Source: a virus. From it: a DNA stretch of 64,000 nucleotides. The notes beneath the pieces were generated by a model. It saw only the letters and a list, made by a program, of their open reading frames with translations. It was not told the origin of the DNA and searched no databases. The position numbers and the translations under genes were made by a program. The first letter of the stretch is position 1. Each line of letters starts with the position of its first letter. The DNA is taken from positions 64,001 to 128,000 of IMG/VR virus record IMGVR_UViG_3300035698_009252. One strand, written 5' to 3'. Below, piece by piece: positions 1 through 64,000 of the stretch.

Positions 1-534
1 TGTATATGAAAACGACCAATCCCGTATATCATCTCCGCCGGACCACCAATACGCCGCCGGTTGATTGCTCGGGTCAGAATCATAATCCAAGATGTAACTG
101 TTAGTGACAGCGCCCCCGGCAATCTTATCATTTATCCCCATAAAAGAGACGCTACAATTGATGAGGCCCCCTGGGGACCCCGAAAGGGACACCGTCTGGG
201 ATAGACAATTTTCCATGAGATAGTGGTTTTCTCCATCATGGATTCCCACATCGAATTCCCAGTTTCGGTCAAGTATCCGGTCAACCTTAATCACATTGTT
301 TATCGCATACGTGCTTACATCGAAGTTTAACGAGCCAGTAAAGGTGCTGGTTCCCAGTGCATGAAGAACACGGCCTCGCTTCTGCATTGTCCCATCGAGG
401 ATGGACGGCAAGTCAAGCATATCAAGCGTCGACGGGGCAACTGCCCGGTCAAAGCTGCCACCCGTGACAACGACCTGCACGCCAAAGATGGTCGCACTGC
501 CACCATAACCCAGTCTTTTTGCTGAGGTTGTCAT
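1..534 (-). CDS. Tail tube-like protein, paralog 3 (runs off the left edge; absent from the ORF track)
   Basis: Hand translation MTTSAKRLGYGGSATIFG...PAAYWWSGGDDIRDWSFSYT is open to position 1. ATG overlaps the upstream TGA. Shares the LGYxG start and P-x-x-(F/Y)W...WS motifs with 1853-2746 and 2779-3909. Confidence 0.6.
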   Translation of the reverse strand, partial: MTTSAKRLGYGGSATIFGVQVVVTGGSFDRAVAPSTLDMLDLPSILDGTMQKRGRVLHALGTSTFTGSLNFDVSTYAINNVIKVDRILDRNWEFDVGIHDGENHYLMENCLSQTVSLSGSPGGLINCSVSFMGINDKIAGGAVTNSYILDYDSDPSNQPAAYWWSGGDDIRDWSFSYT

Positions 535-1265
535 TCGACTCTCCGGCCACGAGAAAGCCGCGTGTGCCCTCCCGAAGAAATTTTTGTAGGAGACCCCTTC
601 CGGGTCTTTGTGCGCTGCCTCATGGAGTCCCCTTCCTTACGAGTCATCACCTTGAGCATCAGATATTCCTTGAAAGGCAAAACCGGCAACTCTCCCTTAT
701 TCAGACCGAACTTTTCCCAGAAGCTCCCCAGAGTGCAGAACATACTCACAGCCTCGCATGCATTCGACACTCCCTGAGTATTCTCCGAGAACAAAATAGA
801 ACTTTGACGTTCTATGCGGTTCTCGTCCTCCTCGCTAATGATGGTTGTCTGATAAAATTTATCCAGAAGGGCTTCCAGAAGGGGGCCACAAACATTCCCT
901 ACATGGTCATAACACTCAGAAGTCATCCATCCGCTCTCCCGCTTAATCGGGATGGGCAATGACCACGATAGAAGATTTTTCTTCAACATGAGTCTACGGT
1001 ATTCATTGGGTTCGGAGACCATAACGGATTGTTGCCCATCCCCAATAGGAATGGACCGAGTCGATGCTCGCTCTACGGCATAATTGTCCCCAAATGTGAA
1101 CGTACCGAATACTGCTTTCACCTCTTCTTCCCCATCCTTACCGCTGGGCAAGCACATGCCCTCATGCCAAATCACAGGAACCTTGACCGTAACCCGGTCC
1201 GGGTCACGTATCATTTCCCAGGCTTCGCGAGCCTTGGCATCAACCGTTGTATTCGAGAATTTCAT
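531..1265 (-). CDS. Putative tail assembly chaperone-like protein
   Basis: Lies among tail tube-like genes. LLSWSL...LLEALLD segment resembles LLQSWTF...IIRRILD of its neighbour. Confidence 0.45.
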   Translation of the reverse strand: MKFSNTTVDAKAREAWEMIRDPDRVTVKVPVIWHEGMCLPSGKDGEEEVKAVFGTFTFGDNYAVERASTRSIPIGDGQQSVMVSEPNEYRRLMLKKNLLSWSLPIPIKRESGWMTSECYDHVGNVCGPLLEALLDKFYQTTIISEEDENRIERQSSILFSENTQGVSNACEAVSMFCTLGSFWEKFGLNKGELPVLPFKEYLMLKVMTRKEGDSMRQRTKTRKGSPTKISSGGHTRLSRGRRVE

Positions 1266-1728
1266 TCATCCCGTCCAATATTCGTCGAATGATGTTCGGA
1301 TGCAACTTTTTGAAATTGTTCCACGATTCATCCGTCAGGGTGTCATTCACCCGGTGAATTTTCAGCCTCGGGTTGTCTTTATCAAAAGTCCAGGATTGCA
1401 AGAGTTTCTGCACCTTGAGCCGGTCCAAGAGGTCTGTATCTACCAGGTGCACCCTTCTTGCCGTGTCAAACGACGTAGCGGATTTGCGGAGCATCACAAT
1501 CTCATCATAATTCCATACCCGGAAAACGACCTTATGGGTTGAAATCCCCTTCCCCTTACCTGGCACGACAACCCATCGATTATCAACGGACCGCAAGTGT
1601 ATCTCCACCTCGAATGTGTGCTCCGGTGTAACCTCATACTTCCCCGGCGACATCAAAGCCTCATCCACCCGAGGACCTTCCGGTTTGGGTTTTGTTTTCG
1701 TATTCTGTTTCTGTTTTACAGTTGCCAT
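1240..1728 (-). CDS. Putative tail assembly chaperone
   Basis: 162 aa directly after the tail tube-like genes, with a GAGG Shine-Dalgarno. Function inferred from position. Confidence 0.45.
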   Translation of the reverse strand: MATVKQKQNTKTKPKPEGPRVDEALMSPGKYEVTPEHTFEVEIHLRSVDNRWVVVPGKGKGISTHKVVFRVWNYDEIVMLRKSATSFDTARRVHLVDTDLLDRLKVQKLLQSWTFDKDNPRLKIHRVNDTLTDESWNNFKKLHPNIIRRILDGMNEILEYNG

Positions 1729-1742
1729 GGCTATTCCCTCAC

Positions 1743-1796
1743 AAAAAAAGCGCAGAAATCCACCAGGTCGGGATAGACCTGTGGCGCTCTACGCTT
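1743..1796 (-). terminator. Possible intrinsic terminator
   Basis: Imperfect hairpin (CCACAGGTC/GACCTGGTGG core) followed by T7 on the minus strand. Confidence 0.35.
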
Positions 1797-1852
1797 ATCG
1801 CTCATTTCATTTCTCGTTAATATTGTCGGACTTTTGTCCGGGGTGAATTGCC

Positions 1853-2746
1853 TTACGGCACCAATTCTATTTCATAGACAGTATACTCAACATCCAGAGC
1901 CGTTACTCCGTCCGGCGGTTGCAAATCGTCTTGCTCTGTGTTGTGTTCACATCGCTTCAACCTCAACTGCACATTGTCCCCTGTCGGATAATCACCGACG
2001 GTCACGGTTATCTCGGGAATCGAATCCCCAAGGAAATCTGAGGCGATGTACGAACCGGAGAATACCACCATCAAAGGTCCCACTGCCAGATATTTCGGAG
2101 GCTGAGAAGAAGTATTGTGCTCGCATGTGAAGAACTTAACTACATCTTGAGAGAAACTCAACGACCAAGTTGTAAATTCGTAGTCCTTTGTGCCAACGGT
2201 TATGTTTGTACCCCAGAACGGCAACGGAGAGTTGTTCAAGGGGTTCAGTTGGTAAGGGTACTCCTGACTGGGAGGGCAAATGGCCGTGCCTCCTGAGCCG
2301 GGAGGGTAATTCCCGGACTTCTCTGGGTCGAAATCGCCGTAAGTATATGCAGACCGGTCCAAAGCTACAAATTGGACGGAACCATCCATCAAGGAGTTTT
2401 CAGAAGCCGAAATGGTGATGTTGTTGAACCACGTGTGCTCGTAGAGCTGGTCGTTGGCGTTACGAGTGCTAAACCAAACCGGTTTGCTTGCCTGTCTGTC
2501 AAAGAGCCAACCAACAACAACATCACGAAAAAAGTTGATGTCTACTTCGAGACTCAGGCTTCCATCGTAAATCGCATAGTCGTAGTTGTACGGAAGCCCG
2601 AGTCCCATCTCGCCTGGCGGGCTAGAGATTTTCCCTCCGTAGCCCGCCATCGATTCGAGACGAGGACGCGCCCTTGGAACGGACATGCCAGTTCCAAGGG
2701 CGAACTTGTCGTCAACCGTGACCCAGCCTTCGTAGCCGAGACCCAT
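1853..2746 (-). CDS. Tail tube-like protein, paralog 2
   Basis: MGLGYEG start, beta-rich. PLPFWGT and WSLSFSQ match 2779-3909. Confidence 0.55.
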   Translation of the reverse strand: MGLGYEGWVTVDDKFALGTGMSVPRARPRLESMAGYGGKISSPPGEMGLGLPYNYDYAIYDGSLSLEVDINFFRDVVVGWLFDRQASKPVWFSTRNANDQLYEHTWFNNITISASENSLMDGSVQFVALDRSAYTYGDFDPEKSGNYPPGSGGTAICPPSQEYPYQLNPLNNSPLPFWGTNITVGTKDYEFTTWSLSFSQDVVKFFTCEHNTSSQPPKYLAVGPLMVVFSGSYIASDFLGDSIPEITVTVGDYPTGDNVQLRLKRCEHNTEQDDLQPPDGVTALDVEYTVYEIELVP

Positions 2747-2778
2747 GTTCTTTTATCCCTGCTTACACGCAGACGACA

Positions 2779-3909
2779 TTACATCGAGATTTCGGGTGTC
2801 GCCGAGTAAGCGTTTGCCCCGTAATTGGACATAAGGAACGGCGGAAGCACGTTATCCGCGCCATCGCAACGGCCACCCAACCCCTTCAGGTTGAATGTCC
2901 GGTTTGTCACCGCATCCTGTCCCTGGATTCCGTAGTCATCCCCTTCGATAACACACGCGGGAATGGCCATGAAGCTGTCATTCGTACCATCATTGATGGA
3001 GACACGGAAGATGGTGTTGTTAGCGAACAGGTATGGGCTCGTAATCGTGCCCGTGTGTGCTGGCCCCAGAATCGGGTCAAAGACACCGCCCTGGTTGAAC
3101 AATACCACGCTACCCGTCACATCCATCGGCCCCATCATCACTGCCGTCGGCAAACGACTGCCGTTGCAAGTGTATACGAGGACCTGGTTCTGTGCCACGT
3201 CGACACTCCACTCCACCGTCTCCGTCCCGGACTGAATCTCCGTCTCCGCCGCAAACGGTACCCACGGAGCCGGAGTCGTGGTCGTTCCCGCGATAATCCT
3301 CAACTCCGTCTGGGTCCTCCAGAACGGAATCGGGTTCACGTTCGTGCCACCGGGATTCAATGGATTCGTCGTGTCCAGGGTGAGGCAGGAATCCGCAATC
3401 ACACCGAACTTCTGTGAGAGGTAGGTGTACTGCGAGAAGTCCGTACCACCGATGGGGTCCGCTTCTGCCCGATTCAGGGCGAGTGCGCCCAACGAGCACG
3501 TCAAGAACGACCCCTCCGAGGTGGAGAAACCCGCTGACGTGTTGTAGATACCGCCCTGCACTGGGGATACGACTGAGTTGTCATAAGTGTACACCCGAGC
3601 ACCGTCCGGCGAGATTTGCATGTACGCCGAGTACGCCCTGTTACGGATGCACCACCCGTCAACCCACTTCCAAATGAACCCACTTGCGCCGAACTGCATC
3701 TCAATGTCGATGTTACCCTCATAACGCAGGGCGCTATCGGCATAGTGCGCGGACGTAGCTGCATTGTACCAGCCCGAGCCCCACACTGCTGTCGAATAGA
3801 TGGGCTCCAGCATCAGATTTACGCTCGCCCCTGTCGCCAAGAGTACAGCATCTGTGCCTGTGCCACCATTCTCCGCAATTTTCACAAATCCTTGATAACC
3901 CATGCCCAT
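2779..3909 (-). CDS. Putative major tail (tube) protein
   Basis: 376 aa G/T/S/V-rich beta protein with strong SD (AGGAGG), located after the head-tail genes. Confidence 0.6.
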   Translation of the reverse strand: MGMGYQGFVKIAENGGTGTDAVLLATGASVNLMLEPIYSTAVWGSGWYNAATSAHYADSALRYEGNIDIEMQFGASGFIWKWVDGWCIRNRAYSAYMQISPDGARVYTYDNSVVSPVQGGIYNTSAGFSTSEGSFLTCSLGALALNRAEADPIGGTDFSQYTYLSQKFGVIADSCLTLDTTNPLNPGGTNVNPIPFWRTQTELRIIAGTTTTPAPWVPFAAETEIQSGTETVEWSVDVAQNQVLVYTCNGSRLPTAVMMGPMDVTGSVVLFNQGGVFDPILGPAHTGTITSPYLFANNTIFRVSINDGTNDSFMAIPACVIEGDDYGIQGQDAVTNRTFNLKGLGGRCDGADNVLPPFLMSNYGANAYSATPEISM

Positions 3910-3926
3910 GACTATTTCCTCCTATT

Positions 3927-4721
3927 TTACAGCACTACTTGTCGTTCTTTGAGGTTCCTTACCTCTATTGCGTCTCCAACCGTTCCGGTCGAACCAGCAG
4001 GAGCAAAAGCCGCCCCCGTCACGTCAAGGAACCTGTCTGCCGAAGTCCCAACCGAAATTGATGCCCCCGGAGCACTGCCACCAGGAACCGTCACATCAAT
4101 AGTTGTAGGGTTGTTATTCACGTCTTTTACCGTCAACCTCAAATCCAAATCTGTTCCGCCCATCGTGCCGACCACAATCCGAAGCTGTGTCGCTGCGAAG
4201 TAACTGCCATTTGCCGGATTGAGCCCACTTCCATCTCCGTAATTAATGCCATCCGTAAAGCTGATTACCGGCCCTGCCGCCACACTTACATCGGCAAACT
4301 TGTCATCCCCCTCCGAGAACACATGCACCGCGAGCATGTACGAACCCTGCGTCGCCTGGTACAACTCGGCGAAGTATTGGCTAACCCGCTCATCTTTCGC
4401 ATCGAGGTATCCATCCCATCCTCCAACCTGTAGCGGGTCTCCATTCGAGTCCTTCCTCGTAAAATGTCCATTCATACCAGAAACGATGTTCCGTAGGGTT
4501 GTCCCTACCACCATCTCTGTCGGTGCTAAATCATCATCTACGGCCTTATATGGCCCCAAACACGGGATTTCTACATCCGGGTCGCCCGTGTCTGTTATCG
4601 TCTCCCAGTAGTATTCCGTTCCCTGTGCCTCTATTACGACGGACACCGCTTTCATTTGCCCGTACTGATAGGCAGCCCTATCGGCTACCCTCAGCAGAGT
4701 CGCAACGTCAACCAATGGCAT
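3927..4721 (-). CDS. Virion structural protein (hypothetical)
   Basis: Likely start MPLVDVATLL. G/T/V-rich C-terminus, in the tail module. Confidence 0.55.
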   Translation of the reverse strand: MPLVDVATLLRVADRAAYQYGQMKAVSVVIEAQGTEYYWETITDTGDPDVEIPCLGPYKAVDDDLAPTEMVVGTTLRNIVSGMNGHFTRKDSNGDPLQVGGWDGYLDAKDERVSQYFAELYQATQGSYMLAVHVFSEGDDKFADVSVAAGPVISFTDGINYGDGSGLNPANGSYFAATQLRIVVGTMGGTDLDLRLTVKDVNNNPTTIDVTVPGGSAPGASISVGTSADRFLDVTGAAFAPAGSTGTVGDAIEVRNLKERQVVL

Positions 4722-5203
4722 TTGACAACTCTCTCTCGTACCCCACGACTTTCTTTCGAATATTTGCGACGACGGCCAACGCCTTGCTTGCCTCATTCGC
4801 CACTATATCCGAGAAATCAGCCATCTCCTGCAATCCCTCTTTGTACTTCGAAGTTGTCACCGTGCCACCCAGGAAAAAGTTCTCGGCTTTCCGAAGTTCC
4901 ACAATGGCCTTCCGAATTAGCGCAAACCGGCCTGCCATCTTCGTAAAAGCAGGGACAGTGTTAAGCCTTCCGTAGAAGGGCAACAGACTGATTCCTGACC
5001 TTCGTCGCCTCATTCTTCAACCTCATTAACTCTGATTCTAGAGCGTTCAACCCGCTCAGAACAGTACCAACTTCTTCCCGCCCCGCATCACCGTCCTGAA
5101 GAATATCCAATACCTTCAACGCCCGGCGATTTGCCTGGTACGGTCCTTCTCCGACCTTGATTGTCTGGTCGTATCTTTTCTGAAGCAATTCGCTGTTTCG
5201 CAT
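4708..5203 (-). pseudogene. Helical protein apparently split by a 1-nt frameshift (ORFs 4961-5203 and 4708-5013)
   Basis: ...VALLRK joins LNTVPAFTKM... if one G of AAGG near 4966 is removed. Confidence 0.35.
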
Positions 5204-5216
5204 GTTTGTCCATCCA

Positions 5217-5239
5217 CCTATGGTGCTTATATCAAAGAA
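5217..5239 (-). promoter_or_regulatory. Bipartite phage promoter-like motif TTCTTTGATA-N8-ATAGG
   Basis: One of nine intergenic copies with an identical 8-nt spacer. Confidence 0.65.
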
Positions 5240-5242
5240 TTA

Positions 5243-5791
5243 TCACACCTCGACCTCTATGGGCCTGACGATAGATGGGGAATTTGTATCCCCAATCTGC
5301 CACATAGACTCCGGGAAAGGCTCGTGAATTAAGGCGAACCACGAGAACTCCGCAACCCGCATGGTCCCATCTCGCGAAGCACCGTACGAGATATCCTCCA
5401 CCAAGCTGTCCAGGATATACGTATCCACGAGCCCCATGCTCGAATCCCAACGGGTTTCGTTCTGAACCAGGAGCTGTAAATTCTGAGGGCTCGTCATTAT
5501 CTCACCAAGGATGGTTGCCAAGGTGGTTATGTACTCCACCCCATATTTCTCCTTGGAATTAGAGACTGTCAGGGTACAAGTGAAGGTGTATCGGGGCCTT
5601 TGAGCCCGTGTCGTAGCCCACTGATTTGCCCCTGTCCCCGGCTCAATCTCGAAGCTGGGATAAGCCTTAATGGGAAGGGTCTGGCGCATCCCCTCCAAAA
5701 CGGTAAGCCGCCGCGAGCCCTGAAACTCCCGAACAACTCGGTTGATTTGCTGTTCGTTCCTGTTCAACAGGCTTATCACGGTTTGAATCAA
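5243..5791 (-). CDS. Putative tail terminator / tail completion protein
   Basis: YPSFEIEP followed by beta strands and a helix, typical of tail terminators. Positioned between neck and tube genes. Confidence 0.45.
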   Translation of the reverse strand: MIQTVISLLNRNEQQINRVVREFQGSRRLTVLEGMRQTLPIKAYPSFEIEPGTGANQWATTRAQRPRYTFTCTLTVSNSKEKYGVEYITTLATILGEIMTSPQNLQLLVQNETRWDSSMGLVDTYILDSLVEDISYGASRDGTMRVAEFSWFALIHEPFPESMWQIGDTNSPSIVRPIEVEV

Positions 5792-5827
5792 ATTGTGTGG
5801 ATTCGTATAGATGGCGTCACCTTTATC

Positions 5828-6229
5828 CTATTCCGGGAACTCGACCCGCAACGACTGTGCCACCTTCTTCATCTCCAAAGCCGCCTGAAGGTCATCCTCA
5901 AGCCCTTCCTCTACAAATACTCCTACTGTCTTTATGCCATAACGATTCGCAATATGAGAAGCTCTATGCGTCAATTCCCGGACAATCGCAACCTTGGCGT
6001 CATGGGCTGTGAAGCCAACATCTATGGTCATCTCGTCCGGGGAATCTTTCCGCAAGAGGAAGGTTTCGATTTCCTCGTTAGCCCGGATACGTTCAAGAAG
6101 TCGCTGTACCTCGAAATGGATTTCATTGTAGGCATACTTCTCTACGCCATCCTGCCGAGGAATGTGAATCGACACCAAGAACGGAATGAGGTTATTGGCT
6201 TCCTGCTCGATTGCTGCTACCAGTTTCAT
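5828..6229 (-). CDS. Hypothetical protein (head-tail module)
   Basis: 133 aa ORF translationally coupled to the upstream gene (TAATG). Confidence 0.6.
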   Translation of the reverse strand: MKLVAAIEQEANNLIPFLVSIHIPRQDGVEKYAYNEIHFEVQRLLERIRANEEIETFLLRKDSPDEMTIDVGFTAHDAKVAIVRELTHRASHIANRYGIKTVGVFVEEGLEDDLQAALEMKKVAQSLRVEFPE

Positions 6230-6714
6230 TAGAAGTCTTGCTCCGGTATTGATGGTGGCTGGAAGTTCGGAGGTATCGTCCGAGAGAAATGACTCTTACG
6301 CCTCTGCCCCGGAATCCTGTGATTATACCTCTTCATGGCGAATATCTGCCGTCGTGAGTCCTCAATGTACGTCGTCGCTTGCTCCGTTGTGTTCTGAGAG
6401 AGCTGCTGGAATTCATTGAGCAGAAGCAACGCTGCTGACCAATACCGAGCGGCTCGGCGTAAATCGCCAGGGAAAAGGGGCTTCGTCGTCCCATCCGGCA
6501 TAACCCGGTTCATAGACGTGAGAGGGGTGTGATAGAGTTCGTCCAGGACAGCATCGATTTCCCGATCCACCATCTCCTGGTACTTGTTGACATCCGGTTC
6601 GTCAAGCGTGGCCAGCTTACCCTCGTCGATATCCATGACACTCAAGACAGACTGGACGTCGCTCCATGCCCCCGAATAGTATTCTTCGCCGGTCGTTGGA
6701 CTCAAATCGGCCAT
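6229..6714 (-). CDS. Head-tail adaptor (Mu gp36/SPP1 gp15-like)
   Basis: REIDAVLDELYHTPL...LRRAARYWSAALL helical pattern, plus position. Confidence 0.55.
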   Translation of the reverse strand: MADLSPTTGEEYYSGAWSDVQSVLSVMDIDEGKLATLDEPDVNKYQEMVDREIDAVLDELYHTPLTSMNRVMPDGTTKPLFPGDLRRAARYWSAALLLLNEFQQLSQNTTEQATTYIEDSRRQIFAMKRYNHRIPGQRRKSHFSRTIPPNFQPPSIPEQDF

Positions 6715-6995
6715 ATCGTATCTCCCCTGCGAGCCTCACTTATCCCAAGAACACCCTCTGCAATTCTTTCCACCCGAGCATCTGGCATCTTCTCTCTGAT
6801 TCGGCGAGCAATTTTGTCTGACCCGGTCAAGCTTCTGACGACAACATCAAACTCCGACGCTCCGGCACGCTTCCCGTCGGTAACGATGAATCCTTCCTTC
6901 CGCACCCGGTAAACCTCCCGGCGCACTTCTGTAAGGAACATCGTTGACGTGATAAGGTCACCGATTTCCGCAATTTCTTCAGATAAATCCTTCAT
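6702..6995 (-). CDS. Hypothetical protein
   Basis: 97 aa ORF overlapping both neighbours. Confidence 0.55.
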   Translation of the reverse strand: MKDLSEEIAEIGDLITSTMFLTEVRREVYRVRKEGFIVTDGKRAGASEFDVVVRSLTGSDKIARRIREKMPDARVERIAEGVLGISEARRGDTIWPI

Positions 6996-7384
6996 GGTGT
7001 TTGGTCGTAAATGATGTAAAACAGCTCAACCCCTCCAACGATGTTTGATACCGCATAGAGATTCGCAGCCGCAATCCCGATTCTAACAAGCTGCTCATCC
7101 CCACCATACAGCCGGATGAGCGGATAAAGTGTTCCCCCCGTATAGTTCCCGATATCTATGTAATCTGTCGCCGTGGTCGACAAACTCTTAAACACAGACC
7201 AACCTGGAAGGAGAACGCTTCCCGGCTCAATCAGGACGTCCACGTTCGTGATGGTCATTGTGTTTCTGATAAGGCGAGCGGATGTTGACTCCTGGTCCGC
7301 TTTCAAAGTCTGCGATGCGTAGGAATCGTTAAGAGAACCATTTGCCAACGCCATCTGTAATTTGTATGTAATTTCTAAAGACAT
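6992..7384 (-). CDS. Small beta-rich structural protein
   Basis: 130 aa, SD GAGGTG. Confidence 0.55.
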   Translation of the reverse strand: MSLEITYKLQMALANGSLNDSYASQTLKADQESTSARLIRNTMTITNVDVLIEPGSVLLPGWSVFKSLSTTATDYIDIGNYTGGTLYPLIRLYGGDEQLVRIGIAAANLYAVSNIVGGVELFYIIYDQTP

Positions 7385-7394
7385 ATTTACACCT

Positions 7395-8192
7395 CTACAT
7401 CCATTGGTTAGGCTTGAAGCCCCGCAATCTTCCCGTTAGGAATGGGATTCCGTGCGCTCCCCTTGAGCCACCCATTCCCCGAATCGCATCGTAATAGAAA
7501 GTCGTTGGAGGGGAAAGGTAATTGCCCGACTTGAATTTCTCATTGTCCATCGCCCTATCAGCCCGCGACTCGGCGTTCGACTTCAGGGTCTCAAACTGAC
7601 TGGCAATATCCCCACCGCCACCCTCAATATCGTTCGGCCCGATGGCAAAAAGCAGTCGGTACTTCCACAAATCGTAATCCAGCAGCAATTTCTCCATACA
7701 CTGGGCAAAAGCCAGGTCCGTCATCACGCCGTACCAGAACGTTGGGGCAGTGGCCACCGTATAGCCCGTGGGAGGCCCGTATGCACCGGCATTGATGATT
7801 TGAACGGCACACTTGAAGAACCCCTCAAGGACAGCCACCGGGAAGTAGTCAAACCAGTATGTGCAAAGGACTTCCTCCCTGGGACGGCCATCGCCTCCTA
7901 CCGTTACCGCCCCTGCCTGGAATGTTCCATAGGAGTACCCGACGTTCGTAACGCTTGCTGACGCCAGCTCCTGGCCCATCTTCCATACCCGCAACGGGGC
8001 ATCTTGGAGCCAATTGCCGAAGGTCACCTGCCACGTCAAGTTGTCATCCGGGCTCAAATTGCACGGTTCGTCGTGAATGTGAATCTGCCGAAATGACATC
8101 AGCCGAGGTGTCAAGTACTCATCAATCAGCACGTTGAACTGACTGCTGCTTGCTACCCCGGTTGGTATGTAAGTGCCTGCGAAGACCGCCAT
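7395..8192 (-). CDS. Putative neck / head completion protein
   Basis: 265 aa, first gene of the head-tail block, SD AGGAG. Confidence 0.5.
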   Translation of the reverse strand: MAVFAGTYIPTGVASSSQFNVLIDEYLTPRLMSFRQIHIHDEPCNLSPDDNLTWQVTFGNWLQDAPLRVWKMGQELASASVTNVGYSYGTFQAGAVTVGGDGRPREEVLCTYWFDYFPVAVLEGFFKCAVQIINAGAYGPPTGYTVATAPTFWYGVMTDLAFAQCMEKLLLDYDLWKYRLLFAIGPNDIEGGGGDIASQFETLKSNAESRADRAMDNEKFKSGNYLSPPTTFYYDAIRGMGGSRGAHGIPFLTGRLRGFKPNQWM

Positions 8193-8204
8193 GATTCCTA
8201 CTCC

Positions 8205-8615
8205 TTAGAACGCTCTTAGGTCCACCCTTCCCGATTCGGAACCGAAGGTATTTGAGAAAATCTTGTCATCATTGGGATGCCATCCGAACATCTTCAAGAA
8301 TTCCTGAAGGCCACGCGGCCCTTCGCCGTGGTAGCCAAAGCTGAACCCATTAAAAGTATGGGTTTCGGTGCTGCCATCCACCACCCACCTGAACCGTGCT
8401 TCCGTAATCCATTCAATGTGTTTGCTGTCGTAGGTAAAGGTCCCGTCGACCAAGAGATATCCAGCCTCCTTGATGCGCCGTGCATTTTCAAGGCTGTCGC
8501 GAGTCGCCCCTTCCCGCTTGAGCTGCAACATCTTCACGACCTGGAAGTCGCTTTTGAGAGCGACCAATTCCTTTGCCACCCCCAAAAGTTCTTTTGCCAC
8601 GGCTTGTCTGTTCAT
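8205..8615 (-). CDS. Leader-tagged protein (MNRQAVAKELLGVAKELVA), cargo with GFSFGYHGEGPRGL motif
   Basis: Shared leader. ATG coupled to the upstream TAA. Confidence 0.75.
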   Translation of the reverse strand: MNRQAVAKELLGVAKELVALKSDFQVVKMLQLKREGATRDSLENARRIKEAGYLLVDGTFTYDSKHIEWITEARFRWVVDGSTETHTFNGFSFGYHGEGPRGLQEFLKMFGWHPNDDKIFSNTFGSESGRVDLRAF

Positions 8616-8962
8616 TACCAACCTCTCATGTATTCGGATATCTCATCACCGTACTTGCGCCAAAGTCGCCTAATCGGGGGAGCATTCAGCAGAAAATGCC
8701 CCTTAGCCGCTTCCAAGAATAGATAAACAGCATCTTTCCCCTTCGTCCCCCACTTGCCGTTCAGTTGCTTTTTAACAGCCGCTAAAGAGTCGACGACCTG
8801 CTTGACAATCGGGGCGGTATTCGGTCTGTCATCAACCGAAGCAAGAGCCCACTTCTCAAGACTCACATACAGCTTCGAAAGACGTTCTCGGGCCATTGGG
8901 TCGTCATCCGCAAACATCTCGGCAATCTCTACCAGTTCCTGTGCAATTGCTTCTCTTTTCAT
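8615..8962 (-). CDS. Leader-tagged protein (MKREAIAQELVEIAEMFA)
   Basis: Shared leader. Confidence 0.75.
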   Translation of the reverse strand: MKREAIAQELVEIAEMFADDDPMARERLSKLYVSLEKWALASVDDRPNTAPIVKQVVDSLAAVKKQLNGKWGTKGKDAVYLFLEAAKGHFLLNAPPIRRLWRKYGDEISEYMRGW

Positions 8963-8976
8963 ATCGCCCTCAATAT

Positions 8977-9555
8977 TTAGAACATCTTCATAAGGGATTT
9001 GGCATAAACCAACGTCAAAGCCCCCATAACCATACCCTCTTCATTGTTGTCGTCCTCGGCATCTAAGAGCATCATCCGCCCTTTGCGACGCATCGAGTCC
9101 AGCTTACCCTTGTCCATCCCTGACAACTTTTTGTAGACGGCCTTTGAAATCCTGTCTATCTCGGAACTGCTAAGGGATACTTCCAAATCCATATCCTTAA
9201 GAACGGATTTCAGCTTCCCCGCCGACAATAGCCCGGCACTATCACTCCGGTGTGCCAACTCGTCCTTGAGCATCCGTTCGATTATCTGATTAACATCACG
9301 GTCAGTCGTGTTGGCACGAGAAGGCGTCTGGAGCGCCCCCCTCGTCCCAACTTGGATATCCCACCAAACCCTTGTCCCGAGACTCCTGTCCGCCGGATTC
9401 CTTACGACATAGACATGGACCCCATCAATCTCTCCGGCCCAAGCATACGCGCCAAGACCTATATCCATTTTCCGAAGTCCCCTCAGAAAGTTCGGAGCCG
9501 CCATCAGTTCCTTAGCAACCCTCACCAACTCTTTTGCTACTGCTTGTCGGTTCAT
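8977..9555 (-). CDS. Leader-tagged protein (MNRQAVAKELVRVAKELMA)
   Basis: Shared leader. Confidence 0.75.
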   Translation of the reverse strand: MNRQAVAKELVRVAKELMAAPNFLRGLRKMDIGLGAYAWAGEIDGVHVYVVRNPADRSLGTRVWWDIQVGTRGALQTPSRANTTDRDVNQIIERMLKDELAHRSDSAGLLSAGKLKSVLKDMDLEVSLSSSEIDRISKAVYKKLSGMDKGKLDSMRRKGRMMLLDAEDDNNEEGMVMGALTLVYAKSLMKMF

Positions 9556-9566
9556 TACGTCCCCCC

Positions 9567-9956
9567 TCAGCTCACATAGGCTGTCACGTCGTACCGGTCC
9601 AGCGGGTCATCGACACTACCGGCCCCCGCCGCAATTACGACTCCGTACAGCACGGTACGACGGCCCTTTTCATTATTGAAATACACTTCGAACTTCCACG
9701 TCTTGCTCTCGGGGACCCCGTCCCGGTTATTGGTATAGAAGTTGTCCGTCATCGCCCAGTCGAATGCGGCAGAATCCAGGGTCTTCCAAATCTGGTTAAC
9801 CCAGCGCCAATCGGTATCCCGGAGAAGCCCCTTTGGAGAGTTACGATGAATCACCTTGTTCACCTCGCGCCGGGCCTTGACATTCTTCATACCGGTGAGG
9901 GAGTTCTCATCTTCGGCCAGGTTCTCGGCGATTCTTATGATTCGTTTTAGGTCCAT
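9567..9956 (-). CDS. Short-leader protein (MDLKRIIRIAENLA)
   Basis: ATG coupled to the upstream TGA. Short leader variant. Confidence 0.7.
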   Translation of the reverse strand: MDLKRIIRIAENLAEDENSLTGMKNVKARREVNKVIHRNSPKGLLRDTDWRWVNQIWKTLDSAAFDWAMTDNFYTNNRDGVPESKTWKFEVYFNNEKGRRTVLYGVVIAAGAGSVDDPLDRYDVTAYVS

Positions 9957-10855
9957 CAGTGCCCCCATCCCAGTGCTGTTTGATATTTCGGCTTTCCGTC
10001 CCACAGGGTAGCGTGGGCATATGAATTGATACGAACCGAGTTGCCAGGACTCACGCGCTTTCTCATTTTCGGGCCAGTGAATTTGCCAGGAGCCGCTGAG
10101 ACATAAGCGGCACCTCTCTCCTCCTTGACAATCTTGGACCCTATTTCCCGGATAATCACGCTCTTTTCGCCCGCCTCGACGACCTCGTAGAAATCGATAT
10201 TGGTCTGGTCATAGCCCCACGAGGTGTACAAAATCGAGCCCACCACCAACCCGTGCTTGAATTCGTTCCGTTCCTTCTGGCGCTTCTGCTTGTCCTTGAG
10301 CCGCCCCTGGCGCTGCTCAATAGTCTCATTCACCTTCTTTTCAAACCGGTTCATATCCCGGAACCGGAAATGCCACAAGGGTTTCTGTGCCCGGCCCTGG
10401 AACGCAACACCGTAAAGATTGCCGTTCTGCTCATAGCTCCACGCCTCAATGTCCACGTCCGAGGGTATTTTAACTTCCTGGATGTTCTGATGGCGTGCCG
10501 GATTCGGACGATAGAACTCCCGCTTTTGAACCATCCGAAGTGCGGTCCTCTCTCTGGAGGAAGCAAAATACACCCTGCGAATGTCTTTCAGGAGCCTCCG
10601 AACCTTCTCCGGGGTCACGCTGTTCAGTCTCCCCGCGTCAATTGTGTAATCGTCACCGTCGAACAAGTCCCAGCGGCCACTGTCCTTCTCGATGAATACA
10701 CGCATCCCCTTCTGCCTGCGACTGATATACTCAAGGCCGTTACCCGCGTCCATGTTCGCCCATGCCCGGCTCACATCAAAATCGGGGTCACCACGACGAG
10801 CCATCAAGTCCTTCGCTACGGCCACCAACTCTTTTGCCACTGCTTTCACATTCAT
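9956..10855 (-). CDS. Leader-tagged multidomain protein (MNVKAVAKELVAVAKDLMA), C-terminal SWGYDQTNIDFY domain
   Basis: Shared leader and an internal ASSRERTA linker. Confidence 0.8.
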   Translation of the reverse strand: MNVKAVAKELVAVAKDLMARRGDPDFDVSRAWANMDAGNGLEYISRRQKGMRVFIEKDSGRWDLFDGDDYTIDAGRLNSVTPEKVRRLLKDIRRVYFASSRERTALRMVQKREFYRPNPARHQNIQEVKIPSDVDIEAWSYEQNGNLYGVAFQGRAQKPLWHFRFRDMNRFEKKVNETIEQRQGRLKDKQKRQKERNEFKHGLVVGSILYTSWGYDQTNIDFYEVVEAGEKSVIIREIGSKIVKEERGAAYVSAAPGKFTGPKMRKRVSPGNSVRINSYAHATLWDGKPKYQTALGWGH

Positions 10856-10862
10856 AGTTCTC

Positions 10863-11273
10863 TTACCTTACGTTGTAATCGGCTTCTTTGGTCTCTTCCG
10901 AAAACGACTTGAGTTTGTACTTGGGGCTGTACTTCGTCTGCAAACGGGGCAATAGCTTATCCGCGTTTGCCTGGGTCCCGGCAATCACCTTCAACTTAGC
11001 CGATGTCACAAACCGACTGCCACGGTACTGTCCCAGGGAAATCTTCAGTTCGACGACCCTTATGCCACTGGCCGTTAAATCGTCCGTTAGGGCCTTTGTG
11101 ATGTCCACAACGGCCTGGTCTTCCCACTGGTTCTTGAGTTTCTTGGCCTTCAGGCGAATATCGAAAAAGACGCCCGCAAACAAATCGGTTGGGCGCTCTT
11201 TCGAGAAAAAGAACGAGGCAGCAACAGCCTCTGTGGCCGCGACTTGCCTCGTTATCCTTTTGATTCTCTCCAT
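10863..11273 (-). CDS. Short-leader protein (MERIKRITRQVAA)
   Basis: First gene after the promoter motif at 11287. Confidence 0.7.
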   Translation of the reverse strand: MERIKRITRQVAATEAVAASFFFSKERPTDLFAGVFFDIRLKAKKLKNQWEDQAVVDITKALTDDLTASGIRVVELKISLGQYRGSRFVTSAKLKVIAGTQANADKLLPRLQTKYSPKYKLKSFSEETKEADYNVR

Positions 11274-11286
11274 GATGGTGTCTCCA

Positions 11287-11309
11287 CCTATAGAGAGAAT
11301 ATCAATGAA
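11287..11309 (-). promoter_or_regulatory. Bipartite promoter-like motif (TTCATTGATA-N8-ATAGG)
   Basis: Repeated motif. Confidence 0.6.
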
Positions 11310-11339
11310 TTATCACACCACGGAGCACATCACGCGAAG

Positions 11340-11990
11340 CTACCCAGCAAATCGATTGCCCTTAGATGAGTTGTCCTTCAACCACAAGGGTTGAAGATTT
11401 TCCAATGCCCAGCACTCTCGGAACTGCTCATCATCTGGATTCTGCATGGAGAACCAACTTTTCGGCACAACATGGTCAACCTGCCACCCTTGCTTGCCTC
11501 CATAATTGTCCCAACTCATGCCATCCGAGAACTGCCCCTTCAAGTGGGCCATTAGCTCTTCCAATGTAAAATCGACCAGCTCTTCCCAATGACGACCGCC
11601 TTTGGAACTCCCGCCGTTTAGATGGTCACGCAAAGAATACCACACCTGGAAACCCACCCGCCGGGAGATTCGGATGCCTGGCTTACTCGTATATCGGCGA
11701 GAGGCGGCTGCTTGCAGTTCACGAGTCCGTGGCCGCTTCCCGTACTCCTTCGCATACACCCGTTGCCGGGCATTCCTCCGTTTTCGGAACTCCGGGTCGG
11801 CAGCATTCTTTCGATAACGAGCTAAAGCAGAAGCCTTCCGGGCCTCCTTGTTCTCCTGGTAACTCTGTTTACAATGCGCCTTGGCACAATCTCGACACCA
11901 GTTGAACAAGCCATCTTTGGCCTTACTATCCTTGCCGAACTCAGATACTACATCCTTCGGATGACCACATTTGGTACACCGTTTTTCCAT
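11340..11990 (-). CDS. HNH homing endonuclease
   Basis: N-terminal CxxC...CxxC and C-terminal WQVDHVVP...NLQPLW...NSSKGN HNH motif. Confidence 0.85.
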   Translation of the reverse strand: MEKRCTKCGHPKDVVSEFGKDSKAKDGLFNWCRDCAKAHCKQSYQENKEARKASALARYRKNAADPEFRKRRNARQRVYAKEYGKRPRTRELQAAASRRYTSKPGIRISRRVGFQVWYSLRDHLNGGSSKGGRHWEELVDFTLEELMAHLKGQFSDGMSWDNYGGKQGWQVDHVVPKSWFSMQNPDDEQFRECWALENLQPLWLKDNSSKGNRFAG

Positions 11991-12002
11991 AATATGCCTC
12001 CA

Positions 12003-12025
12003 TCTATGGTCGGCATATCAAAGAA
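12003..12025 (-). promoter_or_regulatory. Bipartite promoter-like motif (TTCTTTGATA-N8-ATAGA)
   Basis: Repeated motif, upstream of the HNH gene. Confidence 0.6.
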
Positions 12026-12028
12026 AAC

Positions 12029-12364
12029 TCAGTGAAAGCACATGAGACAGGCGGAGGGCATCAATAGTATCCATGAGACCACGGCGAAGCACATGCTCTT
12101 CAAACTACGAATGCTACTCACGAACTTCTGAGCCTTGACCGTCCCGGCACCGCCGAAAAACTGGGTTTTGGCGTGCCGGATATGTTCTTCGCGCATTTCG
12201 AAGACAAACACAACCTTCCGGTTTCCATTCGGGGACTGACCCGTCTCAGTCGTTACGAGAGGGAAATCCAGCGAGCACAAATAGGCCGCAAAATAAATGT
12301 CCGAAGTCCTATAGAGCTTCTTTTTAGCCTCAGACGCCCCGGACGTCTCCGTTTCCGTAGTCAT
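12029..12364 (-). CDS. DUF5659-like small protein
   Basis: YRTSDIYFAAYL...VVFVF pattern. Start MTTETET with SD GGAGG. Confidence 0.55.
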   Translation of the reverse strand: MTTETETSGASEAKKKLYRTSDIYFAAYLCSLDFPLVTTETGQSPNGNRKVVFVFEMREEHIRHAKTQFFGGAGTVKAQKFVSSIRSLKSMCFAVVSWILLMPSACLMCFH

Positions 12365-12490
12365 GCCGCCGCCTCCCTTACCTGTTCGATTTCGTATTGC
12401 CATCTGTGAGAGAGTCAGAACGAACAGTGATGACATTTCCGCAACTCCCGAATCTTTGGCCTGTAAGGTCATTGAATCTGGCTTTTCTTT

Positions 12491-12778
12491 TCACTTGGCC
12501 TCCCTCACATCGCCGCCGCCGTAATCGTAAGCCACGGTTTCCACTGGGGCTTTGCGCCCCTTCATCCGTTTTGCTGCCTTCGCGTTGCCATTCCGCATGG
12601 ATTCTCCGAAGGTACTTTTCCGGTTAATACCACCGTCAATCGCTAAAGCGAACGCGCTGAAAACGCGGGAGGCTCGGCCCCCGCACTTGCCACATTTGAC
12701 AGTGCGGGGAGCCTCACCCATACGAAACGGCTTTTCTGCTCGCGTTTCGCAACCGTTGCACTCGAACTCGTACAGCAT
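12491..12778 (-). CDS. FmdB-family zinc ribbon protein
   Basis: MLYEFECNGC...CGKCGG...RVFS. Confidence 0.8.
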   Translation of the reverse strand: MLYEFECNGCETRAEKPFRMGEAPRTVKCGKCGGRASRVFSAFALAIDGGINRKSTFGESMRNGNAKAAKRMKGRKAPVETVAYDYGGGDVREAK

Positions 12779-12781
12779 GGC

Positions 12782-13906
12782 TTACTCCGAGGCTACGGCT
12801 GTTCTGGTCACCTTCGTTGCCGTTTTGGCCTTGTTTTTCGACCCTCTCGGCCTACCCCTGCCCCGTCGAGGCGCTACTGCCGTTTTCCCGCCCGATTCGA
12901 GCTTTTCAAGGCGAGCCATAACAGCAGCCATGCCACCCTTCAACTCATCGTTCTCGGCCCGTAGAACGGCATTCTCGGCCTCTACAGCCACCTGAGCCCC
13001 TGCTTCCTTGGCCATGTCCGCCTCAAGGGCTTCCACGTCCGCATCTGACACAGTTGTGCCGGAAACGGCGAGCTGGGTTTCCCCAACGATTGAGGACGCG
13101 TCCGTGCCGCCAAGGACTTCCGTTGCCGCTTGCAGCTCTGGCGGGATGTCCTGGTCGATGACAGCCGCCGCCGTGGTGCCATCGGGGACTTCCACACCGG
13201 CCCGCTTGCGTGTCATTTCGACGTGCTTCTTGCGAACCTCGGCCTCGGCCCGCTTGCTTTCGGCATTGGCATCGGCTTCTTCCCGACTGGGAAGGTGTTG
13301 TCCCGCGTTCATGGGGATTTCGCTCCTGCCCACTCCCATACCAAGGCTGTCGTCATGGACCACCGGCATCGCCGCTCTCTGGCGCTTGAGAGCGACACGC
13401 TCGGCCATCGAAGCCATGTCGGTCTTGTCTGCCAAGTCGGCAAGCCTTTCCTCGACAGTCTCGTCGCCCTTGATGACTTCCATGGTCCTGTTGGCCGTCC
13501 GAGCACGGGCATCTGCACGCGAGGCTTCCTTTTCGGCCTGGTGGACCTTAGAGACTTGCGTATGGCGGATGTCAATGACCGGGTGGTCCGATGAATCATC
13601 CTGAACGATAGGCAAATCGTTGTTGGAACGACGAGGAGGGGCGTCCACAATCGTAGGAGCAATGCCTTTGACTTCGTCAAGCATCTCCGGCGAATATGGT
13701 ACAACCCAAGGGTCATCCGGGGTTTTCAGGGCTTGACGCTGGAGGATTTCCAGGTCACGGGTATCGTCGAACTTGCGTCCGTCGACGATGAGGATACCAC
13801 GCTCCTCATCGAGTTCAAGGACAGTCCCTCTTCCGAAGGTCTCCTTGATGTATCCGAGGTGCATTTGACTCGGAATAGTTAGAATCCATTTCGAATTCAT
13901 ATCCAT
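12782..13906 (-). CDS. Hypothetical protein with coiled coil and C-terminal AT-hook
   Basis: RRGRGRPRGSK near the C-terminus. Confidence 0.7.
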   Translation of the reverse strand: MDMNSKWILTIPSQMHLGYIKETFGRGTVLELDEERGILIVDGRKFDDTRDLEILQRQALKTPDDPWVVPYSPEMLDEVKGIAPTIVDAPPRRSNNDLPIVQDDSSDHPVIDIRHTQVSKVHQAEKEASRADARARTANRTMEVIKGDETVEERLADLADKTDMASMAERVALKRQRAAMPVVHDDSLGMGVGRSEIPMNAGQHLPSREEADANAESKRAEAEVRKKHVEMTRKRAGVEVPDGTTAAAVIDQDIPPELQAATEVLGGTDASSIVGETQLAVSGTTVSDADVEALEADMAKEAGAQVAVEAENAVLRAENDELKGGMAAVMARLEKLESGGKTAVAPRRGRGRPRGSKNKAKTATKVTRTAVASE

Positions 13907-13978
13907 CTCCTCTATATGGTGTTATATTTCCAGGCTTTTCGCCTGACTCCCAGCGCACCATGCGCCGAAATCTCTCTA

Positions 13979-14539
13979 TCAACCGAGTTTTCCGGCCAAC
14001 TCAACAAGCATGCCATATTCAACCGGGTCTCGGAAAGCATCTTTTCCATCTTTTATGAGGGCCTTGACACGGTCCTTTACTGCATCCGCGCAGCCCTCGT
14101 AAAAGTATTTCTTCTGTTTGTCTATGGCGTCAAAAAGGTCATCATCCCCCAGCAAGGAATAGAGGGCGTCGCTAGGGTCGGTCTTCAAGCTGCTGGGCTC
14201 ATCACCCTGCCGCATGTTGTTGACCATCTTGACGATTTTATCAACGTCCCTGGAGTTGTTCGGTAACGCCCATGTCCCAGCAACTCGCGTGCTTCCCAAT
14301 TTCCCGTTCCAGGGATGGCGTATCTTCAATCGTTTCATTCCGACGCCGACGGCATCTTTAAGGTCAATGATATTACGGATGCCGCTCATCTCAGAGATAT
14401 ACCGTATCAGGCGGTCTCCGTCCCGACGGGATATACCCAAGTCAGTGACATATCTCTCAATCTGGCCCTCCGTAATACCGGACGAGACGAGAGCTTCGGC
14501 AACGGTTATCAGCCGCTTTGCTATCTTCTGGCTATCCAT
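13979..14539 (-). CDS. Leader-tagged protein (MDSQKIAKRLITVAEALVS)
   Basis: Shared leader and an internal STRVAG linker. Confidence 0.75.
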   Translation of the reverse strand: MDSQKIAKRLITVAEALVSSGITEGQIERYVTDLGISRRDGDRLIRYISEMSGIRNIIDLKDAVGVGMKRLKIRHPWNGKLGSTRVAGTWALPNNSRDVDKIVKMVNNMRQGDEPSSLKTDPSDALYSLLGDDDLFDAIDKQKKYFYEGCADAVKDRVKALIKDGKDAFRDPVEYGMLVELAGKLG

Positions 14540-14604
14540 TTCGTTTCCCTTACAGACCAGGGCCAAGGCCAGAAAATATCCTGGCCCAGCCCATCGCCGT
14601 CAAG

Positions 14605-15018
14605 TTACGGAATTGTCACAATAGAACCACCAACGCCACCGAAGTTCGCGCCCGTGCCGTACCGGCGATTGCCTGTTGCGGCAATCAGGGTGTCGGACAA
14701 CGTCTTCTCTGCGTCCGTCATGGGGATTTTGTCGAGGTCCCGACCTACAGCTCCCAGCATCTCCACCAGGACGTACGTCGGCTCGCTGTCGATGTCCCCC
14801 TGATAACTTGAAGCGGCTGCCGTTACGCTCTTCTTGTTGAACGTCGTTTCTAACCATGACCGCGTACCCGTCTGAGTCTGCGGGTTCCAGATGGCCTTCA
14901 GGAACGTCTTGACTGCTGCCAATTCGACTCCCGTGGGCTCTGTGATTCTTGCATTGCGGGCAATGTTCCATACCCACCGTGAATACTGCCACCAACTACC
15001 TGTCGTGCTACCGGCCAT
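14605..15018 (-). CDS. Hypothetical protein
   Basis: 137 aa, SD AGGAGG. Confidence 0.65.
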   Translation of the reverse strand: MAGSTTGSWWQYSRWVWNIARNARITEPTGVELAAVKTFLKAIWNPQTQTGTRSWLETTFNKKSVTAAASSYQGDIDSEPTYVLVEMLGAVGRDLDKIPMTDAEKTLSDTLIAATGNRRYGTGANFGGVGGSIVTIP

Positions 15019-15137
15019 GACTGGCCTCCTTTCGCTTTTCTGCTCTTAGAGGTCTCGCAAGCGATAACCTCAACATGGTCGCGTTAGTGCTCCATGCCGA
15101 CCCGTATGAGCATAGGGTCAAATCCATCTGACTTCCC

Positions 15138-15416
15138 TTATTGAAATGTGTCCGGGTCCTTGAACGCATCAATGGTCTGACGCACTTCATTCGCCGTCCC
15201 CATGTTCACATCGGACGGGTCTGCGTCATCCATCTCCCGAACCAACGCTTCGCGGGCCTGCATCATCGCCTTAAACGGTTTGTCGGCCTTGGTCAGATAG
15301 TCCTGGTAATCCGTCCAGGCTTCATCTGCCTTCTTCAAGGCACGCACCAAGCCACCGGCTGCCGCAAGTTCTCTTGCCACGGCCACTAACTCTCTTGCTA
15401 TACGCGCATCGTTCAT
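15138..15416 (-). CDS. Leader-tagged protein (MNDARIARELVAVARELAA)
   Basis: Shared leader. Confidence 0.8.
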   Translation of the reverse strand: MNDARIARELVAVARELAAAGGLVRALKKADEAWTDYQDYLTKADKPFKAMMQAREALVREMDDADPSDVNMGTANEVRQTIDAFKDPDTFQ

Positions 15417-15423
15417 ATCGAGT

Positions 15424-15642
15424 CTACATCTGGCTCAAAGCCCTTGCGATGTCCTTTTCCAGCCTAACCACCTTACGGTTTCTCATCTTCCTCGGGACAC
15501 CCCCGAGGGCTTTGAGGATATCGCTCTTCAATTCTTCTTGGACTTCAGGAGACAAGTCTCCGATTCCTCCTGCAAGCCGCTCGGCAGCCGTCAAGTCCTT
15601 CGCTACGGCCACTAACTCCCGAGCTATACGTGCGTCGTTCAT
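15424..15642 (-). CDS. Leader-tagged protein (MNDARIARELVAVAKDLTA)
   Basis: Shared leader. Confidence 0.8.
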   Translation of the reverse strand: MNDARIARELVAVAKDLTAAERLAGGIGDLSPEVQEELKSDILKALGGVPRKMRNRKVVRLEKDIARALSQM

Positions 15643-15864
15643 TTACCATTCCAGAGAGTTGTTCTTAACGGTTAAAGTCCGTGGCTTGACGTCCTCGATG
15701 GCCTTCGTCCTGCTCTTCTTTATCCACCACTTGCCCTTGTACTTGAACCGCTGGCCACTTCTCAGGTCCGGCCATGACGGACGGCCCCGGTCCATCTGAG
15801 GAGCCTTCGCCGTCAAGTCCTTGGCCACTGCTACCAGCTCGCGTGCTATACGTTGATTATCCAT
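15643..15864 (-). CDS. Leader-tagged protein (MDNQRIARELVAVAKDLTA)
   Basis: Shared leader. Confidence 0.8.
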   Translation of the reverse strand: MDNQRIARELVAVAKDLTAKAPQMDRGRPSWPDLRSGQRFKYKGKWWIKKSRTKAIEDVKPRTLTVKNNSLEW

Positions 15865-16118
15865 CAGGAAACCTCACTATTAAATCTTATGTGCAACTTG
15901 CTTTGTATCGCGTCGAGGTAATTCGTGGCGTCCAATCGGCCATGAAACTCATCCGCCATGTCAATCTCCCGGCCATAAACATCATAATCTATACCATCCT
16001 CGTCCAACAAGTCTGTCACCTTCTTCAGGTCCATTGTAGACCGGACACGAATCGTGATGGATGCCGTCAGCTTGCGTGCCACGGCTACCAATTCGCGTGC
16101 TATCTGTTGCCTGTTCAT
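15864..16118 (-). CDS. Leader-tagged protein (MNRQQIARELVAVARKLTA)
   Basis: Shared leader. Confidence 0.8.
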   Translation of the reverse strand: MNRQQIARELVAVARKLTASITIRVRSTMDLKKVTDLLDEDGIDYDVYGREIDMADEFHGRLDATNYLDAIQSKLHIRFNSEVS

Positions 16119-16480
16119 GACCTCCGATAGATGACGCTCAATGCCGCATTGAGTTCTTCGTCGCTTCCGTTAAATCCATTGGAGACGACGAACAGAGTCT
16201 TTTTCTTCATGTCGATGCGTGCCCGGTCATCGTAAATACGGCGCTGCTGGAACTTCCCGACAATTTCCGGCATCGCTCGAAGAATCTTTATGGCATCTTT
16301 CGCAGCCAATTCCTCCAGCTCGTCGGCAGCGTCCTGTACGAAAAAGAGGTGACCCTTCTCCACAGGCACCCGCGTCTCCCAGACGATGTTGCCATAAGAG
16401 ATGTATCTTTTCACAGAGGACAGCGCCGTCAACTCTCGGGCTGCTGCGACCAACTCTCTGGCTATCTGCTGGTTTTTCAT
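16115..16480 (-). CDS. Leader-tagged protein (MKNQQIARELVAAARELTA)
   Basis: Shared leader. Confidence 0.8.
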   Translation of the reverse strand: MKNQQIARELVAAARELTALSSVKRYISYGNIVWETRVPVEKGHLFFVQDAADELEELAAKDAIKILRAMPEIVGKFQQRRIYDDRARIDMKKKTLFVVSNGFNGSDEELNAALSVIYRRS

Positions 16481-17073
16481 AGAAGAAACTTCCTCTCATC
16501 CCTGATGTAGCTGCGAAGCTCTCTATCCGAGATGCTCATCTCTTCAATCTCTTCCGCGAGAAAATCATCGTTCTTGACGATACGAAGAATGGCCGAATCG
16601 CTTTTGTTCTTGTTCATCATAACGATTGCACCAAAGACACCCGTAGCATCGCCACTGAAACTGCCCATGCTGCTCGCTATCCTCTCGTAGTCGTGCTCAC
16701 CCGCCTCTGCCTTGCCCATTTTCACAACGGCATCTGCGGGGACCGCCGCGTACTTACCTATCTTCAACCACTTCTGGCGTTTTCCCGATACCTTGAACTT
16801 GCTGCCGATAGGAATATCCCTCCACTGCTTCTGCATCTTCGGGGGACCCTTTCGGGAAGCTTCTAGTCGGCGAATCTTGGAGTCACTGTAACCGATTTTC
16901 TTCAGGAACGCTCGGGCCTCGTCCTTGTTCATTCCACCCATGACGTTGGCCATGGCATCGTTCATCTTGAGCGTCTTGAGGGCGATAGCCCTCTGGTGAC
17001 GCTCCGGGACAGACAAAGCCGTAAGCTCTCTTGCGACTGCCACCAACTCGCGTGCTATCGCTTGCCTATCCAC
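16477..17073 (-). CDS. Leader-tagged protein (GTG start, MDRQAIARELVAVARELTA)
   Basis: The leader defines the start at GTG 17073. Confidence 0.75.
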   Translation of the reverse strand: MDRQAIARELVAVARELTALSVPERHQRAIALKTLKMNDAMANVMGGMNKDEARAFLKKIGYSDSKIRRLEASRKGPPKMQKQWRDIPIGSKFKVSGKRQKWLKIGKYAAVPADAVVKMGKAEAGEHDYERIASSMGSFSGDATGVFGAIVMMNKNKSDSAILRIVKNDDFLAEEIEEMSISDRELRSYIRDERKFLL

Positions 17074-17074
17074 G

Positions 17075-17332
17075 TCAGTATGCCTTCCTGGCCTTTTTAA
17101 GCCCCTCAAGGAGCCCATCCATCAAGGGTGGCATGAATTCGTTGACCCAGAGTTCGCCGGTCGGATTGAGACGGTCGTCATCAGACAGTTTGGCCGACTT
17201 CTTGAGAAGCTCGGTATGCAGCTTTACGGCAAGTTTCTCGCCATACTGGCGTGCCACCTTGTGCCAGAGGTCTTCGGCGGTCAACTCTTTTGCGGCTGCC
17301 ACCAGTTCTTGAGCTACTTGCTGTCTGTCCAT
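17075..17332 (-). CDS. Leader-tagged protein (MDRQQVAQELVAAAKELTA)
   Basis: Shared leader. First gene after the promoter motif at 17351. Confidence 0.8.
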   Translation of the reverse strand: MDRQQVAQELVAAAKELTAEDLWHKVARQYGEKLAVKLHTELLKKSAKLSDDDRLNPTGELWVNEFMPPLMDGLLEGLKKARKAY

Positions 17333-17350
17333 AACATCCATCTCCTCCTA

Positions 17351-17373
17351 CCTATGACGGCTGTATCAAAGAA
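17351..17373 (-). promoter_or_regulatory. Bipartite promoter-like motif TTCTTTGATA-N8-ATAGG
   Basis: Repeated motif. Confidence 0.65.
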
Positions 17374-17384
17374 TAAATGCCCAT

Positions 17385-17855
17385 TTACGAGAGCAAATCG
17401 ATTTCCATCACGCCACGAGAACGCGCCACGGCTACGGCCTTTGCCTTCGCCTGTGCATAGTTGCCAGAGAAGAACACCTCATCACCATCGATGTTGAAAG
17501 CCCATGAACCATAGCCACGTGGCCTCTTGCCGTAACTGTTTTCGAATTGCTGGGTATTGACCCGGACTCCGGCAACCCTGGACCGGTCCGAGACTCGGGA
17601 GGCTTTGTCACGCCCCTGCCACGATGTAAGCCGTTTCTTGGCTTCTTTTTCAACCTTGGCAAGCATCTCCTCTACGATTCTGGCATCTCCCCGCAGAATT
17701 TCATCTTCCCCGGCCAATTCCCATATCACACCTCGAAGGGCACGCAAGACCAGGTCAACGCGCCCATTGGCCTTGTTTACAAGTTTACGGGCGTCAGCTA
17801 CACCAATCCCCGCAGAGAGGTTTCGGGCAATTGTGGCTATGCGTTCTTCATTCAT
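17385..17855 (-). CDS. Short-leader protein (MNEERIATIARNLSA), C-terminal GKRPRGYGSWAF domain
   Basis: Leader variant and an internal SRVAG linker. Confidence 0.75.
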   Translation of the reverse strand: MNEERIATIARNLSAGIGVADARKLVNKANGRVDLVLRALRGVIWELAGEDEILRGDARIVEEMLAKVEKEAKKRLTSWQGRDKASRVSDRSRVAGVRVNTQQFENSYGKRPRGYGSWAFNIDGDEVFFSGNYAQAKAKAVAVARSRGVMEIDLLS

Positions 17856-18559
17856 AGCTGTTTCTCAATATCCGCCAAGGTCTTGTCCAGGCCCTGAGCC
17901 GATTCAATCATCTCCTTGAGATTTTCCCTGGCCCGGTCAATGGCACTGCCAACATCCCTGCCATTCTTCAGCATCCCCAAGGCTGCCATCGTGATGTCGA
18001 ACGTGATGTTGTACGACTTGTGAACTTCCTTAAGGAGAAGCTCGGCAGCCCGGATATCGCCCGGCGGTACATTCGCAACGAGTTCCCAGAAATTGAATTC
18101 GCCTTCGTTCAAGACGCGCTCTCCACGGGTGCCCCGAATCTCCCAAATGCCGTCATCATACTTGCGAAGAACAATCCATGAACCCCATTCGGGGTGTTGC
18201 TTGTTCCTGATGATAACCCGTTCTTTCACGTTCTTCGTAGTCAAATCTTCGGCCACAAGCTGCCGCGCTACTGCCAAAAGCCTGCGTGCTACCTTGTCAT
18301 TGGCTGTCATGGGGCTTCCTTTCTCGTATCCCAAACGGTCCAACATCTTCACTATCTCCCGTGTCGTACCGAACAAGCCATACCACGTCCACATGTGGTA
18401 AGCACCCCCATTCCGGCGCTTACGGCCCTTGTAAAAGTATTCCTCAGTCGTCCCGACACTGTCTTCCACCTCGTCCAGGTCTTTCGAGATGTTAGTCGGG
18501 CTTTCGTCCCCTGTGGCCCAAATCACCAGGCCATTGGCTTTTATGTAGTAACCCTTCAT
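17852..18559 (-). CDS. Multidomain protein with an internal leader (MTANDKVARRLLAVARQLVA at 18310)
   Basis: Likely start MKGYY. The leader motif is internal. Confidence 0.7.
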   Translation of the reverse strand: MKGYYIKANGLVIWATGDESPTNISKDLDEVEDSVGTTEEYFYKGRKRRNGGAYHMWTWYGLFGTTREIVKMLDRLGYEKGSPMTANDKVARRLLAVARQLVAEDLTTKNVKERVIIRNKQHPEWGSWIVLRKYDDGIWEIRGTRGERVLNEGEFNFWELVANVPPGDIRAAELLLKEVHKSYNITFDITMAALGMLKNGRDVGSAIDRARENLKEMIESAQGLDKTLADIEKQL

Positions 18560-18572
18560 CTCATTAACCTCA

Positions 18573-19028
18573 TTATCGTTGCGGCGGGACAATAATTGTA
18601 ATCTTATCTCGGGGCCTAAGCCCGAGGCCCTGGACAACACGCTCCATGTCTCCGACTCGAATCACGAGTCTTTGTTCGGACTGGATTGTCAATCGGTTCG
18701 ATTCCAGTAGTGAAATTTTTCGGGTGCTCTCGTTGAATACGGCAAGTTGTTCCTTCTGCTCCATCGTCTGCCCATAATGCCCTAACGAGAAACTACGAGT
18801 TCCACTGATAGGCGGGACCCGTTCAACCCAATCCCCACGCTGTCCCGACCAGGAAAACAGATGGCCCCGTTCGGAACGAATGACTGTTCCCTTTAGGAAT
18901 CTCATATACCACGAGCCGAAACCAATCCTGAAATCCTTCACCGCCAGGAAATGGCCCAATGGCAATTCTGCCGCCACAAGTTCCCTTGCAACCGTCACCA
19001 GTTCCTTTACTATTCCCTGGTTGTCCAT
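18573..19028 (-). CDS. Leader-tagged protein (MDNQGIVKELVTVARELVA)
   Basis: Shared leader. Confidence 0.8.
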   Translation of the reverse strand: MDNQGIVKELVTVARELVAAELPLGHFLAVKDFRIGFGSWYMRFLKGTVIRSERGHLFSWSGQRGDWVERVPPISGTRSFSLGHYGQTMEQKEQLAVFNESTRKISLLESNRLTIQSEQRLVIRVGDMERVVQGLGLRPRDKITIIVPPQR

Positions 19029-19423
19029 TACCTTCTCCAGAAGCCCGCTCTCTTGCCAATAGCATCCAGCGCCCTATAAATGTCCTTTGGGCTTGGTATG
19101 TCTTCGTTAAATTTCTTACGGACGTTACGTATGATGCTGCCGTTGACCCATCCATCCACCGAAATAAACCATGGCTTGTTGACCGGCTTGAACAGGCTTA
19201 TGCGAACCTGGACGCCGTCCTTGCCACCCGCGCTATCCAGAATAAACCGAACACCACCAACGAACTTCTCTGGCCTCTCTATGACATACCCACGCGACTT
19301 GGCTTCAACCAGAAAATGCGTTGCTCCATCCACGAAGGCATCCATCCACTCGTCGGAAACAAGCCCGGCCATCAAGTCCCTTGCCACGGCCACTAATTCC
19401 CTAGCTATCTTGCGGTTGTCCAT
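19028..19423 (-). CDS. Leader-tagged protein (MDNRKIARELVAVARDLMA)
   Basis: Shared leader. Confidence 0.8.
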   Translation of the reverse strand: MDNRKIARELVAVARDLMAGLVSDEWMDAFVDGATHFLVEAKSRGYVIERPEKFVGGVRFILDSAGGKDGVQVRISLFKPVNKPWFISVDGWVNGSIIRNVRKKFNEDIPSPKDIYRALDAIGKRAGFWRR

Positions 19424-19668
19424 CAGTTCTGCTCCCTCCACGCCTTGTCCAGGTAATCGGCAATCTCGTCGATGTCCTCCGCCATCCCCCGAAGCCTACG
19501 AAGAACTTGTCTCAATTCGAGTTGCTTGGCCGCGTTCTGAAGCGTTTTTAGGGAGAATAGAATGCGCTGACTGGCGCTATGGATATCATTGACGTCGGGA
19601 TTAGACTGACCAGCCGTCAAGTCCTTAGCCACGGCTACCAACTCTCTTGCCACTGATTTACTGTTCAC
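19423..19668 (-). CDS. Leader-tagged protein (MNSKSVARELVAVAKDLTA)
   Basis: Shared leader. Confidence 0.8.
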   Translation of the reverse strand: MNSKSVARELVAVAKDLTAGQSNPDVNDIHSASQRILFSLKTLQNAAKQLELRQVLRRLRGMAEDIDEIADYLDKAWREQN

Positions 19669-19937
19669 GAATCTACCTCTTTTATCGCCTTGCGGACATC
19701 ACTGTCGGCCTTCGTCACGGCCCGAGTCAGCTTGCCCATTGCGGTGTTGATTTTCCGGGTGTACTCGGGAGGTTCCTTGAAGGTGTAAGAGTCCTCGGAG
19801 AACCAAAGAGCACCGACATCCTCCGCAAGTTGTTGAAGTGTCTCAACAGCCTGTCTCCGCTCATCCCACGGGTTACGGGCAGCCGTCAACTCCCTCGCCA
19901 CAGATACCAACTCTTTTGCCACGAATTCGTCGTTCAT
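19665..19937 (-). CDS. Leader-tagged protein (MNDEFVAKELVSVARELTA)
   Basis: Shared leader. Confidence 0.8.
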   Translation of the reverse strand: MNDEFVAKELVSVARELTAARNPWDERRQAVETLQQLAEDVGALWFSEDSYTFKEPPEYTRKINTAMGKLTRAVTKADSDVRKAIKEVDS

Positions 19938-20326
19938 CGAAATCTCCTCGCCACTTTGAGAAGTGTATCTTTTATCCACTTTGCCGCATAAGCAGCAATT
20001 TCATTCCTTCGGTGTGGCTCCACATATCGGAAGGTTTCCCTTGCCTGTTCTCTACCACCCGGCACCTTTTTCGTCGAGAAAATGACCTGCCACTCCCCTG
20101 AATCAGACACTCTGTCACCGAAATCAGTCTGGGCAACATCATCGTCGAACCAGATATGGGCATAGAGAGGAATGTCCAGCCCCGACACATTGAACTCAAT
20201 GGAGACGTGCTTGCCGGGCCGGATTTTCAAAAGGGCCGGAGCCATGCTCCCGGCCTTTCGAGGACGAGATACAGACAAGTCCTTGGCCACTGCTATCAGC
20301 TCGCGTGCAATCTTCTGTTCGTTCAT
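19934..20326 (-). CDS. Leader-tagged protein (MNEQKIARELIAVAKDLS)
   Basis: Shared leader. Confidence 0.8.
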   Translation of the reverse strand: MNEQKIARELIAVAKDLSVSRPRKAGSMAPALLKIRPGKHVSIEFNVSGLDIPLYAHIWFDDDVAQTDFGDRVSDSGEWQVIFSTKKVPGGREQARETFRYVEPHRRNEIAAYAAKWIKDTLLKVARRFR

Positions 20327-20333
20327 AATTCCT

Positions 20334-20747
20334 CTATCTTATCGCGCTCTCCAACATGTCGATTATATCCTGGTCGTAATCGTTCCGGCTTGACTCAACA
20401 TCCTTCGGATTCCTCGACATCTTGCGCACGGAATCCCGAAATTCACTGTAATCCGTATCCTCTCCGATTGAGTTTGCGATGTGCCTTCCATCCCTCCAAT
20501 CTCCATACAGAACGATGTCTATATCCTCATACCCCTTGGAGCGGAGCGCATCTACCCACGCTTTAATAAGGTCATCCCGGTTGTCATGGGACAGCATATC
20601 GCGACTGCCCCAAAACCCCATACCACCAGACATTTTCTTGCCTAGTTTGAAAATTTCCCGGTATGACAGTTTTCTCGCAACCCGGCTTCCAGCCATCAAC
20701 TCCCGTGCCAGGGCTGCCAGTTCTTTCGCCAAATCATCCGACTTCAT
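20334..20747 (-). CDS. Leader-tagged protein (MKSDDLAKELAALARELMA)
   Basis: The leader defines the start. Confidence 0.75.
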   Translation of the reverse strand: MKSDDLAKELAALARELMAGSRVARKLSYREIFKLGKKMSGGMGFWGSRDMLSHDNRDDLIKAWVDALRSKGYEDIDIVLYGDWRDGRHIANSIGEDTDYSEFRDSVRKMSRNPKDVESSRNDYDQDIIDMLESAIR

Positions 20748-20748
20748 T

Positions 20749-21189
20749 TTACCAATCTCCCGGTTTCTCAAGGTCGTACTTGTCGGCAAGCCACTCGGTG
20801 AACTCTTTGGGGCTCTCGCCACTATCATACCCCGTACGGAACTGGCTTTCAGAGAAAATGTCATTCCTGGCCAGCATGTAATCCTTCTGCATGATGGCAA
20901 TCACTTTGTCTTGCCACTCCCGGTACGACATGCCCTGCTTCTTGGCCACATCCAGCATCGGAGAATAGACATAAGCTGCCACGCCGAGTTCGGCAATTAC
21001 CCGCTCCGTCCTCAAGAGCTTACTCTTAAAGGCACGAGCTTCGTCCTGCAAACCCGCCTTGTTCAAATCACCAACGAGTTTGGAACAGGCTTGAACGAGA
21101 TTCCGGCTGGCTTGCTCCACCTCACGGCCACGGTCGTTTTTACCCGCCACACGGCTTGCGATTCTCGAAAAACGGTCTTCTTTGTTCAT
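20749..21189 (-). CDS. Short-leader protein (MNKEDRFSRIASRVAG)
   Basis: RIAxRVA variant. Confidence 0.75.
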   Translation of the reverse strand: MNKEDRFSRIASRVAGKNDRGREVEQASRNLVQACSKLVGDLNKAGLQDEARAFKSKLLRTERVIAELGVAAYVYSPMLDVAKKQGMSYREWQDKVIAIMQKDYMLARNDIFSESQFRTGYDSGESPKEFTEWLADKYDLEKPGDW

Positions 21190-21199
21190 CGGGTTCACC

Positions 21200-21829
21200 T
21201 CAATCCACTGCACAATATTGATGATACGGTATTCCAGCCTTGGACATCGAATTCAGAACTTCCCCGAATGTTGCTCGCTTTATCCAGCTCTCGTTGTCCG
21301 TTGCCCAACGATAGAACATCTTGATTGACGTCTTTTTCGCGCCACGAACTGTCGGGATGCAGGTCGGCTCGTTGAACTTGTCATCCTTGTCACGGACCGA
21401 GAACGTATCAAAATTGGCTTCGATGGAGACGTGCTTGCCATCTATCTTGATGGGGGCAAACCCACCAGGCGGAACATCTACACCCCGGAGAACGCGCTCG
21501 TCTGTATTGGCGCTGTTGTAACTTGACGCCTCGTTGATAGCCTCGACGCCCTTCTCCATGATTTTGACGGCCTGCGCGTAATTCCGGGCGCGAGCCAAGT
21601 CATCCATCATGTCCTCGACTTCGGCCTTAGCGTCGTCGGCATAATCCAGGTCGTAAGCGGAGAACTGGTTGCACCTCTTACCACGCTTGCCCGCATTGGT
21701 CAAGTCAGTCACCTGGACTGACGAGCGGTACCGATGGATACGGATGGAGCCCTGCTCGACAGTCTTGCCGACACTTAGGCCACCAAGAAGGCTCTTTGCG
21801 ATTTTCAGGAGTACCCGAGCTTCGTCCAT
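21200..21829 (-). CDS. Leader-tagged protein (MDEARVLLKIAKSLLG), cargo with TDLTNAGKRGK
   Basis: Leader variant. Confidence 0.75.
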   Translation of the reverse strand: MDEARVLLKIAKSLLGGLSVGKTVEQGSIRIHRYRSSVQVTDLTNAGKRGKRCNQFSAYDLDYADDAKAEVEDMMDDLARARNYAQAVKIMEKGVEAINEASSYNSANTDERVLRGVDVPPGGFAPIKIDGKHVSIEANFDTFSVRDKDDKFNEPTCIPTVRGAKKTSIKMFYRWATDNESWIKRATFGEVLNSMSKAGIPYHQYCAVD

Positions 21830-22200
21830 TAGATGTAGCCCCTCTGTCCAGGCTCTTCGTTCTTGATATAGTCGGCTTTGCCCTTAATGGCCTCAACCAA
21901 CTTCATCACCTTTTCCTCGTCACCCTCGATGCCGATGTAGCTGGCGTAATCCGGCTCGGGGCTACGTTTGCCGTTGTAGTACTCACCGGAGATGGGGTCA
22001 TTCGCGGTAACGACTAGGATGCCTGGACCCTTCCAGACCCATCCCTTGCTCGTCTTCCGGGGCCTTGTACTCACGCCGACACTCTTGAGAGCCTGAATCC
22101 ACTTGGATGCCCGGATTTCGGTCAAGTCAAACCCGTGCTCATACGCTGTAAGCTTCCGGGCCACCCGTATCAGTTCTCTCGCGATTTTCTGCGTTGTCAT
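21829..22200 (-). CDS. Leader-tagged protein (MTTQKIARELIRVARKLTA)
   Basis: Shared leader. Confidence 0.8.
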   Translation of the reverse strand: MTTQKIARELIRVARKLTAYEHGFDLTEIRASKWIQALKSVGVSTRPRKTSKGWVWKGPGILVVTANDPISGEYYNGKRSPEPDYASYIGIEGDEEKVMKLVEAIKGKADYIKNEEPGQRGYI

Positions 22201-22204
22201 ACTC

Positions 22205-23179
22205 TTAGCCCCTTGTCATCTTGATACGTTCGTACCCCTTGCGTTCCTTCGTCCGCAGGTGTTTTTCACAAGCGGCAATCGCCTTGGTCAAACTGCTTAC
22301 GGGACCACCGAAATACTTCGCGGTCAAATCGTAGGCCCGCTCGATGATACCGATACGGCCCGAGCAATTCCAGCCAACGTAGACCTCTTCTCCCATGTCG
22401 TTTTCGACCGAGTACACGACATAATAATGGTATTTGTTGGCATTGGCCCTCGGGTCAACAATGACCAGGTAGGACGACCACCTTCGGTCCAAGTCTCGTG
22501 GTCTTGCAGACACACCGCCGTACTCAGCAAGCGTGGCCACAACCTTTATACGCATCTTCTTGGAGAGCGCCGGTGCATAACTCGTCAGGGACTGCTTGAC
22601 TTCCTTATTGCGCATTCTTATGTCCACGTCGCGCCGGATGGGCTCCCAGTCAGCCTTTTTGACCTTCTTCTTGCACTTGACACAATAGCCAGTCTGCTCC
22701 AGGACCTTCGTGCCACAGTCCGGGCACTTGAAAGTTTCAGCCGCCTTTTTGACCTTTTTCTTGCACTTGACACAGAAACCAGTCTGCTCCAGGACCTTCG
22801 TTCCGCAGTCCGGGCACTTGAAAGTTTCAGCAGCCTTCTTGTCCTTCTTTTCCTTGTCCTTCAGGAAATCGGGCTTGGGCTCATTCTCCTTGCCATCATT
22901 GTCCTTATCCTTGTCCTTCCACTGCTTCTTGAAGGCTTCGGGGACCTCACCTTTCCCAGACACCAATGCCTCGGCGATGGCAACCAGACGTTCGGAGACG
23001 GAGGACTTCTTGTCCTTCTTTTCCTTGTCTTTCAGGAAGTCAGGCTTCGGCTCATTCTCTTTGCCGTCGTTGTCCTTATCCTTGTCTTTCCACTGCTTCT
23101 TGAAAGCCTCGGGGACTTCACCCTTACCTGCCAGCAACCTTGCCACCGCTATCAGCTCTTTCGCTATACGTCTATTCAT
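22205..23179 (-). CDS. Leader-tagged protein with duplicated leader/acidic module, two zinc ribbons and a C-terminal WGR-like domain
   Basis: CPDC...CVKC occurs twice. NANKYHYY...SGRIG...KERKGY resembles WGR. Confidence 0.7.
   Translation of the reverse strand: MNRRIAKELIAVARLLAGKGEVPEAFKKQWKDKDKDNDGKENEPKPDFLKDKEKKDKKSSVSERLVAIAEALVSGKGEVPEAFKKQWKDKDKDNDGKENEPKPDFLKDKEKKDKKAAETFKCPDCGTKVLEQTGFCVKCKKKVKKAAETFKCPDCGTKVLEQTGYCVKCKKKVKKADWEPIRRDVDIRMRNKEVKQSLTSYAPALSKKMRIKVVATLAEYGGVSARPRDLDRRWSSYLVIVDPRANANKYHYYVVYSVENDMGEEVYVGWNCSGRIGIIERAYDLTAKYFGGPVSSLTKAIAACEKHLRTKERKGYERIKMTRG
22661..22840. repeat. 90-nt tandem duplication (zinc ribbon)
   Basis: Two near-identical 90-nt units. Confidence 0.9.
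22841..23179. repeat. ~171-nt-period duplication (leader + GKGEVPEAFKKQW...KDKK)
   Basis: The peptide block is repeated identically with synonymous DNA changes. Confidence 0.85.
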
Positions 23180-23472
23180 GTCAATTCTCCTATGGCACGC
23201 TCTAGCGCCTTTTGCGTTTTCTCCAAATTATCTACTTCGCGAGTCAGTTTTGACAACTTTTGCAGGGCCTTCCGGTCAAGTGTCGCATCCACGGCGTTGT
23301 TTATACGGGACCGGAGTGAGTGAACCATCAACTTCAATGGCTCGGTATCCTCTTGAGCCCATTGCATATAGCGAGCGACATCCATCACCTTGACCCCTGT
23401 CAATTCCTTCTTACCGGAGATAAGTTCCTTGGCTATGGCCACCAGTCTGCGTGCTACACGTTCTCTATTCAC
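23176..23472 (-). CDS. Leader-tagged protein (MNRERVARRLVAIAKELIS)
   Basis: Shared leader. Confidence 0.8.
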   Translation of the reverse strand: MNRERVARRLVAIAKELISGKKELTGVKVMDVARYMQWAQEDTEPLKLMVHSLRSRINNAVDATLDRKALQKLSKLTREVDNLEKTQKALERAIGELT

Positions 23473-23484
23473 GTCAATTCTCCG

Positions 23485-23889
23485 TTACAGCATTCTCTTT
23501 ATTGCTCTCTCAAGTCTACCCACGTCCATTACCCTTTTCAGCTTGACGGAAACCAGGAACGGGTATCCTTGTTCCCTCGGGCGGAGCGCCCGAATCCTCC
23601 CGCTATTCGCAAATATGGACAATCCCGCCTTCCCCAAGACATCTCCCAGTCTGGCAAAAACACGTTCGGCCTCCTTCTCTACCTCTCCCTGCATGTCTAA
23701 CGTGTCGATGGCATCCAGGTCCTCTCCCCGCAAGTAATCCCCCTCGGGGGTGACAATCGTTCTCAGGGCAATAGAATCCTCCGATACCGACACCAGCTCA
23801 AAACTGGGCCACTCTGGCTCGGATGCCGCGACATTCCGCCCAACCAGTTCACGCGCTACAGCAGCCAGTTCCTGTGCTATTTTATCCAT
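23485..23889 (-). CDS. Leader-tagged protein (MDKIAQELAAVARELVG)
   Basis: Shared leader. Confidence 0.8.
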   Translation of the reverse strand: MDKIAQELAAVARELVGRNVAASEPEWPSFELVSVSEDSIALRTIVTPEGDYLRGEDLDAIDTLDMQGEVEKEAERVFARLGDVLGKAGLSIFANSGRIRALRPREQGYPFLVSVKLKRVMDVGRLERAIKRML

Positions 23890-24573
23890 TTACCGGCCTT
23901 TACTGATTTCAAATCGGTCATTTGCTTTGAACCAAATACGTCCAAGCTGTGAGCCATTCGTCCCGCCAGTCACATGTTCCCAATTCAAATCGACCAGGCC
24001 CCCTATGATACCGTCCTTCAAGATTCTCTCGGTGAAGACCACACTCAGGGTCAGCTTTTTGATGGTCATGCCCATAATACCGACGTCATCCTCCAGCCCG
24101 GTCTCCTCGAAGTAGAGATAGCCACGCTGACGCTTGGGTGCCCCCAATGAGGGCTTGTGTCCGAAAGCACTACGGATGGCCGCTTCCACTTTTCCCTTTG
24201 AAGCCATAAGCGTTTTTACGCGATCTTCCACGGCGGCGTCCTCTATCGCAGACCCACCCACCAAATTCTTGGCCAATCCCACCAATTCCTGAGCCATCTT
24301 GTTATCTTTCATGTTCAATCTCCGAGGGCTTGAAGCCCTTCTCATCGCTTTTTCAACCACCTTTGTCATAATCTTCTCCTGCTCTCGAAGGGGAAGCGAT
24401 TCAAAATCTGTGGGTACATCCGTACGCCTTGTCTTATTGTACAGCTCGCCATACCCAAGGGCCTTGAAAGCCTTATCGATATCCATATGTTTCTCATGGA
24501 ATCGGCTCATAACGTCAACAGCGATATCCTCGGCGCTATCCTCATAGTCTTGCTTCGAGCCACGGGCGTTCAT
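23890..24573 (-). CDS. Two-domain protein with an internal leader (MKDNKMAQELVGLAKNLVG at 24312)
   Basis: Internal leader follows an RRASSPRR linker. Confidence 0.7.
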   Translation of the reverse strand: MNARGSKQDYEDSAEDIAVDVMSRFHEKHMDIDKAFKALGYGELYNKTRRTDVPTDFESLPLREQEKIMTKVVEKAMRRASSPRRLNMKDNKMAQELVGLAKNLVGGSAIEDAAVEDRVKTLMASKGKVEAAIRSAFGHKPSLGAPKRQRGYLYFEETGLEDDVGIMGMTIKKLTLSVVFTERILKDGIIGGLVDLNWEHVTGGTNGSQLGRIWFKANDRFEISKGR

Positions 24574-25613
24574 TTCAACTCCACCATTACGGTAATCCAA
24601 CTCTTCTCCCCATCCCCATAGTTTATGCGGACAATGGCCTGCCGGTATGGAGCAAGTAGCGGCTCAAGTATCTTTTTGAAGTTGTCAGTCTCCCTTTCGA
24701 CCATATCCCGGTACGTGCTATACCCAACATCGCTTTCTCCCTCTTTCGGCAAATCGGACCGATAGGAACCTTTAATACGGGTATTGCCACTGGAAATCTT
24801 CGCGTCATCCTTCATCCAGGGACTCTTCCTGGAAATGGCCGTATCGATGGCGTTGCTAACGCCCTTCGCTATTTTCTCCCTATTCGCAATGGCATCCGTC
24901 TCGCCCTTCAATCCACTCCACCCCTTCAGGGCCTCCAACATCTTCTGAGCCGCTTGTTTAGGGGACATTGACGTTGGTGTGCCATAGCTGCCAAACACTA
25001 CCCCAGGCCCCTCTGCCGATGTGGTATTTTCGGTAAGCGTAATTTCACGCTTCATCCCATCCGAATTTCTTCCATCAACGCGCAAGATGACCTGGTACAT
25101 CACCCCGGATGGATAGTCCTTCTTCTGCCACGGAATCACTTCCAGGGCCTTCGGGTCTTCCAGTTTCGAGCGAATAATGCGAACGACGGACTGGGAGAAT
25201 TTCTTAAGGGCCGGAGGAATGGCCTTTTTGGAAAGGGTTTGGACCACCTTCTGGGCCTGGCCGATTTGCCTGGTAAACCGCTTTATCATCACGTCGGCAT
25301 CTTTAACAGCCCGCTGTACGGTCTTGTCTTCGGGGAAGTTCGTCAGGATTTGCTGCACTTCCTTCTGCACCCGGTAAGCCGATTGAATGCCATCCTGGGC
25401 CTTCTTGAGCACGACAAACTGGCCATCCACCTCCGGGTCGAGACCTGCCTGGAAGTGCATGGAAAATGTCCCGATGGTGTCGTCGATATTGTCGGCCAAC
25501 TCATCAAGAGTACCCAAAGTGCGTAGAAGCCCCTTCAGGAGCCCTTTAGAGGCATCTGCTTCAAGCCGCCGGGCAATATTTGACATGCGTACTGGAAAGG
25601 CAATTTTCTTCAT
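24570..25613 (-). CDS. Hypothetical protein with short leader (RMSNIARRLEA)
   Basis: 347 aa ORF. Confidence 0.7.
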   Translation of the reverse strand: MKKIAFPVRMSNIARRLEADASKGLLKGLLRTLGTLDELADNIDDTIGTFSMHFQAGLDPEVDGQFVVLKKAQDGIQSAYRVQKEVQQILTNFPEDKTVQRAVKDADVMIKRFTRQIGQAQKVVQTLSKKAIPPALKKFSQSVVRIIRSKLEDPKALEVIPWQKKDYPSGVMYQVILRVDGRNSDGMKREITLTENTTSAEGPGVVFGSYGTPTSMSPKQAAQKMLEALKGWSGLKGETDAIANREKIAKGVSNAIDTAISRKSPWMKDDAKISSGNTRIKGSYRSDLPKEGESDVGYSTYRDMVERETDNFKKILEPLLAPYRQAIVRINYGDGEKSWITVMVELK

Positions 25614-25616
25614 TTT

Positions 25617-25862
25617 TTACTCGTTTGTCAGAGCCGGGAACACGTCGTAATCGTTCTGCAAAGACTTTACCGCTTCCCCAACCTTATCCGCCGGGATTTC
25701 CCCGGTGACCCTCTGGCCCCTCACTTTCAAGCGGGCTGACGGGAAGTCCGCAGAAAATGCTTCGGCCTCATCCTGCCCAACGAAGTACAGCTCGACTTCA
25801 ACATTCTGGGATGCAGTCGTCATCCGTTCTGCAATCCTCTGTAACCTGGTATTGTCGCTCAT
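25617..25862 (-). CDS. Short-leader protein (MSDNTRLQRIAERMTTA)
   Basis: Leader variant. Confidence 0.7.
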   Translation of the reverse strand: MSDNTRLQRIAERMTTASQNVEVELYFVGQDEAEAFSADFPSARLKVRGQRVTGEIPADKVGEAVKSLQNDYDVFPALTNE

Positions 25863-26485
25863 CTCGCGTTCCTTCCTTGAGTGGTAATACGAATGCCTTG
25901 GGCCATGATTTTGACCAAGCCCTTCTCTGCCAGGCTCTCGATAATGGGGTTGTCTTTGCCGTACTCGCCGAGCCGGTGCCGCAGGAACTCTTGCGCCCGG
26001 TAACTGCTCTTGATGCCTCCAACAATACCCAGAGCCGCCTTCTCGTCCGGGGTGAGGATAACATCGTCATCCGGCTCCGGCATTAACTTGTCGACATCTC
26101 CCGGTCGCACGTAGATACGAAGGAAATTGCCCCGGCCACCAGCTTCCCCGGCAATAACCACGGAACCATTCGGCACATTAAAGGATTCCTCCCGGTCGAG
26201 AGCCCGGTCCTCAAAGGGATTTGAGCCACCCCACGAGCCTTGCTGAGCGTCACTGATGCGACCAGTACTCAAGTCAACCGTCACGGACAGGGCTCTATTC
26301 CCCTCAAATGCCGTCGAAACGGAATACTTTGAGTCGTAGATGACCTCGATGTCCCGTCTGCCGTACCTGAGCCGTTTTAAGGCCCTTTGAACGGCATCAG
26401 GGAGGTCCCTAACGGCTACATGTATTCCACCCATGGCCTTAAGAGAGATTTTCCCTGCAATATGGACAATTCTACGTTCGTCCAC
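25859..26485 (-). CDS. Short-leader protein (MDERRIVHIAGKI), cargo with SWGGSNPF and a C-terminal wHTH-like segment
   Basis: Leader variant. Confidence 0.7.
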   Translation of the reverse strand: MDERRIVHIAGKISLKAMGGIHVAVRDLPDAVQRALKRLRYGRRDIEVIYDSKYSVSTAFEGNRALSVTVDLSTGRISDAQQGSWGGSNPFEDRALDREESFNVPNGSVVIAGEAGGRGNFLRIYVRPGDVDKLMPEPDDDVILTPDEKAALGIVGGIKSSYRAQEFLRHRLGEYGKDNPIIESLAEKGLVKIMAQGIRITTQGRNAR

Positions 26486-26496
26486 GGCAGCCCCCT

Positions 26497-26748
26497 TTAC
26501 GCCTCGGCCAATACCTGCTCCAGGGCACCCACCAGGTCTTCAACCGTGGAGTTCGGGCGAATCACGCCAATGCCGAACTGGTTCAGCTTCCGGCGCTTCT
26601 TCTGGCTCAGTTTGTTGAGTTTCGTCCGAAGGTTACGGATACGCCCCGCAAATGCCTCGTCCACTTCCTCGCCGTCATCGGCTGCTGTCAACTCGCGAGC
26701 CAGTGAAAGGAGCCTCTTCGCCGCCTGAATTCTCTTCGTGTTGGTCAT
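26497..26748 (-). CDS. Leader-tagged protein (RIQAAKRLLSLARELTAA)
   Basis: Shared leader, SD GGAGG. Confidence 0.75.
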   Translation of the reverse strand: MTNTKRIQAAKRLLSLARELTAADDGEEVDEAFAGRIRNLRTKLNKLSQKKRRKLNQFGIGVIRPNSTVEDLVGALEQVLAEA

Positions 26749-26791
26749 GCTATCCTCCGGCTGTTTTCAGCCATTTCTTGTTCGTGACGGC

Positions 26792-27031
26792 TTACGCCTT
26801 GCCTTGCTGTTCCTCGACAATGGCACCAGGCCGGTCGTCCGGGGGCATAATCACCCCGGCATTATTCCGAATCGTCGAACCGGCATTCGCAGTCTTCTGC
26901 GTTGCGGTTTGAAGCCCCTTCGCAACAACACGAGTTTTGGCGTTGTCAAAGACGGGAGCACCGCCCTCAAACTGCGCCTCTTCGCGCTTGCTTTGAGCTA
27001 CATCTGTTGGGTTCGCCCTGTACGTTGGCAT
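26792..27031 (-). CDS. Small hypothetical protein
   Basis: SD GAGGAGG. First gene after the promoter motif at 27067. Confidence 0.65.
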   Translation of the reverse strand: MPTYRANPTDVAQSKREEAQFEGGAPVFDNAKTRVVAKGLQTATQKTANAGSTIRNNAGVIMPPDDRPGAIVEEQQGKA

Positions 27032-27066
27032 ACCTTCCTCCTCTGTGTAAACGATGTGAGTTCCTA

Positions 27067-27089
27067 CCTATACTCCCAATATCAAAGAA
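27067..27089 (-). promoter_or_regulatory. Bipartite promoter-like motif heading the leader-gene array
   Basis: TTCTTTGATA-ttgggagt-ATAGG, just after a terminator. Confidence 0.65.
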
Positions 27090-27109
27090 TTATCATAACA
27101 GAAATGCAC

Positions 27110-27144
27110 AAAAAAAGGCCGCAGGGCTTTACACCCTACGGCCT
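27110..27144 (-). terminator. Intrinsic terminator of the TROVE gene
   Basis: AGGCCGTAGGG/CCCTGCGGCCT hairpin plus T-run. Confidence 0.8.
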
Positions 27145-27159
27145 CTCCTTCGCGTTGTT

Positions 27160-28965
27160 CTACGCATTTACGGGCGTCTGTGCCGCCCAACCCTTACGAA
27201 TCTGCTCCACAGTGGGCAGAGCAACCTCGTCCTTATCTTCTGTCAGGCCCTCGGTTTGCGCAAGCATTCCGAACACCTTCTCGTTGAACCCGGCAAGCAG
27301 GTTCACGTGGGTGCCCTCGTCCACAATCGTGTCACCGTACCCATTCAGGTTGATGCAGTGCAGCCAAGTCTCCTTGGCCCCCTTACCCGATGCCACGTAC
27401 TTTGCCCAGGTGTCACACACAGCCTTCTCGCTGTTCGGGCTCTCCGAACGGTAGCCACGCGCACCCGTCATGCTGGTGTCATCCCACGCCTGGAGGTCGG
27501 ACAGGAGGATAACCCGGTCAGGAGTCAGCCCCTTCTCGATGAGCCACAGCGGAATCTTGAAGGCGTTGGTGTTGTGACCGTTCACGCCGTCATCCCCAAT
27601 CTTGCGGGCCACATCGAGCACTGTATCAGTCTTCGTCCACATAACCTCGCGGATATCCGTTGCGAAAGCGCACACGTAGGAACGCTCACACCCCTTGGCC
27701 ACGATACCGGTTAGCACGTTTGCCACGTCGGCCACCGTCACCTCGGACTTGTCCGACAGCCTGTTGTTCGACATGGACCTCGAAGCGTCCACGAAGATTG
27801 CCGTGGTACCCGGCAGGGAAACCCCCTCCGCTGCGTAGTTTACGGCCAGCTCGACAGCGGCTTCCAGCTCACCCCGGTCGGCCTGGTCCACACCATCAAC
27901 CTGGAGGGCCTTCGATGCGGACAGGAACCGGAACGGGAGCTGCTTGGACCGCTGCACGGCCTGCTTGCTGGAGATATACGCGGACACCTTAGCGATATGC
28001 TCTTGCGAGACCTTCGCCTGAAGGATGTTCCGCAGGTTCCGCAGCATGGCCATGTAGCCGAGCAGCTTCTCGTCAACGAGGAACTCCCAAACACCCTTCT
28101 TGTCGTCCCCGAACTGGGAAAGCAGAACCTCCCAGTTCACCTTGGACTTGCGAGCAAGTTCCTTGGTGATGTTATCGAAAGCCGTCCGCTTGTTCATGGC
28201 CGCACGTGCCGCCACAATCGGGGCGTCCTTCTCATCCGGGATTGCGCCTGTGATGAAGTAATTCGCGATGGGCTTCGCCACCGGCCAGTCGGCCTTGCGC
28301 TTCACCCACCCAAACACGTCCTTCCACGTCGGGAAGTCCGGGCTGTCATACTTCACCAACCCACGCTCTCCAAAGCCCGAGATGGCGTCCCCCAGGCCGA
28401 AGTTCAGGCCATTGGCCAGAGACTTCATGCCGAAGAAGAACCGGTGAACGAGCAGACACGTCTTAACCTCGTCCGGCCTCTTGACAATGTGCGGGGCGTA
28501 CCGACGCACAAGCGACTTGGTCGCATCGAGCCTGGACGCCACAACAAGGAGCACCTGCGGCGTGAGCCGGATGTACATCTCATTGCGGAGCCAGTTGGCG
28601 ATAGAGAGAAGGTCCTCCGGGTTGTCCCCGGTCCCCACATCGATAGCCGTTGCCACGACCTCGCGAGCCACGTCGTTGAGTTCCTCGCAGGAAGCAAAGC
28701 CATTCAGCTTGCCATCCACGATTTCGAGACGCCGAGCGAGTTGCTCGAACTTGCCGCCCTGCACCCTCTTCGGGACAATGGCGTCACCGTTATAGAACTT
28801 CGGCTCGGCGAAAAACGCCCCACCGGTCATGGTGACCAGCTTGAGTGCCGGGTCCTTAATCTCGAATGCGACGCCGCCTGCGCGGTTTACGGTTGCATTC
28901 GGCTGCTTGCTCGGCTTACGAGCGTTCGCGGACTTGGTCCGCGCCATCTTCTGAAGAGTACTCAT
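27160..28965 (-). CDS. TROVE-domain (Ro60/Rsr/TEP1-like) RNA-binding protein with C-terminal vWA domain
   Basis: NRAGGVAF start, YMAMLRNLRNI, SKQLPFRFLSA, MIDAS DASRSM, ILLSDLQ. SD AGGAGGAGG before MSTLQK. Confidence 0.9.
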   Translation of the reverse strand: MSTLQKMARTKSANARKPSKQPNATVNRAGGVAFEIKDPALKLVTMTGGAFFAEPKFYNGDAIVPKRVQGGKFEQLARRLEIVDGKLNGFASCEELNDVAREVVATAIDVGTGDNPEDLLSIANWLRNEMYIRLTPQVLLVVASRLDATKSLVRRYAPHIVKRPDEVKTCLLVHRFFFGMKSLANGLNFGLGDAISGFGERGLVKYDSPDFPTWKDVFGWVKRKADWPVAKPIANYFITGAIPDEKDAPIVAARAAMNKRTAFDNITKELARKSKVNWEVLLSQFGDDKKGVWEFLVDEKLLGYMAMLRNLRNILQAKVSQEHIAKVSAYISSKQAVQRSKQLPFRFLSASKALQVDGVDQADRGELEAAVELAVNYAAEGVSLPGTTAIFVDASRSMSNNRLSDKSEVTVADVANVLTGIVAKGCERSYVCAFATDIREVMWTKTDTVLDVARKIGDDGVNGHNTNAFKIPLWLIEKGLTPDRVILLSDLQAWDDTSMTGARGYRSESPNSEKAVCDTWAKYVASGKGAKETWLHCINLNGYGDTIVDEGTHVNLLAGFNEKVFGMLAQTEGLTEDKDEVALPTVEQIRKGWAAQTPVNA

Positions 28966-29031
28966 AGCGTACCTCCTCCTTCTTTGAAGCGTGCCCAACT
29001 GTAGGGCACCAATTTACATTTCCTGACAAAC

Positions 29032-29066
29032 AAAAAGCCGATGGTCAACTTTTGACCATCGGCTTA
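29032..29066 (-). terminator. Intrinsic terminator after tRNA-Met
   Basis: Perfect AAGCCGATGGTCAA/TTGACCATCGGCTT hairpin plus T-run. Confidence 0.8.
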
Positions 29067-29069
29067 TCG

Positions 29070-29146
<77 letters not shown>

Positions 29147-29159
29147 AATCATACATAAA

Positions 29160-29435
29160 GCCGATACCAATGGGCACAAAGAGTTGCCGAGGGATATACC
29201 ATGATGGCCACATGGGCCTTTAGGAGTCCCTCTATACGGCTCCGTTTTAGGGGAGACGGCTACGATTGACCCCGTAGCCGAGGCTGCACATAATACCCAG
29301 TGCGGGGTCTCCGTTCCCCAGGACTTGGTAGTCCCCGGTTGGGATATTCGGATGGCTTCAGCGTCCGAACCTACGGACTCCACCAACCAGTGTTACTTTT
29401 CAGTAATGAAGTAACTCTTCATTGAAGCGTATCGC
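29160..29435 (-). ncRNA. Candidate Y-RNA-like structured RNA (~275 nt)
   Basis: The ends pair in three blocks (CGATAC/GTATCG, CAATG/CATTG, AAGAGTT/AACTCTT), with internal GGAGTCC/GGACTCC and hairpins. Adjacent to the Ro60 gene. Confidence 0.55.
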
Positions 29436-29495
29436 TTCTATTTTCTGTTTCAATTCAAAGAACAAACGACTGAAGCGTACCAGCCATCACAAACA

Positions 29496-29789
29496 CTATA
29501 CACCCGGACTCTCGTCCGGCGCAACAGAATTTTCATTTTTTTCATCTTCGTCTGGAATCCCTAATGTATTCCGCAGATATTCCTCGATTTCGTTAACGGT
29601 TGTCAACCGGCCAACATCTCCATCGGGTACAGGCTTTCCAAATTCTTCCTCGAATATCACCAACAATTCCACACAGTCCAGCTCATCGGCACCAAGGCTT
29701 GTTACGAGATGTGCATCATCTTCAATACCTTCAACCGGAATTCCCAGTTGCTCGGCCACGATAGACTTGATTCTGTCGCGAATGCTCAT
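29496..29789 (-). CDS. Acyl carrier protein-like protein lacking the phosphopantetheine Ser
   Basis: RIKSIVAEQLG...SLGADELDCVELL...EEEFG...TTV matches ACP except DSLD is DELD. Confidence 0.85.
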   Translation of the reverse strand: MSIRDRIKSIVAEQLGIPVEGIEDDAHLVTSLGADELDCVELLVIFEEEFGKPVPDGDVGRLTTVNEIEEYLRNTLGIPDEDEKNENSVAPDESPGV

Positions 29790-29796
29790 ACGACCT

Positions 29797-30027
29797 CCGT
29801 CATTCGGGTGAAGACACAATCCCTTACGGCCCCTTGTGTCTGAAAGTCCCCAAAAGGGGATGGGAAATCCAACCATGAGTTTAAGGGCTGCCTGTTCAGC
29901 ACTTACCGGGACTCTACCAACCCTTCCCGCCGATTCTCTCTACAGACTTTTTCAAACGTTGCGCGTACCTTCATCAGAGAATGTACCGTCATACTTGTCA
30001 TGTTCAGCGTAATCGGCCCGCTGACGG
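29797..30027 (-). ncRNA. Candidate structured RNA / leader upstream of the ACP-like gene
   Basis: Closing stem CCGTCA..CGGG/CCCG..TGACGG, hairpins GACACAA/TTGTGTC and TCCCC/GGGGA, no convincing ORF. Confidence 0.4.
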
Positions 30028-30035
30028 TTGAAAAA

Positions 30036-30211
30036 TGGTGGAGCGTACAGGAATTGAACCTGCGTCGGTTCCAGCCCTCCCGCCAACTACAGTCAAACCT
30101 GCACCGAGGAAAAAAATAAACCTCTGATTGGTACAGGACTCACTGCTTGGTACGAGACTTCGGAATCCCAAGTGACTTTCGTCACCGGCCTTTCCTCTCA
30201 GCCAACGCCCC
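30036..30211 (-). ncRNA. tRNA-Ala-like RNA with ~115-nt insert replacing the anticodon arm
   Basis: Acceptor GGGGCGT/ACGCTCC with G3:U70, A73, encoded CCA, D-arm-like TGGCTGAGAGGAAAGGC, T arm GCAGG-TTCAATT-CCTGT. Confidence 0.7.
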
Positions 30212-30285
30212 TTTCTCAGACTCTTGGCCAGCCTTTCGGCTGTTACCAGTTGACACCGCGTGGAGGTGGTCTGACATCGTCAACC

Positions 30286-30677
30286 TGGACGTGGGGAGAA
30301 TCGAACTCCCGTCCTGGACAGGCTCACCGTAAACCTCTACATGCTTATCCAGCTACTTTCTTTTGCCGCTGGCGGGCCGCACAACAGTCCTTCCCAGAGC
30401 ACCCCGTAATAAACGGTTCTGTTGTAGTACTCATTGGATGACATAGCCCGGCCACCCGCCGGGGTTCTACCTCTGTCGTTGCCGGACATCCCTTAGAGGT
30501 GTAGGGGAGCCGACACCGGGGCTGTTAAGCCGCCAGAGCGCGAGCGCCCTGGACTCCGGGGAATTGAAGAACGTTGCCGTTTACTTCAGTGTTGGAAGGC
30601 TTTTTAGGAGGCCAACCTTACCAACCTCCGCATGCAGTTAACGACTTGCATCTGCCAGTCGAAACCTTGTCACGCCC
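30286..30677 (-). ncRNA. ssrA: tmRNA, tag (A)GNVLQFPGVQGARALAA* at 30525-30578
   Basis: 5' GGGCGTG-ACAAGGTTTCGAC, 3' GGAC-GGGAG-TTCGATT-CTCCC-CACGTCC-A, G3:U70, tag ORF ending ALAA. CCA not encoded. Confidence 0.92.
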
Positions 30678-30733
30678 ATATTTTCAAAGAACGACCGTAG
30701 CATTCACCGTCTACCGCTACGAGTCAACATCAA

Positions 30734-30742
30734 ATTATACTC
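30734..30742 (-). promoter_or_regulatory. Sigma70-like -10 (GAGTATAAT) upstream of tmRNA
   Basis: Same G(A/T)GTATAAT element at 32467, 36325 and 42680, with a variant at 42235. Confidence 0.45.
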
Positions 30743-30778
30743 TATCCATTGCTCCAGGGAGCATCAATTCTGAAAAAA

Positions 30779-31232
30779 TTACTAGCAGGCCGGGTTTTCG
30801 CCGACACACTTACCTACCCCACCCTCCACGTAGAGCCATAACTTCAACGGGATAGGGTCATAGGCTTAAAGCTCAGTCCTAATCGTTTGCCCCACCTCCA
30901 ACCGGGAGGCTACGGGTTCTCTATTCCACCCAAGGAAGGCCATTTACATCTGCAAGACAGGCTTGCTCCTCTCTCGCGTCCGGGCTCTCACCGGCACCCC
31001 TGGACTTTGCAACCTACTTCTTTCGGTTCGGCGACCCGTTCGGATTCTAACCTACTAAGGGATTTTTGCGCACGGGGACTATTGGTGCGCGGGGTGTGTT
31101 ACGGCTCCAGCAACATCCAAGGTGTTCCGGTACCGGGTAGTCCGCAAGAAGGGGACAAGACCACATTCTCGCGCTTGCCTGGTGTGTCCGGGCTTGGATT
31201 CGCCTTCACCAGCGCCACACCGCTGCCAGTAA
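30779..31232 (-). ncRNA. Large (~450 nt) structured RNA of unknown class with tRNA-like ends
   Basis: 10-bp terminal stem TTACTGGCAG/CTGCTAGTAA, preceded at the 3' end by a 5-bp/7-nt-loop T-arm mimic GTCGG-CGAAAAC-CCGGC. No minus-strand ORF. Confidence 0.6.
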
Positions 31233-31247
31233 AATATCAATGAACAA

Positions 31248-31409
31248 ATCGAGCGACAGGGTTTTCACCTGCACGACGGGTATTTCATCTTTGCTTCAAG
31301 ACTGCGTTTCTTGATTTGGCTTTCGCTCGCCTCAAGGCATTCAGTCAACACCCCGTCTATTTCACCGCATCGCTGCTGGCAGTTTAGCGTCTAATTCCGC
31401 CACGCTCAA
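31248..31409 (-). ncRNA. tRNA-like RNA (~160 nt) with Leu-type D arm and large insert
   Basis: TTGAGCG/CGCTCGA acceptor, TGGCGGAATTAGACGC D arm, GCAGG-TGAAAAC-CCTGT T-arm variant. Confidence 0.6.
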
Positions 31410-32058
31410 AAACCAATGTTGCCTGCCCCGCCCTCACGTCCTCTTACTCTCGGACAGAGGCTTCAGCTTCGCCACGCACCGAGGTCCGGTAATCCGTGAC
31501 AGTAACCCGTCAGACAACAAATCAAAATCAAAGGGCAGGCTTGTTCGCCACAGTCCCAGAGCGGGCCGTTTAACTCCCGCTTTTCTTCCGGCATTGTTCC
31601 TTCTTCTGCAAGCAGAAGTTCACCGGGCCAATTGCAGACTAGCTGCTGGCCGATGCCGAAGCTGAGGCTGTACCTGCCATGAGGCACCGCCGAAGACGTG
31701 GCTGGTTTACGCATCCCAGCCGTAGCCCTGTTTTGCCTCCGCAAATGCGGAGATGGCTTCCCGGATTGTCTCCGGCATGGGGACGACGGTTTCCCGTCAA
31801 TCCTCCACCACCCGGATTTTTGATAAGGTTCCGGGGAACCGCATCGGAAAGGCCGCAACAGCACCCGAAGGCTGCCGTACGACGGTTCCCAACGAAAACG
31901 CCTTTGGGCCAGTCGCACCAGAGATTTGTGCCACACTGTTTTTTTTCTTGGCTCCCGGCGATAGTTCTTACCAACCGGCCCAAAGGTAAATCTTTCAAAG
32001 AACTGGCCTTGCGGCCTCGTCATCCCATTCATTGCGCAACTGGTTCGGGATTCTGAAC

Positions 32059-32430
32059 CTATCTTCCCAAAATCCCTTTCGCCGAATCGGGTTCATCGGC
32101 CAGTTTGTCCGGTAGTGCACCTTTGCCCTGTGGCTTCGCAGGAGAAGGAGCGACTTCCTTGATAATCTTTCCTAGCACCAAATCTACAATACGTCCAGCA
32201 GCAATTTCAACGCCTTCGTCACGCAGCCTCTCGGTCTCATTCAATTTGGCCTGTACCTGGTCCCATTTGCGGTACTCCTTGAACCCGATAGCCCACCGGC
32301 CATCATAAAAAACATCCCAACGATACCGGAGTGGAGCCAAGTTGTGCTCAATATTCCGGCGCTTGGTGTTCGCTCTCTGCTTGTCTTTCTTCTTCTTCTG
32401 TTTGCGCTTCTGTACTTTTGTCTGGCTCAT
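32059..32430 (-). CDS. Hypothetical protein with basic N-terminus
   Basis: 123 aa, downstream of the TATAAT at 32467. Confidence 0.65.
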   Translation of the reverse strand: MSQTKVQKRKQKKKKDKQRANTKRRNIEHNLAPLRYRWDVFYDGRWAIGFKEYRKWDQVQAKLNETERLRDEGVEIAAGRIVDLVLGKIIKEVAPSPAKPQGKGALPDKLADEPDSAKGILGR

Positions 32431-32580
32431 ATATTATCCCCTGAGTCGAATGCCTCAACCATCCTCATTATACTCACGGGATAGCCTTCGTGCTCAAGAA
32501 AAAAAAGCGATTAGGGAAACTGCGGTGGACCCTCACCGTAGTTTGGTGGTACTGGGACATACCCTTTCAGCCCCTCTTCA

Positions 32581-33723
32581 TCATTGTATCATCGATGCCA
32601 CATGAGCCAACTCGTCGTAACTCCCGCAACAAGTCATTTGCGGATAATTCTGCTGCGGCTCACAGCAATCTTCTACGCCAGCCGCCTGTCCCTGGTTTCC
32701 CTCGGGAAGCACTTCCCCAGATACGGGGTGCTCGTCCTGCATCTCCCGAAGCATCTTCATCACCACGTCGTACTCGTCTTCGAGAATGAGGACACCCACG
32801 AACAACTCCTTGAGGTGAGAAATGGACATGCCTTCGGTATCAGCGACCCACCGGTCCAAGTCAATTTCGTTTTCCGGCTGGTACTTTCCCACCAAGTGCT
32901 TGAGGTAAATTGCCCGAGACTTCTCGCCCAGAGGAGGCACTTCAAAGCGCCTGTCAAACCGACTTGGCCGATTGATAATGCGGGAGCCCAGCTTCTCCGG
33001 GTAGTTGGTTGTGGCCAGGAATACTGTCCACTCTAGGCCCTCTACGCCGTCCAGGAGATTCAAAATGCTGGTCTGGGAGAACCGCTCCAGCAGAGAATCC
33101 AGGTCCTCCATAATGACAACCAGGGGCGTTTTCGGCTGAATGGCCCGCAAGATACGCACACACTCCAGGAACACTTCCGGGTCATCCATCTTGATAGCCA
33201 CCCCGCCACGCTCGTACACGTCACTGATGGCCAGCTTGATGGTGCAGGACTTGCCGGTGCCCGGAGGTCCAAACATGAGCAAACCACGTTTGAAGGTAAG
33301 CCCGGCCCGGCCAAACTCGTCTTCCTTCGTCCAGAACTTCTTAATTTCGTTGACGACGGCACTGACGCTGGTCTCTGGGAAGCGGATAAGGTCTTCGGTA
33401 TTGCAAGGAATCCGGGAGAGGAAGTAACCGCACATCGGGCTGAACTTGCATTCGTAGTAGCCGGGAGGAAGCTGGGGCATCGTATTCCCGGCAGGACGCC
33501 ACTCGGAGCCATCACCGGTCGTCCATTGCTTCATACTCTTGAGTCGGTTCTCGTCGTCCGTCGCCGCGACAAAGCTTCGTGCTACCCGTTCTGCGATATT
33601 GTCATTCATAGTAACTTTCCCAATTTTCCTTAACATGTCCCCAGTGTCCACGTCCACCATTTCCATCCCACCATCAGGACACATGATAGGCACTGTCTTG
33701 GAGTCCAGTATCTTCTTGAGCAT
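32581..33723 (-). CDS. AAA+ ATPase (BCS1/classical AAA-like)
   Basis: RGLLMFGPPGTGKS Walker A, IMEDLD Walker B, TTNYPE sensor, RPSRFDR arginine finger. True start uncertain (see the 33768 finding). Confidence 0.9.
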   Translation of the reverse strand: MLKKILDSKTVPIMCPDGGMEMVDVDTGDMLRKIGKVTMNDNIAERVARSFVAATDDENRLKSMKQWTTGDGSEWRPAGNTMPQLPPGYYECKFSPMCGYFLSRIPCNTEDLIRFPETSVSAVVNEIKKFWTKEDEFGRAGLTFKRGLLMFGPPGTGKSCTIKLAISDVYERGGVAIKMDDPEVFLECVRILRAIQPKTPLVVIMEDLDSLLERFSQTSILNLLDGVEGLEWTVFLATTNYPEKLGSRIINRPSRFDRRFEVPPLGEKSRAIYLKHLVGKYQPENEIDLDRWVADTEGMSISHLKELFVGVLILEDEYDVVMKMLREMQDEHPVSGEVLPEGNQGQAAGVEDCCEPQQNYPQMTCCGSYDELAHVASMIQ

Positions 33724-33866
33724 GACCCTCTTGTTCCTGGTATGGAAGAACTTTTCGAGGAAACGCTCGTATTTCTCCCGTATTTCTCGATATACATGTC
33801 GATACAGACTCTACGGCCCTTACACTCGACATCGACAAACCAGGGTATTGCAGTCCTTCTCATCTA

Positions 33867-33889
33867 CCTATAGGTAGAATATCAAAGAA
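33867..33889 (-). promoter_or_regulatory. Bipartite promoter-like motif
   Basis: TTCTTTGATA-ttctacct-ATAGG. Confidence 0.65.
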
Positions 33890-33896
33890 AAAATAC

Positions 33897-34502
33897 TCAC
33901 GACACTCTCAAGAACTCGACTTTCATCACTTTCAGTGGCCTGCTCGACGCAACTGTCCCCTGGAAAAGTTGGTCAAGGTCTCTGGGCGAAAGGGTTTTTA
34001 CCGCCTTTTCGGATATATTCTTCATGTCCTCGGCAACCTCCGCGTCGGACAAAGTCTCTGCCCAGTAATCCATCTGCGCTTCCCCGAACTCGCTCAGGCT
34101 ACCCTCAAATGGAATATCCTCATCAAGAATCTTCTTGTAGATTTCCCACAACTTCTTTGCTATCCCACTGACCCCATCATTCATCAACTCGAAAATGATA
34201 TCCTCATCCGGCACCGCATTCTTCCAGTCCATCTTGGCAGTTATGAGTGCCCCATCTTTCGCCCTAGCCCTGCGACAAACTTCTTTCATATAGCCAACAG
34301 CCGCATTTTTATCCGTCGCCGCGTAGACCAGATTCGGGTTAGATGGATTCCCGCCAAACATCCCGCCTCCCCAATTTCCGGGATTGTCTCCACGAGATGA
34401 AATGACCCCCGCCTTCTCTATCTTGCGACCAGCCTCGGCAGTTGTCCCGTGATAAACGATTGAGACTGATGCCACTCTCTCAACTATTCTGGCTTCATTC
34501 AT
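33897..34502 (-). CDS. Short-leader ADP-ribosyltransferase-like protein (H-Y-x ART fold)
   Basis: MNEARIVERVA leader, then VYHGT...VYAATD...AVGY. Confidence 0.6.
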   Translation of the reverse strand: MNEARIVERVASVSIVYHGTTAEAGRKIEKAGVISSRGDNPGNWGGGMFGGNPSNPNLVYAATDKNAAVGYMKEVCRRARAKDGALITAKMDWKNAVPDEDIIFELMNDGVSGIAKKLWEIYKKILDEDIPFEGSLSEFGEAQMDYWAETLSDAEVAEDMKNISEKAVKTLSPRDLDQLFQGTVASSRPLKVMKVEFLRVS

Positions 34503-35536
34503 AGCACCGCTTTCGCCAGTTCCTTGACGGCTTTCTGCCACTTGCCCCTGGCATGCTTCTTCAGAGCCTTGAAGTATTTGCTCACATAGTGCTTCCCCCT
34601 AAAACCAAGGCCGTACCTCACTGGGTCTTCCATCCCGATAAAGACCTTGAAGAACGTATCTTTTGTTCCGAAATACTCCAATGCGTTTTTAGTCTTTAGC
34701 TTAAACGCCCTAATCTCATCCGCAAGGTCGGTGTAGAACTCCACGTCATCCAAATTATGGAACTCGCTTGGCTCAATCCCCTTCTGCTTTAGCTTGCGAG
34801 CTTCGGGTCCCTTGGCCCGCTGTATCACGTCCGGGGTCTTATCTCTCTGGGACGGCATCCCGAACTGTCCAGACTTTCCAATGAGGACGTTCATGTATGA
34901 CTGCGCCCAATGAGCCAGCTCGTGTTCGATAATCCAGTGAAGGTCTCCGCCTATCCTTATCCTGAGAGTCGCATTGTTGGCCAGCCAGTAGCCCTTGCCC
35001 TTAGTTTGCAAATCACCCTTGACTAGTTCAACCGTGATGACCCCGAACGAGTTGTCCGCGTAGGCTTTCCGCATCGGGTCTGCCGCCTTTACCTTCGAAA
35101 GATAGCGCCACCCCGTCATGTCGGCAACGAACTTGCGCTTGACCCGACTCCATTTCTTAATCTGGACTCGGGGGAATGATTTAACAATAGCCAATAGCTC
35201 GGCAACGCGCTTCTCCCGAGTTTCGATAGCGTCCCGAAACTGCTCGGCCCGACGCTCACGCTCTTCGGCGTACTCTCTTTCAAGCTTCATCCTGTCCGGC
35301 GAAAGGCCATCGTCTATGAGCTTCTGAATTTTCTCTCGGGATTCTTTGGCCTTGTTCAGGGCCTGTTCCATAAATTGCCGGTCTTCTTCAATACTTTTCT
35401 GATTACTCTTGACCCGATACGCCGCAATCTGGGCCTCAGACCACCGATAGATTTCATCCACCATAGCGGGTGGGGGGTGGATGGTACCCCCGGCAAGGCT
35501 CCGCGCCATCCTGAGTAATTCCTGGGCTTCTCTCAT
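34499..35536 (-). CDS. Leader-tagged zincin-like metallopeptidase
   Basis: MREAQELLRMARSLAG leader, IEHELAHWAQ (HExxH), downstream DDVEF. Confidence 0.65.
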   Translation of the reverse strand: MREAQELLRMARSLAGGTIHPPPAMVDEIYRWSEAQIAAYRVKSNQKSIEEDRQFMEQALNKAKESREKIQKLIDDGLSPDRMKLEREYAEERERRAEQFRDAIETREKRVAELLAIVKSFPRVQIKKWSRVKRKFVADMTGWRYLSKVKAADPMRKAYADNSFGVITVELVKGDLQTKGKGYWLANNATLRIRIGGDLHWIIEHELAHWAQSYMNVLIGKSGQFGMPSQRDKTPDVIQRAKGPEARKLKQKGIEPSEFHNLDDVEFYTDLADEIRAFKLKTKNALEYFGTKDTFFKVFIGMEDPVRYGLGFRGKHYVSKYFKALKKHARGKWQKAVKELAKAVL

Positions 35537-35549
35537 AGTAGGTTCTCCA

Positions 35550-35572
35550 CCTATAGCCCCGTTATCAAAGAA
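35550..35572 (-). promoter_or_regulatory. Bipartite promoter-like motif
   Basis: TTCTTTGATA-acggggct-ATAGG. Confidence 0.65.
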
Positions 35573-35603
35573 AAAGCACCCCTCGGGCCTTCCAAGGGGT
35601 GCC
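35571..35603 (-). terminator. Intrinsic terminator
   Basis: GCACCCCTTGG/CCGAGGGGTGC hairpin plus T5. Confidence 0.7.
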
Positions 35604-35625
35604 TTCATCATCAATGTGTGACGTG

Positions 35626-36279
35626 TTATTCCATGCCGATATCCGACGGGCCTTCCAGTCCGGGAGAAGTCCATTTCTGCCGGAGCCCACGCAAGAAATC
35701 AATCTTGCGCCGGACGTCCTGGATTGCAGCCATCTGCTCCGTCACCGCATCCAGGCGCTTGTCGATTTCGCTGCCAAGCTGCTCGATAGCCTCTCCGAGC
35801 TTCTCAACGGCTGCCGGGCTGAACTTAGCCTTGGTATCGGCCAACAGCTCATCCCCCGTAGGATTCGTAGGAAGATTGCTCCGGTCCACGATGTAAGCGT
35901 TGAGCTTCTCAACCGCGTATGTAATGAGCTTCGCGGAAGTTGGCGAGACACGCAGCGTTCCCAGGTCGACCGGGGTTGTGCTTGCCGGGTCAGTGATTCT
36001 CACGCCCGCCATCTCCACGCCAACCGAGGTCTTTTTCGGAGTCATATCCTCCGACGCATCCGCCGCGAACGGAATGGGGAGCTTCAAGAGTTTCTTCCGG
36101 GAGTCCCATTTGAGCTTCTCGATGGGCTTGTTTGCATCGAAGTCCCACCAAACAACATTGACGCCGTTGTCGGCCCGGACTCTTGGGAAACGACTACCCC
36201 ATCCAGAATTCTCGGGAAGGGTCAGAACGACCTTCCGCTGTTTGCCTTTGCCAGTTGCCTTGCACGCAATCATATCCAT
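35626..36279 (-). CDS. Hypothetical protein
   Basis: 217 aa with SD GAGG. TATAAT at 36325. Confidence 0.65.
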   Translation of the reverse strand: MDMIACKATGKGKQRKVVLTLPENSGWGSRFPRVRADNGVNVVWWDFDANKPIEKLKWDSRKKLLKLPIPFAADASEDMTPKKTSVGVEMAGVRITDPASTTPVDLGTLRVSPTSAKLITYAVEKLNAYIVDRSNLPTNPTGDELLADTKAKFSPAAVEKLGEAIEQLGSEIDKRLDAVTEQMAAIQDVRRKIDFLRGLRQKWTSPGLEGPSDIGME

Positions 36280-36370
36280 CTCCTCTCATATTTCCAGCAC
36301 ACAGTGCTGATGTTTCGTAGAAACATTATACACCGGGAAGATGACCCCGTGCGCACGTCTCTACTAAAAT

Positions 36371-38761
36371 CTACTGCCGTCTACGGTCTATCGTATAGAT
36401 ATGGCACTGATTCATGTCGCTGCGACCCCAGAAAATGGTGTCACCCCGCCTTGCCACATTCCCGCCGAAGTCCCGCTGCCGGTCCTCCGCCGTCTCCCCG
36501 GTGATACTCCCCACATCGGTAAACTGGCTACCGTCATACGCCACCAGCTTGTCCGGGTCAGTTGCCGCGAAATAGACAAAGTGCTCGTCCGCCTTGGCAT
36601 CCTGGATACTCAATGTCCACGTGTCATGCAACACCTGCCAGTTACTACCGACCTTCTTGCTGATACGCCCGTCAGCCGCGAACCTCGACCCTGCCCCGGC
36701 ACCATGTCCCATGTACAGCTCATCCTGGAATACCACCAATTTCAATCCCGGAGATGGCTCGGTATGACCCGAGAACGTACCGTACACCTCGTCACCGAAG
36801 TTGGTCAGGTAATGATAATCATTCCCAAACTCAACGATGGACCGGACCAGTGCCTTAACCGGAAGTGTCAGGTAAACATGACCACTCCAGACATCAACCA
36901 CCTGTGGGTTCGTATGGAAGTTAGCCGGAGGCCGCAAGTCCCCACTGGAAGTGTATACCGGATGGCCTTGGTATACCGTCCCCGCCAAGTTCCACGGGTA
37001 CGGGCAACTATGGGCTTCCGTTAAGGCACCGTTCTCGTACACCAGGCACTTATTCCCGCCGTGCTCCGGGCAAAAGATAACCTGGTCATACCAAACAGTC
37101 GCAAGCTGCCACGTCTCTTCTGCGTCATACTTGTCATACAAGGTTTTGATGGGGCCAAAAGGAGGGTCCTCCCACATGAATATCTGGACATGCCACGGGT
37201 CCCGATAGACATTGCTGGTGCCCCAGAACAGGGCCTTGTACTTCTCGACGTACTCCATGAACGTAACCTTGTACGCATTGTCATCACTCGACCACACTTT
37301 CTTCGGGGACGAATGAACCCACTCACCCGTAGGAGGCGCATCTTCCGGGAAGTCAATCTGCTTCACCTCTAACTGTAAATCCCTCTTGTTGGCCGGAGCC
37401 TTCTCGTCATTGTCCACCAACCACATATTGACGTACAGATGCAGGTTGTCCTCTTCCGTCGGGATGTCGTCGCCCGTGTAGCTCCACTCGTCAATGACGT
37501 AATCGGAGGACGGAGGCTCGGCATAATGCCCATGGAACGACTTGAACGTAACCTTGTCGGGCTGCCATTCAATCACATGCGTCGTTGCCCCGCCATCCAA
37601 GTCCATCATCTTCTTGTGCTTGTGACCCGGCACGTCCCATGGCTGGACGCAATACTGGAGGTTGTATGACGCATTCTTCTTGCCCCAACGTGAGGCTTCG
37701 ATGTCAACTTCCTTGTCATCATCCGCCCACAGGAACATGCCCAGAACGATGTTCCGGTCGATATCGTCCAAGGATGGATTCGAGCAGTTGACGTAGAATC
37801 GGTACGTGCCGTACTTGGCCACGTCAACACACTTGGCTTCACCACACAACCACTTGCAGTTATCCTGCCGAATCTTCATATACAGACGGTTGGCATGGAT
37901 ATCCGCGTTGTATGGATGCCACCAGTTGCTCCCCGGCGCATATCTCTGCCCGTCCTGCTTGATGTCCCATTGACGGCCCATGAATGTCTGCGGGCTGCGC
38001 TTGTACATGGGGGACGTGGGTTCCGGCTGCGGGTCCGGGTCGGGCTGGGGGTCTGGGTCCGGCTGCTGTGGAGAGTCCGGGTCAACCAATTGAATGATAT
38101 TCGAGCGTTCCTGTACGCTCGTGACTCCTACCCGGTTATGGCCGCACACGCACAGCCAGACCTTGTCCGTCGTGCGATAAGCATAGTTCTCCCATGCGCC
38201 GGTAAAGATTTTCTTGTTGCCACGGTCACTCTTGAGAATCTTCTTCGCCTGAGTGTGCTGTCCTTGGAGCAACCATTCCGTCCACATCTGCGACTTCTGG
38301 CCATCCCGCTCCACGAATATCATAATGCTGCCATTCGGGTCGTTATGAATCTTGTCAGTCTTCGGCCATCTATCAGGATGGGAACCTTCCCATGACACGG
38401 TAGCGCCACCAATCTTGCCATTGCTGATATGACAAGTGATTGGCCAATTGTCTACACGGGCATCGCCACCATTCAGGGCGAAGCCAGCCGGGTTGATTGC
38501 GTCCAAAGACGGTTCGGGCTCAGGCTCTGGGTCCGGGTCTGGGTCCGGCTCTGGTTCTGGTTCTGGCTCCGGGTCCGGCTCTGGTTCTGGCTCTGGCTCC
38601 GGGTCCGGCTCTGGCTCTGGCTCTGGCTCCGGCTCCGGCTCTGGCTCTGGCTCTGGCTCCGGCTCCGGCTCTGGCTCAGGTTCTGGCTCTGGGTCCGGGT
38701 TATTGGGCTTCTTACCGCGTAAGAAATCAATTATCGACTGAAAGAAATCTGACAATGACAT
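36371..38761 (-). CDS. Multidomain protein: Pro-Glu linker, GH16-like glycoside hydrolase, C-terminal beta-propeller-like region
   Basis: [10 protein letters not shown] (GH16 ExDxE), [16 protein letters not shown]. Confidence 0.75.
38510..38700. repeat. Hexanucleotide repeat encoding (PE/PD)n
   Basis: About 30 consecutive Pro-Glu/Pro-Asp dipeptides. Confidence 0.9.
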
Positions 38762-38871
38762 TACCCACCTACAGATATGCTCCGAAAGGGAGACTCGTTT
38801 GTAACTCCCGCATTATCTAAATATCCAGGAAAACTGTCAACGGGATTGATTTCACAGAGTGCGAAAGCAAC

Positions 38872-41391
38872 TTACGGAGCGCAATTGTCACATTTCCCAC
38901 ACGGCCCCGACAACGACACGTCCCCAAAATGTTCGCAAACATAGGCATACCGGCAATCCCTCGTCCGGTAGAACCGCGTCAAAGCATTCAACTTCTCCAT
39001 CCGGTCCTTCCTTGAGCCATCAATCTGTACAACATCAAAGGTGTCGTCTTTATCAAGCCACACCTTGTACTTCCCACGGCCAAGTGTTTTGACAAGGCCC
39101 TTCTGCTTCAATGCCGAAATACAGGCCCCGACATTATGTACCCTGGACAATTGCCCCATGACCTTCTGAGTCATGTGTATCTCGGCAAAGTTGGCCCCAT
39201 TCGCCTCCTTGAGAGCTGTGGACTTGAGCCACTTCCAGAACCCCTCTACATCCTTGCCACTGGGATTGGTCATGTCTATAAGGAAAGTTTGGGTTCGGTA
39301 ATCATCTTCAAAATCACAAACCGTTAGACAAAAAGAATCCTTACCATCGCGCCCGGCACGCCCTACCGCCTGGAACCAGTCTTCAATGCTCTGAGACAGG
39401 CCAACGTGCACAACAAAACGAACATCAGGCCGGTCTATACCCATACCAAATGCGGAAGTCGCAACAATAATTCCACCATCCTTAGACCATTGAGTCTGGG
39501 TCTCAGCCCGTTCTGTTTGAAGAAGGCCCGCGTGATAGAACATAGCCGGAATGCCCCGTTTGCACAGGTAATCGCAAACCGCTTCCGCTTCCTTGCGCGT
39601 AGCGGCATACACAATTCCCGTCTTGAAGTCTTCAGCAACAGCGAGGACATACTCATACCGCTCGGCCCCACGCGCCTCCACCATCGCAAATTGCAAATTG
39701 GGCCGATAAACACTCTGAACGAACCTCTTGGCCTCCTCGATATGAAGCGAGCGACAAATGTCTTCCCGGACCTTTTCCGTAGCCGTAGCCGTCAAAGCAA
39801 CCACTTGCCGGGGATTCAGGCGTTCGATAACTCCGCCCAGCTCAGCATAAGCCGGTCGGAAGTCGTGCCCCCACCTGCTAATACAGTTGTGAACTAAAGA
39901 GCCATTTGCGAAGAAGTTATGACTTCCTTCAACTTCGATGTCGTAAAGCCGCACCCCAACCGGATTCTTTCCAAGGCATTCCCCGGTTGGGAGAGTGCCT
40001 CCTCGTTCGACACGCGAAACACTTTCCACCCGAGCATACGAAGAAACGACTCCTTCCGCTGGTCTGCATCCCGCACCTTCATCGCCTTGTGTGACGGGCC
40101 GTCCACTTCTATTGTGACTTTCTCCAATGGCCACGACAAGTCCAACTTGTAGTGTGTCGGATAGCCACTCCCGTCCCGACAATGTCCTGTTTTTACTATA
40201 TGGTTCAGAGAAAGTCCTCCCGCGACTGCAAGAGCAGCCTCCGGTCCCGTCGCACCTCTCCCGTTCCCTCCCCGATTCGTCTTGAACCTGTCCTGGCCCT
40301 TCGACGCCTTCGACACAGACGCCCTGACCGATTCCCTCTTCATTGGGTTGTCCCGAGTCATCCTCTCCGACGCCTCCGACCTCTTCGTCTGCGAACGCTG
40401 GCCACACAGAGTCGAACAGTGCAGAGTCCTGTACCCCGGCTTCGTGTGGAAGCTCTTCCCGCACGAAAGACATATCTTCTCTACAGTCGGAACACTTCTT
40501 GTTTTTGCCGACCCTGCCCTTTGACATGCCTGTGAACAATACCTGCTCGGAGGCCGCCCCTTTCTGAGTCGCATCTCCCGAACCTTCCCGCATTCCTCGC
40601 ACACAACTATCTGCTTTGATGATTTCATACCCAGACTGTAACTTGTCCACAGGAACTAAGCCAGTGTTTTTTACGAAAAACTCTTGCCCCCCATCGCAGT
40701 ACCCGTCCCGCCCATTTATGCGAACCTTCCACAGGTCCAGACCACGATGAAGGAACAGTCTCGCTACCTTGCCGACGACCGTATTCCCGTCATACTTCGA
40801 GATAACCTCGTCACCCACCCTGATAGAATCAATCCGGCGCTCACCGGAAGGCGTCAGAACCATCGTATCCCCGATAAAACAGTGAGCCTCATCCACGGCA
40901 AAGATGTCTACCTTCAGTTTCTCCATGGCCCGGTTAAACTCGGAGTTTCCAAAGCGCTCCGGGGACACATACAAGGCCCGCACGCCGCCCGACGAGACCT
41001 CTGCCAAGGCCAATTTCGCATCCCGCATCGGCACAGAGGAGTTGATTAGGACGGCATTGACACCAAGACCCTGGAGTTTGTCCACCTGGTCCTTCATCAA
41101 AGCAATCAACGGGCTTGCAACTACCGTCAAGGTGTCAGACAGAATCGATGGGAGTTGGTAAACCAGGGATTTCCCTGAACCCGTGGGGAATACACACAAC
41201 ACACCTTTTTCGCCCTCTATGGCCTCTGTAATGGCTTCGCGTTGCCCCTCCCGGAACTTTGTATGCCCGAATACCTTCAGGGCATCGTCAAGGCTCATTT
41301 GGGCCACCTTGGGCTTTGATATGACCGCTACCTGTGGTTGGTTACTCTTGGCGGCCCGGAGCGCCCGAACTCTTTCCAGCATGCTACTCAT
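38872..41391 (-). CDS. recQ: RecQ-family DNA helicase interrupted by an intein
   Basis: FREGQ, PTGSGKSLVYQLP, SPLIALMKDQV, VDEAH|CISRWGHDFRP, ALTATA, AFGMGIDRPDVR, GRAGRDG, CGKCDNC. Confidence 0.95.
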   Translation of the reverse strand: MSSMLERVRALRAAKSNQPQVAVISKPKVAQMSLDDALKVFGHTKFREGQREAITEAIEGEKGVLCVFPTGSGKSLVYQLPSILSDTLTVVASPLIALMKDQVDKLQGLGVNAVLINSSVPMRDAKLALAEVSSGGVRALYVSPERFGNSEFNRAMEKLKVDIFAVDEAHCFIGDTMVLTPSGERRIDSIRVGDEVISKYDGNTVVGKVARLFLHRGLDLWKVRINGRDGYCDGGQEFFVKNTGLVPVDKLQSGYEIIKADSCVRGMREGSGDATQKGAASEQVLFTGMSKGRVGKNKKCSDCREDMSFVREELPHEAGVQDSALFDSVWPAFADEEVGGVGEDDSGQPNEEGIGQGVCVEGVEGPGQVQDESGRERERCDGTGGCSCSRGRTFSEPYSKNRTLSGREWLSDTLQVGLVVAIGESHNRSGRPVTQGDEGAGCRPAEGVVSSYARVESVSRVERGGTLPTGECLGKNPVGVRLYDIEVEGSHNFFANGSLVHNCISRWGHDFRPAYAELGGVIERLNPRQVVALTATATEKVREDICRSLHIEEAKRFVQSVYRPNLQFAMVEARGAERYEYVLAVAEDFKTGIVYAATRKEAEAVCDYLCKRGIPAMFYHAGLLQTERAETQTQWSKDGGIIVATSAFGMGIDRPDVRFVVHVGLSQSIEDWFQAVGRAGRDGKDSFCLTVCDFEDDYRTQTFLIDMTNPSGKDVEGFWKWLKSTALKEANGANFAEIHMTQKVMGQLSRVHNVGACISALKQKGLVKTLGRGKYKVWLDKDDTFDVVQIDGSRKDRMEKLNALTRFYRTRDCRYAYVCEHFGDVSLSGPCGKCDNCAP
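39886..40881 (-). mobile_element. Intein (332 aa) inserted in RecQ motif II (DEAH/C)
   Basis: Starts CFIGDTMVLTP and ends LYDIEVEGSHNFFANGSLVHN, followed by extein Cys. Confidence 0.92.
39894..40628 (-). CDS. Zn-finger + DUF559/Vsr-like endonuclease encoded in an alternative frame inside the intein
   Basis: CEECG..YCSQAC, CLSCG..HCSTLC, YKLDLSW...IEVDGPSH...DQRKESFLRMLGWKVFRV. Confidence 0.85.
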   Translation of the reverse strand: MKSSKQIVVCEECGKVREMRLRKGRPPSRYCSQACQRAGSAKTRSVPTVEKICLSCGKSFHTKPGYRTLHCSTLCGQRSQTKRSEASERMTRDNPMKRESVRASVSKASKGQDRFKTNRGGNGRGATGPEAALAVAGGLSLNHIVKTGHCRDGSGYPTHYKLDLSWPLEKVTIEVDGPSHKAMKVRDADQRKESFLRMLGWKVFRVSNEEALSQPGNALERIRLGCGFTTSKLKEVITSSQMAL

Positions 41392-41574
41392 ACCCTACCA
41401 ATCTCCCTGTCACGCCCATATTCGTGCTCAAGAGCGCGAACGCTTACCGGAGTCTCGGCTGTTTTCAAGGGGACAATTTGTCCTCTTGATTCTGAGCGGC
41501 CTCACTTCGGGAATTGCGCGTTAGCGTGACTCCCCCGTTATTCGGTCCAATCGCCCATGGTCCGGGTGCAGAAC

Positions 41575-41865
41575 TTAGCCACGCCGCTTCACTAACCGGC
41601 AAGCGTACCCGTAGTAGTCCAGCACCTGCACCAGGTTGTCCACGCTGGGGTAGCGCTGTCCACGCTCCCACTGCGAGACCACCGAGATGCTCACATCCAG
41701 GTCGGACGCAACCGCCTTCAGAGGCAAGCCACTTTTCTTACGGGAATCCAGTGCCATCTTGGCAAAGGACTGCACGATAGGGTTGTCCGTGTAGTCCTTG
41801 GCAGCCACACGGCGTGTCTTCTTTGCCTTCTTTACCGTCTTCTTCGCTCTCTTCTTGGCACCCAT
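41575..41865 (-). CDS. XRE-family helix-turn-helix regulator
   Basis: SRKKSGLPLKAVASDLDVSISVVSQWERGQRYPS. Confidence 0.85.
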   Translation of the reverse strand: MGAKKRAKKTVKKAKKTRRVAAKDYTDNPIVQSFAKMALDSRKKSGLPLKAVASDLDVSISVVSQWERGQRYPSVDNLVQVLDYYGYACRLVKRRG

Positions 41866-41875
41866 AGGGTCCTCC

Positions 41876-42229
41876 TTATGTTATGTTTTGAAGCATTTCG
41901 ATGTAGGTTGTCGTCCATTCCCCATCAGAAGGGCTAAACCCGGCAAGTTCCAGCCTTTGACGAGTCCGACGATTGCACGTTGCCTTGCAACTTTCGATAA
42001 TGATATTTTTGGCCCATCTTTTGGAGGGAGGGGTTTCTACCCACCGATGCAAAGTGTCCGACCCGTGGTGGTAGCAGGTAACAGTAGTGCGGAGATAACC
42101 ACAGATATTTTTCCGAAAGATAACCCGTTCGCCTCTTTCGTGCATCTTGACGATGCTGAGGTGGTCCTTCCGGTGAACCTCAAGCCAAGCCAAGAAGTCT
42201 TCGAAGTCTCTGTGCCTTTTTTCCTTCAC
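41876..42229 (-). CDS. Hypothetical protein
   Basis: 117 aa. GTG start a few nt after TATAGT, possibly leaderless. Confidence 0.55.
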   Translation of the reverse strand: MKEKRHRDFEDFLAWLEVHRKDHLSIVKMHERGERVIFRKNICGYLRTTVTCYHHGSDTLHRWVETPPSKRWAKNIIIESCKATCNRRTRQRLELAGFSPSDGEWTTTYIEMLQNIT

Positions 42230-42368
42230 GCCCTACTATACACTTGGAAGCCGGGGACAAGACAAAAAAAGAGAGGGTTCTCAGTCAACCCGAGGTTCCT
42301 TGGCGGCGGCGAGGGCATAATCGAGTCGGCTCTGCTCGTTTAACGCATGCTCCAGTTCATCACCCTTA

Positions 42369-42641
42369 TCAGGTCAATGCCTGGTATGTCCTCTGCCTCA
42401 ACACCCTGGTGGCATCCATTTCGACTGCAACATCCGCATACTTACTTTTCCATTTCGTTACTTCAGCCTGCGCCTCGTCCAGTTTATCCACCAAACCCCG
42501 CAACTTCTCCCGCTCGGCGTCAAGAGCGGCTTCGGCTTTGATGGCGCGTTGCTGATAGGCATCCGCTTCTGCGTTCAATGCCCGTTCGTGTTCCCTCGAC
42601 GCTGCGAGGGCAGTCTGGATATTCGTTACCTTACTACTCAT
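42369..42641 (-). CDS. Small coiled-coil protein
   Basis: SD GGAGGAGGGG, heptad pattern. Confidence 0.65.
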   Translation of the reverse strand: MSSKVTNIQTALAASREHERALNAEADAYQQRAIKAEAALDAEREKLRGLVDKLDEAQAEVTKWKSKYADVAVEMDATRVLRQRTYQALT

Positions 42642-42710
42642 CCCCTCCTCCGCTCCTCCCGTTAATCCCTGCCTACCCCATTATACTCTTCTGCAAGGAT
42701 TTCCGGGCAC

Positions 42711-42742
42711 AAAAAAAGACCCTCGGTTTCCCGAGGGCCTTT
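42711..42742 (-). terminator. Intrinsic terminator
   Basis: GGCCCTCGG/CCGAGGGTC hairpin plus T7. Confidence 0.75.
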
Positions 42743-42749
42743 CTAGCTT

Positions 42750-43157
42750 TCAAGATAGGCAAACCTTCTCCCCCCAAACAAATGCCACTCCGCAAGGCCA
42801 CCCATCCCTCGGCAAATTATCCGAGACTGTCCTGAAGATATCCCCGATGATAGTGGAGAACTCATCCGAGAGTTGAGACGAGATTCGATGCGCCGAGGAC
42901 CACCGCCCTCCACAACTTATGTGTGCTCCCTTACATTGAGAGCCAATGTTTTCCTTCCACTTCTTCCTGATGGTCTGGGCCAAGCCCACCGCCTCCAACC
43001 GAGAACCAAAAGCACGGGAAGCACGACCATCATTGTCAATCGAGCCAACATTCCACCTCAAACTAACCGTTTTTCGGTGCCGGGTAATTTCAATCCTTGA
43101 GCATGATGGACGCCCCGCAAGAATCGGACCCGGTATCTCTATAACTTGTTTAGGCAC
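42750..43157 (-). CDS. Hypothetical protein
   Basis: 135 aa, SD GAGGA. Confidence 0.55.
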   Translation of the reverse strand: MPKQVIEIPGPILAGRPSCSRIEITRHRKTVSLRWNVGSIDNDGRASRAFGSRLEAVGLAQTIRKKWKENIGSQCKGAHISCGGRWSSAHRISSQLSDEFSTIIGDIFRTVSDNLPRDGWPCGVAFVWGEKVCLS

Positions 43158-43171
43158 TCCTCAACTCCTAA

Positions 43172-43669
43172 TCACGCAGTTCTCGCCGCTGTTACACGCG
43201 GGTGATGGAAAGGCATACCCACCGCTTCTCCGAATCCCATCCCACATAGTCTCTCCATCAAGCGGCCTACCCTGTCATCCAATGCGGCGGGCAATAAAAC
43301 TTCCCCAAAATCCCCATATTTCTTGCAAATCTTTTCTCTAATCCGGCACAGGTCATTCCTGTCCGGCTCCCATTCTGACAGGATGCCGTTATTACGCTGT
43401 CGGGGCGGGTCCCACGCCCACACGCCACAGAATCTTTTTCCATTTTCATCTTGTCCAATATGGATTAACGCTCTCCGTTTCCGCCCATCTTCTCTTGTCC
43501 AAGGAACATCTCCCCCGGCAAGAAAACATGGCTTACCCTGACATCTTTCACCGAATTCGTTAGGGGCATCCCCACATACGTCTTCTTGAAGATACCTTTC
43601 GCCGAAACTTGCCGATGCCATCATACCGCAATGTGGACACACGCAAAAAATTCCCTCATACATCATCAC
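43172..43669 (-). CDS. Hypothetical Cys-rich protein
   Basis: CPHCG near the N-terminus, SD GGAGGTG. Confidence 0.6.
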   Translation of the reverse strand: MMMYEGIFCVCPHCGMMASASFGERYLQEDVCGDAPNEFGERCQGKPCFLAGGDVPWTREDGRKRRALIHIGQDENGKRFCGVWAWDPPRQRNNGILSEWEPDRNDLCRIREKICKKYGDFGEVLLPAALDDRVGRLMERLCGMGFGEAVGMPFHHPRVTAARTA

Positions 43670-43676
43670 CTCCGAA

Positions 43677-44819
43677 CTACAATACCATCAAGCGCCACCC
43701 CTGCTCGACATTCTTATCTTCTATTTTTCCCTCAACCACGAGAGAACTGATGGCTGCTGCCACATCGGTATCTGTGAAAATCGGCTCCGAGTCGTCATCC
43801 AGAAGATGACAGCAGCTATCAATTGCCGCATCCCTGTCAGCAGAAGCCTCGGCGATTTCATCCGCACTACACATACCCGACCACCATCCATCCTCCTCCC
43901 GGATAATCGTCATCATCACATCCTTGAGGGCCGCGAACAAATCAACCCCATCCGACTTCGCGTCCACGCCAAGGGCTCCGGCACCAATCCCGACATTATG
44001 CAGGAAAAACATTTCGCTATCATCATGCCCCTGGTGAGAGAAATTGCATTCTCCACAGTCTTCGCAGTGCATGTAGGTTCCTGTAAAATCGTGACAAAGG
44101 GCTTCATTTATGAATATCCAACGACTTCCGCAGACAGGGCACCTCGCGCCATTCACGAAACCACTCCGCTCCCACTTGGTCTCCTTGTAGGGATTCACAG
44201 CATTCCCCATCAGAAACCACCTCAGCCAGGCAGAAACCATGTTATCTGACACAGCGTGCCACTCACTCCCGTCAGAGAAAGCACATTCGATGCAAGAAAA
44301 CGCTCCGTCCATCTCCTCAAGAAAATCTTCAGAATCGTAACTCCTTGCCCAGCGGACGCGGTACGCCTCGAAAACTTCCACCAAGCTACTTGGCAGGGAT
44401 GCCCTGGCTTTCTGCCGGTCCTCATCACTCTTCAAATCATCCTCTCTCGGGAGAACAACAATTTGAGCATTCTTCCACCCCGGAACCGTTGCCTCCCGGA
44501 GCAAGGAAACCCGTCTTTGAAGCTCAAGGACCCGCCCCTCTTCTGAAAGTGCATCAACAAAGTCCTCAAAGGCATCCGGCTGACGAGCGGCGACATCGGC
44601 ATCTCGTATCGCCTTCAGAATTTTTCCGCCATCGTCGTCGGAGGCCATTTCTGCCCCCGCCAATCTATGTGCAAGAAGTTGGGCACGCACATAGTCAAGA
44701 ATAGGCTGCACACGTTTGTTACGCTTTTGCCTGTCCCGGTCGTCCTTCTCGTATCCCTTGATGCGGGCGTCACTCTGCTCTCGTATCTCTTCCTGGCTCA
44801 TCTCAACAGGCATTTTCAT
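43677..44819 (-). CDS. Hypothetical protein with zinc ribbon
   Basis: CPVCG...CEDCG. Confidence 0.65.
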   Translation of the reverse strand: MKMPVEMSQEEIREQSDARIKGYEKDDRDRQKRNKRVQPILDYVRAQLLAHRLAGAEMASDDDGGKILKAIRDADVAARQPDAFEDFVDALSEEGRVLELQRRVSLLREATVPGWKNAQIVVLPREDDLKSDEDRQKARASLPSSLVEVFEAYRVRWARSYDSEDFLEEMDGAFSCIECAFSDGSEWHAVSDNMVSAWLRWFLMGNAVNPYKETKWERSGFVNGARCPVCGSRWIFINEALCHDFTGTYMHCEDCGECNFSHQGHDDSEMFFLHNVGIGAGALGVDAKSDGVDLFAALKDVMMTIIREEDGWWSGMCSADEIAEASADRDAAIDSCCHLLDDDSEPIFTDTDVAAAISSLVVEGKIEDKNVEQGWRLMVL

Positions 44820-44832
44820 TTTCTACTCCTCT

Positions 44833-45525
44833 TCAGTTTTTCGGCTTGGCCGCATTCACCGCCTTAACAATCTCATCAAAAATCATACTGATGACGGGGC
44901 CGAATAGGTCGCCATTCTTGTCGGGATGGGCAATCATCATAATCCTTCGGTAAGCGTCCTTAAACTTTGCAGGGTTCAGAAGCTCGCTGAGGGATGCCCC
45001 CTTTAAGATGTCCGACAACTCACTTCTGGTCAGAACAGAGCGGCCCCTATTCTGCATTTGAATATGATTCGACTGAATAATCATCTTCAGAAAAGCAACC
45101 TCGTCCCGCAGGTAGTGAACGCTTTCAGTCAGCTCCCCATTCTCACGGCTAACAGAGGACAAAGCCGAACGAAGGTCTTCGTTATCGCATTCCAATGAGT
45201 AGACTTCTTTGGAAATATCCAATCCCGCCGCATCCCTAATCCCGGTCTCCGAAACAGGACTCGCGATATAGTATTCATTCCCCGTTTTGCTACGGCGAGA
45301 ACACAAAGACACTAGAACACGTTCTTTTAGAGGCGGAATCCAATCTCCATTTGGATAGCACGTCCTGCCATCACTAGAGCGGGCACCCACCGATTTCTCA
45401 TCCCATGGAAGCGGATTGAAGACAACCCATTCCCAACGATTGTCCGGCAGCTCGCCCCACTCCATCTTGTGCTCTGTCCACTTCTCCCTCACCCTCTCCA
45501 AGATTGAACTCATAACTTCAGCCAC
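44833..45525 (-). CDS. Protein with coiled coil and a C-terminal J-domain-like segment
   Basis: FKDAYRRIMMIAHPDKNGD (HPD motif). Confidence 0.65.
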   Translation of the reverse strand: MAEVMSSILERVREKWTEHKMEWGELPDNRWEWVVFNPLPWDEKSVGARSSDGRTCYPNGDWIPPLKERVLVSLCSRRSKTGNEYYIASPVSETGIRDAAGLDISKEVYSLECDNEDLRSALSSVSRENGELTESVHYLRDEVAFLKMIIQSNHIQMQNRGRSVLTRSELSDILKGASLSELLNPAKFKDAYRRIMMIAHPDKNGDLFGPVISMIFDEIVKAVNAAKPKN

Positions 45526-46595
45526 TCCTCAACTCGCCTCCCGGTTACGGCCCAATCCTCAAGCACATCGTGCTCCCATAGGACAAGGCAATAAATGCCT
45601 GCCCCATTATACGCTTCAACCAGCTCCTGAGCATGAATCTCTTCAGGAATCCCCGTAACTTCCTCCGAATGCCACCAACTCCCCAGCAATTCCACCACCT
45701 TCACCGCCCGCCAATACCTGGGGAATCGCTGCTTCCCCGCCGATAACACCTGGGCCTTTGCCGCAATCCCCGGCGAAAACACCATGAAATCAGGATTCAG
45801 GTCGTGAAACACCCGGCCCAGCTTCCTTACGCCCACCTTTGTCCTGATGAACCGTGCCCCATACCCACTATACACCACAGTCTCCGGCGTATGCTGGTCG
45901 AAGAACCACTCCAAGTGTGTAGGACGGACCCCGTTGGCCTCCCGGTTGCGGATAAAGACCTCTTCATCCTTCATGGGGTGGTCCACGCCATACCGACGCA
46001 TACTCGTTTGCACAAGCCTCTTCTTTACCTCCGGGTCGGCAAAGGGATTGGCATGGCCATGCCTACTCAAATGAGTAGCCTCACGCTTCTTCTGGATAGC
46101 CTCGAAGTCTTGCTTGGCCTTCCACTTATCGGCAACGGATGATGCGATAAGCTGGAGTCCACGGTTCTTTTCAAGGACTATCTTGTCCTCAGACCACCCA
46201 TGAACGCGCCGGAGATGCTTACCAAGCCGCAGGAGGGCTACACCACACTCCGGGCACGCCACGTAGTCCACGCCCTTCTTATAGGCTTCAGGGTGAGCCT
46301 GCACGCACTCGGCACGATGCTTCGTCGCTGTCTCGGGCTGATACCACTCAGAACAGACATGGCACTGTTTTGCACCACGCTTTTGGGACATAGGCTTATA
46401 GCCGCCCTTGGCCCGCTTAGAAGCCGATTGCCTATCGATAGCCCGTCTGACGACCAATTGTGCTTCAGGAAACCTGTCCCGATACCCCGAAGCGTCAAGT
46501 CCGTGAAGCTTGATATGGCAAGATAAAACCGGGGACCTGTAACCACACACCATACACACAAGATGGTCAACGCCCTCTTCTTTGTACCCCGGCAT
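45510..46595 (-). CDS. Zn-finger + PD-(D/E)XK (Vsr-like) putative homing endonuclease
   Basis: CMVCG..HIKLH, CPECG..HLRRVH, YGVDHPMK repeat, NPDF...VVELLGSWWH...LVLWEHD. Confidence 0.75.
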   Translation of the reverse strand: MPGYKEEGVDHLVCMVCGYRSPVLSCHIKLHGLDASGYRDRFPEAQLVVRRAIDRQSASKRAKGGYKPMSQKRGAKQCHVCSEWYQPETATKHRAECVQAHPEAYKKGVDYVACPECGVALLRLGKHLRRVHGWSEDKIVLEKNRGLQLIASSVADKWKAKQDFEAIQKKREATHLSRHGHANPFADPEVKKRLVQTSMRRYGVDHPMKDEEVFIRNREANGVRPTHLEWFFDQHTPETVVYSGYGARFIRTKVGVRKLGRVFHDLNPDFMVFSPGIAAKAQVLSAGKQRFPRYWRAVKVVELLGSWWHSEEVTGIPEEIHAQELVEAYNGAGIYCLVLWEHDVLEDWAVTGRRVEEWLKL

Positions 46596-46711
46596 TTCGT
46601 TCGGTGGTGATAGACCTGCTTCCCGTTAACGACATCCCCGCCACATATTTCGCATGACACGGTATTCATAGTTCCATGTATCGTACAACAACTGGCAGAC
46701 ACTACCAAGAC

Positions 46712-46745
46712 AAAAAGAGACCCACGGTTTCCCGTGGGCCTCTCT
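46712..46745 (-). terminator. Intrinsic terminator after the major capsid gene
   Basis: AGAGGCCCACGG/CCGTGGGTCTCT hairpin plus T-run. Confidence 0.8.
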
Positions 46746-46797
46746 GGCTTTCAACCAGTTCGCACTAGTCTCTCCACCAGGTGTAAGTCGTTGAGAC

Positions 46798-47658
46798 TTA
46801 GACCCTTGTGATGGCGAGGACTTGCAGTGCAAATGGGTTATATGCCCCAATGCCGAGCTGCTCGAAGATGCTGAATCCAATCAGGCGGTTCTTCGGGTCA
46901 TCGGCGGACAGCACCGTCAGCTCCGTACGCACCGGAATGCGACCGAAGAATTCGGGCTCACCGCAGACATACACGGTGCCTTCCGGCACAATGCGGCTGA
47001 CCATGAGCTTGGCACCCCAGAGGGTAGCCATGAGACCGGTCTTCAACAGAACGGCCTGCGTCTCGATGTCGAGCGTGTCCCTGTCCCACTTACGCAGGTC
47101 GGCGTAATCCTTGGCGTTCAGGAAGACGGACGCGACACGGATGTCGGTACGCTCCACGTTCGCGAAGGCATCTGCCAGGGCGTTCGCCGTCAGGTTGCCC
47201 GTGACGGGGATGCTCGGGTTCGGGTTCGTCGGGTCGGCGGCAAGGGCGTCCATAACTGCGAAAACCTTGCGGTCCTCTTCAGCCTGGATTTCGGCCTTGG
47301 CCAGGTCGACGGAGCGCTCAATCAGGTCGAAACGACGCTGCTTGATTTCCGTGAGCTGGATTTCCGGGTTCGACGCGATTTCGAAGAGCGGGAACAGAAC
47401 ACGCTTCGGCTTTGCGACCGCAACGATGTTCTCGCCTTCCTCACCGACCACGTAGGCGGTGATGTTCGGGTCCTTGTCGTAGATGGGGAGTGCGCCATCG
47501 GGAAGCGGCTCGACATAGAATGCCTTGCGACCGACCGAGGTGTAGTCCCTGCGACGACGCAGAGGCTGAATCATCGAGCTGGCCAAACGCTGGCGTCCTG
47601 CCGCCGTACGAATGTGCTGGCCAATGATTTCTTGTTTGGTTTGGTTGTCAACAGCCAT
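46798..47658 (-). CDS. Major capsid protein (HK97 fold)
   Basis: Follows the protease-scaffold-decoration genes, strong codon bias, own terminator. LPDGALPIYDKD and IQAEEDRKVF motifs as in large-phage MCPs. Confidence 0.85.
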   Translation of the reverse strand: MAVDNQTKQEIIGQHIRTAAGRQRLASSMIQPLRRRRDYTSVGRKAFYVEPLPDGALPIYDKDPNITAYVVGEEGENIVAVAKPKRVLFPLFEIASNPEIQLTEIKQRRFDLIERSVDLAKAEIQAEEDRKVFAVMDALAADPTNPNPSIPVTGNLTANALADAFANVERTDIRVASVFLNAKDYADLRKWDRDTLDIETQAVLLKTGLMATLWGAKLMVSRIVPEGTVYVCGEPEFFGRIPVRTELTVLSADDPKNRLIGFSIFEQLGIGAYNPFALQVLAITRV

Positions 47659-47791
47659 GGTTGTACCTAACCTTTCTTTTTGTGCTTCCGGTTTCAGTCG
47701 GCGTTATCGCCGCCCTGTCCTTCTTGCGTTTTGTTTCTTATCCACTCGCCTGAGCTGCTCCCCACCGGTTAGGGCGGGGAGCACTCACACG

Positions 47792-48286
47792 TTAGATGCG
47801 TTCGTCGAGTCCGAGCGTCGGGCTGGCCGTGCTCGGGGCCTTCGTCACGATACCGATGATTTCGCTCGACGCGGTCGTCTCGTTCGTCAGCATGCCCTGT
47901 GCGGAGCCGTACAGCTTGTTCCCCACCGCCCAGGTGATGTCCGCGTTGTCTGCTGCGTTGCGAGTTTCGTACACGTCCACCTCGACCGATGCCTGTGCCT
48001 TCATCACGGCGACCTTACCGCTCGCGACCGCCGGGGCATTCTCGAATGCCGCACCTGCTGCGTCGTTTACGAAAAGACCAACCGGAATCAAGCCGGTAGT
48101 CATCGGTACCACGGTGTAATCCAACCCGGCGGAAATTGCCGCGATGGAGCCACCGAGCACGCCGCGAGGCGTGTTGACGCTCAGCGTCGAGTTCGTGTTC
48201 ACGCCATAGTTGCTCTTGGTAAAGCAAGCATCCGACAGAACCGGAATCGAGTTGAGCTGCCCTCTGATGAGAATTGTGAGTGCCAT
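47792..48286 (-). CDS. Capsid decoration/cement protein
   Basis: Small A/G/T-rich beta protein directly upstream of MCP. VGNKLYGSAQGMLT motif. Confidence 0.65.
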   Translation of the reverse strand: MALTILIRGQLNSIPVLSDACFTKSNYGVNTNSTLSVNTPRGVLGGSIAAISAGLDYTVVPMTTGLIPVGLFVNDAAGAAFENAPAVASGKVAVMKAQASVEVDVYETRNAADNADITWAVGNKLYGSAQGMLTNETTASSEIIGIVTKAPSTASPTLGLDERI

Positions 48287-48322
48287 TTTTTAGCTCTCCC
48301 TTCCTACTGTTTTTTCTCCGGC

Positions 48323-49450
48323 TTACCTGAAGACACTGCTGACGTCCGGGGCCGTGTCCCAGATGCCGCTGATGTCATCCGCTCCACTGCCCTGACCTGC
48401 GGTCATGGCACGCGGCTGTCCACCAAGTTCCTTAATACCAGCCTTGGCCTTGCGAGCCTTCGGCTGAACCGTCTCGGCACCTTCCTTCGGGATGGTTTCA
48501 TCCTCGAAGATTTCTGCCAGACGGGGGTCTGCTTCGACATCGTCGCCCAGGTCCATCCCCGACGCGGAGGTCAGTTCGATGTCCAGTTCGTTCATGCCGC
48601 GACGCGGAGCGGAGGCTTCCTTCTTCTCGTCGTCCTCGTCCTCGTCATCATCCGCTTTCTTGTCCGAGGCATCGGAATCATCCTTCTTGGAATCATCCTT
48701 GTCGTCCTCGTCTTCGGCCTTCTTCGGCTCGACGGCGGCGTCCTTCTTGGACTCGTCACCCTTGTCGTCCTCGTCCTTGTCGTCGGCGGCTTCCTTGGCG
48801 TCGTCCTTCTTCGACTCGTCCTTGGCGTCGTCCTTCGACTCGTCAGCGGCTTCCTTGGATTCCTCGTCCTTCTTGGCGTCGTCCTTCTTGTCGTCGTCTT
48901 CGGCCTTCTTCGACTCGTCCTCGTCCTTCTTGTCGTCTTCGGCCTTCTTCGACTCCTCGTCGTCCTTCTTGTCGTCGTCTTCGGCGGCTTCCTTCTTGGA
49001 CTCCTCTTCTTCGTCCTTCTTGTCGTCCTCCGCGACGTAGAGTTCCTGCGAATCGACGAAACGCTGAAGTGTCCGGTCGAGAGCTTCAGGGCCGAGGGCC
49101 ATAAAGTCACGAGCCTGGGCTTCGATGGTCTCGTCATCGACCTTCTCGCCCAACAGGAGCACTGCCGCCCTGACCGCCTTCGATGCGGCTATCTTGACGG
49201 AAGCAACGGTCGGGCCGTTGGTTTCGGGGATACCGAAACCGATTTCGTCCCTGGCGTCACTCTTCCACTCGGTCCGCATGTCCGGGAAGGGGTGATTGGT
49301 GGTTTCCCACTCAATCCCGTATTCGTCACGTTTCTTGAACTTCCGTTCCGGCTGATTCACTGTACCGGGATAAGGGATGGAATCTTCCACCGCCCTACGC
49401 CCACGCGAAGCTGCCCGACGGGGGTCTGTAAGTCTGATTCTCCTTGCCAT
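48323..49450 (-). CDS. Capsid scaffolding protein
   Basis: Highly acidic KKAEDDDKKD repeats, located between protease and MCP. Confidence 0.7.
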   Translation of the reverse strand: MARRIRLTDPRRAASRGRRAVEDSIPYPGTVNQPERKFKKRDEYGIEWETTNHPFPDMRTEWKSDARDEIGFGIPETNGPTVASVKIAASKAVRAAVLLLGEKVDDETIEAQARDFMALGPEALDRTLQRFVDSQELYVAEDDKKDEEEESKKEAAEDDDKKDDEESKKAEDDKKDEDESKKAEDDDKKDDAKKDEESKEAADESKDDAKDESKKDDAKEAADDKDEDDKGDESKKDAAVEPKKAEDEDDKDDSKKDDSDASDKKADDDEDEDDEKKEASAPRRGMNELDIELTSASGMDLGDDVEADPRLAEIFEDETIPKEGAETVQPKARKAKAGIKELGGQPRAMTAGQGSGADDISGIWDTAPDVSSVFR

Positions 49451-49452
49451 GA

Positions 49453-50136
49453 TTATGCCCTCCTCGATGCTTTCTTGGCGCGGGCACCAATGGCGTCAGA
49501 AATCCTGTCTATTCTGAGCGCCAATTCGGTGCGACCTTGCCGTTCCAAGTAACTAGCCACCCGGTCCAAGCGGTCACCCGCCCGGCCCAGACGGGCCACG
49601 TATTCTTCCGCAGCGGTATGACCGGTCGGAGCCACGTCCAGCATCGAATCGCCGGTTGTGAGTTCCTTCCCGTGTGCCACTTCCTCGACCGCGTCGAGGT
49701 AATCCTGCGAAATATCATCCTCGACGCCGGGAGCTGTCTCGCTGCCCTGCTTGCTGCTGCCCATCATTGGACCGTCGCAGAATTCTTCGCCGAGCCCCAA
49801 GTCCTCGTCCATGCCGAGTTCCTCGTCGAGGTCTTCTCCGAGTCCCAGGTCTTCGCCGAGCCCCAGGTCTTCGCCGAGTCCCAGGTCTTCGCCCATGCCG
49901 AGTTCGTCGACAACGACTGATTCGCCCAGGTCCTCATCCATGCCGAGTTCGTCGACAACTACCTCGTCTCCGAGCCCGCCCTCGTCGTCCATATAGGACA
50001 TCGCGTCCAAGCGACGGTCGAGTGCATCGATTTCAGAAGCAAGGGTTGGGGCATCGCTGCGCTGGGACTTTGGCTGGGCCGAACCCAGTTTCTGTTCCAG
50101 GGCCTCGACCCTATTCCTCAATGTTTTATCCGCCAT
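49453..50136 (-). CDS. Acidic head-assembly/scaffold-like protein
   Basis: GLGEDL repeats, C-terminal helix ELALRIDRISDAI. Confidence 0.6.
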   Translation of the reverse strand: MADKTLRNRVEALEQKLGSAQPKSQRSDAPTLASEIDALDRRLDAMSYMDDEGGLGDEVVVDELGMDEDLGESVVVDELGMGEDLGLGEDLGLGEDLGLGEDLDEELGMDEDLGLGEEFCDGPMMGSSKQGSETAPGVEDDISQDYLDAVEEVAHGKELTTGDSMLDVAPTGHTAAEEYVARLGRAGDRLDRVASYLERQGRTELALRIDRISDAIGARAKKASRRA

Positions 50137-50180
50137 TTTCCGTCCTCCTGTCATTACGCAAAGACACCATTCAGTTCTAC

Positions 50181-50203
50181 CCTATGAATGTATTATCAAA
50201 AAA
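50181..50203 (-). promoter_or_regulatory. Bipartite promoter-like motif upstream of the scaffold-MCP operon
   Basis: TTTTTTGATA-atacattc-ATAGG. Confidence 0.6.
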
Positions 50204-50256
50204 TAATTACACATTACATTAGATAGATAGTGTCCGTGTTTTTCTTATTTTTGGGG

Positions 50257-50550
50257 TTACGTCATCAAACGCTTGGCCATCGCGACTAAACGACGGGCAA
50301 GTGCTTCACTCTCCGATGCCGACAACGGCCAATTCTTATTGGCGCGTGCGTTCTCGTCCTTGATATCTTCACTCACGGACTCGGGGATCGCTTCGGAGAC
50401 TTCCTTCGCCTCTTCTTTTGCCAACCCCTGGGCCTCATTCGCGAGTTCTTCGTCAATTCCGCCCTCAACCATCCTCTCAAGCGCGTCAATTTCCGCAAGG
50501 ATTCCACGCGGACCACGAGCCGTCAATCTCTGTCTTGTTCTCATCTTCAT
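50257..50550 (-). CDS. Small head protein with C-terminal leader-like helix (ALARRLVAMAKRL)
   Basis: Shares LAxEIDAL with 49453-50136. Confidence 0.6.
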   Translation of the reverse strand: MKMRTRQRLTARGPRGILAEIDALERMVEGGIDEELANEAQGLAKEEAKEVSEAIPESVSEDIKDENARANKNWPLSASESEALARRLVAMAKRLMT

Positions 50551-50555
50551 CTCCT

Positions 50556-51548
50556 TTATTGCCACACACCACGAGCAACGCGCTCGATAATAGATTCACG
50601 ATTCCTACGTAGAAGTTCCTCGCGAGCCACACGCAAAACAATCATGCCAGCCCGGTCGGCAACTCTCAGCTTGAATAAATCCTCAACCGTTTCAGACAAT
50701 CTCGCCGTCGGGAATTGGAGAACCTGCGCGGCCTTTGGTATTTCGGAAATCAGGTGATTAAGTACGGCACCAACAAATGCGGGCTTGTCTACCCAACTTG
50801 CCTCAATAAATTTGACGGATTTCGGGTCACCCGCCAATTTACCGTCCTGCTCAATCATCCGGCCACACAACTCAGCGACTATGCGCTCAATACCATCCTC
50901 GTCCATAAAGGATTGCATGAGCTGCCTGTCAATGTGTTCGCAATTCGGGTCATTATCGGCGAGAACCTTGCCGCACCGGCTGCATGTGACATAATCCGCC
51001 AGACACCCCATACTCATTGTTGTGAGTTTCCCAGACGTAATATCTCGGACAAGACCACCGTGTTTCAGGTTCGTGGCAACGAGAATATCAATATAGTAGA
51101 CATCGGCTTCACGGCCCTTCTCGTCCTTGTAGCAAATGGGCCGGGCAACGGCATCCAGGATTTTGCCCTTGGAGAGTTCGGGGATTTGTACGTGCTCCAG
51201 GTAATTCTCTCCGCCAACGAACGAACGGAAAGTGGACAGTAATACCTCGTTCGTCCACGCATTACCGTTATTATTGACGAGTTCGGAGCACGCGGGTTCA
51301 ATATAGTAGCCATTTTTCGCGGTGGCAACTGACGAGACGATAGTACAATGGCTGAATAGATGGCTGTCCGGCGTAAAGGTGCCCCAGTCTACGTCAATAT
51401 CCCTGGCTACACGAACGCGGCCATGCCCGGACGCCAGACGGTGCCAATCCTGCCGGGGATTGGGAAGAATAGTGGCAACGGGCATATCCAGGCTGAACGT
51501 CCTGGCCCCGGCCATCATCAAACACGCATCTGTAGTGCAACGTCTCAT
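50556..51548 (-). CDS. Prohead maturation protease
   Basis: NNNGNAW...ENYLEH...TMSMGC..CSRC..CEH...FIEASWVDKPAF pattern of herpes/HK97-like serine prohead proteases, plus position. Confidence 0.7.
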   Translation of the reverse strand: MRRCTTDACLMMAGARTFSLDMPVATILPNPRQDWHRLASGHGRVRVARDIDVDWGTFTPDSHLFSHCTIVSSVATAKNGYYIEPACSELVNNNGNAWTNEVLLSTFRSFVGGENYLEHVQIPELSKGKILDAVARPICYKDEKGREADVYYIDILVATNLKHGGLVRDITSGKLTTMSMGCLADYVTCSRCGKVLADNDPNCEHIDRQLMQSFMDEDGIERIVAELCGRMIEQDGKLAGDPKSVKFIEASWVDKPAFVGAVLNHLISEIPKAAQVLQFPTARLSETVEDLFKLRVADRAGMIVLRVAREELLRRNRESIIERVARGVWQ

Positions 51549-51844
51549 TATGTGGCTTCCTCTAAAATGTCCATCAATGCTGTTTGCAACACGGTCTCTT
51601 CGTAACTCGGCGTATCCCACTGAATCTTCCGCATGGCCTTGACAGCCTGCTGGGCATCTTTGGACAGCATCTCCATCTCACGAATGCCCAACTCAAGCCC
51701 ACGCCCACCCGCCTTAATCATGCGTTCGGCATTTGCCAGACGCTTGGACATACTCCCGTGCCCGGCAGACAGAACCTTTGAGATACGAGAAATGGCCCGC
51801 AGGTCTTCCTTTACCGCAAATAATTCGTGTGCCAGCTTTATCAT
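51548..51844 (-). CDS. Hypothetical protein with leader-like start (MIKLAHELFAV)
   Basis: Coupled ORF. Confidence 0.6.
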   Translation of the reverse strand: MIKLAHELFAVKEDLRAISRISKVLSAGHGSMSKRLANAERMIKAGGRGLELGIREMEMLSKDAQQAVKAMRKIQWDTPSYEETVLQTALMDILEEAT

Positions 51845-52365
51845 ATCCCCAATCTCCGCATAACGTGAGCCGCGCCTCTGCTGTCCAAACCCTTTACGAA
51901 TTCCAACAACTTCTCTTGCGGGTCAACCTCTGGCTCTGCATCCTGAATCGAATACTTCGCACGTGCCGCCATGATGACATTGGCCAACTTTGCGTCTCTA
52001 ACCTGAAACTCTTCACTGGACCAACCGTTACGCGGGAATGGGCCGCCCGCCCGTGTTCGCTCGTGCCCGTACTTTTTCAGTGCCGAATTGATATTCTGCA
52101 ACTTCGGCTTGGCCAGCGTGCCCACGCCTTGGTCGAATATCGTCGCACTGCGAGTCCTATCCCCACCGAGCCCGGAGCTGCGGCGTTCCTCCACGATTTT
52201 TAGCGACAGCTTGCCCGACGCCGTATTGAGGGACAATTCCGCTCTACGGCTGTTACTGTCGTACTCCCATTGCCAGTACGACGAGTTCTGGGCAATTAGC
52301 ACCTCGCCAGAGACAATGCCTCTGGCAAGACGCACCAATCGCCGAGCAATTGCCACCTCCCGCAT
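51841..52365 (-). CDS. Leader-tagged protein (MREVAIARRLVRLARGIVS)
   Basis: Shared leader. Confidence 0.7.
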   Translation of the reverse strand: MREVAIARRLVRLARGIVSGEVLIAQNSSYWQWEYDSNSRRAELSLNTASGKLSLKIVEERRSSGLGGDRTRSATIFDQGVGTLAKPKLQNINSALKKYGHERTRAGGPFPRNGWSSEEFQVRDAKLANVIMAARAKYSIQDAEPEVDPQEKLLEFVKGLDSRGAAHVMRRLGI

Positions 52366-52420
52366 CGGAACCTCCATTTCAACTCACGCGCCCTTATGGA
52401 GCGACGCCGGAAAGGCAGGT

Positions 52421-52663
52421 TTAGGATACGGTGAGCGAGGCCGGGTTGTATGCCGACTTGTTGTCCGAAGTCGTGCCCGTCTTGCCGATACCGGGATGCT
52501 GCAAGTGGTCGGTGGATACCACCGGCTGCTTGATTGCCGACCGGTTCGTGATAGTCGAAACACGGGCCGGGGTCACAATACTGTTGTTCCCGAAGAAACC
52601 GATTGCTTCGTCCTCACGGACGCGACCTGCGGTCACGGTCTGATATGCCTTGGAATATGCCAT
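52421..52663 (-). CDS. Small hypothetical protein
   Basis: SD GAGG. Confidence 0.6.
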   Translation of the reverse strand: MAYSKAYQTVTAGRVREDEAIGFFGNNSIVTPARVSTITNRSAIKQPVVSTDHLQHPGIGKTGTTSDNKSAYNPASLTVS

Positions 52664-52703
52664 TTCCTCTTCCTCCTTGCGGCTTTATGCCGCCTTATTA
52701 CCG

Positions 52704-53018
52704 TTACAATGAAGCCTGAATTTCAGCCGCGCTCTCCTGGAGCCCGTACTTGTTCGCATATTGCAACACGAACTTCTTGAAAGACGTAATCCCGTGCTTG
52801 CACAGATTGTTGTTCGGATTGGACGGGCCACCATTGACCGGGTCCGGGAACAAATTCCGAAGGTAATCATTTATGTCCAACCAGTAGAAATCCCACGCCT
52901 GCTGAGGAAGCTTCGCAGCCAGCTTGGCATACTTCCTCTTGGACACCCTGTGAGACTTGATATGAGCATCCGTGACTTTTTTCGAATACCCCTGTCCGCA
53001 TATTACACACGCTGTCAT
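52704..53018 (-). CDS. Small C2H2-like zinc-finger protein
   Basis: CVICG...HIKSH. Confidence 0.6.
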   Translation of the reverse strand: MTACVICGQGYSKKVTDAHIKSHRVSKRKYAKLAAKLPQQAWDFYWLDINDYLRNLFPDPVNGGPSNPNNNLCKHGITSFKKFVLQYANKYGLQESAAEIQASL

Positions 53019-54265
53019 TGTTGTATTGTCCTTACTCGCCGGGACGCTTCAATCTCCACCTCAACCGTGCCGTCCGGCTCTACTTCGATTTCAACCTTGG
53101 GTCTTTCCAAAATGACCTTGCCGCTTGGAATCTTGAAACCGCAATCCGGGCACGTCAAAAGTTTCTCGCTCTTCGTGAACTTCTGGTCCTCCATGTCCTT
53201 CTTACACGACGGACAAAGGGAATTCCCATCTTGCTGTTCCCGCCTGGTCTTCCGGTACACGCGCCCCTTGTCGCCCCAGTAGAGAGCACGGCGACTGCGG
53301 AGTTCGTTAAAATCCGGGCACTCCGCCTCCCGGCGGCTTTTGAGTCCGCTACCAATAACCTCGAACGCAGGACGGTTCTTGAAATCGCGGATAATGCCCT
53401 TGTCTTCCCACTCGGCCATGACCTCGCCACTCTCCTGGTCGATGATTTGGCCACCATAAATCGCTCCGCGCATGCCAAGATGCCCATTCACGCCACCGGG
53501 CTCGGTACTCTCATTCATCTTCTCGACGTATTTCCTGATGCTGGAGGCTGTGGGCCTGCCGTACACCCTCTTCCACTCCGAATCCGTCGTGCGGTACCGG
53601 CTAAAAACGGGATAAGCCTTAAAAACGTAACGGATACTCCTGGATGAACCTGCGGACCTGGGCATAACAGGCGAACTCTCACCTTCGGCACCCTCAGCCA
53701 CACCCTCGTCCCAGTGGGTTTCGCTCACGCGGTCGACGACCCCGTCATCTTCCCACCGCGTCGTCACCCGTTCCACGATGGCTGCATTCCGCCCCCGCCG
53801 CCGGGAAGCCTCGATTTCGACGGGTTCCGTGGGGGCAATCTTCGGACCGGCCTCGGCCTCTTCCATCATTTCGGGTGCCAAATCCTTCTGGAGATTCTGC
53901 ATGATACTGAATCCACCACCTCTGGGCTGCTCAATCCCGTGCGTCTTGGGGTCTCCCACGTACTGGTCACCCGACGGCACATCCTCTACAGCCGAACGAC
54001 GGCCACGACGACTCGCATCCATTTCCATGCGCTCTACCAGGAAATTCGAAGCGTGTTGTACCTCGTCCGGGTCGTGCTGGCTTTCACCACCATCGCCCCA
54101 ATTCACAAATACCTTGGCACACTTCAAGTCGACTCTCGTCACTTCCCCGACGAAATCGATACTGCCCGCAACGACGGAAGTTACGATATCTCCGGGATTA
54201 AAGCGTTCAACTTGCTTGCGCAAATCAGAAGCTAAGACCATTGTTCCTCTACGTGTCCGCATCAT
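53015..54265 (-). CDS. Multidomain protein with SH3-like N-terminus, ASRR linkers and C-terminal zinc ribbon
   Basis: FNPGDIV...VFVNW, CPSC...CPDC. Confidence 0.65.
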   Translation of the reverse strand: MMRTRRGTMVLASDLRKQVERFNPGDIVTSVVAGSIDFVGEVTRVDLKCAKVFVNWGDGGESQHDPDEVQHASNFLVERMEMDASRRGRRSAVEDVPSGDQYVGDPKTHGIEQPRGGGFSIMQNLQKDLAPEMMEEAEAGPKIAPTEPVEIEASRRRGRNAAIVERVTTRWEDDGVVDRVSETHWDEGVAEGAEGESSPVMPRSAGSSRSIRYVFKAYPVFSRYRTTDSEWKRVYGRPTASSIRKYVEKMNESTEPGGVNGHLGMRGAIYGGQIIDQESGEVMAEWEDKGIIRDFKNRPAFEVIGSGLKSRREAECPDFNELRSRRALYWGDKGRVYRKTRREQQDGNSLCPSCKKDMEDQKFTKSEKLLTCPDCGFKIPSGKVILERPKVEIEVEPDGTVEVEIEASRRVRTIQQ

Positions 54266-54276
54266 TCATCCTCCAC

Positions 54277-54299
54277 CCTTGGTAGTGAATATCAAAGAA
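54277..54299 (-). promoter_or_regulatory. Bipartite promoter-like motif variant (TTCTTTGATA-N8-CAAGG)
   Basis: Repeated motif. Confidence 0.55.
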
Positions 54300-54320
54300 T
54301 TATCACACAATGTCGTCTTC

Positions 54321-54785
54321 TCACGTCCGCTTTTGCGGACGCTTTCCCCTACGAGGCCCTCCCGCTCCCAACGAGACTGCAAGCTCCACAGGCCATTTCG
54401 GTCGGAATTTTCTATCTGTCAAGGCCACTTTCCTGATATTGCGAAGGGCAAATCCCTTGATGTGCCTATCTCTCATGTCGTATGCAAAAAGCATTTTCCG
54501 GCGGCCAACTCTCAGCTTGCGATACCGGTACGAATATGGAGCCACGATATATTTTTTCGTCTCTCCCGTAGTTGTTTTCCGGTAGGTAATGATAACCTGA
54601 ACCAATCGCAAAGACGCCTCGACAATGGCAACCTTCTTGTTTCTGAGTGCGAACATAGTGCCGTATCGAGGTTTGCGCCCTACCCGGCGCGGCAATCGAC
54701 GAGGAGCCTTCTTCTCCTGACCCTCCATGAACTTTTCGACAGAACTGGAGAAATCCTTGAGAATTGCATCTGCAAATGACGCCAT
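54321..54785 (-). CDS. Stand-alone WYL-domain-like protein
   Basis: VIITY...YIVAPYSY...LFAYD...IKGFALRNI. Confidence 0.65.
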   Translation of the reverse strand: MASFADAILKDFSSSVEKFMEGQEKKAPRRLPRRVGRKPRYGTMFALRNKKVAIVEASLRLVQVIITYRKTTTGETKKYIVAPYSYRYRKLRVGRRKMLFAYDMRDRHIKGFALRNIRKVALTDRKFRPKWPVELAVSLGAGGPRRGKRPQKRT

Positions 54786-54801
54786 ATCTAAACCTCTATC
54801 C

Positions 54802-55131
54802 TCATGGCAACCTGTTCGACCCCGTCACGGCGTCGGTGATACCACTACGATTGGCCTCCGAGCCAATTCCCTGGTTGTACATGTATTCCCCTTCGGCCAA
54901 GTCGCGAGCATTTACGGCTGTCACGATATCCGCCGGGTCATTGGACCAGGACTCACATGCCCGGCCCAAACTAGGGTCATCGACCGGCTGCTGCCTGAAT
55001 CCCCGGCTATCCCCACCCCGACGGAACCAGTACAGAGCTGGGCAATACGTACTATGCACGCAAGCAGAACATCCTTGCCCTGGCTGACGAACCACCGTAC
55101 CCAGCACGGGGTATGGAAAACTGTAATCCAT
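54802..55131 (-). CDS. Small Cys-containing hypothetical protein
   Basis: CSACVHSTYC...C. Confidence 0.6.
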   Translation of the reverse strand: MDYSFPYPVLGTVVRQPGQGCSACVHSTYCPALYWFRRGGDSRGFRQQPVDDPSLGRACESWSNDPADIVTAVNARDLAEGEYMYNQGIGSEANRSGITDAVTGSNRLP

Positions 55132-55556
55132 TAAGCCCCTACAACTCGGTCTCCACCCGTCCTTCTCTCAAACCGGCCATCCGCTTCCTTCTCATCCACC
55201 GGAGTCAACGTGCTCGTCGGGTCATTCTCCCACCGGGTCTTGTCCACGATGGTTGTAACCGCCGGAGTCCCGGCATGCGGGAACGTGCCTCCGTCACCGT
55301 GCATGACCTGGTCATCCACGATGTTCCGACCCAGTTTGACAACCCGAGACCGCTGCATTTCCACCGGCCCGGCAGCTTCACCGCTGAATGCCGGAGTCCC
55401 CTGCGGAATACGATTGTCCTTCTCCCAAGCCATATCCCCTTCACGGGAAGTTGCCTTACCGGGATAAAACTGGGTACGACTGGCCTGGGATGGGGATTGC
55501 TGCCCCGCACCGAGGTCATTGCTTGTGTAATCTACTCTTTCGTTTGTCGCCATCAT
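55131..55556 (-). CDS. Hypothetical protein
   Basis: Coupled ORF, SD GGAGGTG. Confidence 0.6.
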   Translation of the reverse strand: MMATNERVDYTSNDLGAGQQSPSQASRTQFYPGKATSREGDMAWEKDNRIPQGTPAFSGEAAGPVEMQRSRVVKLGRNIVDDQVMHGDGGTFPHAGTPAVTTIVDKTRWENDPTSTLTPVDEKEADGRFERRTGGDRVVGA

Positions 55557-55819
55557 TCACCTCCTTCAAATTGCTGCATGGCTTTTACGATGTCGGCCAA
55601 ATACGGCGCAACACCTTCGTCTAACGATTCCCTGGCGGAATCCAGTGCCGCCTTCTGAGGAACACTCTCTGCCTTGATTTTCGGCAAATTCTCGTTGATG
55701 ATTTGTACGCAGCGAATCATCATATCGATGGACTGGTCGACCATCTCCAAGGGCTCATCGCTCTCTTCTCCTTGTGCGACCCTGTTTGTCATTTTGGCTA
55801 TCCTCGTTTGGTCCATCAC
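55553..55819 (-). CDS. Short-leader protein (MDQTRIAKMTNRVA)
   Basis: Leader variant. Confidence 0.6.
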   Translation of the reverse strand: MMDQTRIAKMTNRVAQGEESDEPLEMVDQSIDMMIRCVQIINENLPKIKAESVPQKAALDSARESLDEGVAPYLADIVKAMQQFEGGE

Positions 55820-57291
55820 GCATACTCCTCTTTGAGAAGGCGGATGGCATCCTGCCTGGACAACTCCTTGCCCAACCCCGCCAATTCGTCCATCTTGTCC
55901 CGCAGAAATTGAATGGCTTTGCCCACTTCCGGTCCCTGACCTAACCCCAAAATCTGCTGTACCTCGTGCCCATTCAACGGTGGTTTCTCCGATATCGGGA
56001 TGTCCTGAACGTCCTCAATCATTTCGCGAAGCTTCGGAATTTCGTTCCGAGGCGGCAGATTCCCCAACAAATCAGCTTCGGCCAAGTCCAGCACGGCGTC
56101 AATCAACTCCTCACCCACATTGCGAATGAACTTCCGCAAAGCCTTCGGCCCCACCCTGTCGTCACGGGTCATGGCGTGTGGACGCATGTGCATCTCCACC
56201 ATGCGCCTGACAGACTTGATGTCCTTCTTCTCAAACTTCAACCGCCGCATGATGGCTTCGGCAATTTCCCCACCAACCTTTTCATGGCCAATGAACCGGA
56301 CCAGGCCGTCAAGAATCTCCCTGGACTTCGGCTTGCCCACGTCATGTAACAGGGCACCTAGCTGGTTTAGAACGCCTGGCTGGGCACTCCGCAACACCAG
56401 CATGGTGTGTTTGAAGACATCGCCCTCCTGGTGAGCACCACGGGTGTATTCATGTTCCACGCCCTGCATTGCCTCTATTTCCGGGAAGACGTACTTCAAC
56501 AACCCTAATACCTTCATCAACCGGATAGCCTGGGCCAGCTTGCCCACATCCATCACTTTGATAAGTTCATCTCGGATACGTTCCCCTGAGACAATCTTGA
56601 TACGGCCCGCATTCGCCCGCACAATCTTGATAACCGATATAGGAACCTTCCACCCATACTTAGCCTGGAAGCGAACCAGGCGAATCATCCTGAGAGGGTC
56701 TTGCCGGAGAATCTCGGCAAAGTCTACGCCCGGATGGCCCCGCAAGAGTCCCTTCTTGATGTCGGCCACGCTGGTCCCGGTCAAATCCTTCAGCTCGCCG
56801 GTTGTCAAATCCTTCAGGACCATGTTGACGGTAAAATCTCGGCGCTCGATATCTTCTTTCAGGGTGCCAGGCTCAGTTAGCCGCTGCCGGGAGTCCTCAT
56901 CAGGAAATGATTCCTTCTGAGCATCGGCAATCTCAATCTCCGCACCTGCGGTTGCGTACTCTTCGCCATCGAACTCTATATCGTCCTTGAAGGTGATAGC
57001 CCATATGGGGTACTTCCCTTTCTGGACTGGGCGGCTTGTCTCCCTCGTGAACTCGCGATGGAGATAGGTAGTGAGCTTCTTCGCTCCACCCTTCATCTCG
57101 ATGACAACGTCCAGGTCCTTGGACGGCAATCCCATGATTTCGTCACGAACGTATCCGCCCACCGCGAAGGTCTTATTGGCAAAGGGGGTGCCCCGCAGTA
57201 ACGCCTTCATCAGACGTTCCACTTCTTTCTCGGCGGATGCCGCCAAGATTTCGCGAGCTACCTTGAGCACTTCTTTGACCAATCCGTTCAT
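55816..57291 (-). CDS. cca: CCA-adding tRNA nucleotidyltransferase (class II) with HD domain, leader-tagged
   Basis: VGGYVRD..DLD, EDIERRDFTVN, DPLRMIR, ERIRDEL, HT..LLHDVGKP. Start MNGLVKEVLKVAREILAA. Confidence 0.88.
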   Translation of the reverse strand: MNGLVKEVLKVAREILAASAEKEVERLMKALLRGTPFANKTFAVGGYVRDEIMGLPSKDLDVVIEMKGGAKKLTTYLHREFTRETSRPVQKGKYPIWAITFKDDIEFDGEEYATAGAEIEIADAQKESFPDEDSRQRLTEPGTLKEDIERRDFTVNMVLKDLTTGELKDLTGTSVADIKKGLLRGHPGVDFAEILRQDPLRMIRLVRFQAKYGWKVPISVIKIVRANAGRIKIVSGERIRDELIKVMDVGKLAQAIRLMKVLGLLKYVFPEIEAMQGVEHEYTRGAHQEGDVFKHTMLVLRSAQPGVLNQLGALLHDVGKPKSREILDGLVRFIGHEKVGGEIAEAIMRRLKFEKKDIKSVRRMVEMHMRPHAMTRDDRVGPKALRKFIRNVGEELIDAVLDLAEADLLGNLPPRNEIPKLREMIEDVQDIPISEKPPLNGHEVQQILGLGQGPEVGKAIQFLRDKMDELAGLGKELSRQDAIRLLKEEYA

Positions 57292-57293
57292 AA

Positions 57294-57566
57294 TTACGGC
57301 AGAACATCTGCTGTTCTCTCCAGCTCCCAAGCCTCTTTCTCAAGGCTTGCCGCCACCTGCCCGCACAGTGATTCAAGATGTTTGTATGCCGACACCGCGC
57401 TATGGCAATCAGACGCCAACTCGTTAAGCATCAAGGAGTCGCCCGCCTCGTTCTTCGCGTCACGATACGTATTGAACCCCGCCGCCTTCATCACCCTTGC
57501 ACGCTCACGCTCCCGAGCAAGTACCGTGTCGAATGCCTTCCTGAACTGTCTATCAAACGTCGCCAT
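57294..57566 (-). CDS. Hypothetical protein
   Basis: 90 aa, SD GAGGTG. Confidence 0.6.
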   Translation of the reverse strand: MATFDRQFRKAFDTVLARERERARVMKAAGFNTYRDAKNEAGDSLMLNELASDCHSAVSAYKHLESLCGQVAASLEKEAWELERTADVLP

Positions 57567-57574
57567 GTCTCACC

Positions 57575-58150
57575 TCACTTTGCTGTTACAATTTCCGCGA
57601 AGATGCACTCCGCACAGTACTCTGCTCTGTGATTCCCCAACTCGAACCGCCGGATAATATCCTCAGCTTCCGGGGTCCGCACAATCCGGTCGGTTTCTGC
57701 CATCAACCAGTCTTGCCTCTTGAAATCCTTCTCACTGATGCCCTGCTCAGATTCAAAGATGTTGTGCAGCCCCGACTTCACCTTCCGATGGTAATTCTGT
57801 TCCGGCAGCATCAGCCCTTCCCAGGCTCCGGCTTCCGTCCTATCGAGAGGGTGGACTGACGATTTTTTAACCATTGGCCGACGACTTGGCTTCTTCACCG
57901 GACGGTCCTTGTTCTCATTCGTGTCCTTGTCCTTCTGTTCCGGCGTCTTGCGCCTGTCCCGATGCCGTTCCTTCACGTCATCCCGTGGGGGCTTGACATG
58001 CGGCTCACGGTCGCGCCCCTTGGACGTGCCACCCGTGTCCTGTATCAAGTCCTTGTCCTTGCGAACAACCTGATTCCCTCGGGACGCCAAAACGAATTGA
58101 GCAACCCGCTCAGCTATCGCGATTCTCTTTACTATGAGGTTTGCGTCCAT
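57575..58150 (-). CDS. Hypothetical protein with short leader (KRIAIAERVA)
   Basis: Coupled ORF. Confidence 0.6.
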   Translation of the reverse strand: MDANLIVKRIAIAERVAQFVLASRGNQVVRKDKDLIQDTGGTSKGRDREPHVKPPRDDVKERHRDRRKTPEQKDKDTNENKDRPVKKPSRRPMVKKSSVHPLDRTEAGAWEGLMLPEQNYHRKVKSGLHNIFESEQGISEKDFKRQDWLMAETDRIVRTPEAEDIIRRFELGNHRAEYCAECIFAEIVTAK

Positions 58151-58896
58151 TACCACTCTATGATTTGGTTCCGCTGGTCGTACTTGAACCTTGGCCGGAG
58201 CAGGGGCTCATCGTTCAGGGCCTGTACCATCTCTCTGGCATCGTTGTAATTCACGCGCTCGCCCAGGATAAGGTCACCCATCTCAAACCAGAAGTCCTCG
58301 CCCTGTGAGAATCCAGCATCCTCCAAGGTGCTCCCGACAATCTTCTCGAACCCCGCCACGCGGGCACTTGCCTCCAGGGACCGTTCCTTAACAATCCTGC
58401 CAATGATGGGTGCCTCGCGGTCTGCGAGCATGGCCACCTTCTCCTTTGGCTTGGCACGGCCCGGCTTGGCACCGAGCAGTTCGTTGACCATCTTCATCAT
58501 GTTATCCATGAGGCCCATGACTTCGCCCGGTGTAACCTGGCCATCACTCTTGATTTGCTCGATTTCCTGGGAGATACCATCCACGATAGATGTCAGGTCA
58601 TCTTCTGCCGGTGCGGATTCATCCACTGCCGCGTCCTCGGCTACCTCTTCCTCGGGAGCCTTTTCTTCCGGGGGCGTCTTTTCCTTACCCTTCGGTGGCT
58701 TCTTGTCTTTCTTCGACGGGGCCGCCTTCTCGTCCTCCTTCTTTTTGCCGTTCGTCTTCTCTTTGACTTTCTTGACAACCTTGCCTTTGTCGTTATTGGA
58801 AAGTTTCGCAAAACGCTCAAAAACGGGATTATCCCGAATGGAAGCGAGAAGAATTCTTCCCCATGCCACTCTGCCCTCAATCGCTTCTATATTCAT
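58150..58896 (-). CDS. Hypothetical protein next to portal
   Basis: 248 aa, with IEGRVA and SARVA motifs. Confidence 0.6.
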   Translation of the reverse strand: MNIEAIEGRVAWGRILLASIRDNPVFERFAKLSNNDKGKVVKKVKEKTNGKKKEDEKAAPSKKDKKPPKGKEKTPPEEKAPEEEVAEDAAVDESAPAEDDLTSIVDGISQEIEQIKSDGQVTPGEVMGLMDNMMKMVNELLGAKPGRAKPKEKVAMLADREAPIIGRIVKERSLEASARVAGFEKIVGSTLEDAGFSQGEDFWFEMGDLILGERVNYNDAREMVQALNDEPLLRPRFKYDQRNQIIEW

Positions 58897-58914
58897 TCCA
58901 TCCTCCTAACGGGG

Positions 58915-60876
58915 CTACATTGCCGCCCCGACTTCTTCAACCGCCTGTGATATATCGTCATCCGTCGCGCCCTCGGGCAACTGTTTGGCAATACCTTCGG
59001 CCACCGATTCAATATCCTCATCGGACAAAGCCGCCGCCGGAGCACCACCTTCTTCAGCCGGGGCACCTTCTTCTCCACTGCCAAAGTCGCCGAAGCCGCC
59101 GAATTCCCCTTCTTCTCCACCACCCTCACCGCCTCCCTCTTCTTCAGGCTGCTGGTATTCCAGGGCCAGGTACTTGGAAACCTTCTCGACAATGTCGGTC
59201 CGCTCTACAACCGCCCGGCCAATCTCTTCACTGGCCCCCTCGATAATCCGATTGAAGTTGGCATCCTTGACGGTGAACAGGTCTTCCAGCAACTGCGAGT
59301 CAATCTCGTCCGAGTTGAGGTTGAACAGCTCGTAGATGATATCCACGGGAATACTGCCCTTCTGGTAAAGCTGGAACAGGCTATCGAATACTTCCGCGTT
59401 GTCACGGATGGTAAGCCGGTTGAAGCCAACCTTCGGATACCAATATTCCTTGATGCCGTTGTCGTCCTCATCGTACCAGTTATGCGCTTCACAAATCGGG
59501 AGGAACAGGCTTTTCTCGATGTAATCCTGAAGCACCATCCTGGTAAGCAGGAACATCGTGTTTAAGATATCCACCGTGATTTTACTGCCACTGAAGGTGC
59601 TTTCACCTGTCAACAGCTCACGAGTAACACCCATCGCCGCAAAAACCTCACGCTCGATACGCTCATACTCGTCGGTGAGGCTGAGCAACCGGTCCTGTGC
59701 CCCTATCTGCTCCCAGGTCACCTCGTAGTTCGTCACGATGGTGTAGTCCGGGTCCAGGTAGCTCAAGTCAATCTGCGTGCGCAAATCATCCAACTCATCC
59801 CGCAGCAAACCAGGAGCCGTAACCATGTTCTTCGGAGTCATGTTACGGGATGCCAAACTGAGCTGGGTATACCGGTAATGCTCCTTTTGAAGCATGGGAA
59901 CCATTACGCGCTCCAGCACGGATGCACCAAGGTCCTGGTAGGGGGATTTCCGCCGGGAAATGTGGTGGACAAAAGAGCCCGTGCTGGGGTCACTGTCCAT
60001 CACAATGCAGTTCTGGTCCTTGACCATCGCCACAATCTCTGGCGGAATCCCTTCCAGAATCTCCCCGGTCATATTCGACCGGTCGCAATCCCCATCGGCA
60101 CCCGGAACCATCGAGCCACTACCATCCCCTGTGCCATGCCCAACGTTGTCCCTAATCAGCTTGATGAGCCGTTCGGGGCGATACTCGACACGCTTGTTCT
60201 TCTGGAAGGGGTATTCGAAGACGCCAACTTCCTCGGGTGGCAACATAACGGCCCGAGACCACATCTTCTTTTTATCGTCCCACTCGTGGAACATGTAGAC
60301 ATTGCCAATCATGTTCCATTCCCAGAGGATGCTCTGGCAGGTCTCAAAGCCGCCAATGACTTCCATCTGGTTGTTAAAGAACCGTAGAATATCGTCACGC
60401 TGCTTCTTCTTGAGCTTCTTCGAAACCTTGGGCATCGTGAGGGTAAGCTTCGACATGGGCAAGTCGGAGAGCAACTCCAAGGCCCGGCCAATGTAAGCGT
60501 CACTCCTCGCCCAGTATCGATACCAACTATACTTCTCCTTGAGGGTCGTCGGCCAATAGAGGATGCCGCCATTCTGCTCGTTCATCTGAACGAAGTAGCG
60601 GGGAATATCGTAGGTACCACTACGGCCTCCAAGCCCGTAAGCATACGACGTGCGGTACGCCTCAAGCTGATAGCCGGACTGGTAGTACGATGTGTCCTGG
60701 GACATATCGAGCATCATCCCAGCCTGCTTGTTCATGCCAAAGCCTCCCGCCCCCATCGCCTTCTTTGCGATACGGCCCTTGACGGGGTCGAGCTTACCTG
60801 TGCGGACTTTTGGTCGTGGCAGCCCTCCCTTGGTTGGGCTGGTCACTGGCGTTCTTTTGAGTTCTTCGTTTGCCAT
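58915..60876 (-). CDS. Portal protein
   Basis: 653 aa between terminase and protease. YIGRALELLSDLP, WNMIGNVY, HHISRRKSPY, acidic Gly-rich tail. Confidence 0.8.
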   Translation of the reverse strand: MANEELKRTPVTSPTKGGLPRPKVRTGKLDPVKGRIAKKAMGAGGFGMNKQAGMMLDMSQDTSYYQSGYQLEAYRTSYAYGLGGRSGTYDIPRYFVQMNEQNGGILYWPTTLKEKYSWYRYWARSDAYIGRALELLSDLPMSKLTLTMPKVSKKLKKKQRDDILRFFNNQMEVIGGFETCQSILWEWNMIGNVYMFHEWDDKKKMWSRAVMLPPEEVGVFEYPFQKNKRVEYRPERLIKLIRDNVGHGTGDGSGSMVPGADGDCDRSNMTGEILEGIPPEIVAMVKDQNCIVMDSDPSTGSFVHHISRRKSPYQDLGASVLERVMVPMLQKEHYRYTQLSLASRNMTPKNMVTAPGLLRDELDDLRTQIDLSYLDPDYTIVTNYEVTWEQIGAQDRLLSLTDEYERIEREVFAAMGVTRELLTGESTFSGSKITVDILNTMFLLTRMVLQDYIEKSLFLPICEAHNWYDEDDNGIKEYWYPKVGFNRLTIRDNAEVFDSLFQLYQKGSIPVDIIYELFNLNSDEIDSQLLEDLFTVKDANFNRIIEGASEEIGRAVVERTDIVEKVSKYLALEYQQPEEEGGGEGGGEEGEFGGFGDFGSGEEGAPAEEGGAPAAALSDEDIESVAEGIAKQLPEGATDDDISQAVEEVGAAM

Positions 60877-60878
60877 GA

Positions 60879-61421
60879 TTATGCCCTACCCATCTTGCTC
60901 TCAGACGCACCACGCTCAAACGCATACAACAATCGCTTAAGCCGGACTGTTCTTGCAGCATTCATACGATGTTTACCCAAAACGCCTTCATGTGTTGCCA
61001 GCGCCTTGTAGAGTCCTCTCACGGAATCTAACGCTGTGTCAATGCCCTTATTCACATCAGTAGCAGCCGTTCGCAGTTCTTTGCTCTCATCTTCGGCCTC
61101 TACAATCTCCCGGCGTCTGACTGCCGCCCGGTCAAGTTTCTTCGCCTGCCGAACCGTCCGGGCCTTGTCCTGAGCCTTATCCGTCTCTTCCGCGACATCA
61201 TTATCGTACCGCTCCTGGGCCGCCTTCAGCTCCCGCAATAACGGATGGCCTTCGGGCAAACCTGCAAGGTCTCCACCGGACTCTGCCACCAAGGCTTCCG
61301 CCTCACCAGCGAGAGGGTGACCCTCGGGAAGAGCTTCAACCATTTCCCGTATCTCTGCCCGTTTCAACGTGCTCTCTACGGCCCTTACGCCGGAAAGAGA
61401 ATCCAATCCTACTTTATTCAT
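60879..61421 (-). CDS. Hypothetical helical protein
   Basis: LPEGHPL occurs twice. SD GGAGG. Confidence 0.6.
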   Translation of the reverse strand: MNKVGLDSLSGVRAVESTLKRAEIREMVEALPEGHPLAGEAEALVAESGGDLAGLPEGHPLLRELKAAQERYDNDVAEETDKAQDKARTVRQAKKLDRAAVRRREIVEAEDESKELRTAATDVNKGIDTALDSVRGLYKALATHEGVLGKHRMNAARTVRLKRLLYAFERGASESKMGRA

Positions 61422-61456
61422 ATTTCCCTCCTTTGGAGGATGGCCACACAACGTGG

Positions 61457-61870
61457 TCAATCTTCGACACCTGCTTCTTCTTCCATTGCCTTCAATCGCG
61501 TGTAGTAATCCTTGATTTCTGCCAAGTGGTCTAGGGTAATCCTCACCGCCACGAACATGCAGGACGTGTGCTCCATCTCAATCTCAATGCCCATCGCGAG
61601 TTCCGTCGGGTCTGCATCATCCGCCGTGAACCCTTTCTCATTCGCCCGCCCAGCAAACAAAAACGTCGTGAACAGGGTCGCCAGCCGGTAAGCCGCTGCC
61701 TCTGCCACATGCTTATCCATGCCCTCTTCTTCGGCCCATGCGTGGAAATCGCTGTCACTGGGAGCCGGGTGCTCCTGAAGGAACTTGGCCACCTGCAACG
61801 CCATGGGGTCAATCCCCATCGTGTCTGCCGCAACCCTGCCCGCAATTTTCTCGAACCTGTTCATTTTCAC
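61457..61870 (-). CDS. Short-leader DUF5661-like protein
   Basis: RFEKIAGRVAA, then ELAMGIEIEMEH...DHLAEIKDYYTRL. Confidence 0.7.
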   Translation of the reverse strand: MKMNRFEKIAGRVAADTMGIDPMALQVAKFLQEHPAPSDSDFHAWAEEEGMDKHVAEAAAYRLATLFTTFLFAGRANEKGFTADDADPTELAMGIEIEMEHTSCMFVAVRITLDHLAEIKDYYTRLKAMEEEAGVED

Positions 61871-62481
61871 GCTCCCATCGCTGCAACTGCAATAACGTAA
61901 TTACCTTCCACGACATTCGAATACTTCGCACAGACGAAGCCAGTCCAGCCATGAGCCCCGGATTCCTGCTCACTAGTCAAACGGCCCCGGTTACTGACAT
62001 ACAGCAAGGCTCCCGACGTATACGTCAGGGCGGCTCCTGTCCCCGGCGTTGTCCGTTCGGCCAAGTCGTTCACCTCGAAAACATAGAATTTGTGGAACCC
62101 GGTTGGCGGCACAACCATTGTCGCAATCCGTGTCCCCTGACGCTGAAGTTGAAAATCCCCATCCAGAGAGAACTTTGCCGATGCATCGAACGATGACCAA
62201 TCGGCCTTGTTGGAACCACCATCCCTTTGCCTGGTATCCGTGGTCCACATGTCGCTCAGTTGTTCAACTGGCTGATTATGCTGCGGACCCGTTTTCAGGA
62301 ACCCGGCAAGTATGCCCGTTCCATCCGAGAGGTCTACGGTACACATCGCCCCGGAAAAGGTGATATCTATCGCGGCATACTTCACCCATGCGCCGGGCAT
62401 CCAGCCATCTGTGGCCAGAACTCCCGTCGGCTCAACTGGTACTTCTTCACCAGCTTTCAATGGATAATAGAGGTCGCCCAT
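61867..62481 (-). CDS. Capsid decoration-like protein (paralog of 47792-48286)
   Basis: YTSGALLYVSNRGRLTSE vs WAVGNKLYGSAQGMLTNE. Confidence 0.5.
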   Translation of the reverse strand: MGDLYYPLKAGEEVPVEPTGVLATDGWMPGAWVKYAAIDITFSGAMCTVDLSDGTGILAGFLKTGPQHNQPVEQLSDMWTTDTRQRDGGSNKADWSSFDASAKFSLDGDFQLQRQGTRIATMVVPPTGFHKFYVFEVNDLAERTTPGTGAALTYTSGALLYVSNRGRLTSEQESGAHGWTGFVCAKYSNVVEGNYVIAVAAMGA

Positions 62482-62489
62482 TTTCGCTC

Positions 62490-63569
62490 TCAGTCCCTGT
62501 ATTCGATTGGTATCCCTATACTATTGGCAAGAATATCAAATAATTCTCCATGTGGGCTATCAGTTTTTCCGATAAGGGCATGAATCAACTCGTGCCCTAC
62601 AACAGCCTTCCACTTGTCCGCTGTGAAATTCTTCGGGCTGATGGTAATCAGTCCCTTTCCCCGGCCCTCATCCAGGTCCAGGGGAAGATATGACCCGACC
62701 TTGCCTTCCGGGAGGTCCCAGTCATTAATTTGAATCTGTAAGGGGATATACGGAGGCAACGCGCCCTCTACCTCCTCGTAAGCCGCCTCTAGCAAGGGGA
62801 TTACGTCTTTGGAGTAAGCCATCGCCATGCGCCAGTAAGCCCAGTTCTCGACCGCAAGTTGGACGGCAATCCGACTATCTGAGGCATTCTTGATCTTCTT
62901 GACGGTGCCATTCTTAACGTAGGCTTCCTCGACACCCGGCAAGAGATAATGTTGTTTCAGGGTTGCTTGTTGGTGCCCCACCTTCTCGGCAACGGCTTTC
63001 AAAACCTCCCTAAATTGTTTTTTTCGTTCGTCGGGGTCCTTCGGGGTCTTGCTGTTCTTCAGCATGTTATAGACCAGGGTGTTGGCGGCATAGCCCCGGA
63101 TGTCCTTTGCCGTAACCCCAAACTCCTTCAAGTACCGGTTTACCTGGGGGGCCTTAATGTGCAACCCCTCAGAAGTCACCAGGACCGGTCCATTCTTGTC
63201 CTTACAGTTCCCTTTGCATGCATTCAAGAGCTTGGCAATTAGCTTATCGGTGAATGTCTTCTCGTGGTCGACCCCGGACTTCCCGGTGTACTTGAACGTA
63301 ATGGTGTTGCCGGAAATCGTCATCTGACTCTTCTTGAAGCCCGTTACTCCGACATGCCCGTCCTTGGCAGACGATTCGTTGCCAACCCGCTCTGCCGTCT
63401 TATCGATGATTGCTACCGCCAAGGCCGTAATCCGCGTTTTCTCGTCATCGGACTTCATGTCCTTGGTGATTTTGCTCCGCAGCTTGTGAATCTGCTGGGC
63501 AAGAGAACGGACGGACTTCGTCTTTTTCTGTCGCCGGGTCTGCTCTTCTGGTGTCATTGGCTTTGGCAT
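62490..63569 (-). CDS. DNA topoisomerase IB catalytic domain fused to a SprT-like zinc metalloprotease
   Basis: Catalytic pentad in RVGN, GKSG, KDIR, VGH, TLKQHY. C-terminal GHELIHAL...PHGELF. Confidence 0.8.
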   Translation of the reverse strand: MPKPMTPEEQTRRQKKTKSVRSLAQQIHKLRSKITKDMKSDDEKTRITALAVAIIDKTAERVGNESSAKDGHVGVTGFKKSQMTISGNTITFKYTGKSGVDHEKTFTDKLIAKLLNACKGNCKDKNGPVLVTSEGLHIKAPQVNRYLKEFGVTAKDIRGYAANTLVYNMLKNSKTPKDPDERKKQFREVLKAVAEKVGHQQATLKQHYLLPGVEEAYVKNGTVKKIKNASDSRIAVQLAVENWAYWRMAMAYSKDVIPLLEAAYEEVEGALPPYIPLQIQINDWDLPEGKVGSYLPLDLDEGRGKGLITISPKNFTADKWKAVVGHELIHALIGKTDSPHGELFDILANSIGIPIEYRD

Positions 63570-64000
63570 TATCGTACCGCTCCTGGCATTTTCCTTCTCG
63601 GGGCACCAAGCCTGGGGTGTTCGCCGTGTTTCTTGAGCCGATCTAACTGGAATGTCTTCATCGTGGTTTGCTTCACTCGGAGTTCGGGCGGTCCCCTGTA
63701 TGCACTTCCGACTCTACCTCCCGAAGCCATACCCCCTGCCCCCGTGACAAGATTCGGATTCTGCTTCTTGAAAGTGGTATAGCAAAGCCAGACGGCCCGC
63801 GCAAAAGCATCAGAGATGTCATCGTGAGCACCACGACGATTCGGAGCCCGGACAATAAGGATATTCTTGCTTCGCTTCTCTCCCTCCAGGGTCAATATCT
63901 CCGGTATCAAGACCGGATGGTCATAAACCCTAAGCAAGCTCTCGGCATAAAGTCGTTTTGTTAGCTCGTAGACTTGGTGGTTCTTCTTGTCGGTAAAATG
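63569..64000 (-). CDS. terL: Terminase large subunit, C-terminal nuclease part (partial)
   Basis: Frame open to the window edge. EILTLE...APNRRGAHDDISDAFARAV, located upstream of portal. Confidence 0.75.
   Translation of the reverse strand, partial: HFTDKKNHQVYELTKRLYAESLLRVYDHPVLIPEILTLEGEKRSKNILIVRAPNRRGAHDDISDAFARAVWLCYTTFKKQNPNLVTGAGGMASGGRVGSAYRGPPELRVKQTTMKTFQLDRLKKHGEHPRLGAPRRKMPGAVR

Follow-up and report, generated by a model that had tools for sequence, protein, structure and literature searches.

The recQ gene of an uncultured phage carries, with a probability that we put at about 85%, a mobile unit of intein plus endonuclease, both read from the recQ mRNA in different frames. Selection maintains this genuine double coding, yet such coding is the norm in a large family of phage inteins, and the layout has previously been published. 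The gene lies in the window, the 64,000-nucleotide stretch analyzed here (positions 64,001 to 128,000 of the 139.6-kb IMG/VR record IMGVR_UViG_3300035698_009252); near-identical sequence is found in salt-lake metagenomes.

According to the proposed mechanism, frame 0 would yield a RecQ precursor with a Hint-fold intein between DEAH and C of motif II, in which a disordered linker of ~190 aa would connect the two splicing halves, and self-excision of the intein would restore DEAHCISRWGHDFRP. Frame +1, read from an internal ATG at 40628, would yield a separate 244-aa protein with two zinc-finger units and a Vsr-like (DUF559 / EDxHD-type) nuclease. By analogy, this nuclease would most likely cleave the intein-less recQ of co-infecting relatives at the DEAH/C-coding site, and recombinational repair would then copy intein and nuclease gene jointly (homing).

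Anatomy of the recQ locus and its two products

The recQ gene is interrupted inside helicase motif II (DEAH/C) by an intein of 332 codons. The sequence-only reading had placed an open intein frame of this length at 39886-40881 (minus strand), and the position is exact, from CFIGDT to SLVHN and then Cys+1. Its shifted-frame, ATG-initiated ORF with zinc fingers and a DUF559/Vsr-like nuclease, at 39894-40628 (minus strand), was likewise recovered at exact coordinates and with a Pfam DUF559 match, and it does end within the C-terminal splicing block, with its stop three codons before the intein end. The features of the locus are as follows:

38872..41391, minus: recQ helicase gene, 839 codons including the intein, with DEAD, Helicase_C and RecQ_Zn_bind domains
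40882..41391, minus: N-extein, 170 aa, with motif II (...FAVDEAH) as C-terminus
39886..40881, minus: intein, 332 aa, with Cys1, terminal His-Asn and then Cys+1 of CISRWGHDFRP; its ends form the predicted Hint fold
40629..40881, minus: N-terminal splicing domain up to the nuclease ATG, single-coding, pLDDT 95-98, host-frame third positions most variable
40042..40611, minus: intein-frame residues 91-280, predicted disordered linker, pLDDT ~46, without secondary structure
39886..40041, minus: C-terminal splicing domain, intein residues 281-332, pLDDT 94-97, doubling as nuclease residues 197-244
39894..40628, minus: candidate homing endonuclease gene in frame +1, 244 aa and stop
40389..40628, minus: nuclease residues 1-80, two CxxC...CxxxC zinc-finger units, likely a DNA-binding module
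39936..40268, minus: nuclease residues 121-231, Vsr-like / DUF559 catalytic domain
40005..40032, minus: doubly constrained core, with an intein strand and a nuclease motif on the same bases
38872..39885, minus: C-extein, 337 aa and stop, with CISRWGHDFRP as N-terminus

In the model, the last strand of the N-terminal splicing domain (intein residues 86-89) reaches a few codons into the overlap. The central ~220 aa of the intein frame had also been described as looking like a shadow of the other frame. A structureless part is indeed present (residues 91-280), but it measures ~190 aa, because the last ~50 overlap codons also encode folded C-terminal intein strands. The JGI gene calls retain the nuclease and truncate recQ.

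AF2 predicted a Hint fold for the intein ends (residues 1-90 and 281-332, pLDDT >94), and Foldseek matched the model to the BIL, Ssp DnaB, gp41-1, Mtu RecA and NrdJ-1 inteins, with the mini-inteins gp41-1 and Ssp DnaB among them, at E-values of 3e-7 to 1e-3. Furthermore, the isolated intein scored 29.7 against Pfam Hint_2 (cut-off 28.4). The splicing residues Cys1, His331-Asn332 and Cys+1 are in place, and C1 and N332 are invariant among 64 inteins of the family. The insertion is in frame within the conserved motif, and the joined exteins (DEAH on one side, CISRWGHDFRP on the other) give an intact motif II. Block B reads DxGQ in this intein and in three RecQ relatives, while 60 of the 64 family members show TxxH; DxGQ is conserved among these four RecQ-group sequences, which are 51-74% identical. 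The block B His is usually critical for catalysis, its loss can be compensated by a bulky -1 residue, and Tko CDC21-1 inteins naturally lack it (PMC6333167). The -1 residue of the recQ intein is His. Because block B is DxGQ and not the canonical TxxH, the splicing competence of the RecQ subgroup appears less certain from its sequence; it is probably lowered, with the precedent of splicing in the absence of this His.

The nuclease matched Pfam PF04480 (DUF559) with E=3.7e-9 and 36.8 bits (cut-off 20.6), and its predicted structure is confident (pLDDT 89). VIA-align over residues 121-231 gave Z-scores of 11.2 with the DUF559 protein 3hrl (rmsd 2.2 A, 86 aa), 10.0 with 3r3p (I-Bth0305I) and 8.5 with 1cw0 (Vsr), and a profile search found 3hrl at 1e-9 and 3r3p at 1e-3. 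Foldseek against PDB was weak (best E 1e-2), although the same matches are clear by VIA-align; the assignment to the Vsr-like fold is therefore based on the Z-scores and profile matches and not on the Foldseek E-values. Thirteen nuclease residues are invariant among 68 sequences of ~30-40% identity, including an E-x-D...H...D..K set that is putatively catalytic; D163, E174, D176, H180, D189 and K192 belong to the invariant residues, and the aligned core contains them. Matches to PHROG families with an HNH endonuclease annotation are confined to residues 1-80. Across the 244 codons no relative shows a stop, and free-standing proteins with zinc fingers and DUF559 are numerous in phages.

Selection on both frames and distribution of the family

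Selection had been proposed to keep both frames open, and this was borne out by stop avoidance in the intein frame and by a substitution peak at nuclease third positions. The nuclease ORF has 68 sites where a codon ending in T would create an intein-frame stop, and none of them ends in T, compared with 23% elsewhere. Synonymous shuffles contained a mean of 11.6 intein-frame stops and none of 20,000 was stop-free, against 0 stops observed. Across 65 distinct loci, with GC contents of 28-63%, none of the 4237 contexts at risk ends in T, vs 25.8% elsewhere.

Codon-position differences were counted between the recQ copy and its homologue L005, in host-frame numbering unless stated. They were 66/34/94 in the N-extein, 95/72/210 in the C-extein and 16/9/30 in the N-terminal splicing domain (Int-N), versus 41/13/24 and 34/16/10 in the two halves of the overlap; renumbered in the nuclease frame, the overlap gave 30/35/76. 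In the disordered linker, intein codons change most often at their first base, the base that is third in the nuclease codon. For the greater part of the overlap the nuclease sequence is preserved, and the intein frame is just held free of stops. In the final ~50 codons the models show folded structure for the two proteins alike, and over ~9 codons their conserved motifs coincide, so that the two genes are physically interlocked: in the core at 40005..40032, conservation is 84-89% for the intein strand R-V-E-S-V and 93-100% for the nuclease motif G-W-x-V-x-R-x-S-N.

The same +1 layout was found in 80 of 84 related loci, whose inteins begin with Cys1 after the Walker-B DE and end HN/C. Among the best 80 of at least 307 nuclease relatives in IMG/VR, 76 have it; of 41 matching GenBank phage records four were examined (CP-T1, Rostov M3, phi673 and one Nahant Vibrio phage), and all four have it. 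In the GenBank records of these phages the helicase alone is annotated, and not the +1 nuclease. The family is carried also by cultured phages, such as Vibrio CP-T1 and Corynebacterium phi673, and its hosts are SF2 and SNF2 helicases, clamp loader, large terminase and methylase. Particular to the recQ copy are the RecQ host, the DxGQ block B and a nuclease ATG without Shine-Dalgarno motif. Three relatives (L020, L021 and L072) show a fractured layout, with the intein halves split by the nuclease gene; the recQ intein frame is continuous and thus not a fractured gene. A search of longer proteins, which is weak evidence for rarity, found a single in-frame fusion, P0025.

The closest recQ relatives, with a C-extein 53-61% identical, show an uninterrupted DEAH/CISRWGHDFRP, and the intein-less relatives read DEAHCISRWGHDFRP. 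In the extein tree, the intein-bearing alleles require at least two gains or losses. In relation to L005, the intein is 74% and the nuclease 79% identical, whereas the exteins are 52-62% identical. Judged by sequence, the sporadic presence in close recQ alleles and a conservation above that of the exteins are classic signs of homing. Pairwise identities correlate at 0.38 between Int-N and nuclease and at 0.66 between nuclease and extein flanks; these values show co-divergence, which would fit vertical descent or movement as a unit alike.

Nine codons before the nuclease ATG lies an in-frame stop, and no other start codon comes between the two. No Shine-Dalgarno motif precedes this ATG in the recQ copy, while many other genes of the same phage have one, and a scan for sigma-70-like promoters, the one type considered, found none inside recQ. 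Across the family, 44% of loci show an SD-like motif ahead of the nuclease ATG, vs 17.6% of control positions (p=1.7e-6). Separate translation of the nuclease would start at this internal ATG.

Alternative explanations

Two compensating indels, introduced by assembly or sequencing, could mask an ordinary in-frame endonuclease domain. In-frame forms are possible because P0025, a UvrD-like helicase intein, has an in-frame DUF559 domain. This artefact was checked with Logan contigs from other runs rather than raw reads: independent contigs agree base for base with the recQ locus over 40263-41100 and 39667-39958 (39960-40260 being uncovered), without indels and exact at both ORF junctions. Since three divergent homologues, L005, L001 and L003 (79, 68 and 53% nuclease identity), share the frames of the recQ copy, the two indels raised by the sequence-only reading were excluded. 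The +1 layout of 80 of 84 loci from independent assemblies, the same two frames in cultured-phage genomes and the complete stop avoidance of the intein frame, which an artefact would not yield, leave this explanation a negligible probability. An earlier invasion could also have left behind a +1 ORF that is untranslated or in decay, with the intein frame alone functional. This agrees with the missing SD motif and internal promoter of the recQ copy and with the endonuclease decay after fixation that the homing-cycle model predicts; such a relic is nevertheless very unlikely given the clustering of substitutions at nuclease third positions, the invariant residues with their putative catalytic set, the confident predicted fold and a reading frame free of stops in all relatives. 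A programmed +1 ribosomal frameshift, which would produce the nuclease as a fusion with N-extein and Int-N and without its own start, would suit the lack of an SD motif here and locus L024, in which N-extein, Int-N and nuclease share a single frame. We rejected it as extremely improbable on account of the nuclease-frame stops just upstream (nine codons before the ATG here, median six codons in 65 loci) and the ATG immediately before the first CxxC of the zinc fingers in most loci; the family-wide enrichment of SD-like motifs at this ATG also speaks against it.

The remaining alternatives concern function. With the Thr and His of block B lost, the insert might no longer splice, and RecQ would be inactive or would tolerate the insertion as a loop, as was proposed for ShiLan in phage methylase (PMC11855218). 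DxGQ in all four RecQ-group inteins and the critical role of the block B His (PMC6333167) favor such a loss, but DxGQ is itself kept across these divergent sequences, the remaining splicing residues are intact, Int-N is under purifying selection in the host frame (16/9/30), and natural inteins splice without this His (PMC6333167). In addition, 332 extra residues within motif II should kill the ATPase, and the downstream frame is still strongly maintained, which makes a non-splicing insert improbable. Phage homing endonucleases are known to bring about marker exclusion. The nuclease could have been co-opted beyond homing, for example to exclude competitor phages by cutting their recQ or for general DNA processing, and the 0.66 correlation between nuclease and extein-flank identities points to an element stably tied to its host genes. 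The sporadic intein of close recQ alleles and its conservation above the exteins argue for homing, and homing and exclusion can coexist; we consider co-option quite unlikely and retain the mobile intein-plus-endonuclease unit as the preferred reading.

Relation to known systems and meaning of the overlap

Out-of-frame or antisense intein endonucleases have already been published (Gorbalenya 1998; Gogarten-lab preprints of 2025-2026, bioRxiv 10.1101/2025.01.02.630785 and bioRxiv 10.64898/2026.09.14.751524). No same-strand, Vsr-like, out-of-frame type was found in these texts. The actinobacteriophage non-canonical inteins (Gosselin, Arsenault, Gogarten and co-workers; bioRxiv 10.1101/2025.01.02.630785) share with the recQ copy an intact splicing domain, a structureless in-frame region and a separate ORF for the endonuclease, one of their types is Vsr-like with an HHpred match to 3R3P (EDxHD), and their authors propose that a free-standing endonuclease gene invaded the intein. 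However, their Vsr-like type is antisense, while that of recQ is sense in frame +1; the only one of their types that is out of frame on the same strand, in frame 3, is like endonuclease VII, and their hosts are DNA polymerase, minor capsid protein, terminase and thymidylate synthase. The recQ type differs further by its N-terminal zinc fingers and its position at the helicase Walker-B / DExH motif, and overprinting, called rare in that preprint, is dominant in a family of hundreds. The cyanobacterial DnaX intein (Gorbalenya 1998, as cited in the preprint; Phillips, DeSimone, Gogarten, bioRxiv 10.64898/2026.09.14.751524) also has a same-strand ORF over a disordered intein interior, low dN/dS in the endonuclease frame and high dN/dS in the intein frame, upstream SD motifs, and coexisting intein-free and intein-bearing alleles. 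It is a LAGLIDADG endonuclease in frame +2, in one host gene of one bacterial phylum, whereas the recQ type is Vsr-like, in frame +1, found in phages and many host genes, with an overlap that extends into folded C-terminal splicing strands.

Fractured genes, in which a split intein accompanies a free-standing Vsr-like gene (Dassa et al. 2009, PMC2677866), resemble the recQ locus in the kind of nuclease, the phage setting and the overlap of the endonuclease 3' end with the C-part of the intein, and the recQ intein model resembles gp41-1 and NrdJ-1; in recQ and in 80 of 84 loci, by contrast, the intein frame is unbroken and would give a contiguous cis-splicing intein. I-Bth0305I (EDxHD; 3R3P), a phage-encoded enzyme with proven homing-endonuclease activity (Taylor et al. 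2011, PMC3239194), likewise has a C-terminal Vsr-like domain after a DNA-binding N-terminal region (VIA Z 10.0 over 88 residues). Its gene is in a recA group I intron and not in an intein, and it is ~20% identical to the recQ nuclease, whose best sequence match is 3hrl. Finally, the ShiLan insertion of phage methylases (Arsenault et al. 2025, PMC11855218) also holds an out-of-frame endonuclease, missed by annotation, in an insertion open in the host frame, although this is an HNH nuclease without splicing domains, and the recQ overlap is flanked by canonical Hint-domain ends.

It is plausible that the unit arose when a free-standing endonuclease gene entered a mini-intein, since this fits the many free-standing zinc-finger and DUF559 proteins of phages and the fractured forms of the family (L020); the event is ancient and family-wide, and not particular to this recQ. 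We tentatively raise the possibility that the fixed +1 overlap, instead of being an accident of invasion, acts as a stabilizing interlock. The same ~9 codons hold both the final invariant motif of the nuclease (GW-V-R-SN) and the initial C-terminal strand of the intein (RVESV), and the nuclease tail also overlies intein blocks F and G; deleting the endonuclease gene would therefore destroy splicing and the host helicase. If true, the endonuclease gene would be shielded from the deletion or decay step of the homing cycle. This would account for the large excess of overprinted loci (80 of 84) over in-frame and fractured ones, for a frame relation that does not vary over 28-63% GC, and for a layout that holds within the family even where nuclease identity falls to ~30%.

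For annotation, the family reveals errors of two kinds, with the helicase alone in GenBank and, at JGI, a nuclease kept beside a truncated recQ. It also provides a clear-cut natural example, in dsDNA phages, of two genes that overlap on one strand for 245 codons, with selection alternating between frames and a short doubly constrained stretch; such an example is useful to models and design of overlapping genes. The predicted tolerance of the Hint domain to a disordered linker of ~190 aa may be of interest for engineering. Moreover, these loci are an untapped set of candidate zinc-finger/Vsr-like homing endonucleases, whose target, by analogy, would be the DNA of helicase motif II, and the recQ copy adds RecQ as a host and a conserved DxGQ variant of block B. 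The published accounts consulted present out-of-frame intein endonucleases as rare; this family suggests that for one type of nuclease they are the rule.

Architecture of the recQ gene, its intein and the +1 ORF

The virus record harbouring the window is 139.6 kb long in IMG/VR, with a completeness of 43% according to CheckV, and salt-lake metagenomes contain sequence near-identical to the window. The sequence-only reading had described a RecQ intein with an endonuclease overprinted in another frame. According to ORF bounds and Pfam domain matches, its coordinates and description of the intein and the +1 ORF are exact; the overprinted intein is confirmed and its interpretation is supported.

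38872-41391, minus strand: recQ, 839 codons, with DEAD, Helicase_C and RecQ_Zn_bind domains
39886-40881, minus strand: intein insert, 332 codons, between DEAH and C of helicase motif II
39894-40628, minus strand: nuclease ORF in frame +1 (one base off recQ), ATG start, 244 codons

The intein starts with CFIGDT and ends with SLVHN, followed by CISRWGHDFRP, and Pfam matches to Hint and intein-splicing domains are confined to the two ends of the insert. The nuclease ORF, whose stop codon lies 3 codons short of the intein end, matches DUF559 at 36.8 bits (E=3.7e-9; curated Pfam threshold 20.6). Matches to PHROG families labelled as HNH endonucleases cover its first 100 residues, and two CxxC...CxxxC units are found within the N-terminal 80. 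Immediately 3' of recQ, 36371-38761 (minus strand) encodes a 796-aa protein with long Pro-Glu/Pro-Asp dipeptide repeats near the N-terminus and again around residue 250.

Block B of the window intein reads D-G-G-Q (40684-40695, intein residues 63-66) instead of the canonical T-x-x-H. All four RecQ-group inteins (51-74% identity) show D-x-G-Q, T-x-x-H being found in 60 of 64 family members, and the insertion point of all four, after DEAH, lies two residues beyond that usual in the family (after DE). Some natural inteins lack the block B His, for which a bulky -1 residue can make up (PMC6333167); the -1 extein residue of the window intein is His. Because it is conserved in four sequences and the N-terminal splicing domain (Int-N) is under purifying selection, D-x-G-Q looks, at the sequence level, more like a variant that still works than like decay.

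Selection in the two reading frames

Codon-position differences between the window and L005, a related locus with an intein-bearing recQ, were tallied in the host (recQ) frame.

Differences between the window and L005 at host-frame codon positions 1/2/3
N-extein: 66/34/94
C-extein: 95/72/210
Int-N (single-coding): 16/9/30
Overlap, first half: 41/13/24
Overlap, second half: 34/16/10

Both exteins and Int-N have their highest count at position 3, as is usual in a protein under selection. In the overlap, the most variable is host position 1, which corresponds to nuclease position 3 (30/35/76 in nuclease-frame numbering). The remaining pairs repeat this switch over the first half of the overlap, and in 6 of 6 pairs the entire overlap has its highest count at nuclease position 3. 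In the second half, the host-frame pattern is weaker against the other two intein-bearing homologues, with 37/25/37 for L001 and 48/32/38 for L003. Purifying selection thus acts on the nuclease over most of the overlap, with the intein frame only kept open, and in the second half both frames are constrained.

A stop in the intein frame arises when a nuclease codon ending in T is followed by a codon beginning with AA, AG or GA. The window contains 68 such risky contexts and a T-ending codon precedes none of them, vs 23% T-ending among the other codons; synonymous shuffles produced a mean of 11.6 intein-frame stops and were stop-free in 0 of 20,000 cases. The nuclease ORFs of L001 and L003 show the same avoidance in this test. 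The possibility that two compensating indels hide an in-frame endonuclease was rejected, since the same two frames are found in three divergent homologues (nuclease identity of 79% in L005, 68% in L001 and 53% in L003) and in indel-free contigs. Over 40263-41100 and 39667-39958, stretches that take in both ends of the nuclease ORF, Logan contigs from other runs are identical to the window and free of indels; the refutation by compensating indels that the sequence-only reading had raised fails. The two-frame layout is neither chance nor artefact. A strain-variant contig (run X1) shows seven substitutions and, at 40468-40470, has lost one nucleotide and gained one two bases away, so that both frames are regained together within one codon.

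Predicted structures and the shared junction

The +1 product was modeled by AlphaFold2 with a mean pLDDT of 89 (68-sequence alignment). Residues 121-231 of the model superpose on 3hrl, a DUF559 protein (Z 11.2; 86 residues at rmsd 2.2 Å), on 3r3p, the I-Bth0305I homing endonuclease catalytic domain (Z 10.0), and on E. coli Vsr (1cw0, Z 8.5), and a profile search found 3hrl at 1e-9 and 3r3p at 1e-3. Invariant in the 68 sequences are residues D163, E174, D176, H180, D189 and K192 and the motifs GGNG and GW-V-R-SN.

In the intein-frame model (64-sequence alignment), residues 1-90 and 281-332 have a pLDDT of 94-98 and resemble the mini-inteins Ssp DnaB, gp41-1, Mtu RecA and NrdJ-1 (E 3e-7 to 1e-3), while residues 91-280 have a pLDDT of about 46 and no secondary structure. 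The structureless stretch agrees with the central frame-shadow region proposed from sequence; its length is about 190 aa rather than about 220, because only residues 91-280 are unstructured. According to the models, the final ~50 overlap codons encode folded portions of both proteins. Two conserved elements are encoded by the same bases, 40005-40032: R-V-E-S-V, a strand of the intein (84-89% conserved), and G-W-x-V-x-R-x-S-N, a motif of the nuclease (93-100%). Downstream of these bases the conserved intein blocks F and G lie over a poorly conserved nuclease tail.

Distribution, precedents and proposed mobility

Scanning IMG/VR with the nuclease alignment found 307 relatives, of which the best 80 loci were kept and joined to four found earlier. 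In 80 of these 84 loci the nuclease ORF lies wholly within a longer ORF, always in frame +1. A Cys1-initiated intein is present in the host frame of 65 distinct loci (28-63% GC), usually directly 3' of Walker-B "hhhhDE", and terminates in HN, or rarely SN, before a C that is mostly part of CHH; T-ending codons are found in 0 of their 4237 risky contexts vs 25.8% elsewhere. Besides ResIII/Helicase_C helicases, of which one is UvsW-like, host proteins include a clamp loader, an SNF2 ATPase, a D12 methylase and a large terminase. Among family loci, the nuclease ATG lies a median of 6 codons past the upstream nuclease-frame stop, mostly just ahead of the first CxxC, and the nuclease stop 3 to 25 codons ahead of the intein end. 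An SD-like motif precedes the ATG in 44% of loci vs 17.6% of control positions (p=1.7e-6).

Cultured carriers include Vibrio phage CP-T1 (gp10), Rostov M3, Corynebacterium phage phi673 (gp43) and about 30 Nahant and oyster Vibrio phages. All four GenBank records examined annotate only the helicase and have no feature for the +1 nuclease ORF:

L169: Vibrio phage CP-T1, JQ177061 6842-9823
L166: Rostov M3
L167: Nahant phage MG592463, NVP1088O_73
L168: Corynebacterium phage phi673, gp43

The opposite error is seen in L001:421-2189, where the JGI caller predicted the nuclease gene and placed the recQ start downstream of it, resulting in a truncated helicase.

Other arrangements were also found. L020 (3376-5598), L021 and L072 have fractured genes with a split intein; in this form, the N-extein plus Int-N ends at a stop and is followed by a free-standing nuclease gene and a separate ORF with the C-terminal splicing domain (Int-C) and the C-extein. 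In L024:3437-5700, a single frame (397 aa) holds the helicase N-extein, Int-N and the nuclease, and the other frame holds Int-C plus C-extein; a frameshift mutation, a misassembly or another split form could account for this. The sole in-frame relative found is P0025 (831 aa, JGI), a UvrD-like helicase intein with an in-frame DUF559 domain, without zinc fingers. An additional LAGLIDADG intein (GK|C...HN|S) interrupts the P-loop of the L005 recQ (2182-7116, IMGVR_UViG_3300035698_006372), and the length of this ORF, together with a match that breaks off at C-extein residue 173, suggests a further one ahead of GRAGRDG; the L003 recQ (4229-8197) contains a LAGLIDADG intein at YQE|C...HN|CGRAGRDG. 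One phage helicase gene may thus carry up to three inteins in these relatives.

The concept of an out-of-frame intein endonuclease is already published. For the Synechocystis DnaX intein, Gorbalenya (1998), as cited in two preprints (bioRxiv 10.64898/2026.09.14.751524 and 10.1101/2025.01.02.630785), put forward an endonuclease in an alternative ORF; for the cyanobacterial dnaX intein, Phillips et al. (bioRxiv 10.64898/2026.09.14.751524) document a LAGLIDADG enzyme in a +2 ORF, with dN/dS and SD motifs as support. In actinophage inteins, LAGLIDADG and Vsr-like (EDxHD) endonucleases occur on the antisense strand and EndoVII-like ones on the same strand in frame 3; these are called rare, and invasion by a free-standing gene was proposed for them (Gosselin, Arsenault, Gogarten and co-workers, bioRxiv 10.1101/2025.01.02.630785). 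Vsr-like endonucleases are also located between split-intein halves (Dassa et al. 2009, PMC2677866). In the literature searched we did not find a zinc-finger-bearing Vsr-like endonuclease in frame +1 of the same strand, dominance of the overprinted layout in a family of hundreds at a Walker-B/DExH site, or a doubly constrained junction of a nuclease with a C-terminal intein strand.

The nearest recQ genes by C-extein, L086-L090 and L093 (53-61% identity), are intein-less (DEAH|CISRWGHDFRP), and the L005 recQ (63%) has the intein. A C-extein tree (172 aligned residues, 19 rows picked from the best hits) grouped three intein-bearing and six intein-less alleles in one supported clade (98/92), with the fourth intein-bearing allele outside, and its well-supported branches require at least two gains or losses of the intein. 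Against L005, identity is 74% for the intein, 79% for the nuclease and 52-62% for the exteins, in the same order as in other pairs. Sporadic presence and higher conservation of intein and nuclease fit homing.

In the most probable working, frame 0 translation of the recQ mRNA would give a precursor from which the intein, with a long floppy linker inside, splices out and restores motif II. Ribosomes initiating at ATG 40628 in frame +1 would produce the zinc-finger/Vsr-like endonuclease, which would cleave intein-less recQ DNA, and repair would copy the entire intein and nuclease unit. The nuclease gene would not need its own promoter because it lies on the sense strand inside recQ. No SD precedes its ATG in the window copy, and initiation within a translated region, here without SD, would keep the nuclease level low. 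The overprinted layout is a family trait, neither unique to this recQ nor conceptually new, and the overlap might act as an interlock that shields the endonuclease gene from loss.

Follow-up and report, generated by a model that had tools for sequence, protein, structure and literature searches.

A nucleotidyltransferase gene within the head module

We analysed a 64,000-nucleotide stretch of viral DNA (the window) in which a tightly packed block of genes on the minus strand runs from the portal to the HK97-fold major capsid protein (MCP). Within this block lies a gene for a class II tRNA nucleotidyltransferase of the CCA/CC-adding type (the CCA gene; Table 1). The coordinates of the portal and prohead protease genes place the CCA gene between the two, as a reading made earlier from the sequence alone had stated. 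That sequence-only reading had also set the gene apart from the RNA genes, and the tmRNA and tRNA-Met genes are indeed about 25 kb off. The ATG of the CCA gene is found 2 nt past the stop codon of the upstream ORF, and its orthologues use the same start methionine. The only strong terminator of the block (46714–46745) follows the MCP gene, with none before it; the MCP itself is 71–97% identical to 120 database proteins.

The CCA locus is adjacent to the portal, and the ORFs between portal and CCA gave no match to MuF or to any other Pfam family. One of its neighbours, the 193-aa ORF, carries a conserved basic motif (RKDKDL..DTGG.SKGRDREP..KPPRDDVKER) and is fused in frame with CCA in several relatives; another, the 88-aa ORF, also adjoins CCA in relatives. 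Further along the block, the 102-aa acidic ORF lies between the protease gene and a scaffold-like gene, whose product matched no family and had no homologue by tblastn in relatives. A further scaffold-like ORF occupies 48323–49450. Portal–CCA–protease order was kept in 10 of the 11 loci where CCA identity is at least 59%, and also in locus L019. Orthologues at 49–58% identity are encoded away from the portal, and in some relatives the gene adjoins RNA-repair genes such as RlaP, not head genes.

Table 1 Features at and around the CCA gene (nucleotide positions in the window)
Feature	Position	Strand	Evidence or remark
Array of small, mostly unrelated ORFs opening with the long leader (consensus M.xQxIARELVAVARELxA)	8550..26739	-	
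tRNA-Met	29070-29146		3′ CCA encoded in gene
Phage tmRNA, gene without 3′ CCA; possible substrate of the CCA enzyme	30285..30677	-	Rfam RF00023, 105.9 bits
HK97-fold major capsid protein	46798..47658	-	phrog_2522 at 4.4e-53
Scaffold-like protein, acidic repeats and terminal helices	49453..50154	-	Position and sequence
102-aa acidic ORF, long leader at extreme C terminus (SEALARRLVAMAKRLMT)	50257..50565	-	Profile E 0.0025
Prohead protease, T4 gp21/herpesvirus assemblin fold	50556..51548	-	phrog_18299 at 3.3e-11; AF2 model
Protease C-terminal tail (...LRVADRAGMIVLRVAREELLRRNRESIIERVARGVWQ), last helix with short-leader motif	50559..50675	-	Conserved in orthologues
178-aa ORF, N-terminal long leader (EVAIARRLVRLARGIVSG), just upstream of protease	51841..52377	-	19.1 bits; profile match
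88-aa ORF, N-terminal short leader (MDQTRIAKMTNRVA), overlaps CCA stop codon	55553..55819	-	
Class II tRNA nucleotidyltransferase (CCA/CC-adding type) with C-terminal HD phosphohydrolase domain, 491 aa	55816..57291	-	
HD domain	56065..56364	-	Pfam PF01966, TIGR00277 HDIG
Nucleotidyltransferase head domain, GGYVRD, DLD and RRD motifs	56740..57168	-	Pfam PF01743, residues 42-184
Conserved helix alpha1 of head domain (AEKEVERLMKALLR)	57193..57234	-	Near-invariant, 120 orthologues
N-terminal leader of the phage's long type, divergent (MNGLVKEVLKVAREILAAS; residues 1-19)	57235..57291	-	
193-aa ORF, short-leader-like N terminus	57575..58156	-	
Portal protein	58915..60876	-	phrog_16240 at 7.4e-18; tblastn matches to Tunturi_5 and phage G portals
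137-aa ORF, N-terminal short leader (MNRFEKIAGRVA) and DUF5661 domain	61457..61870	-	PF18905 at 7.8e-14

The enzyme is predicted to add CCA or CC

The assignment as a class II nucleotidyltransferase with an HD domain, made from the sequence alone, was borne out by Pfam (PolyA_pol, residues 42–184; PolyA_pol_RNAbd, 223–274; HD, 310–409), by PHROG 2244 (tRNA nucleotidyltransferase; 1.9e-54), by the conserved motifs and by the fold. Motifs A and B (G45, G46, R49 and D50; D59 and D61; R151/D152) are invariant or nearly so among 49 orthologues including the window protein. In the nucleotide-template motif D ((E/D)DxxR), D198 and R201 are invariant in CCA orthologues, and at the first position the window protein has Q where most orthologues have D. 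The HD domain scored above the cut-offs of both PF01966 and TIGR00277, and its residues H295, H316-D317, K320, H336, H368 and D407 are invariant in the family.

The AF2 model of the protein (mean pLDDT 89.5) matched 27 solved CC-, CCA- and A-adding enzymes and bacterial poly(A) polymerases in VIA with Z of 22–30, from residue 14 or 21 to residue 491. Solved CC/CCA-adding enzymes gave Z of 29.8, 26.7 and 25.9, the first being the Aquifex CC-adding enzyme (3WFR; residues 21–491) and the last the Bacillus CCA enzyme (1MIV). In this predicted model, the head-neck-body-tail fold of class II enzymes is present. Like the Aquifex aeolicus CC-adding enzyme (3WFO–3WFS) and the multifunctional E. coli Cca with its HD domain, the phage protein combines head, neck and body with a C-terminal HD domain; it differs from them in sharing only 22–24% identity, in its leader and in a beta-rich insertion of about 40–50 residues between motifs A and B of the head domain (strands at 96–141 in the AF2 model).

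The best NCBIfam match, the actinobacterial CCA model TIGR02692, reached 192.7 bits, under its equivalog cut-off of 438.8, and every NCBIfam equivalog cut-off was missed. Databases call relatives of the protein 'poly(A) polymerase', and the subfamily was seen on huge-phage contigs only. Judged by its sequence, the protein is a member of a distinct phage subfamily and no equivalog of any named cellular enzyme. Both sequence and model give an intact, active-looking enzyme, for which we predict CCA- or CC-adding activity. A candidate substrate is the phage tmRNA: its gene ends in ...ACGTCCA followed by GGT and therefore encodes no CCA, as the sequence-only reading had noted.

A leader helix recurs on unrelated phage proteins

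A long-leader profile found 27 sites in the contig, mostly in unrelated ORFs. The leader comes in two forms, long (IARELVAVARELxA) and short (RFERIAGRVA), and stands mostly at the N terminus, at times at the C terminus. From portal to protease, 5–7 of the 13 intervening genes carry it, and a large leader array lies 30–45 kb away from the head module; Pfam searches of ten array proteins gave no match except a Zn-ribbon and a WGR domain in one. Identity among leaders by codon position was 0.67/0.81/0.41, and 59% of codon pairs for the same residue used different codons. Because third codon positions are 41% identical compared with 81% for second positions, selection acts on the leader protein; the same codon-position identities and differing synonymous codons ruled out an RNA-level cause of leader conservation. 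From these sequences, the leader is a portable amphipathic helix: a modular element, not tied to one position, that recurs across dozens of unrelated phage proteins. A description of this leader tag did not turn up in literature string searches covering the motif and capsid targeting in jumbo phages.

The enzyme carries a weak match to the long leader

The CCA protein starts MNGLVKEVLKVAREILAA, exactly as first read. On an ungapped leader PSSM its N terminus scored 16.5–16.7 bits, which placed it 28th among 150,052 six-frame windows, immediately after the family members (20–47 bits for canonical ones); the best wrong-strand window reached 11 bits, and 22 of 500,000 shuffles matched or exceeded the CCA score (P ~4e-5). 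A local HMMER search with the leader profile did not pick up the CCA N terminus. The earlier claim that the enzyme carries the cargo leader thus stood on the PSSM fit of residues 1–19, with the qualification that this sequence fit is weak but real.

AF2 draws residues 2–31 as a single unbroken helix without a linker, with pLDDT of 49–58 over residues 1–20 and at least 92 from residue 21. Alignments to the 27 solved cellular enzymes begin at model residues 14–27, at alpha1 or just upstream, and residues 1–13 are covered by no solved cellular enzyme in VIA. By the leader profile, none of the 79 nearest cellular homologues (maximum 6.2 bits) or 60 distant viral homologues (maximum 6.8 bits) has a leader-like N terminus. 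The view that the leader extends the cellular enzyme agrees with this survey, but needs amending for actinobacterial-type enzymes, in which a short helix (QRAVSELLRVAP type) occupies the equivalent position without fitting the leader profile (maximum 6.2 bits). On sequence and model together, the CCA leader is probably an add-on outside the enzyme fold.

At the same site, 25 of 115 CCA orthologues scored at least 12 bits on the leader PSSM (32.4 in P0104 and 31.3 in P0007), and others have the short form there, for example MDRFERIAGRLA in P0058; in P0031 the leader is C-terminal. In relatives, CCA also forms in-frame fusions with modules of the SprT-like peptidase, topoisomerase IB, SET, P-loop kinase and Toprim-like types, and an internal leader stands ahead of each module in such natural fusions. 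The leader segment is the least conserved stretch of a CCA family that is otherwise 52–78% identical.

Among the 16-odd leaders of the related genome G005, the CCA N terminus ranks 14th. In the complete genome G003, a two-way comparison hinted that the CCA N terminus covaries with the local leader dialect, but genome-wide this was not significant (rank 85) and the idea was rejected; the protease tail of that genome gave no match either. The long-leader profile had no match in Tunturi_5, phage G, LR745208, LR756501 and five large relatives, several complete related genomes being among those without a match.

The short leader resembles the prohead-protease tail

An exhaustive VIA comparison of the protease AF2 model with 48,161 PDB representatives gave T4 gp21 (5JBL) as the top match (Z 10.3; rmsd 2.7 over 135 residues), and only this chain and the VZV protease (Z 9.2) reached Z of at least 8. 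Foldseek against the PDB returned weak herpesvirus-protease rows only. At its end, the model has a low-confidence linker and then about 40 residues of helical tail.

When a profile was built from the tails of protease orthologues only, the top 6 of the 165,636 windows of this genome were N-terminal short leaders (positional P ~5e-6), the top 4 scoring above all shuffle maxima; the short tag therefore matches the protease tail. The 137-aa ORF near the portal (17.3 bits) ranked second, and the 88-aa ORF that overlaps the CCA gene (16.6 bits) fourth. In the reverse test, the short-leader PSSM of this genome placed windows of its own protease tail at ranks 18 and 31, within noise. On sequence, the short leader repeats the motif that closes the protease C-terminal tail, which supports a capsid-addressing role.

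The CCA leader of the window is of the long type and scored −0.8 on the protease-tail profile. Aligning the long-leader profile with the protease family by hhalign gave nothing significant, and the long-leader PSSM reached at most 6.7 bits on the tails of normal-length protease orthologues; a 573-aa protease (P0359) reached 11.8 bits, within an unrelated C-terminal extension. Since the long leader has no direct match to the protease tail, the link between the CCA enzyme and the head rests on the long and short forms being interchangeable.

Proposed role and alternatives

The match between short leader and protease tail makes docking of the tag onto the prohead core or scaffold the most likely reading. 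The shared helical tag suggests that the capsid takes up the CCA enzyme, which is then injected together with the DNA. In this scheme, the enzyme would be made late, alongside the head proteins, and the tag would attach the protein that bears it to the core or scaffold of the assembling prohead. Enclosed in the capsid, the enzyme would enter the next host with the DNA and could restore damaged or missing tRNA 3′ ends before any phage gene is expressed; it would perhaps also add CCA to the phage tmRNA. That a tagged CCA/CC-adding enzyme is docked at the prohead, packaged and injected is a tentative proposal, to which we give somewhat less than an even chance, and its docking partner, its cleavage and its substrates are inferred along with it. 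More speculative, though still a serious possibility, is the wider proposal that a widespread clade of uncultured huge phages, distant kin of phage G, uses a tag derived from or mimicking the protease tail to load at least 30 swappable proteins into the capsid, among them an injected tRNA 3′-end repair enzyme.

The helix could instead be a docking or oligomerization tag for a shared non-capsid partner (a cytoplasmic assembly, a chaperone or a system of regulated turnover); the enzyme would then act inside the cell late in infection, keeping up the translation of structural proteins and completing phage tRNA and tmRNA. A modular, position-independent tag would serve such a partner as well, most tagged genes belong to an array remote from the head module, and late co-expression with head genes also suits late translational demand; the tmRNA requires CCA addition, and RlaP-type RNA-repair genes adjoin CCA in some relatives. 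We consider this reading unlikely, given the match of the short tag to the prohead-protease tail and the enrichment of leaders from portal to protease, with one on the protein between protease and scaffold. No other hub was identified.

It is more doubtful still that the helix is an inherited element of a class II branch, comparable to the one that precedes alpha1 in enzymes of the actinobacterial type and of Thermotoga, with a convergent likeness to the leader and the gene being a 'moron' in the head module. An inherited helix would sit oddly with the low conservation and low-confidence modelling of this segment, with the swapping of long and short leader types among orthologues and with scores of 31–32 bits in P0007 and P0104. 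It is nevertheless in keeping with an actinobacterial model as the top NCBIfam match, with actinobacterial homologues that have an equivalent helix (tblastn alignments extend to query residue 5–26), with a Thermotoga enzyme that aligns from model residue 14 and with the failure of HMMER to find the leader. An internal HD-domain helix of the CCA protein scores 10–12.8 bits on the same leader profile, whereas the cellular helices reach at most 6.2 bits and the residue order of the leader beats 499,978 of 500,000 shuffles. No more credible is a function other than tRNA CCA repair, namely a poly(A)- or oligonucleotide-tailing, CC-only or A-only transferase with another RNA target, which the CC-adding enzyme as nearest solved structure (Z 29.8), the missed equivalog cut-offs, the 'poly(A) polymerase' labels and the unusual beta-rich insertion would allow, but which is opposed by the invariant template residues D198/R201 and RRD motif of CCA/CC/A-adding enzymes, the full-length fold match to tRNA nucleotidyltransferases and the PHROG 2244 match.

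Comparison with known systems

In T4, an N-terminal CTS on the internal proteins IPI–III and Alt is removed by the prohead protease gp21 (PMC7411985). By analogy, the tag described here may be a variant of such capsid targeting: it too is a short helical terminal peptide common to unrelated proteins of one phage, the phage likewise has a gp21-fold prohead protease, and an enzyme that modifies or repairs the host would be among the cargo. Proteases of the gp21 family cleave at S/A/G-x-E, and the leader contains A-[KR]-E strings that resemble such sites. The tag exceeds the T4 CTS in length, has two forms, can be C-terminal or internal and occurs on at least 30 proteins; the two share no sequence likeness, and the MCP here is a small HK97-type protein. 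The SPN3US protease gp245 has a C-terminal propeptide proposed to direct this enzyme into the core of the prohead (PMC7411985). The protease of this phage has a comparable separate C-terminal helical tail in its predicted model, with a targeting role that is inferred only; its terminal motif recurs as an N-terminal short leader on other proteins. The tail of HK97 gp4 reportedly brings the protease into the prohead (Duda et al. 2013). Literature searches gave no account of a protease tail reused to tag cargo in general.

MuF-linked effectors and polyvalent proteins have their genes beside the portal gene, and packaging and injection are predicted for them (PMC5512222); a term search of that text found no CCA-adding enzymes. 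Here, too, enzymatic modules lie directly downstream of the portal and CCA is fused to modules in relatives, but Pfam found no MuF domain, and the genes are mostly separate, each with its own leader. Phage tRNA nucleotidyltransferases are common in jumbo phages (PMC7824862). Those of PHROG 2244 share the enzyme class and are likewise presumed to restore tRNA 3′ ends. Unlike the enzyme here, those described bear no tag, and by the leader profile neither do the 60 distant viral homologues; in GAP31, the only annotated example examined, the gene is located outside the head module.

Implications

Phage-encoded CCA enzymes and T4-style capsid loading of a few proteins are both known; we know of no injected tRNA-repair enzyme described so far. 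If the proposal is correct, virions would be pre-armed against defences that cleave tRNAs or modify their ends, and the injected enzyme would counter tRNA-directed defences ahead of phage gene expression. The candidate logic of the tag, mimicry of the prohead-protease tail by a short module usable at either end of a protein, would then offer a sequence rule for predicting which proteins a large group of uncultured huge phages injects.

Genome setting and position of the CCA gene

The 139.6-kb IMG/VR contig, of which the window takes in bases 64001–128000, is only 43% complete by CheckV and therefore belongs to a huge phage. The window has a G+C content of 53%, and its minus strand bears nearly all genes. 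By major capsid protein (MCP) and portal, the nearest records are LR745208 (an uncultured 485-kb phage), Tunturiibacter phage Tunturi_5 and Bacillus phage G; the MCP is 71–97% identical to 120 metagenomic database proteins, indicating a large clade.

The portal-to-MCP block is tightly packed, with its sole strong terminator directly after the MCP gene, and the positions of portal, protease and MCP place the CCA gene inside it. The sequence-only reading, which had put this gene between portal and protease and away from the RNA genes, was confirmed by mapping, with the tmRNA and tRNA-Met about 25 kb away. The ATG of the CCA gene lies 2 nt past the upstream ORF's stop codon, and the downstream ORF starts in overlap with the stop codon of the CCA gene. 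Of 48,161 PDB representatives, T4 gp21 matched the AlphaFold2 (AF2) model of the protease best (Z 10.3), with herpesvirus proteases next. CCA–portal synteny is kept in 10 of 11 loci with CCA enzymes at least 59% identical, plus locus L019, and was absent from the related loci compared in the orthologue group with 49–58% identity.

The same reading held that the phage tmRNA lacks an encoded CCA, and the gene indeed ends ...ACGTCCA followed by GGT, so that its CCA must be added post-transcriptionally; the tRNA-Met gene encodes its own CCA. The acceptor stem of the tRNA-Met is topped by a U1-U72 mismatch, and the tRNA may on this account be initiator-like. An ARAGORN call of a 96-nt tRNA-Leu(CAG) at 38486–38581 (+), inside a long ORF (36371–38761, −), is probably false, as it is without Rfam support at the gathering threshold.

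Features of the window and domains of the CCA enzyme
Feature	Position	Strand	Evidence
tRNA-Met	29070-29146	-	
tmRNA	30285-30677		
MCP	46798-47658		
Scaffold-like ORF adjoining MCP	48323-49450	-	
Scaffold-like ORF adjoining MCP	49453-50154	-	
Head-maturation protease	50556-51548		PHROG match
CCA enzyme	55816-57291	-	
PolyA_pol	CCA residues 42-184		Pfam
Beta-rich segment	CCA residues 66-141 (56869-57096)	-	
PolyA_pol_RNAbd	CCA residues 223-274		Pfam
HD	CCA residues 310-409		Pfam
Basic-motif ORF	57575-58156	-	
Portal	58915-60876		
Topoisomerase IB/SprT-like ORF	62490-63569	-	

Identity of the enzyme

The assignment as a class II nucleotidyltransferase with an HD domain is borne out by the Pfam domains, by PHROG 2244 (tRNA nucleotidyltransferase, 1.9e-54) and by alignment of 49 orthologues, in which the transferase catalytic residues and HD metal ligands are invariant. 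The top NCBIfam model, an actinobacterial CCA enzyme, scored 192.7, far below its cut-off of 438.8. The AF2 model (mean pLDDT 89.5) aligns structurally with solved tRNA nucleotidyltransferases at Z 22–30, the best match being the Aquifex CC-adding enzyme (Z 29.8, residues 21–491). Given the invariant residues, the confident model and these structural matches, the protein looks like a functional enzyme of the CC-, A- or CCA-adding kind. The beta-rich segment between motifs A and B exceeds its counterpart in solved CCA enzymes, as in the Bacillus enzyme, by about 40 residues and may influence which substrate is chosen.

The leader family

The leader is a short helical tag on unrelated phage proteins. 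Its long form, M-x-x-Q-x-IARELVAVARELxA, starts many minus-strand ORFs, and a profile built from 22 copies matched 27 contig sites, all of them in the correct frame and strand. Identity among long leaders is 0.67, 0.81 and 0.41 at the three codon positions, so their conservation acts at the protein level. The short form, M-N-R-F-E-R-IAGRVA and variants, starts other ORFs. From portal to protease, 5–7 of 13 genes bear one form or the other; a long leader also makes up the extreme C-terminus of a 102-aa ORF that separates the protease gene from a scaffold-like gene. The long-leader profile had no match in several complete relatives searched. A complete 304-kb relative (G003, loci L110–L125) has its own leader dialect (..SKIAKIIIAD..; KIAK-[LI]-[LI]-IAD) on about 12 ORFs, clustered at ~53–81 kb and adjoining its head module and CCA gene.

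The N-terminus of the CCA enzyme

The claim that the CCA enzyme carries this leader, in the long form at residues 1–19, stood on one measure and not on another. HMMER with the leader profile did not detect the N-terminus, whereas the ungapped profile gave it 16.5–16.7 bits (rank 28 of 150,052 windows, right behind the family members), against 11 bits for the highest-scoring window on the wrong strand; 22 of 500,000 shuffles of its residues attained the observed score. Comparison of orthologous sequences offers stronger evidence than these single-sequence scores. Across 120 orthologues (52–78% identical, on contigs of up to 398 kb), conservation is high in the helix AEKEVERLLK and in all of the sequence after it, and the preceding 15–20 residues vary freely within the leader pattern. 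At least 12 bits were reached by 25 of 115 orthologues (highest 32.4 and 31.3); others have the short form, for example MDRFERIAGRLA, and in one relative (G005) the CCA N-terminus ranks amid that genome's own leaders. Scores of 10 bits or more were found in none of 60 distant viral CCA homologues and none of the 79 nearest cellular homologues (28–35% identical, from 185,579 species genomes).

That the leader is an extension relative to cellular enzymes was upheld in part. Residues 1–20 have pLDDT 49–58, and those beyond 92 or more; structural alignments to solved enzymes begin at model residues 14–27, residue 1 of the Bacillus enzyme aligning with residue 18. However, a short helix occupies the corresponding site in actinobacterial-type enzymes and the Thermotoga enzyme has 11 extra residues, so an N-terminal helix here has precedent, though none of those helices fits the leader profile. 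In actinobacterial CCA enzymes (L135, L139, L147, L166 and others) this conserved helix, Q.RAV.ELLRVAP, precedes helix alpha1; to our knowledge, no role has been assigned to it.

Fusions and neighbouring modules

Longer CCA orthologues (P0011, P0014, P0023, P0031, P0038, P0060, P0061, P0072, P0086, P0098, P0112 and P0120) are in-frame fusions with SprT-like peptidase, SET plus topoisomerase IB, P-loop kinase, Toprim-like or unknown domains. Almost every fused module has a Met-leader, a leader-like helix, of its own ahead of it, and P0031 ends in a canonical long leader. These proteins are either polyproteins or products of genes whose intervening stop was lost. They resemble polyvalent/MuF-linked effectors, whose genes lie next to that of the portal and for which injection is predicted (PMC5512222).

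Just upstream of the window's portal, one ORF joins a eukaryotic-type topoisomerase IB core (PF01028, 3.6e-31) to a SprT-like metallopeptidase motif, the halves separated by the leader-like DSRIAVQLAVEN; topoisomerase IB/SET or SprT is joined in frame to the CCA enzyme in P0098, P0038 and P0060. The basic-motif ORF, without a family match, carries the conserved RKDKDL..DTGG.SKGRDREP..KPPRDDVKER after a short leader, and this segment is fused directly ahead of the CCA enzyme in six relatives.

Leaders and the prohead-protease tail

The C-terminal part of the protease orthologues is a conserved helical tail, LRVAD..GM.VLRVA.EE..RR...., after which come motifs of the kind DRLWKIAGRLV or MIERVARG. 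Some orthologues (L007, L025, L009 and P0246; 706 to >934 aa) have large insertions; P0246 contains intein/homing-endonuclease Pfam domains, identifying the insertions as inteins within the prohead protease gene.

All six frames of the contig were scanned with a profile of 59 distinct protease-orthologue tails, its input free of N-terminal leaders. Of 165,636 windows, each of the top 6 fell on the N-terminal short leader of a real ORF, a placement with a chance of ~5e-6, and the top four exceeded the maxima of 20 proteome shuffles. Rank 2 went to the DUF5661 gene, which lies upstream of the portal, and rank 4 to the gene directly after the CCA gene. The HK97 protease tail carries its protease into the prohead. 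In SPN3US, the protease's C-terminal propeptide has been proposed to act likewise, bringing the protease to the prohead core; in T4, cargo bears an N-terminal capsid targeting sequence (PMC7411985). On the tail-profile matches and these precedents, the short leader is best read as a prohead-addressing peptide. As a partner that co-evolves with the rapidly changing leader, the scaffold is a likelier candidate than the MCP. Neither scaffold-like ORF had a tblastn match in any related locus.

The window's CCA enzyme has the long form of the leader, which fails to match the tail profile (−0.8 bits), and no significant relation was found between the long-leader profile and the protease. The proposed link of this enzyme to the prohead draws on the long and short forms, which swap at the corresponding position in CCA orthologues, occupy the same gene arrays and have a common IA-x-x-[LV]-[VA]-A core. 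Together, sequence and analogy partly support the interpretation of the CCA protein as a cargo enzyme, proposed to be injected with the genome, and give it a specific basis to test.
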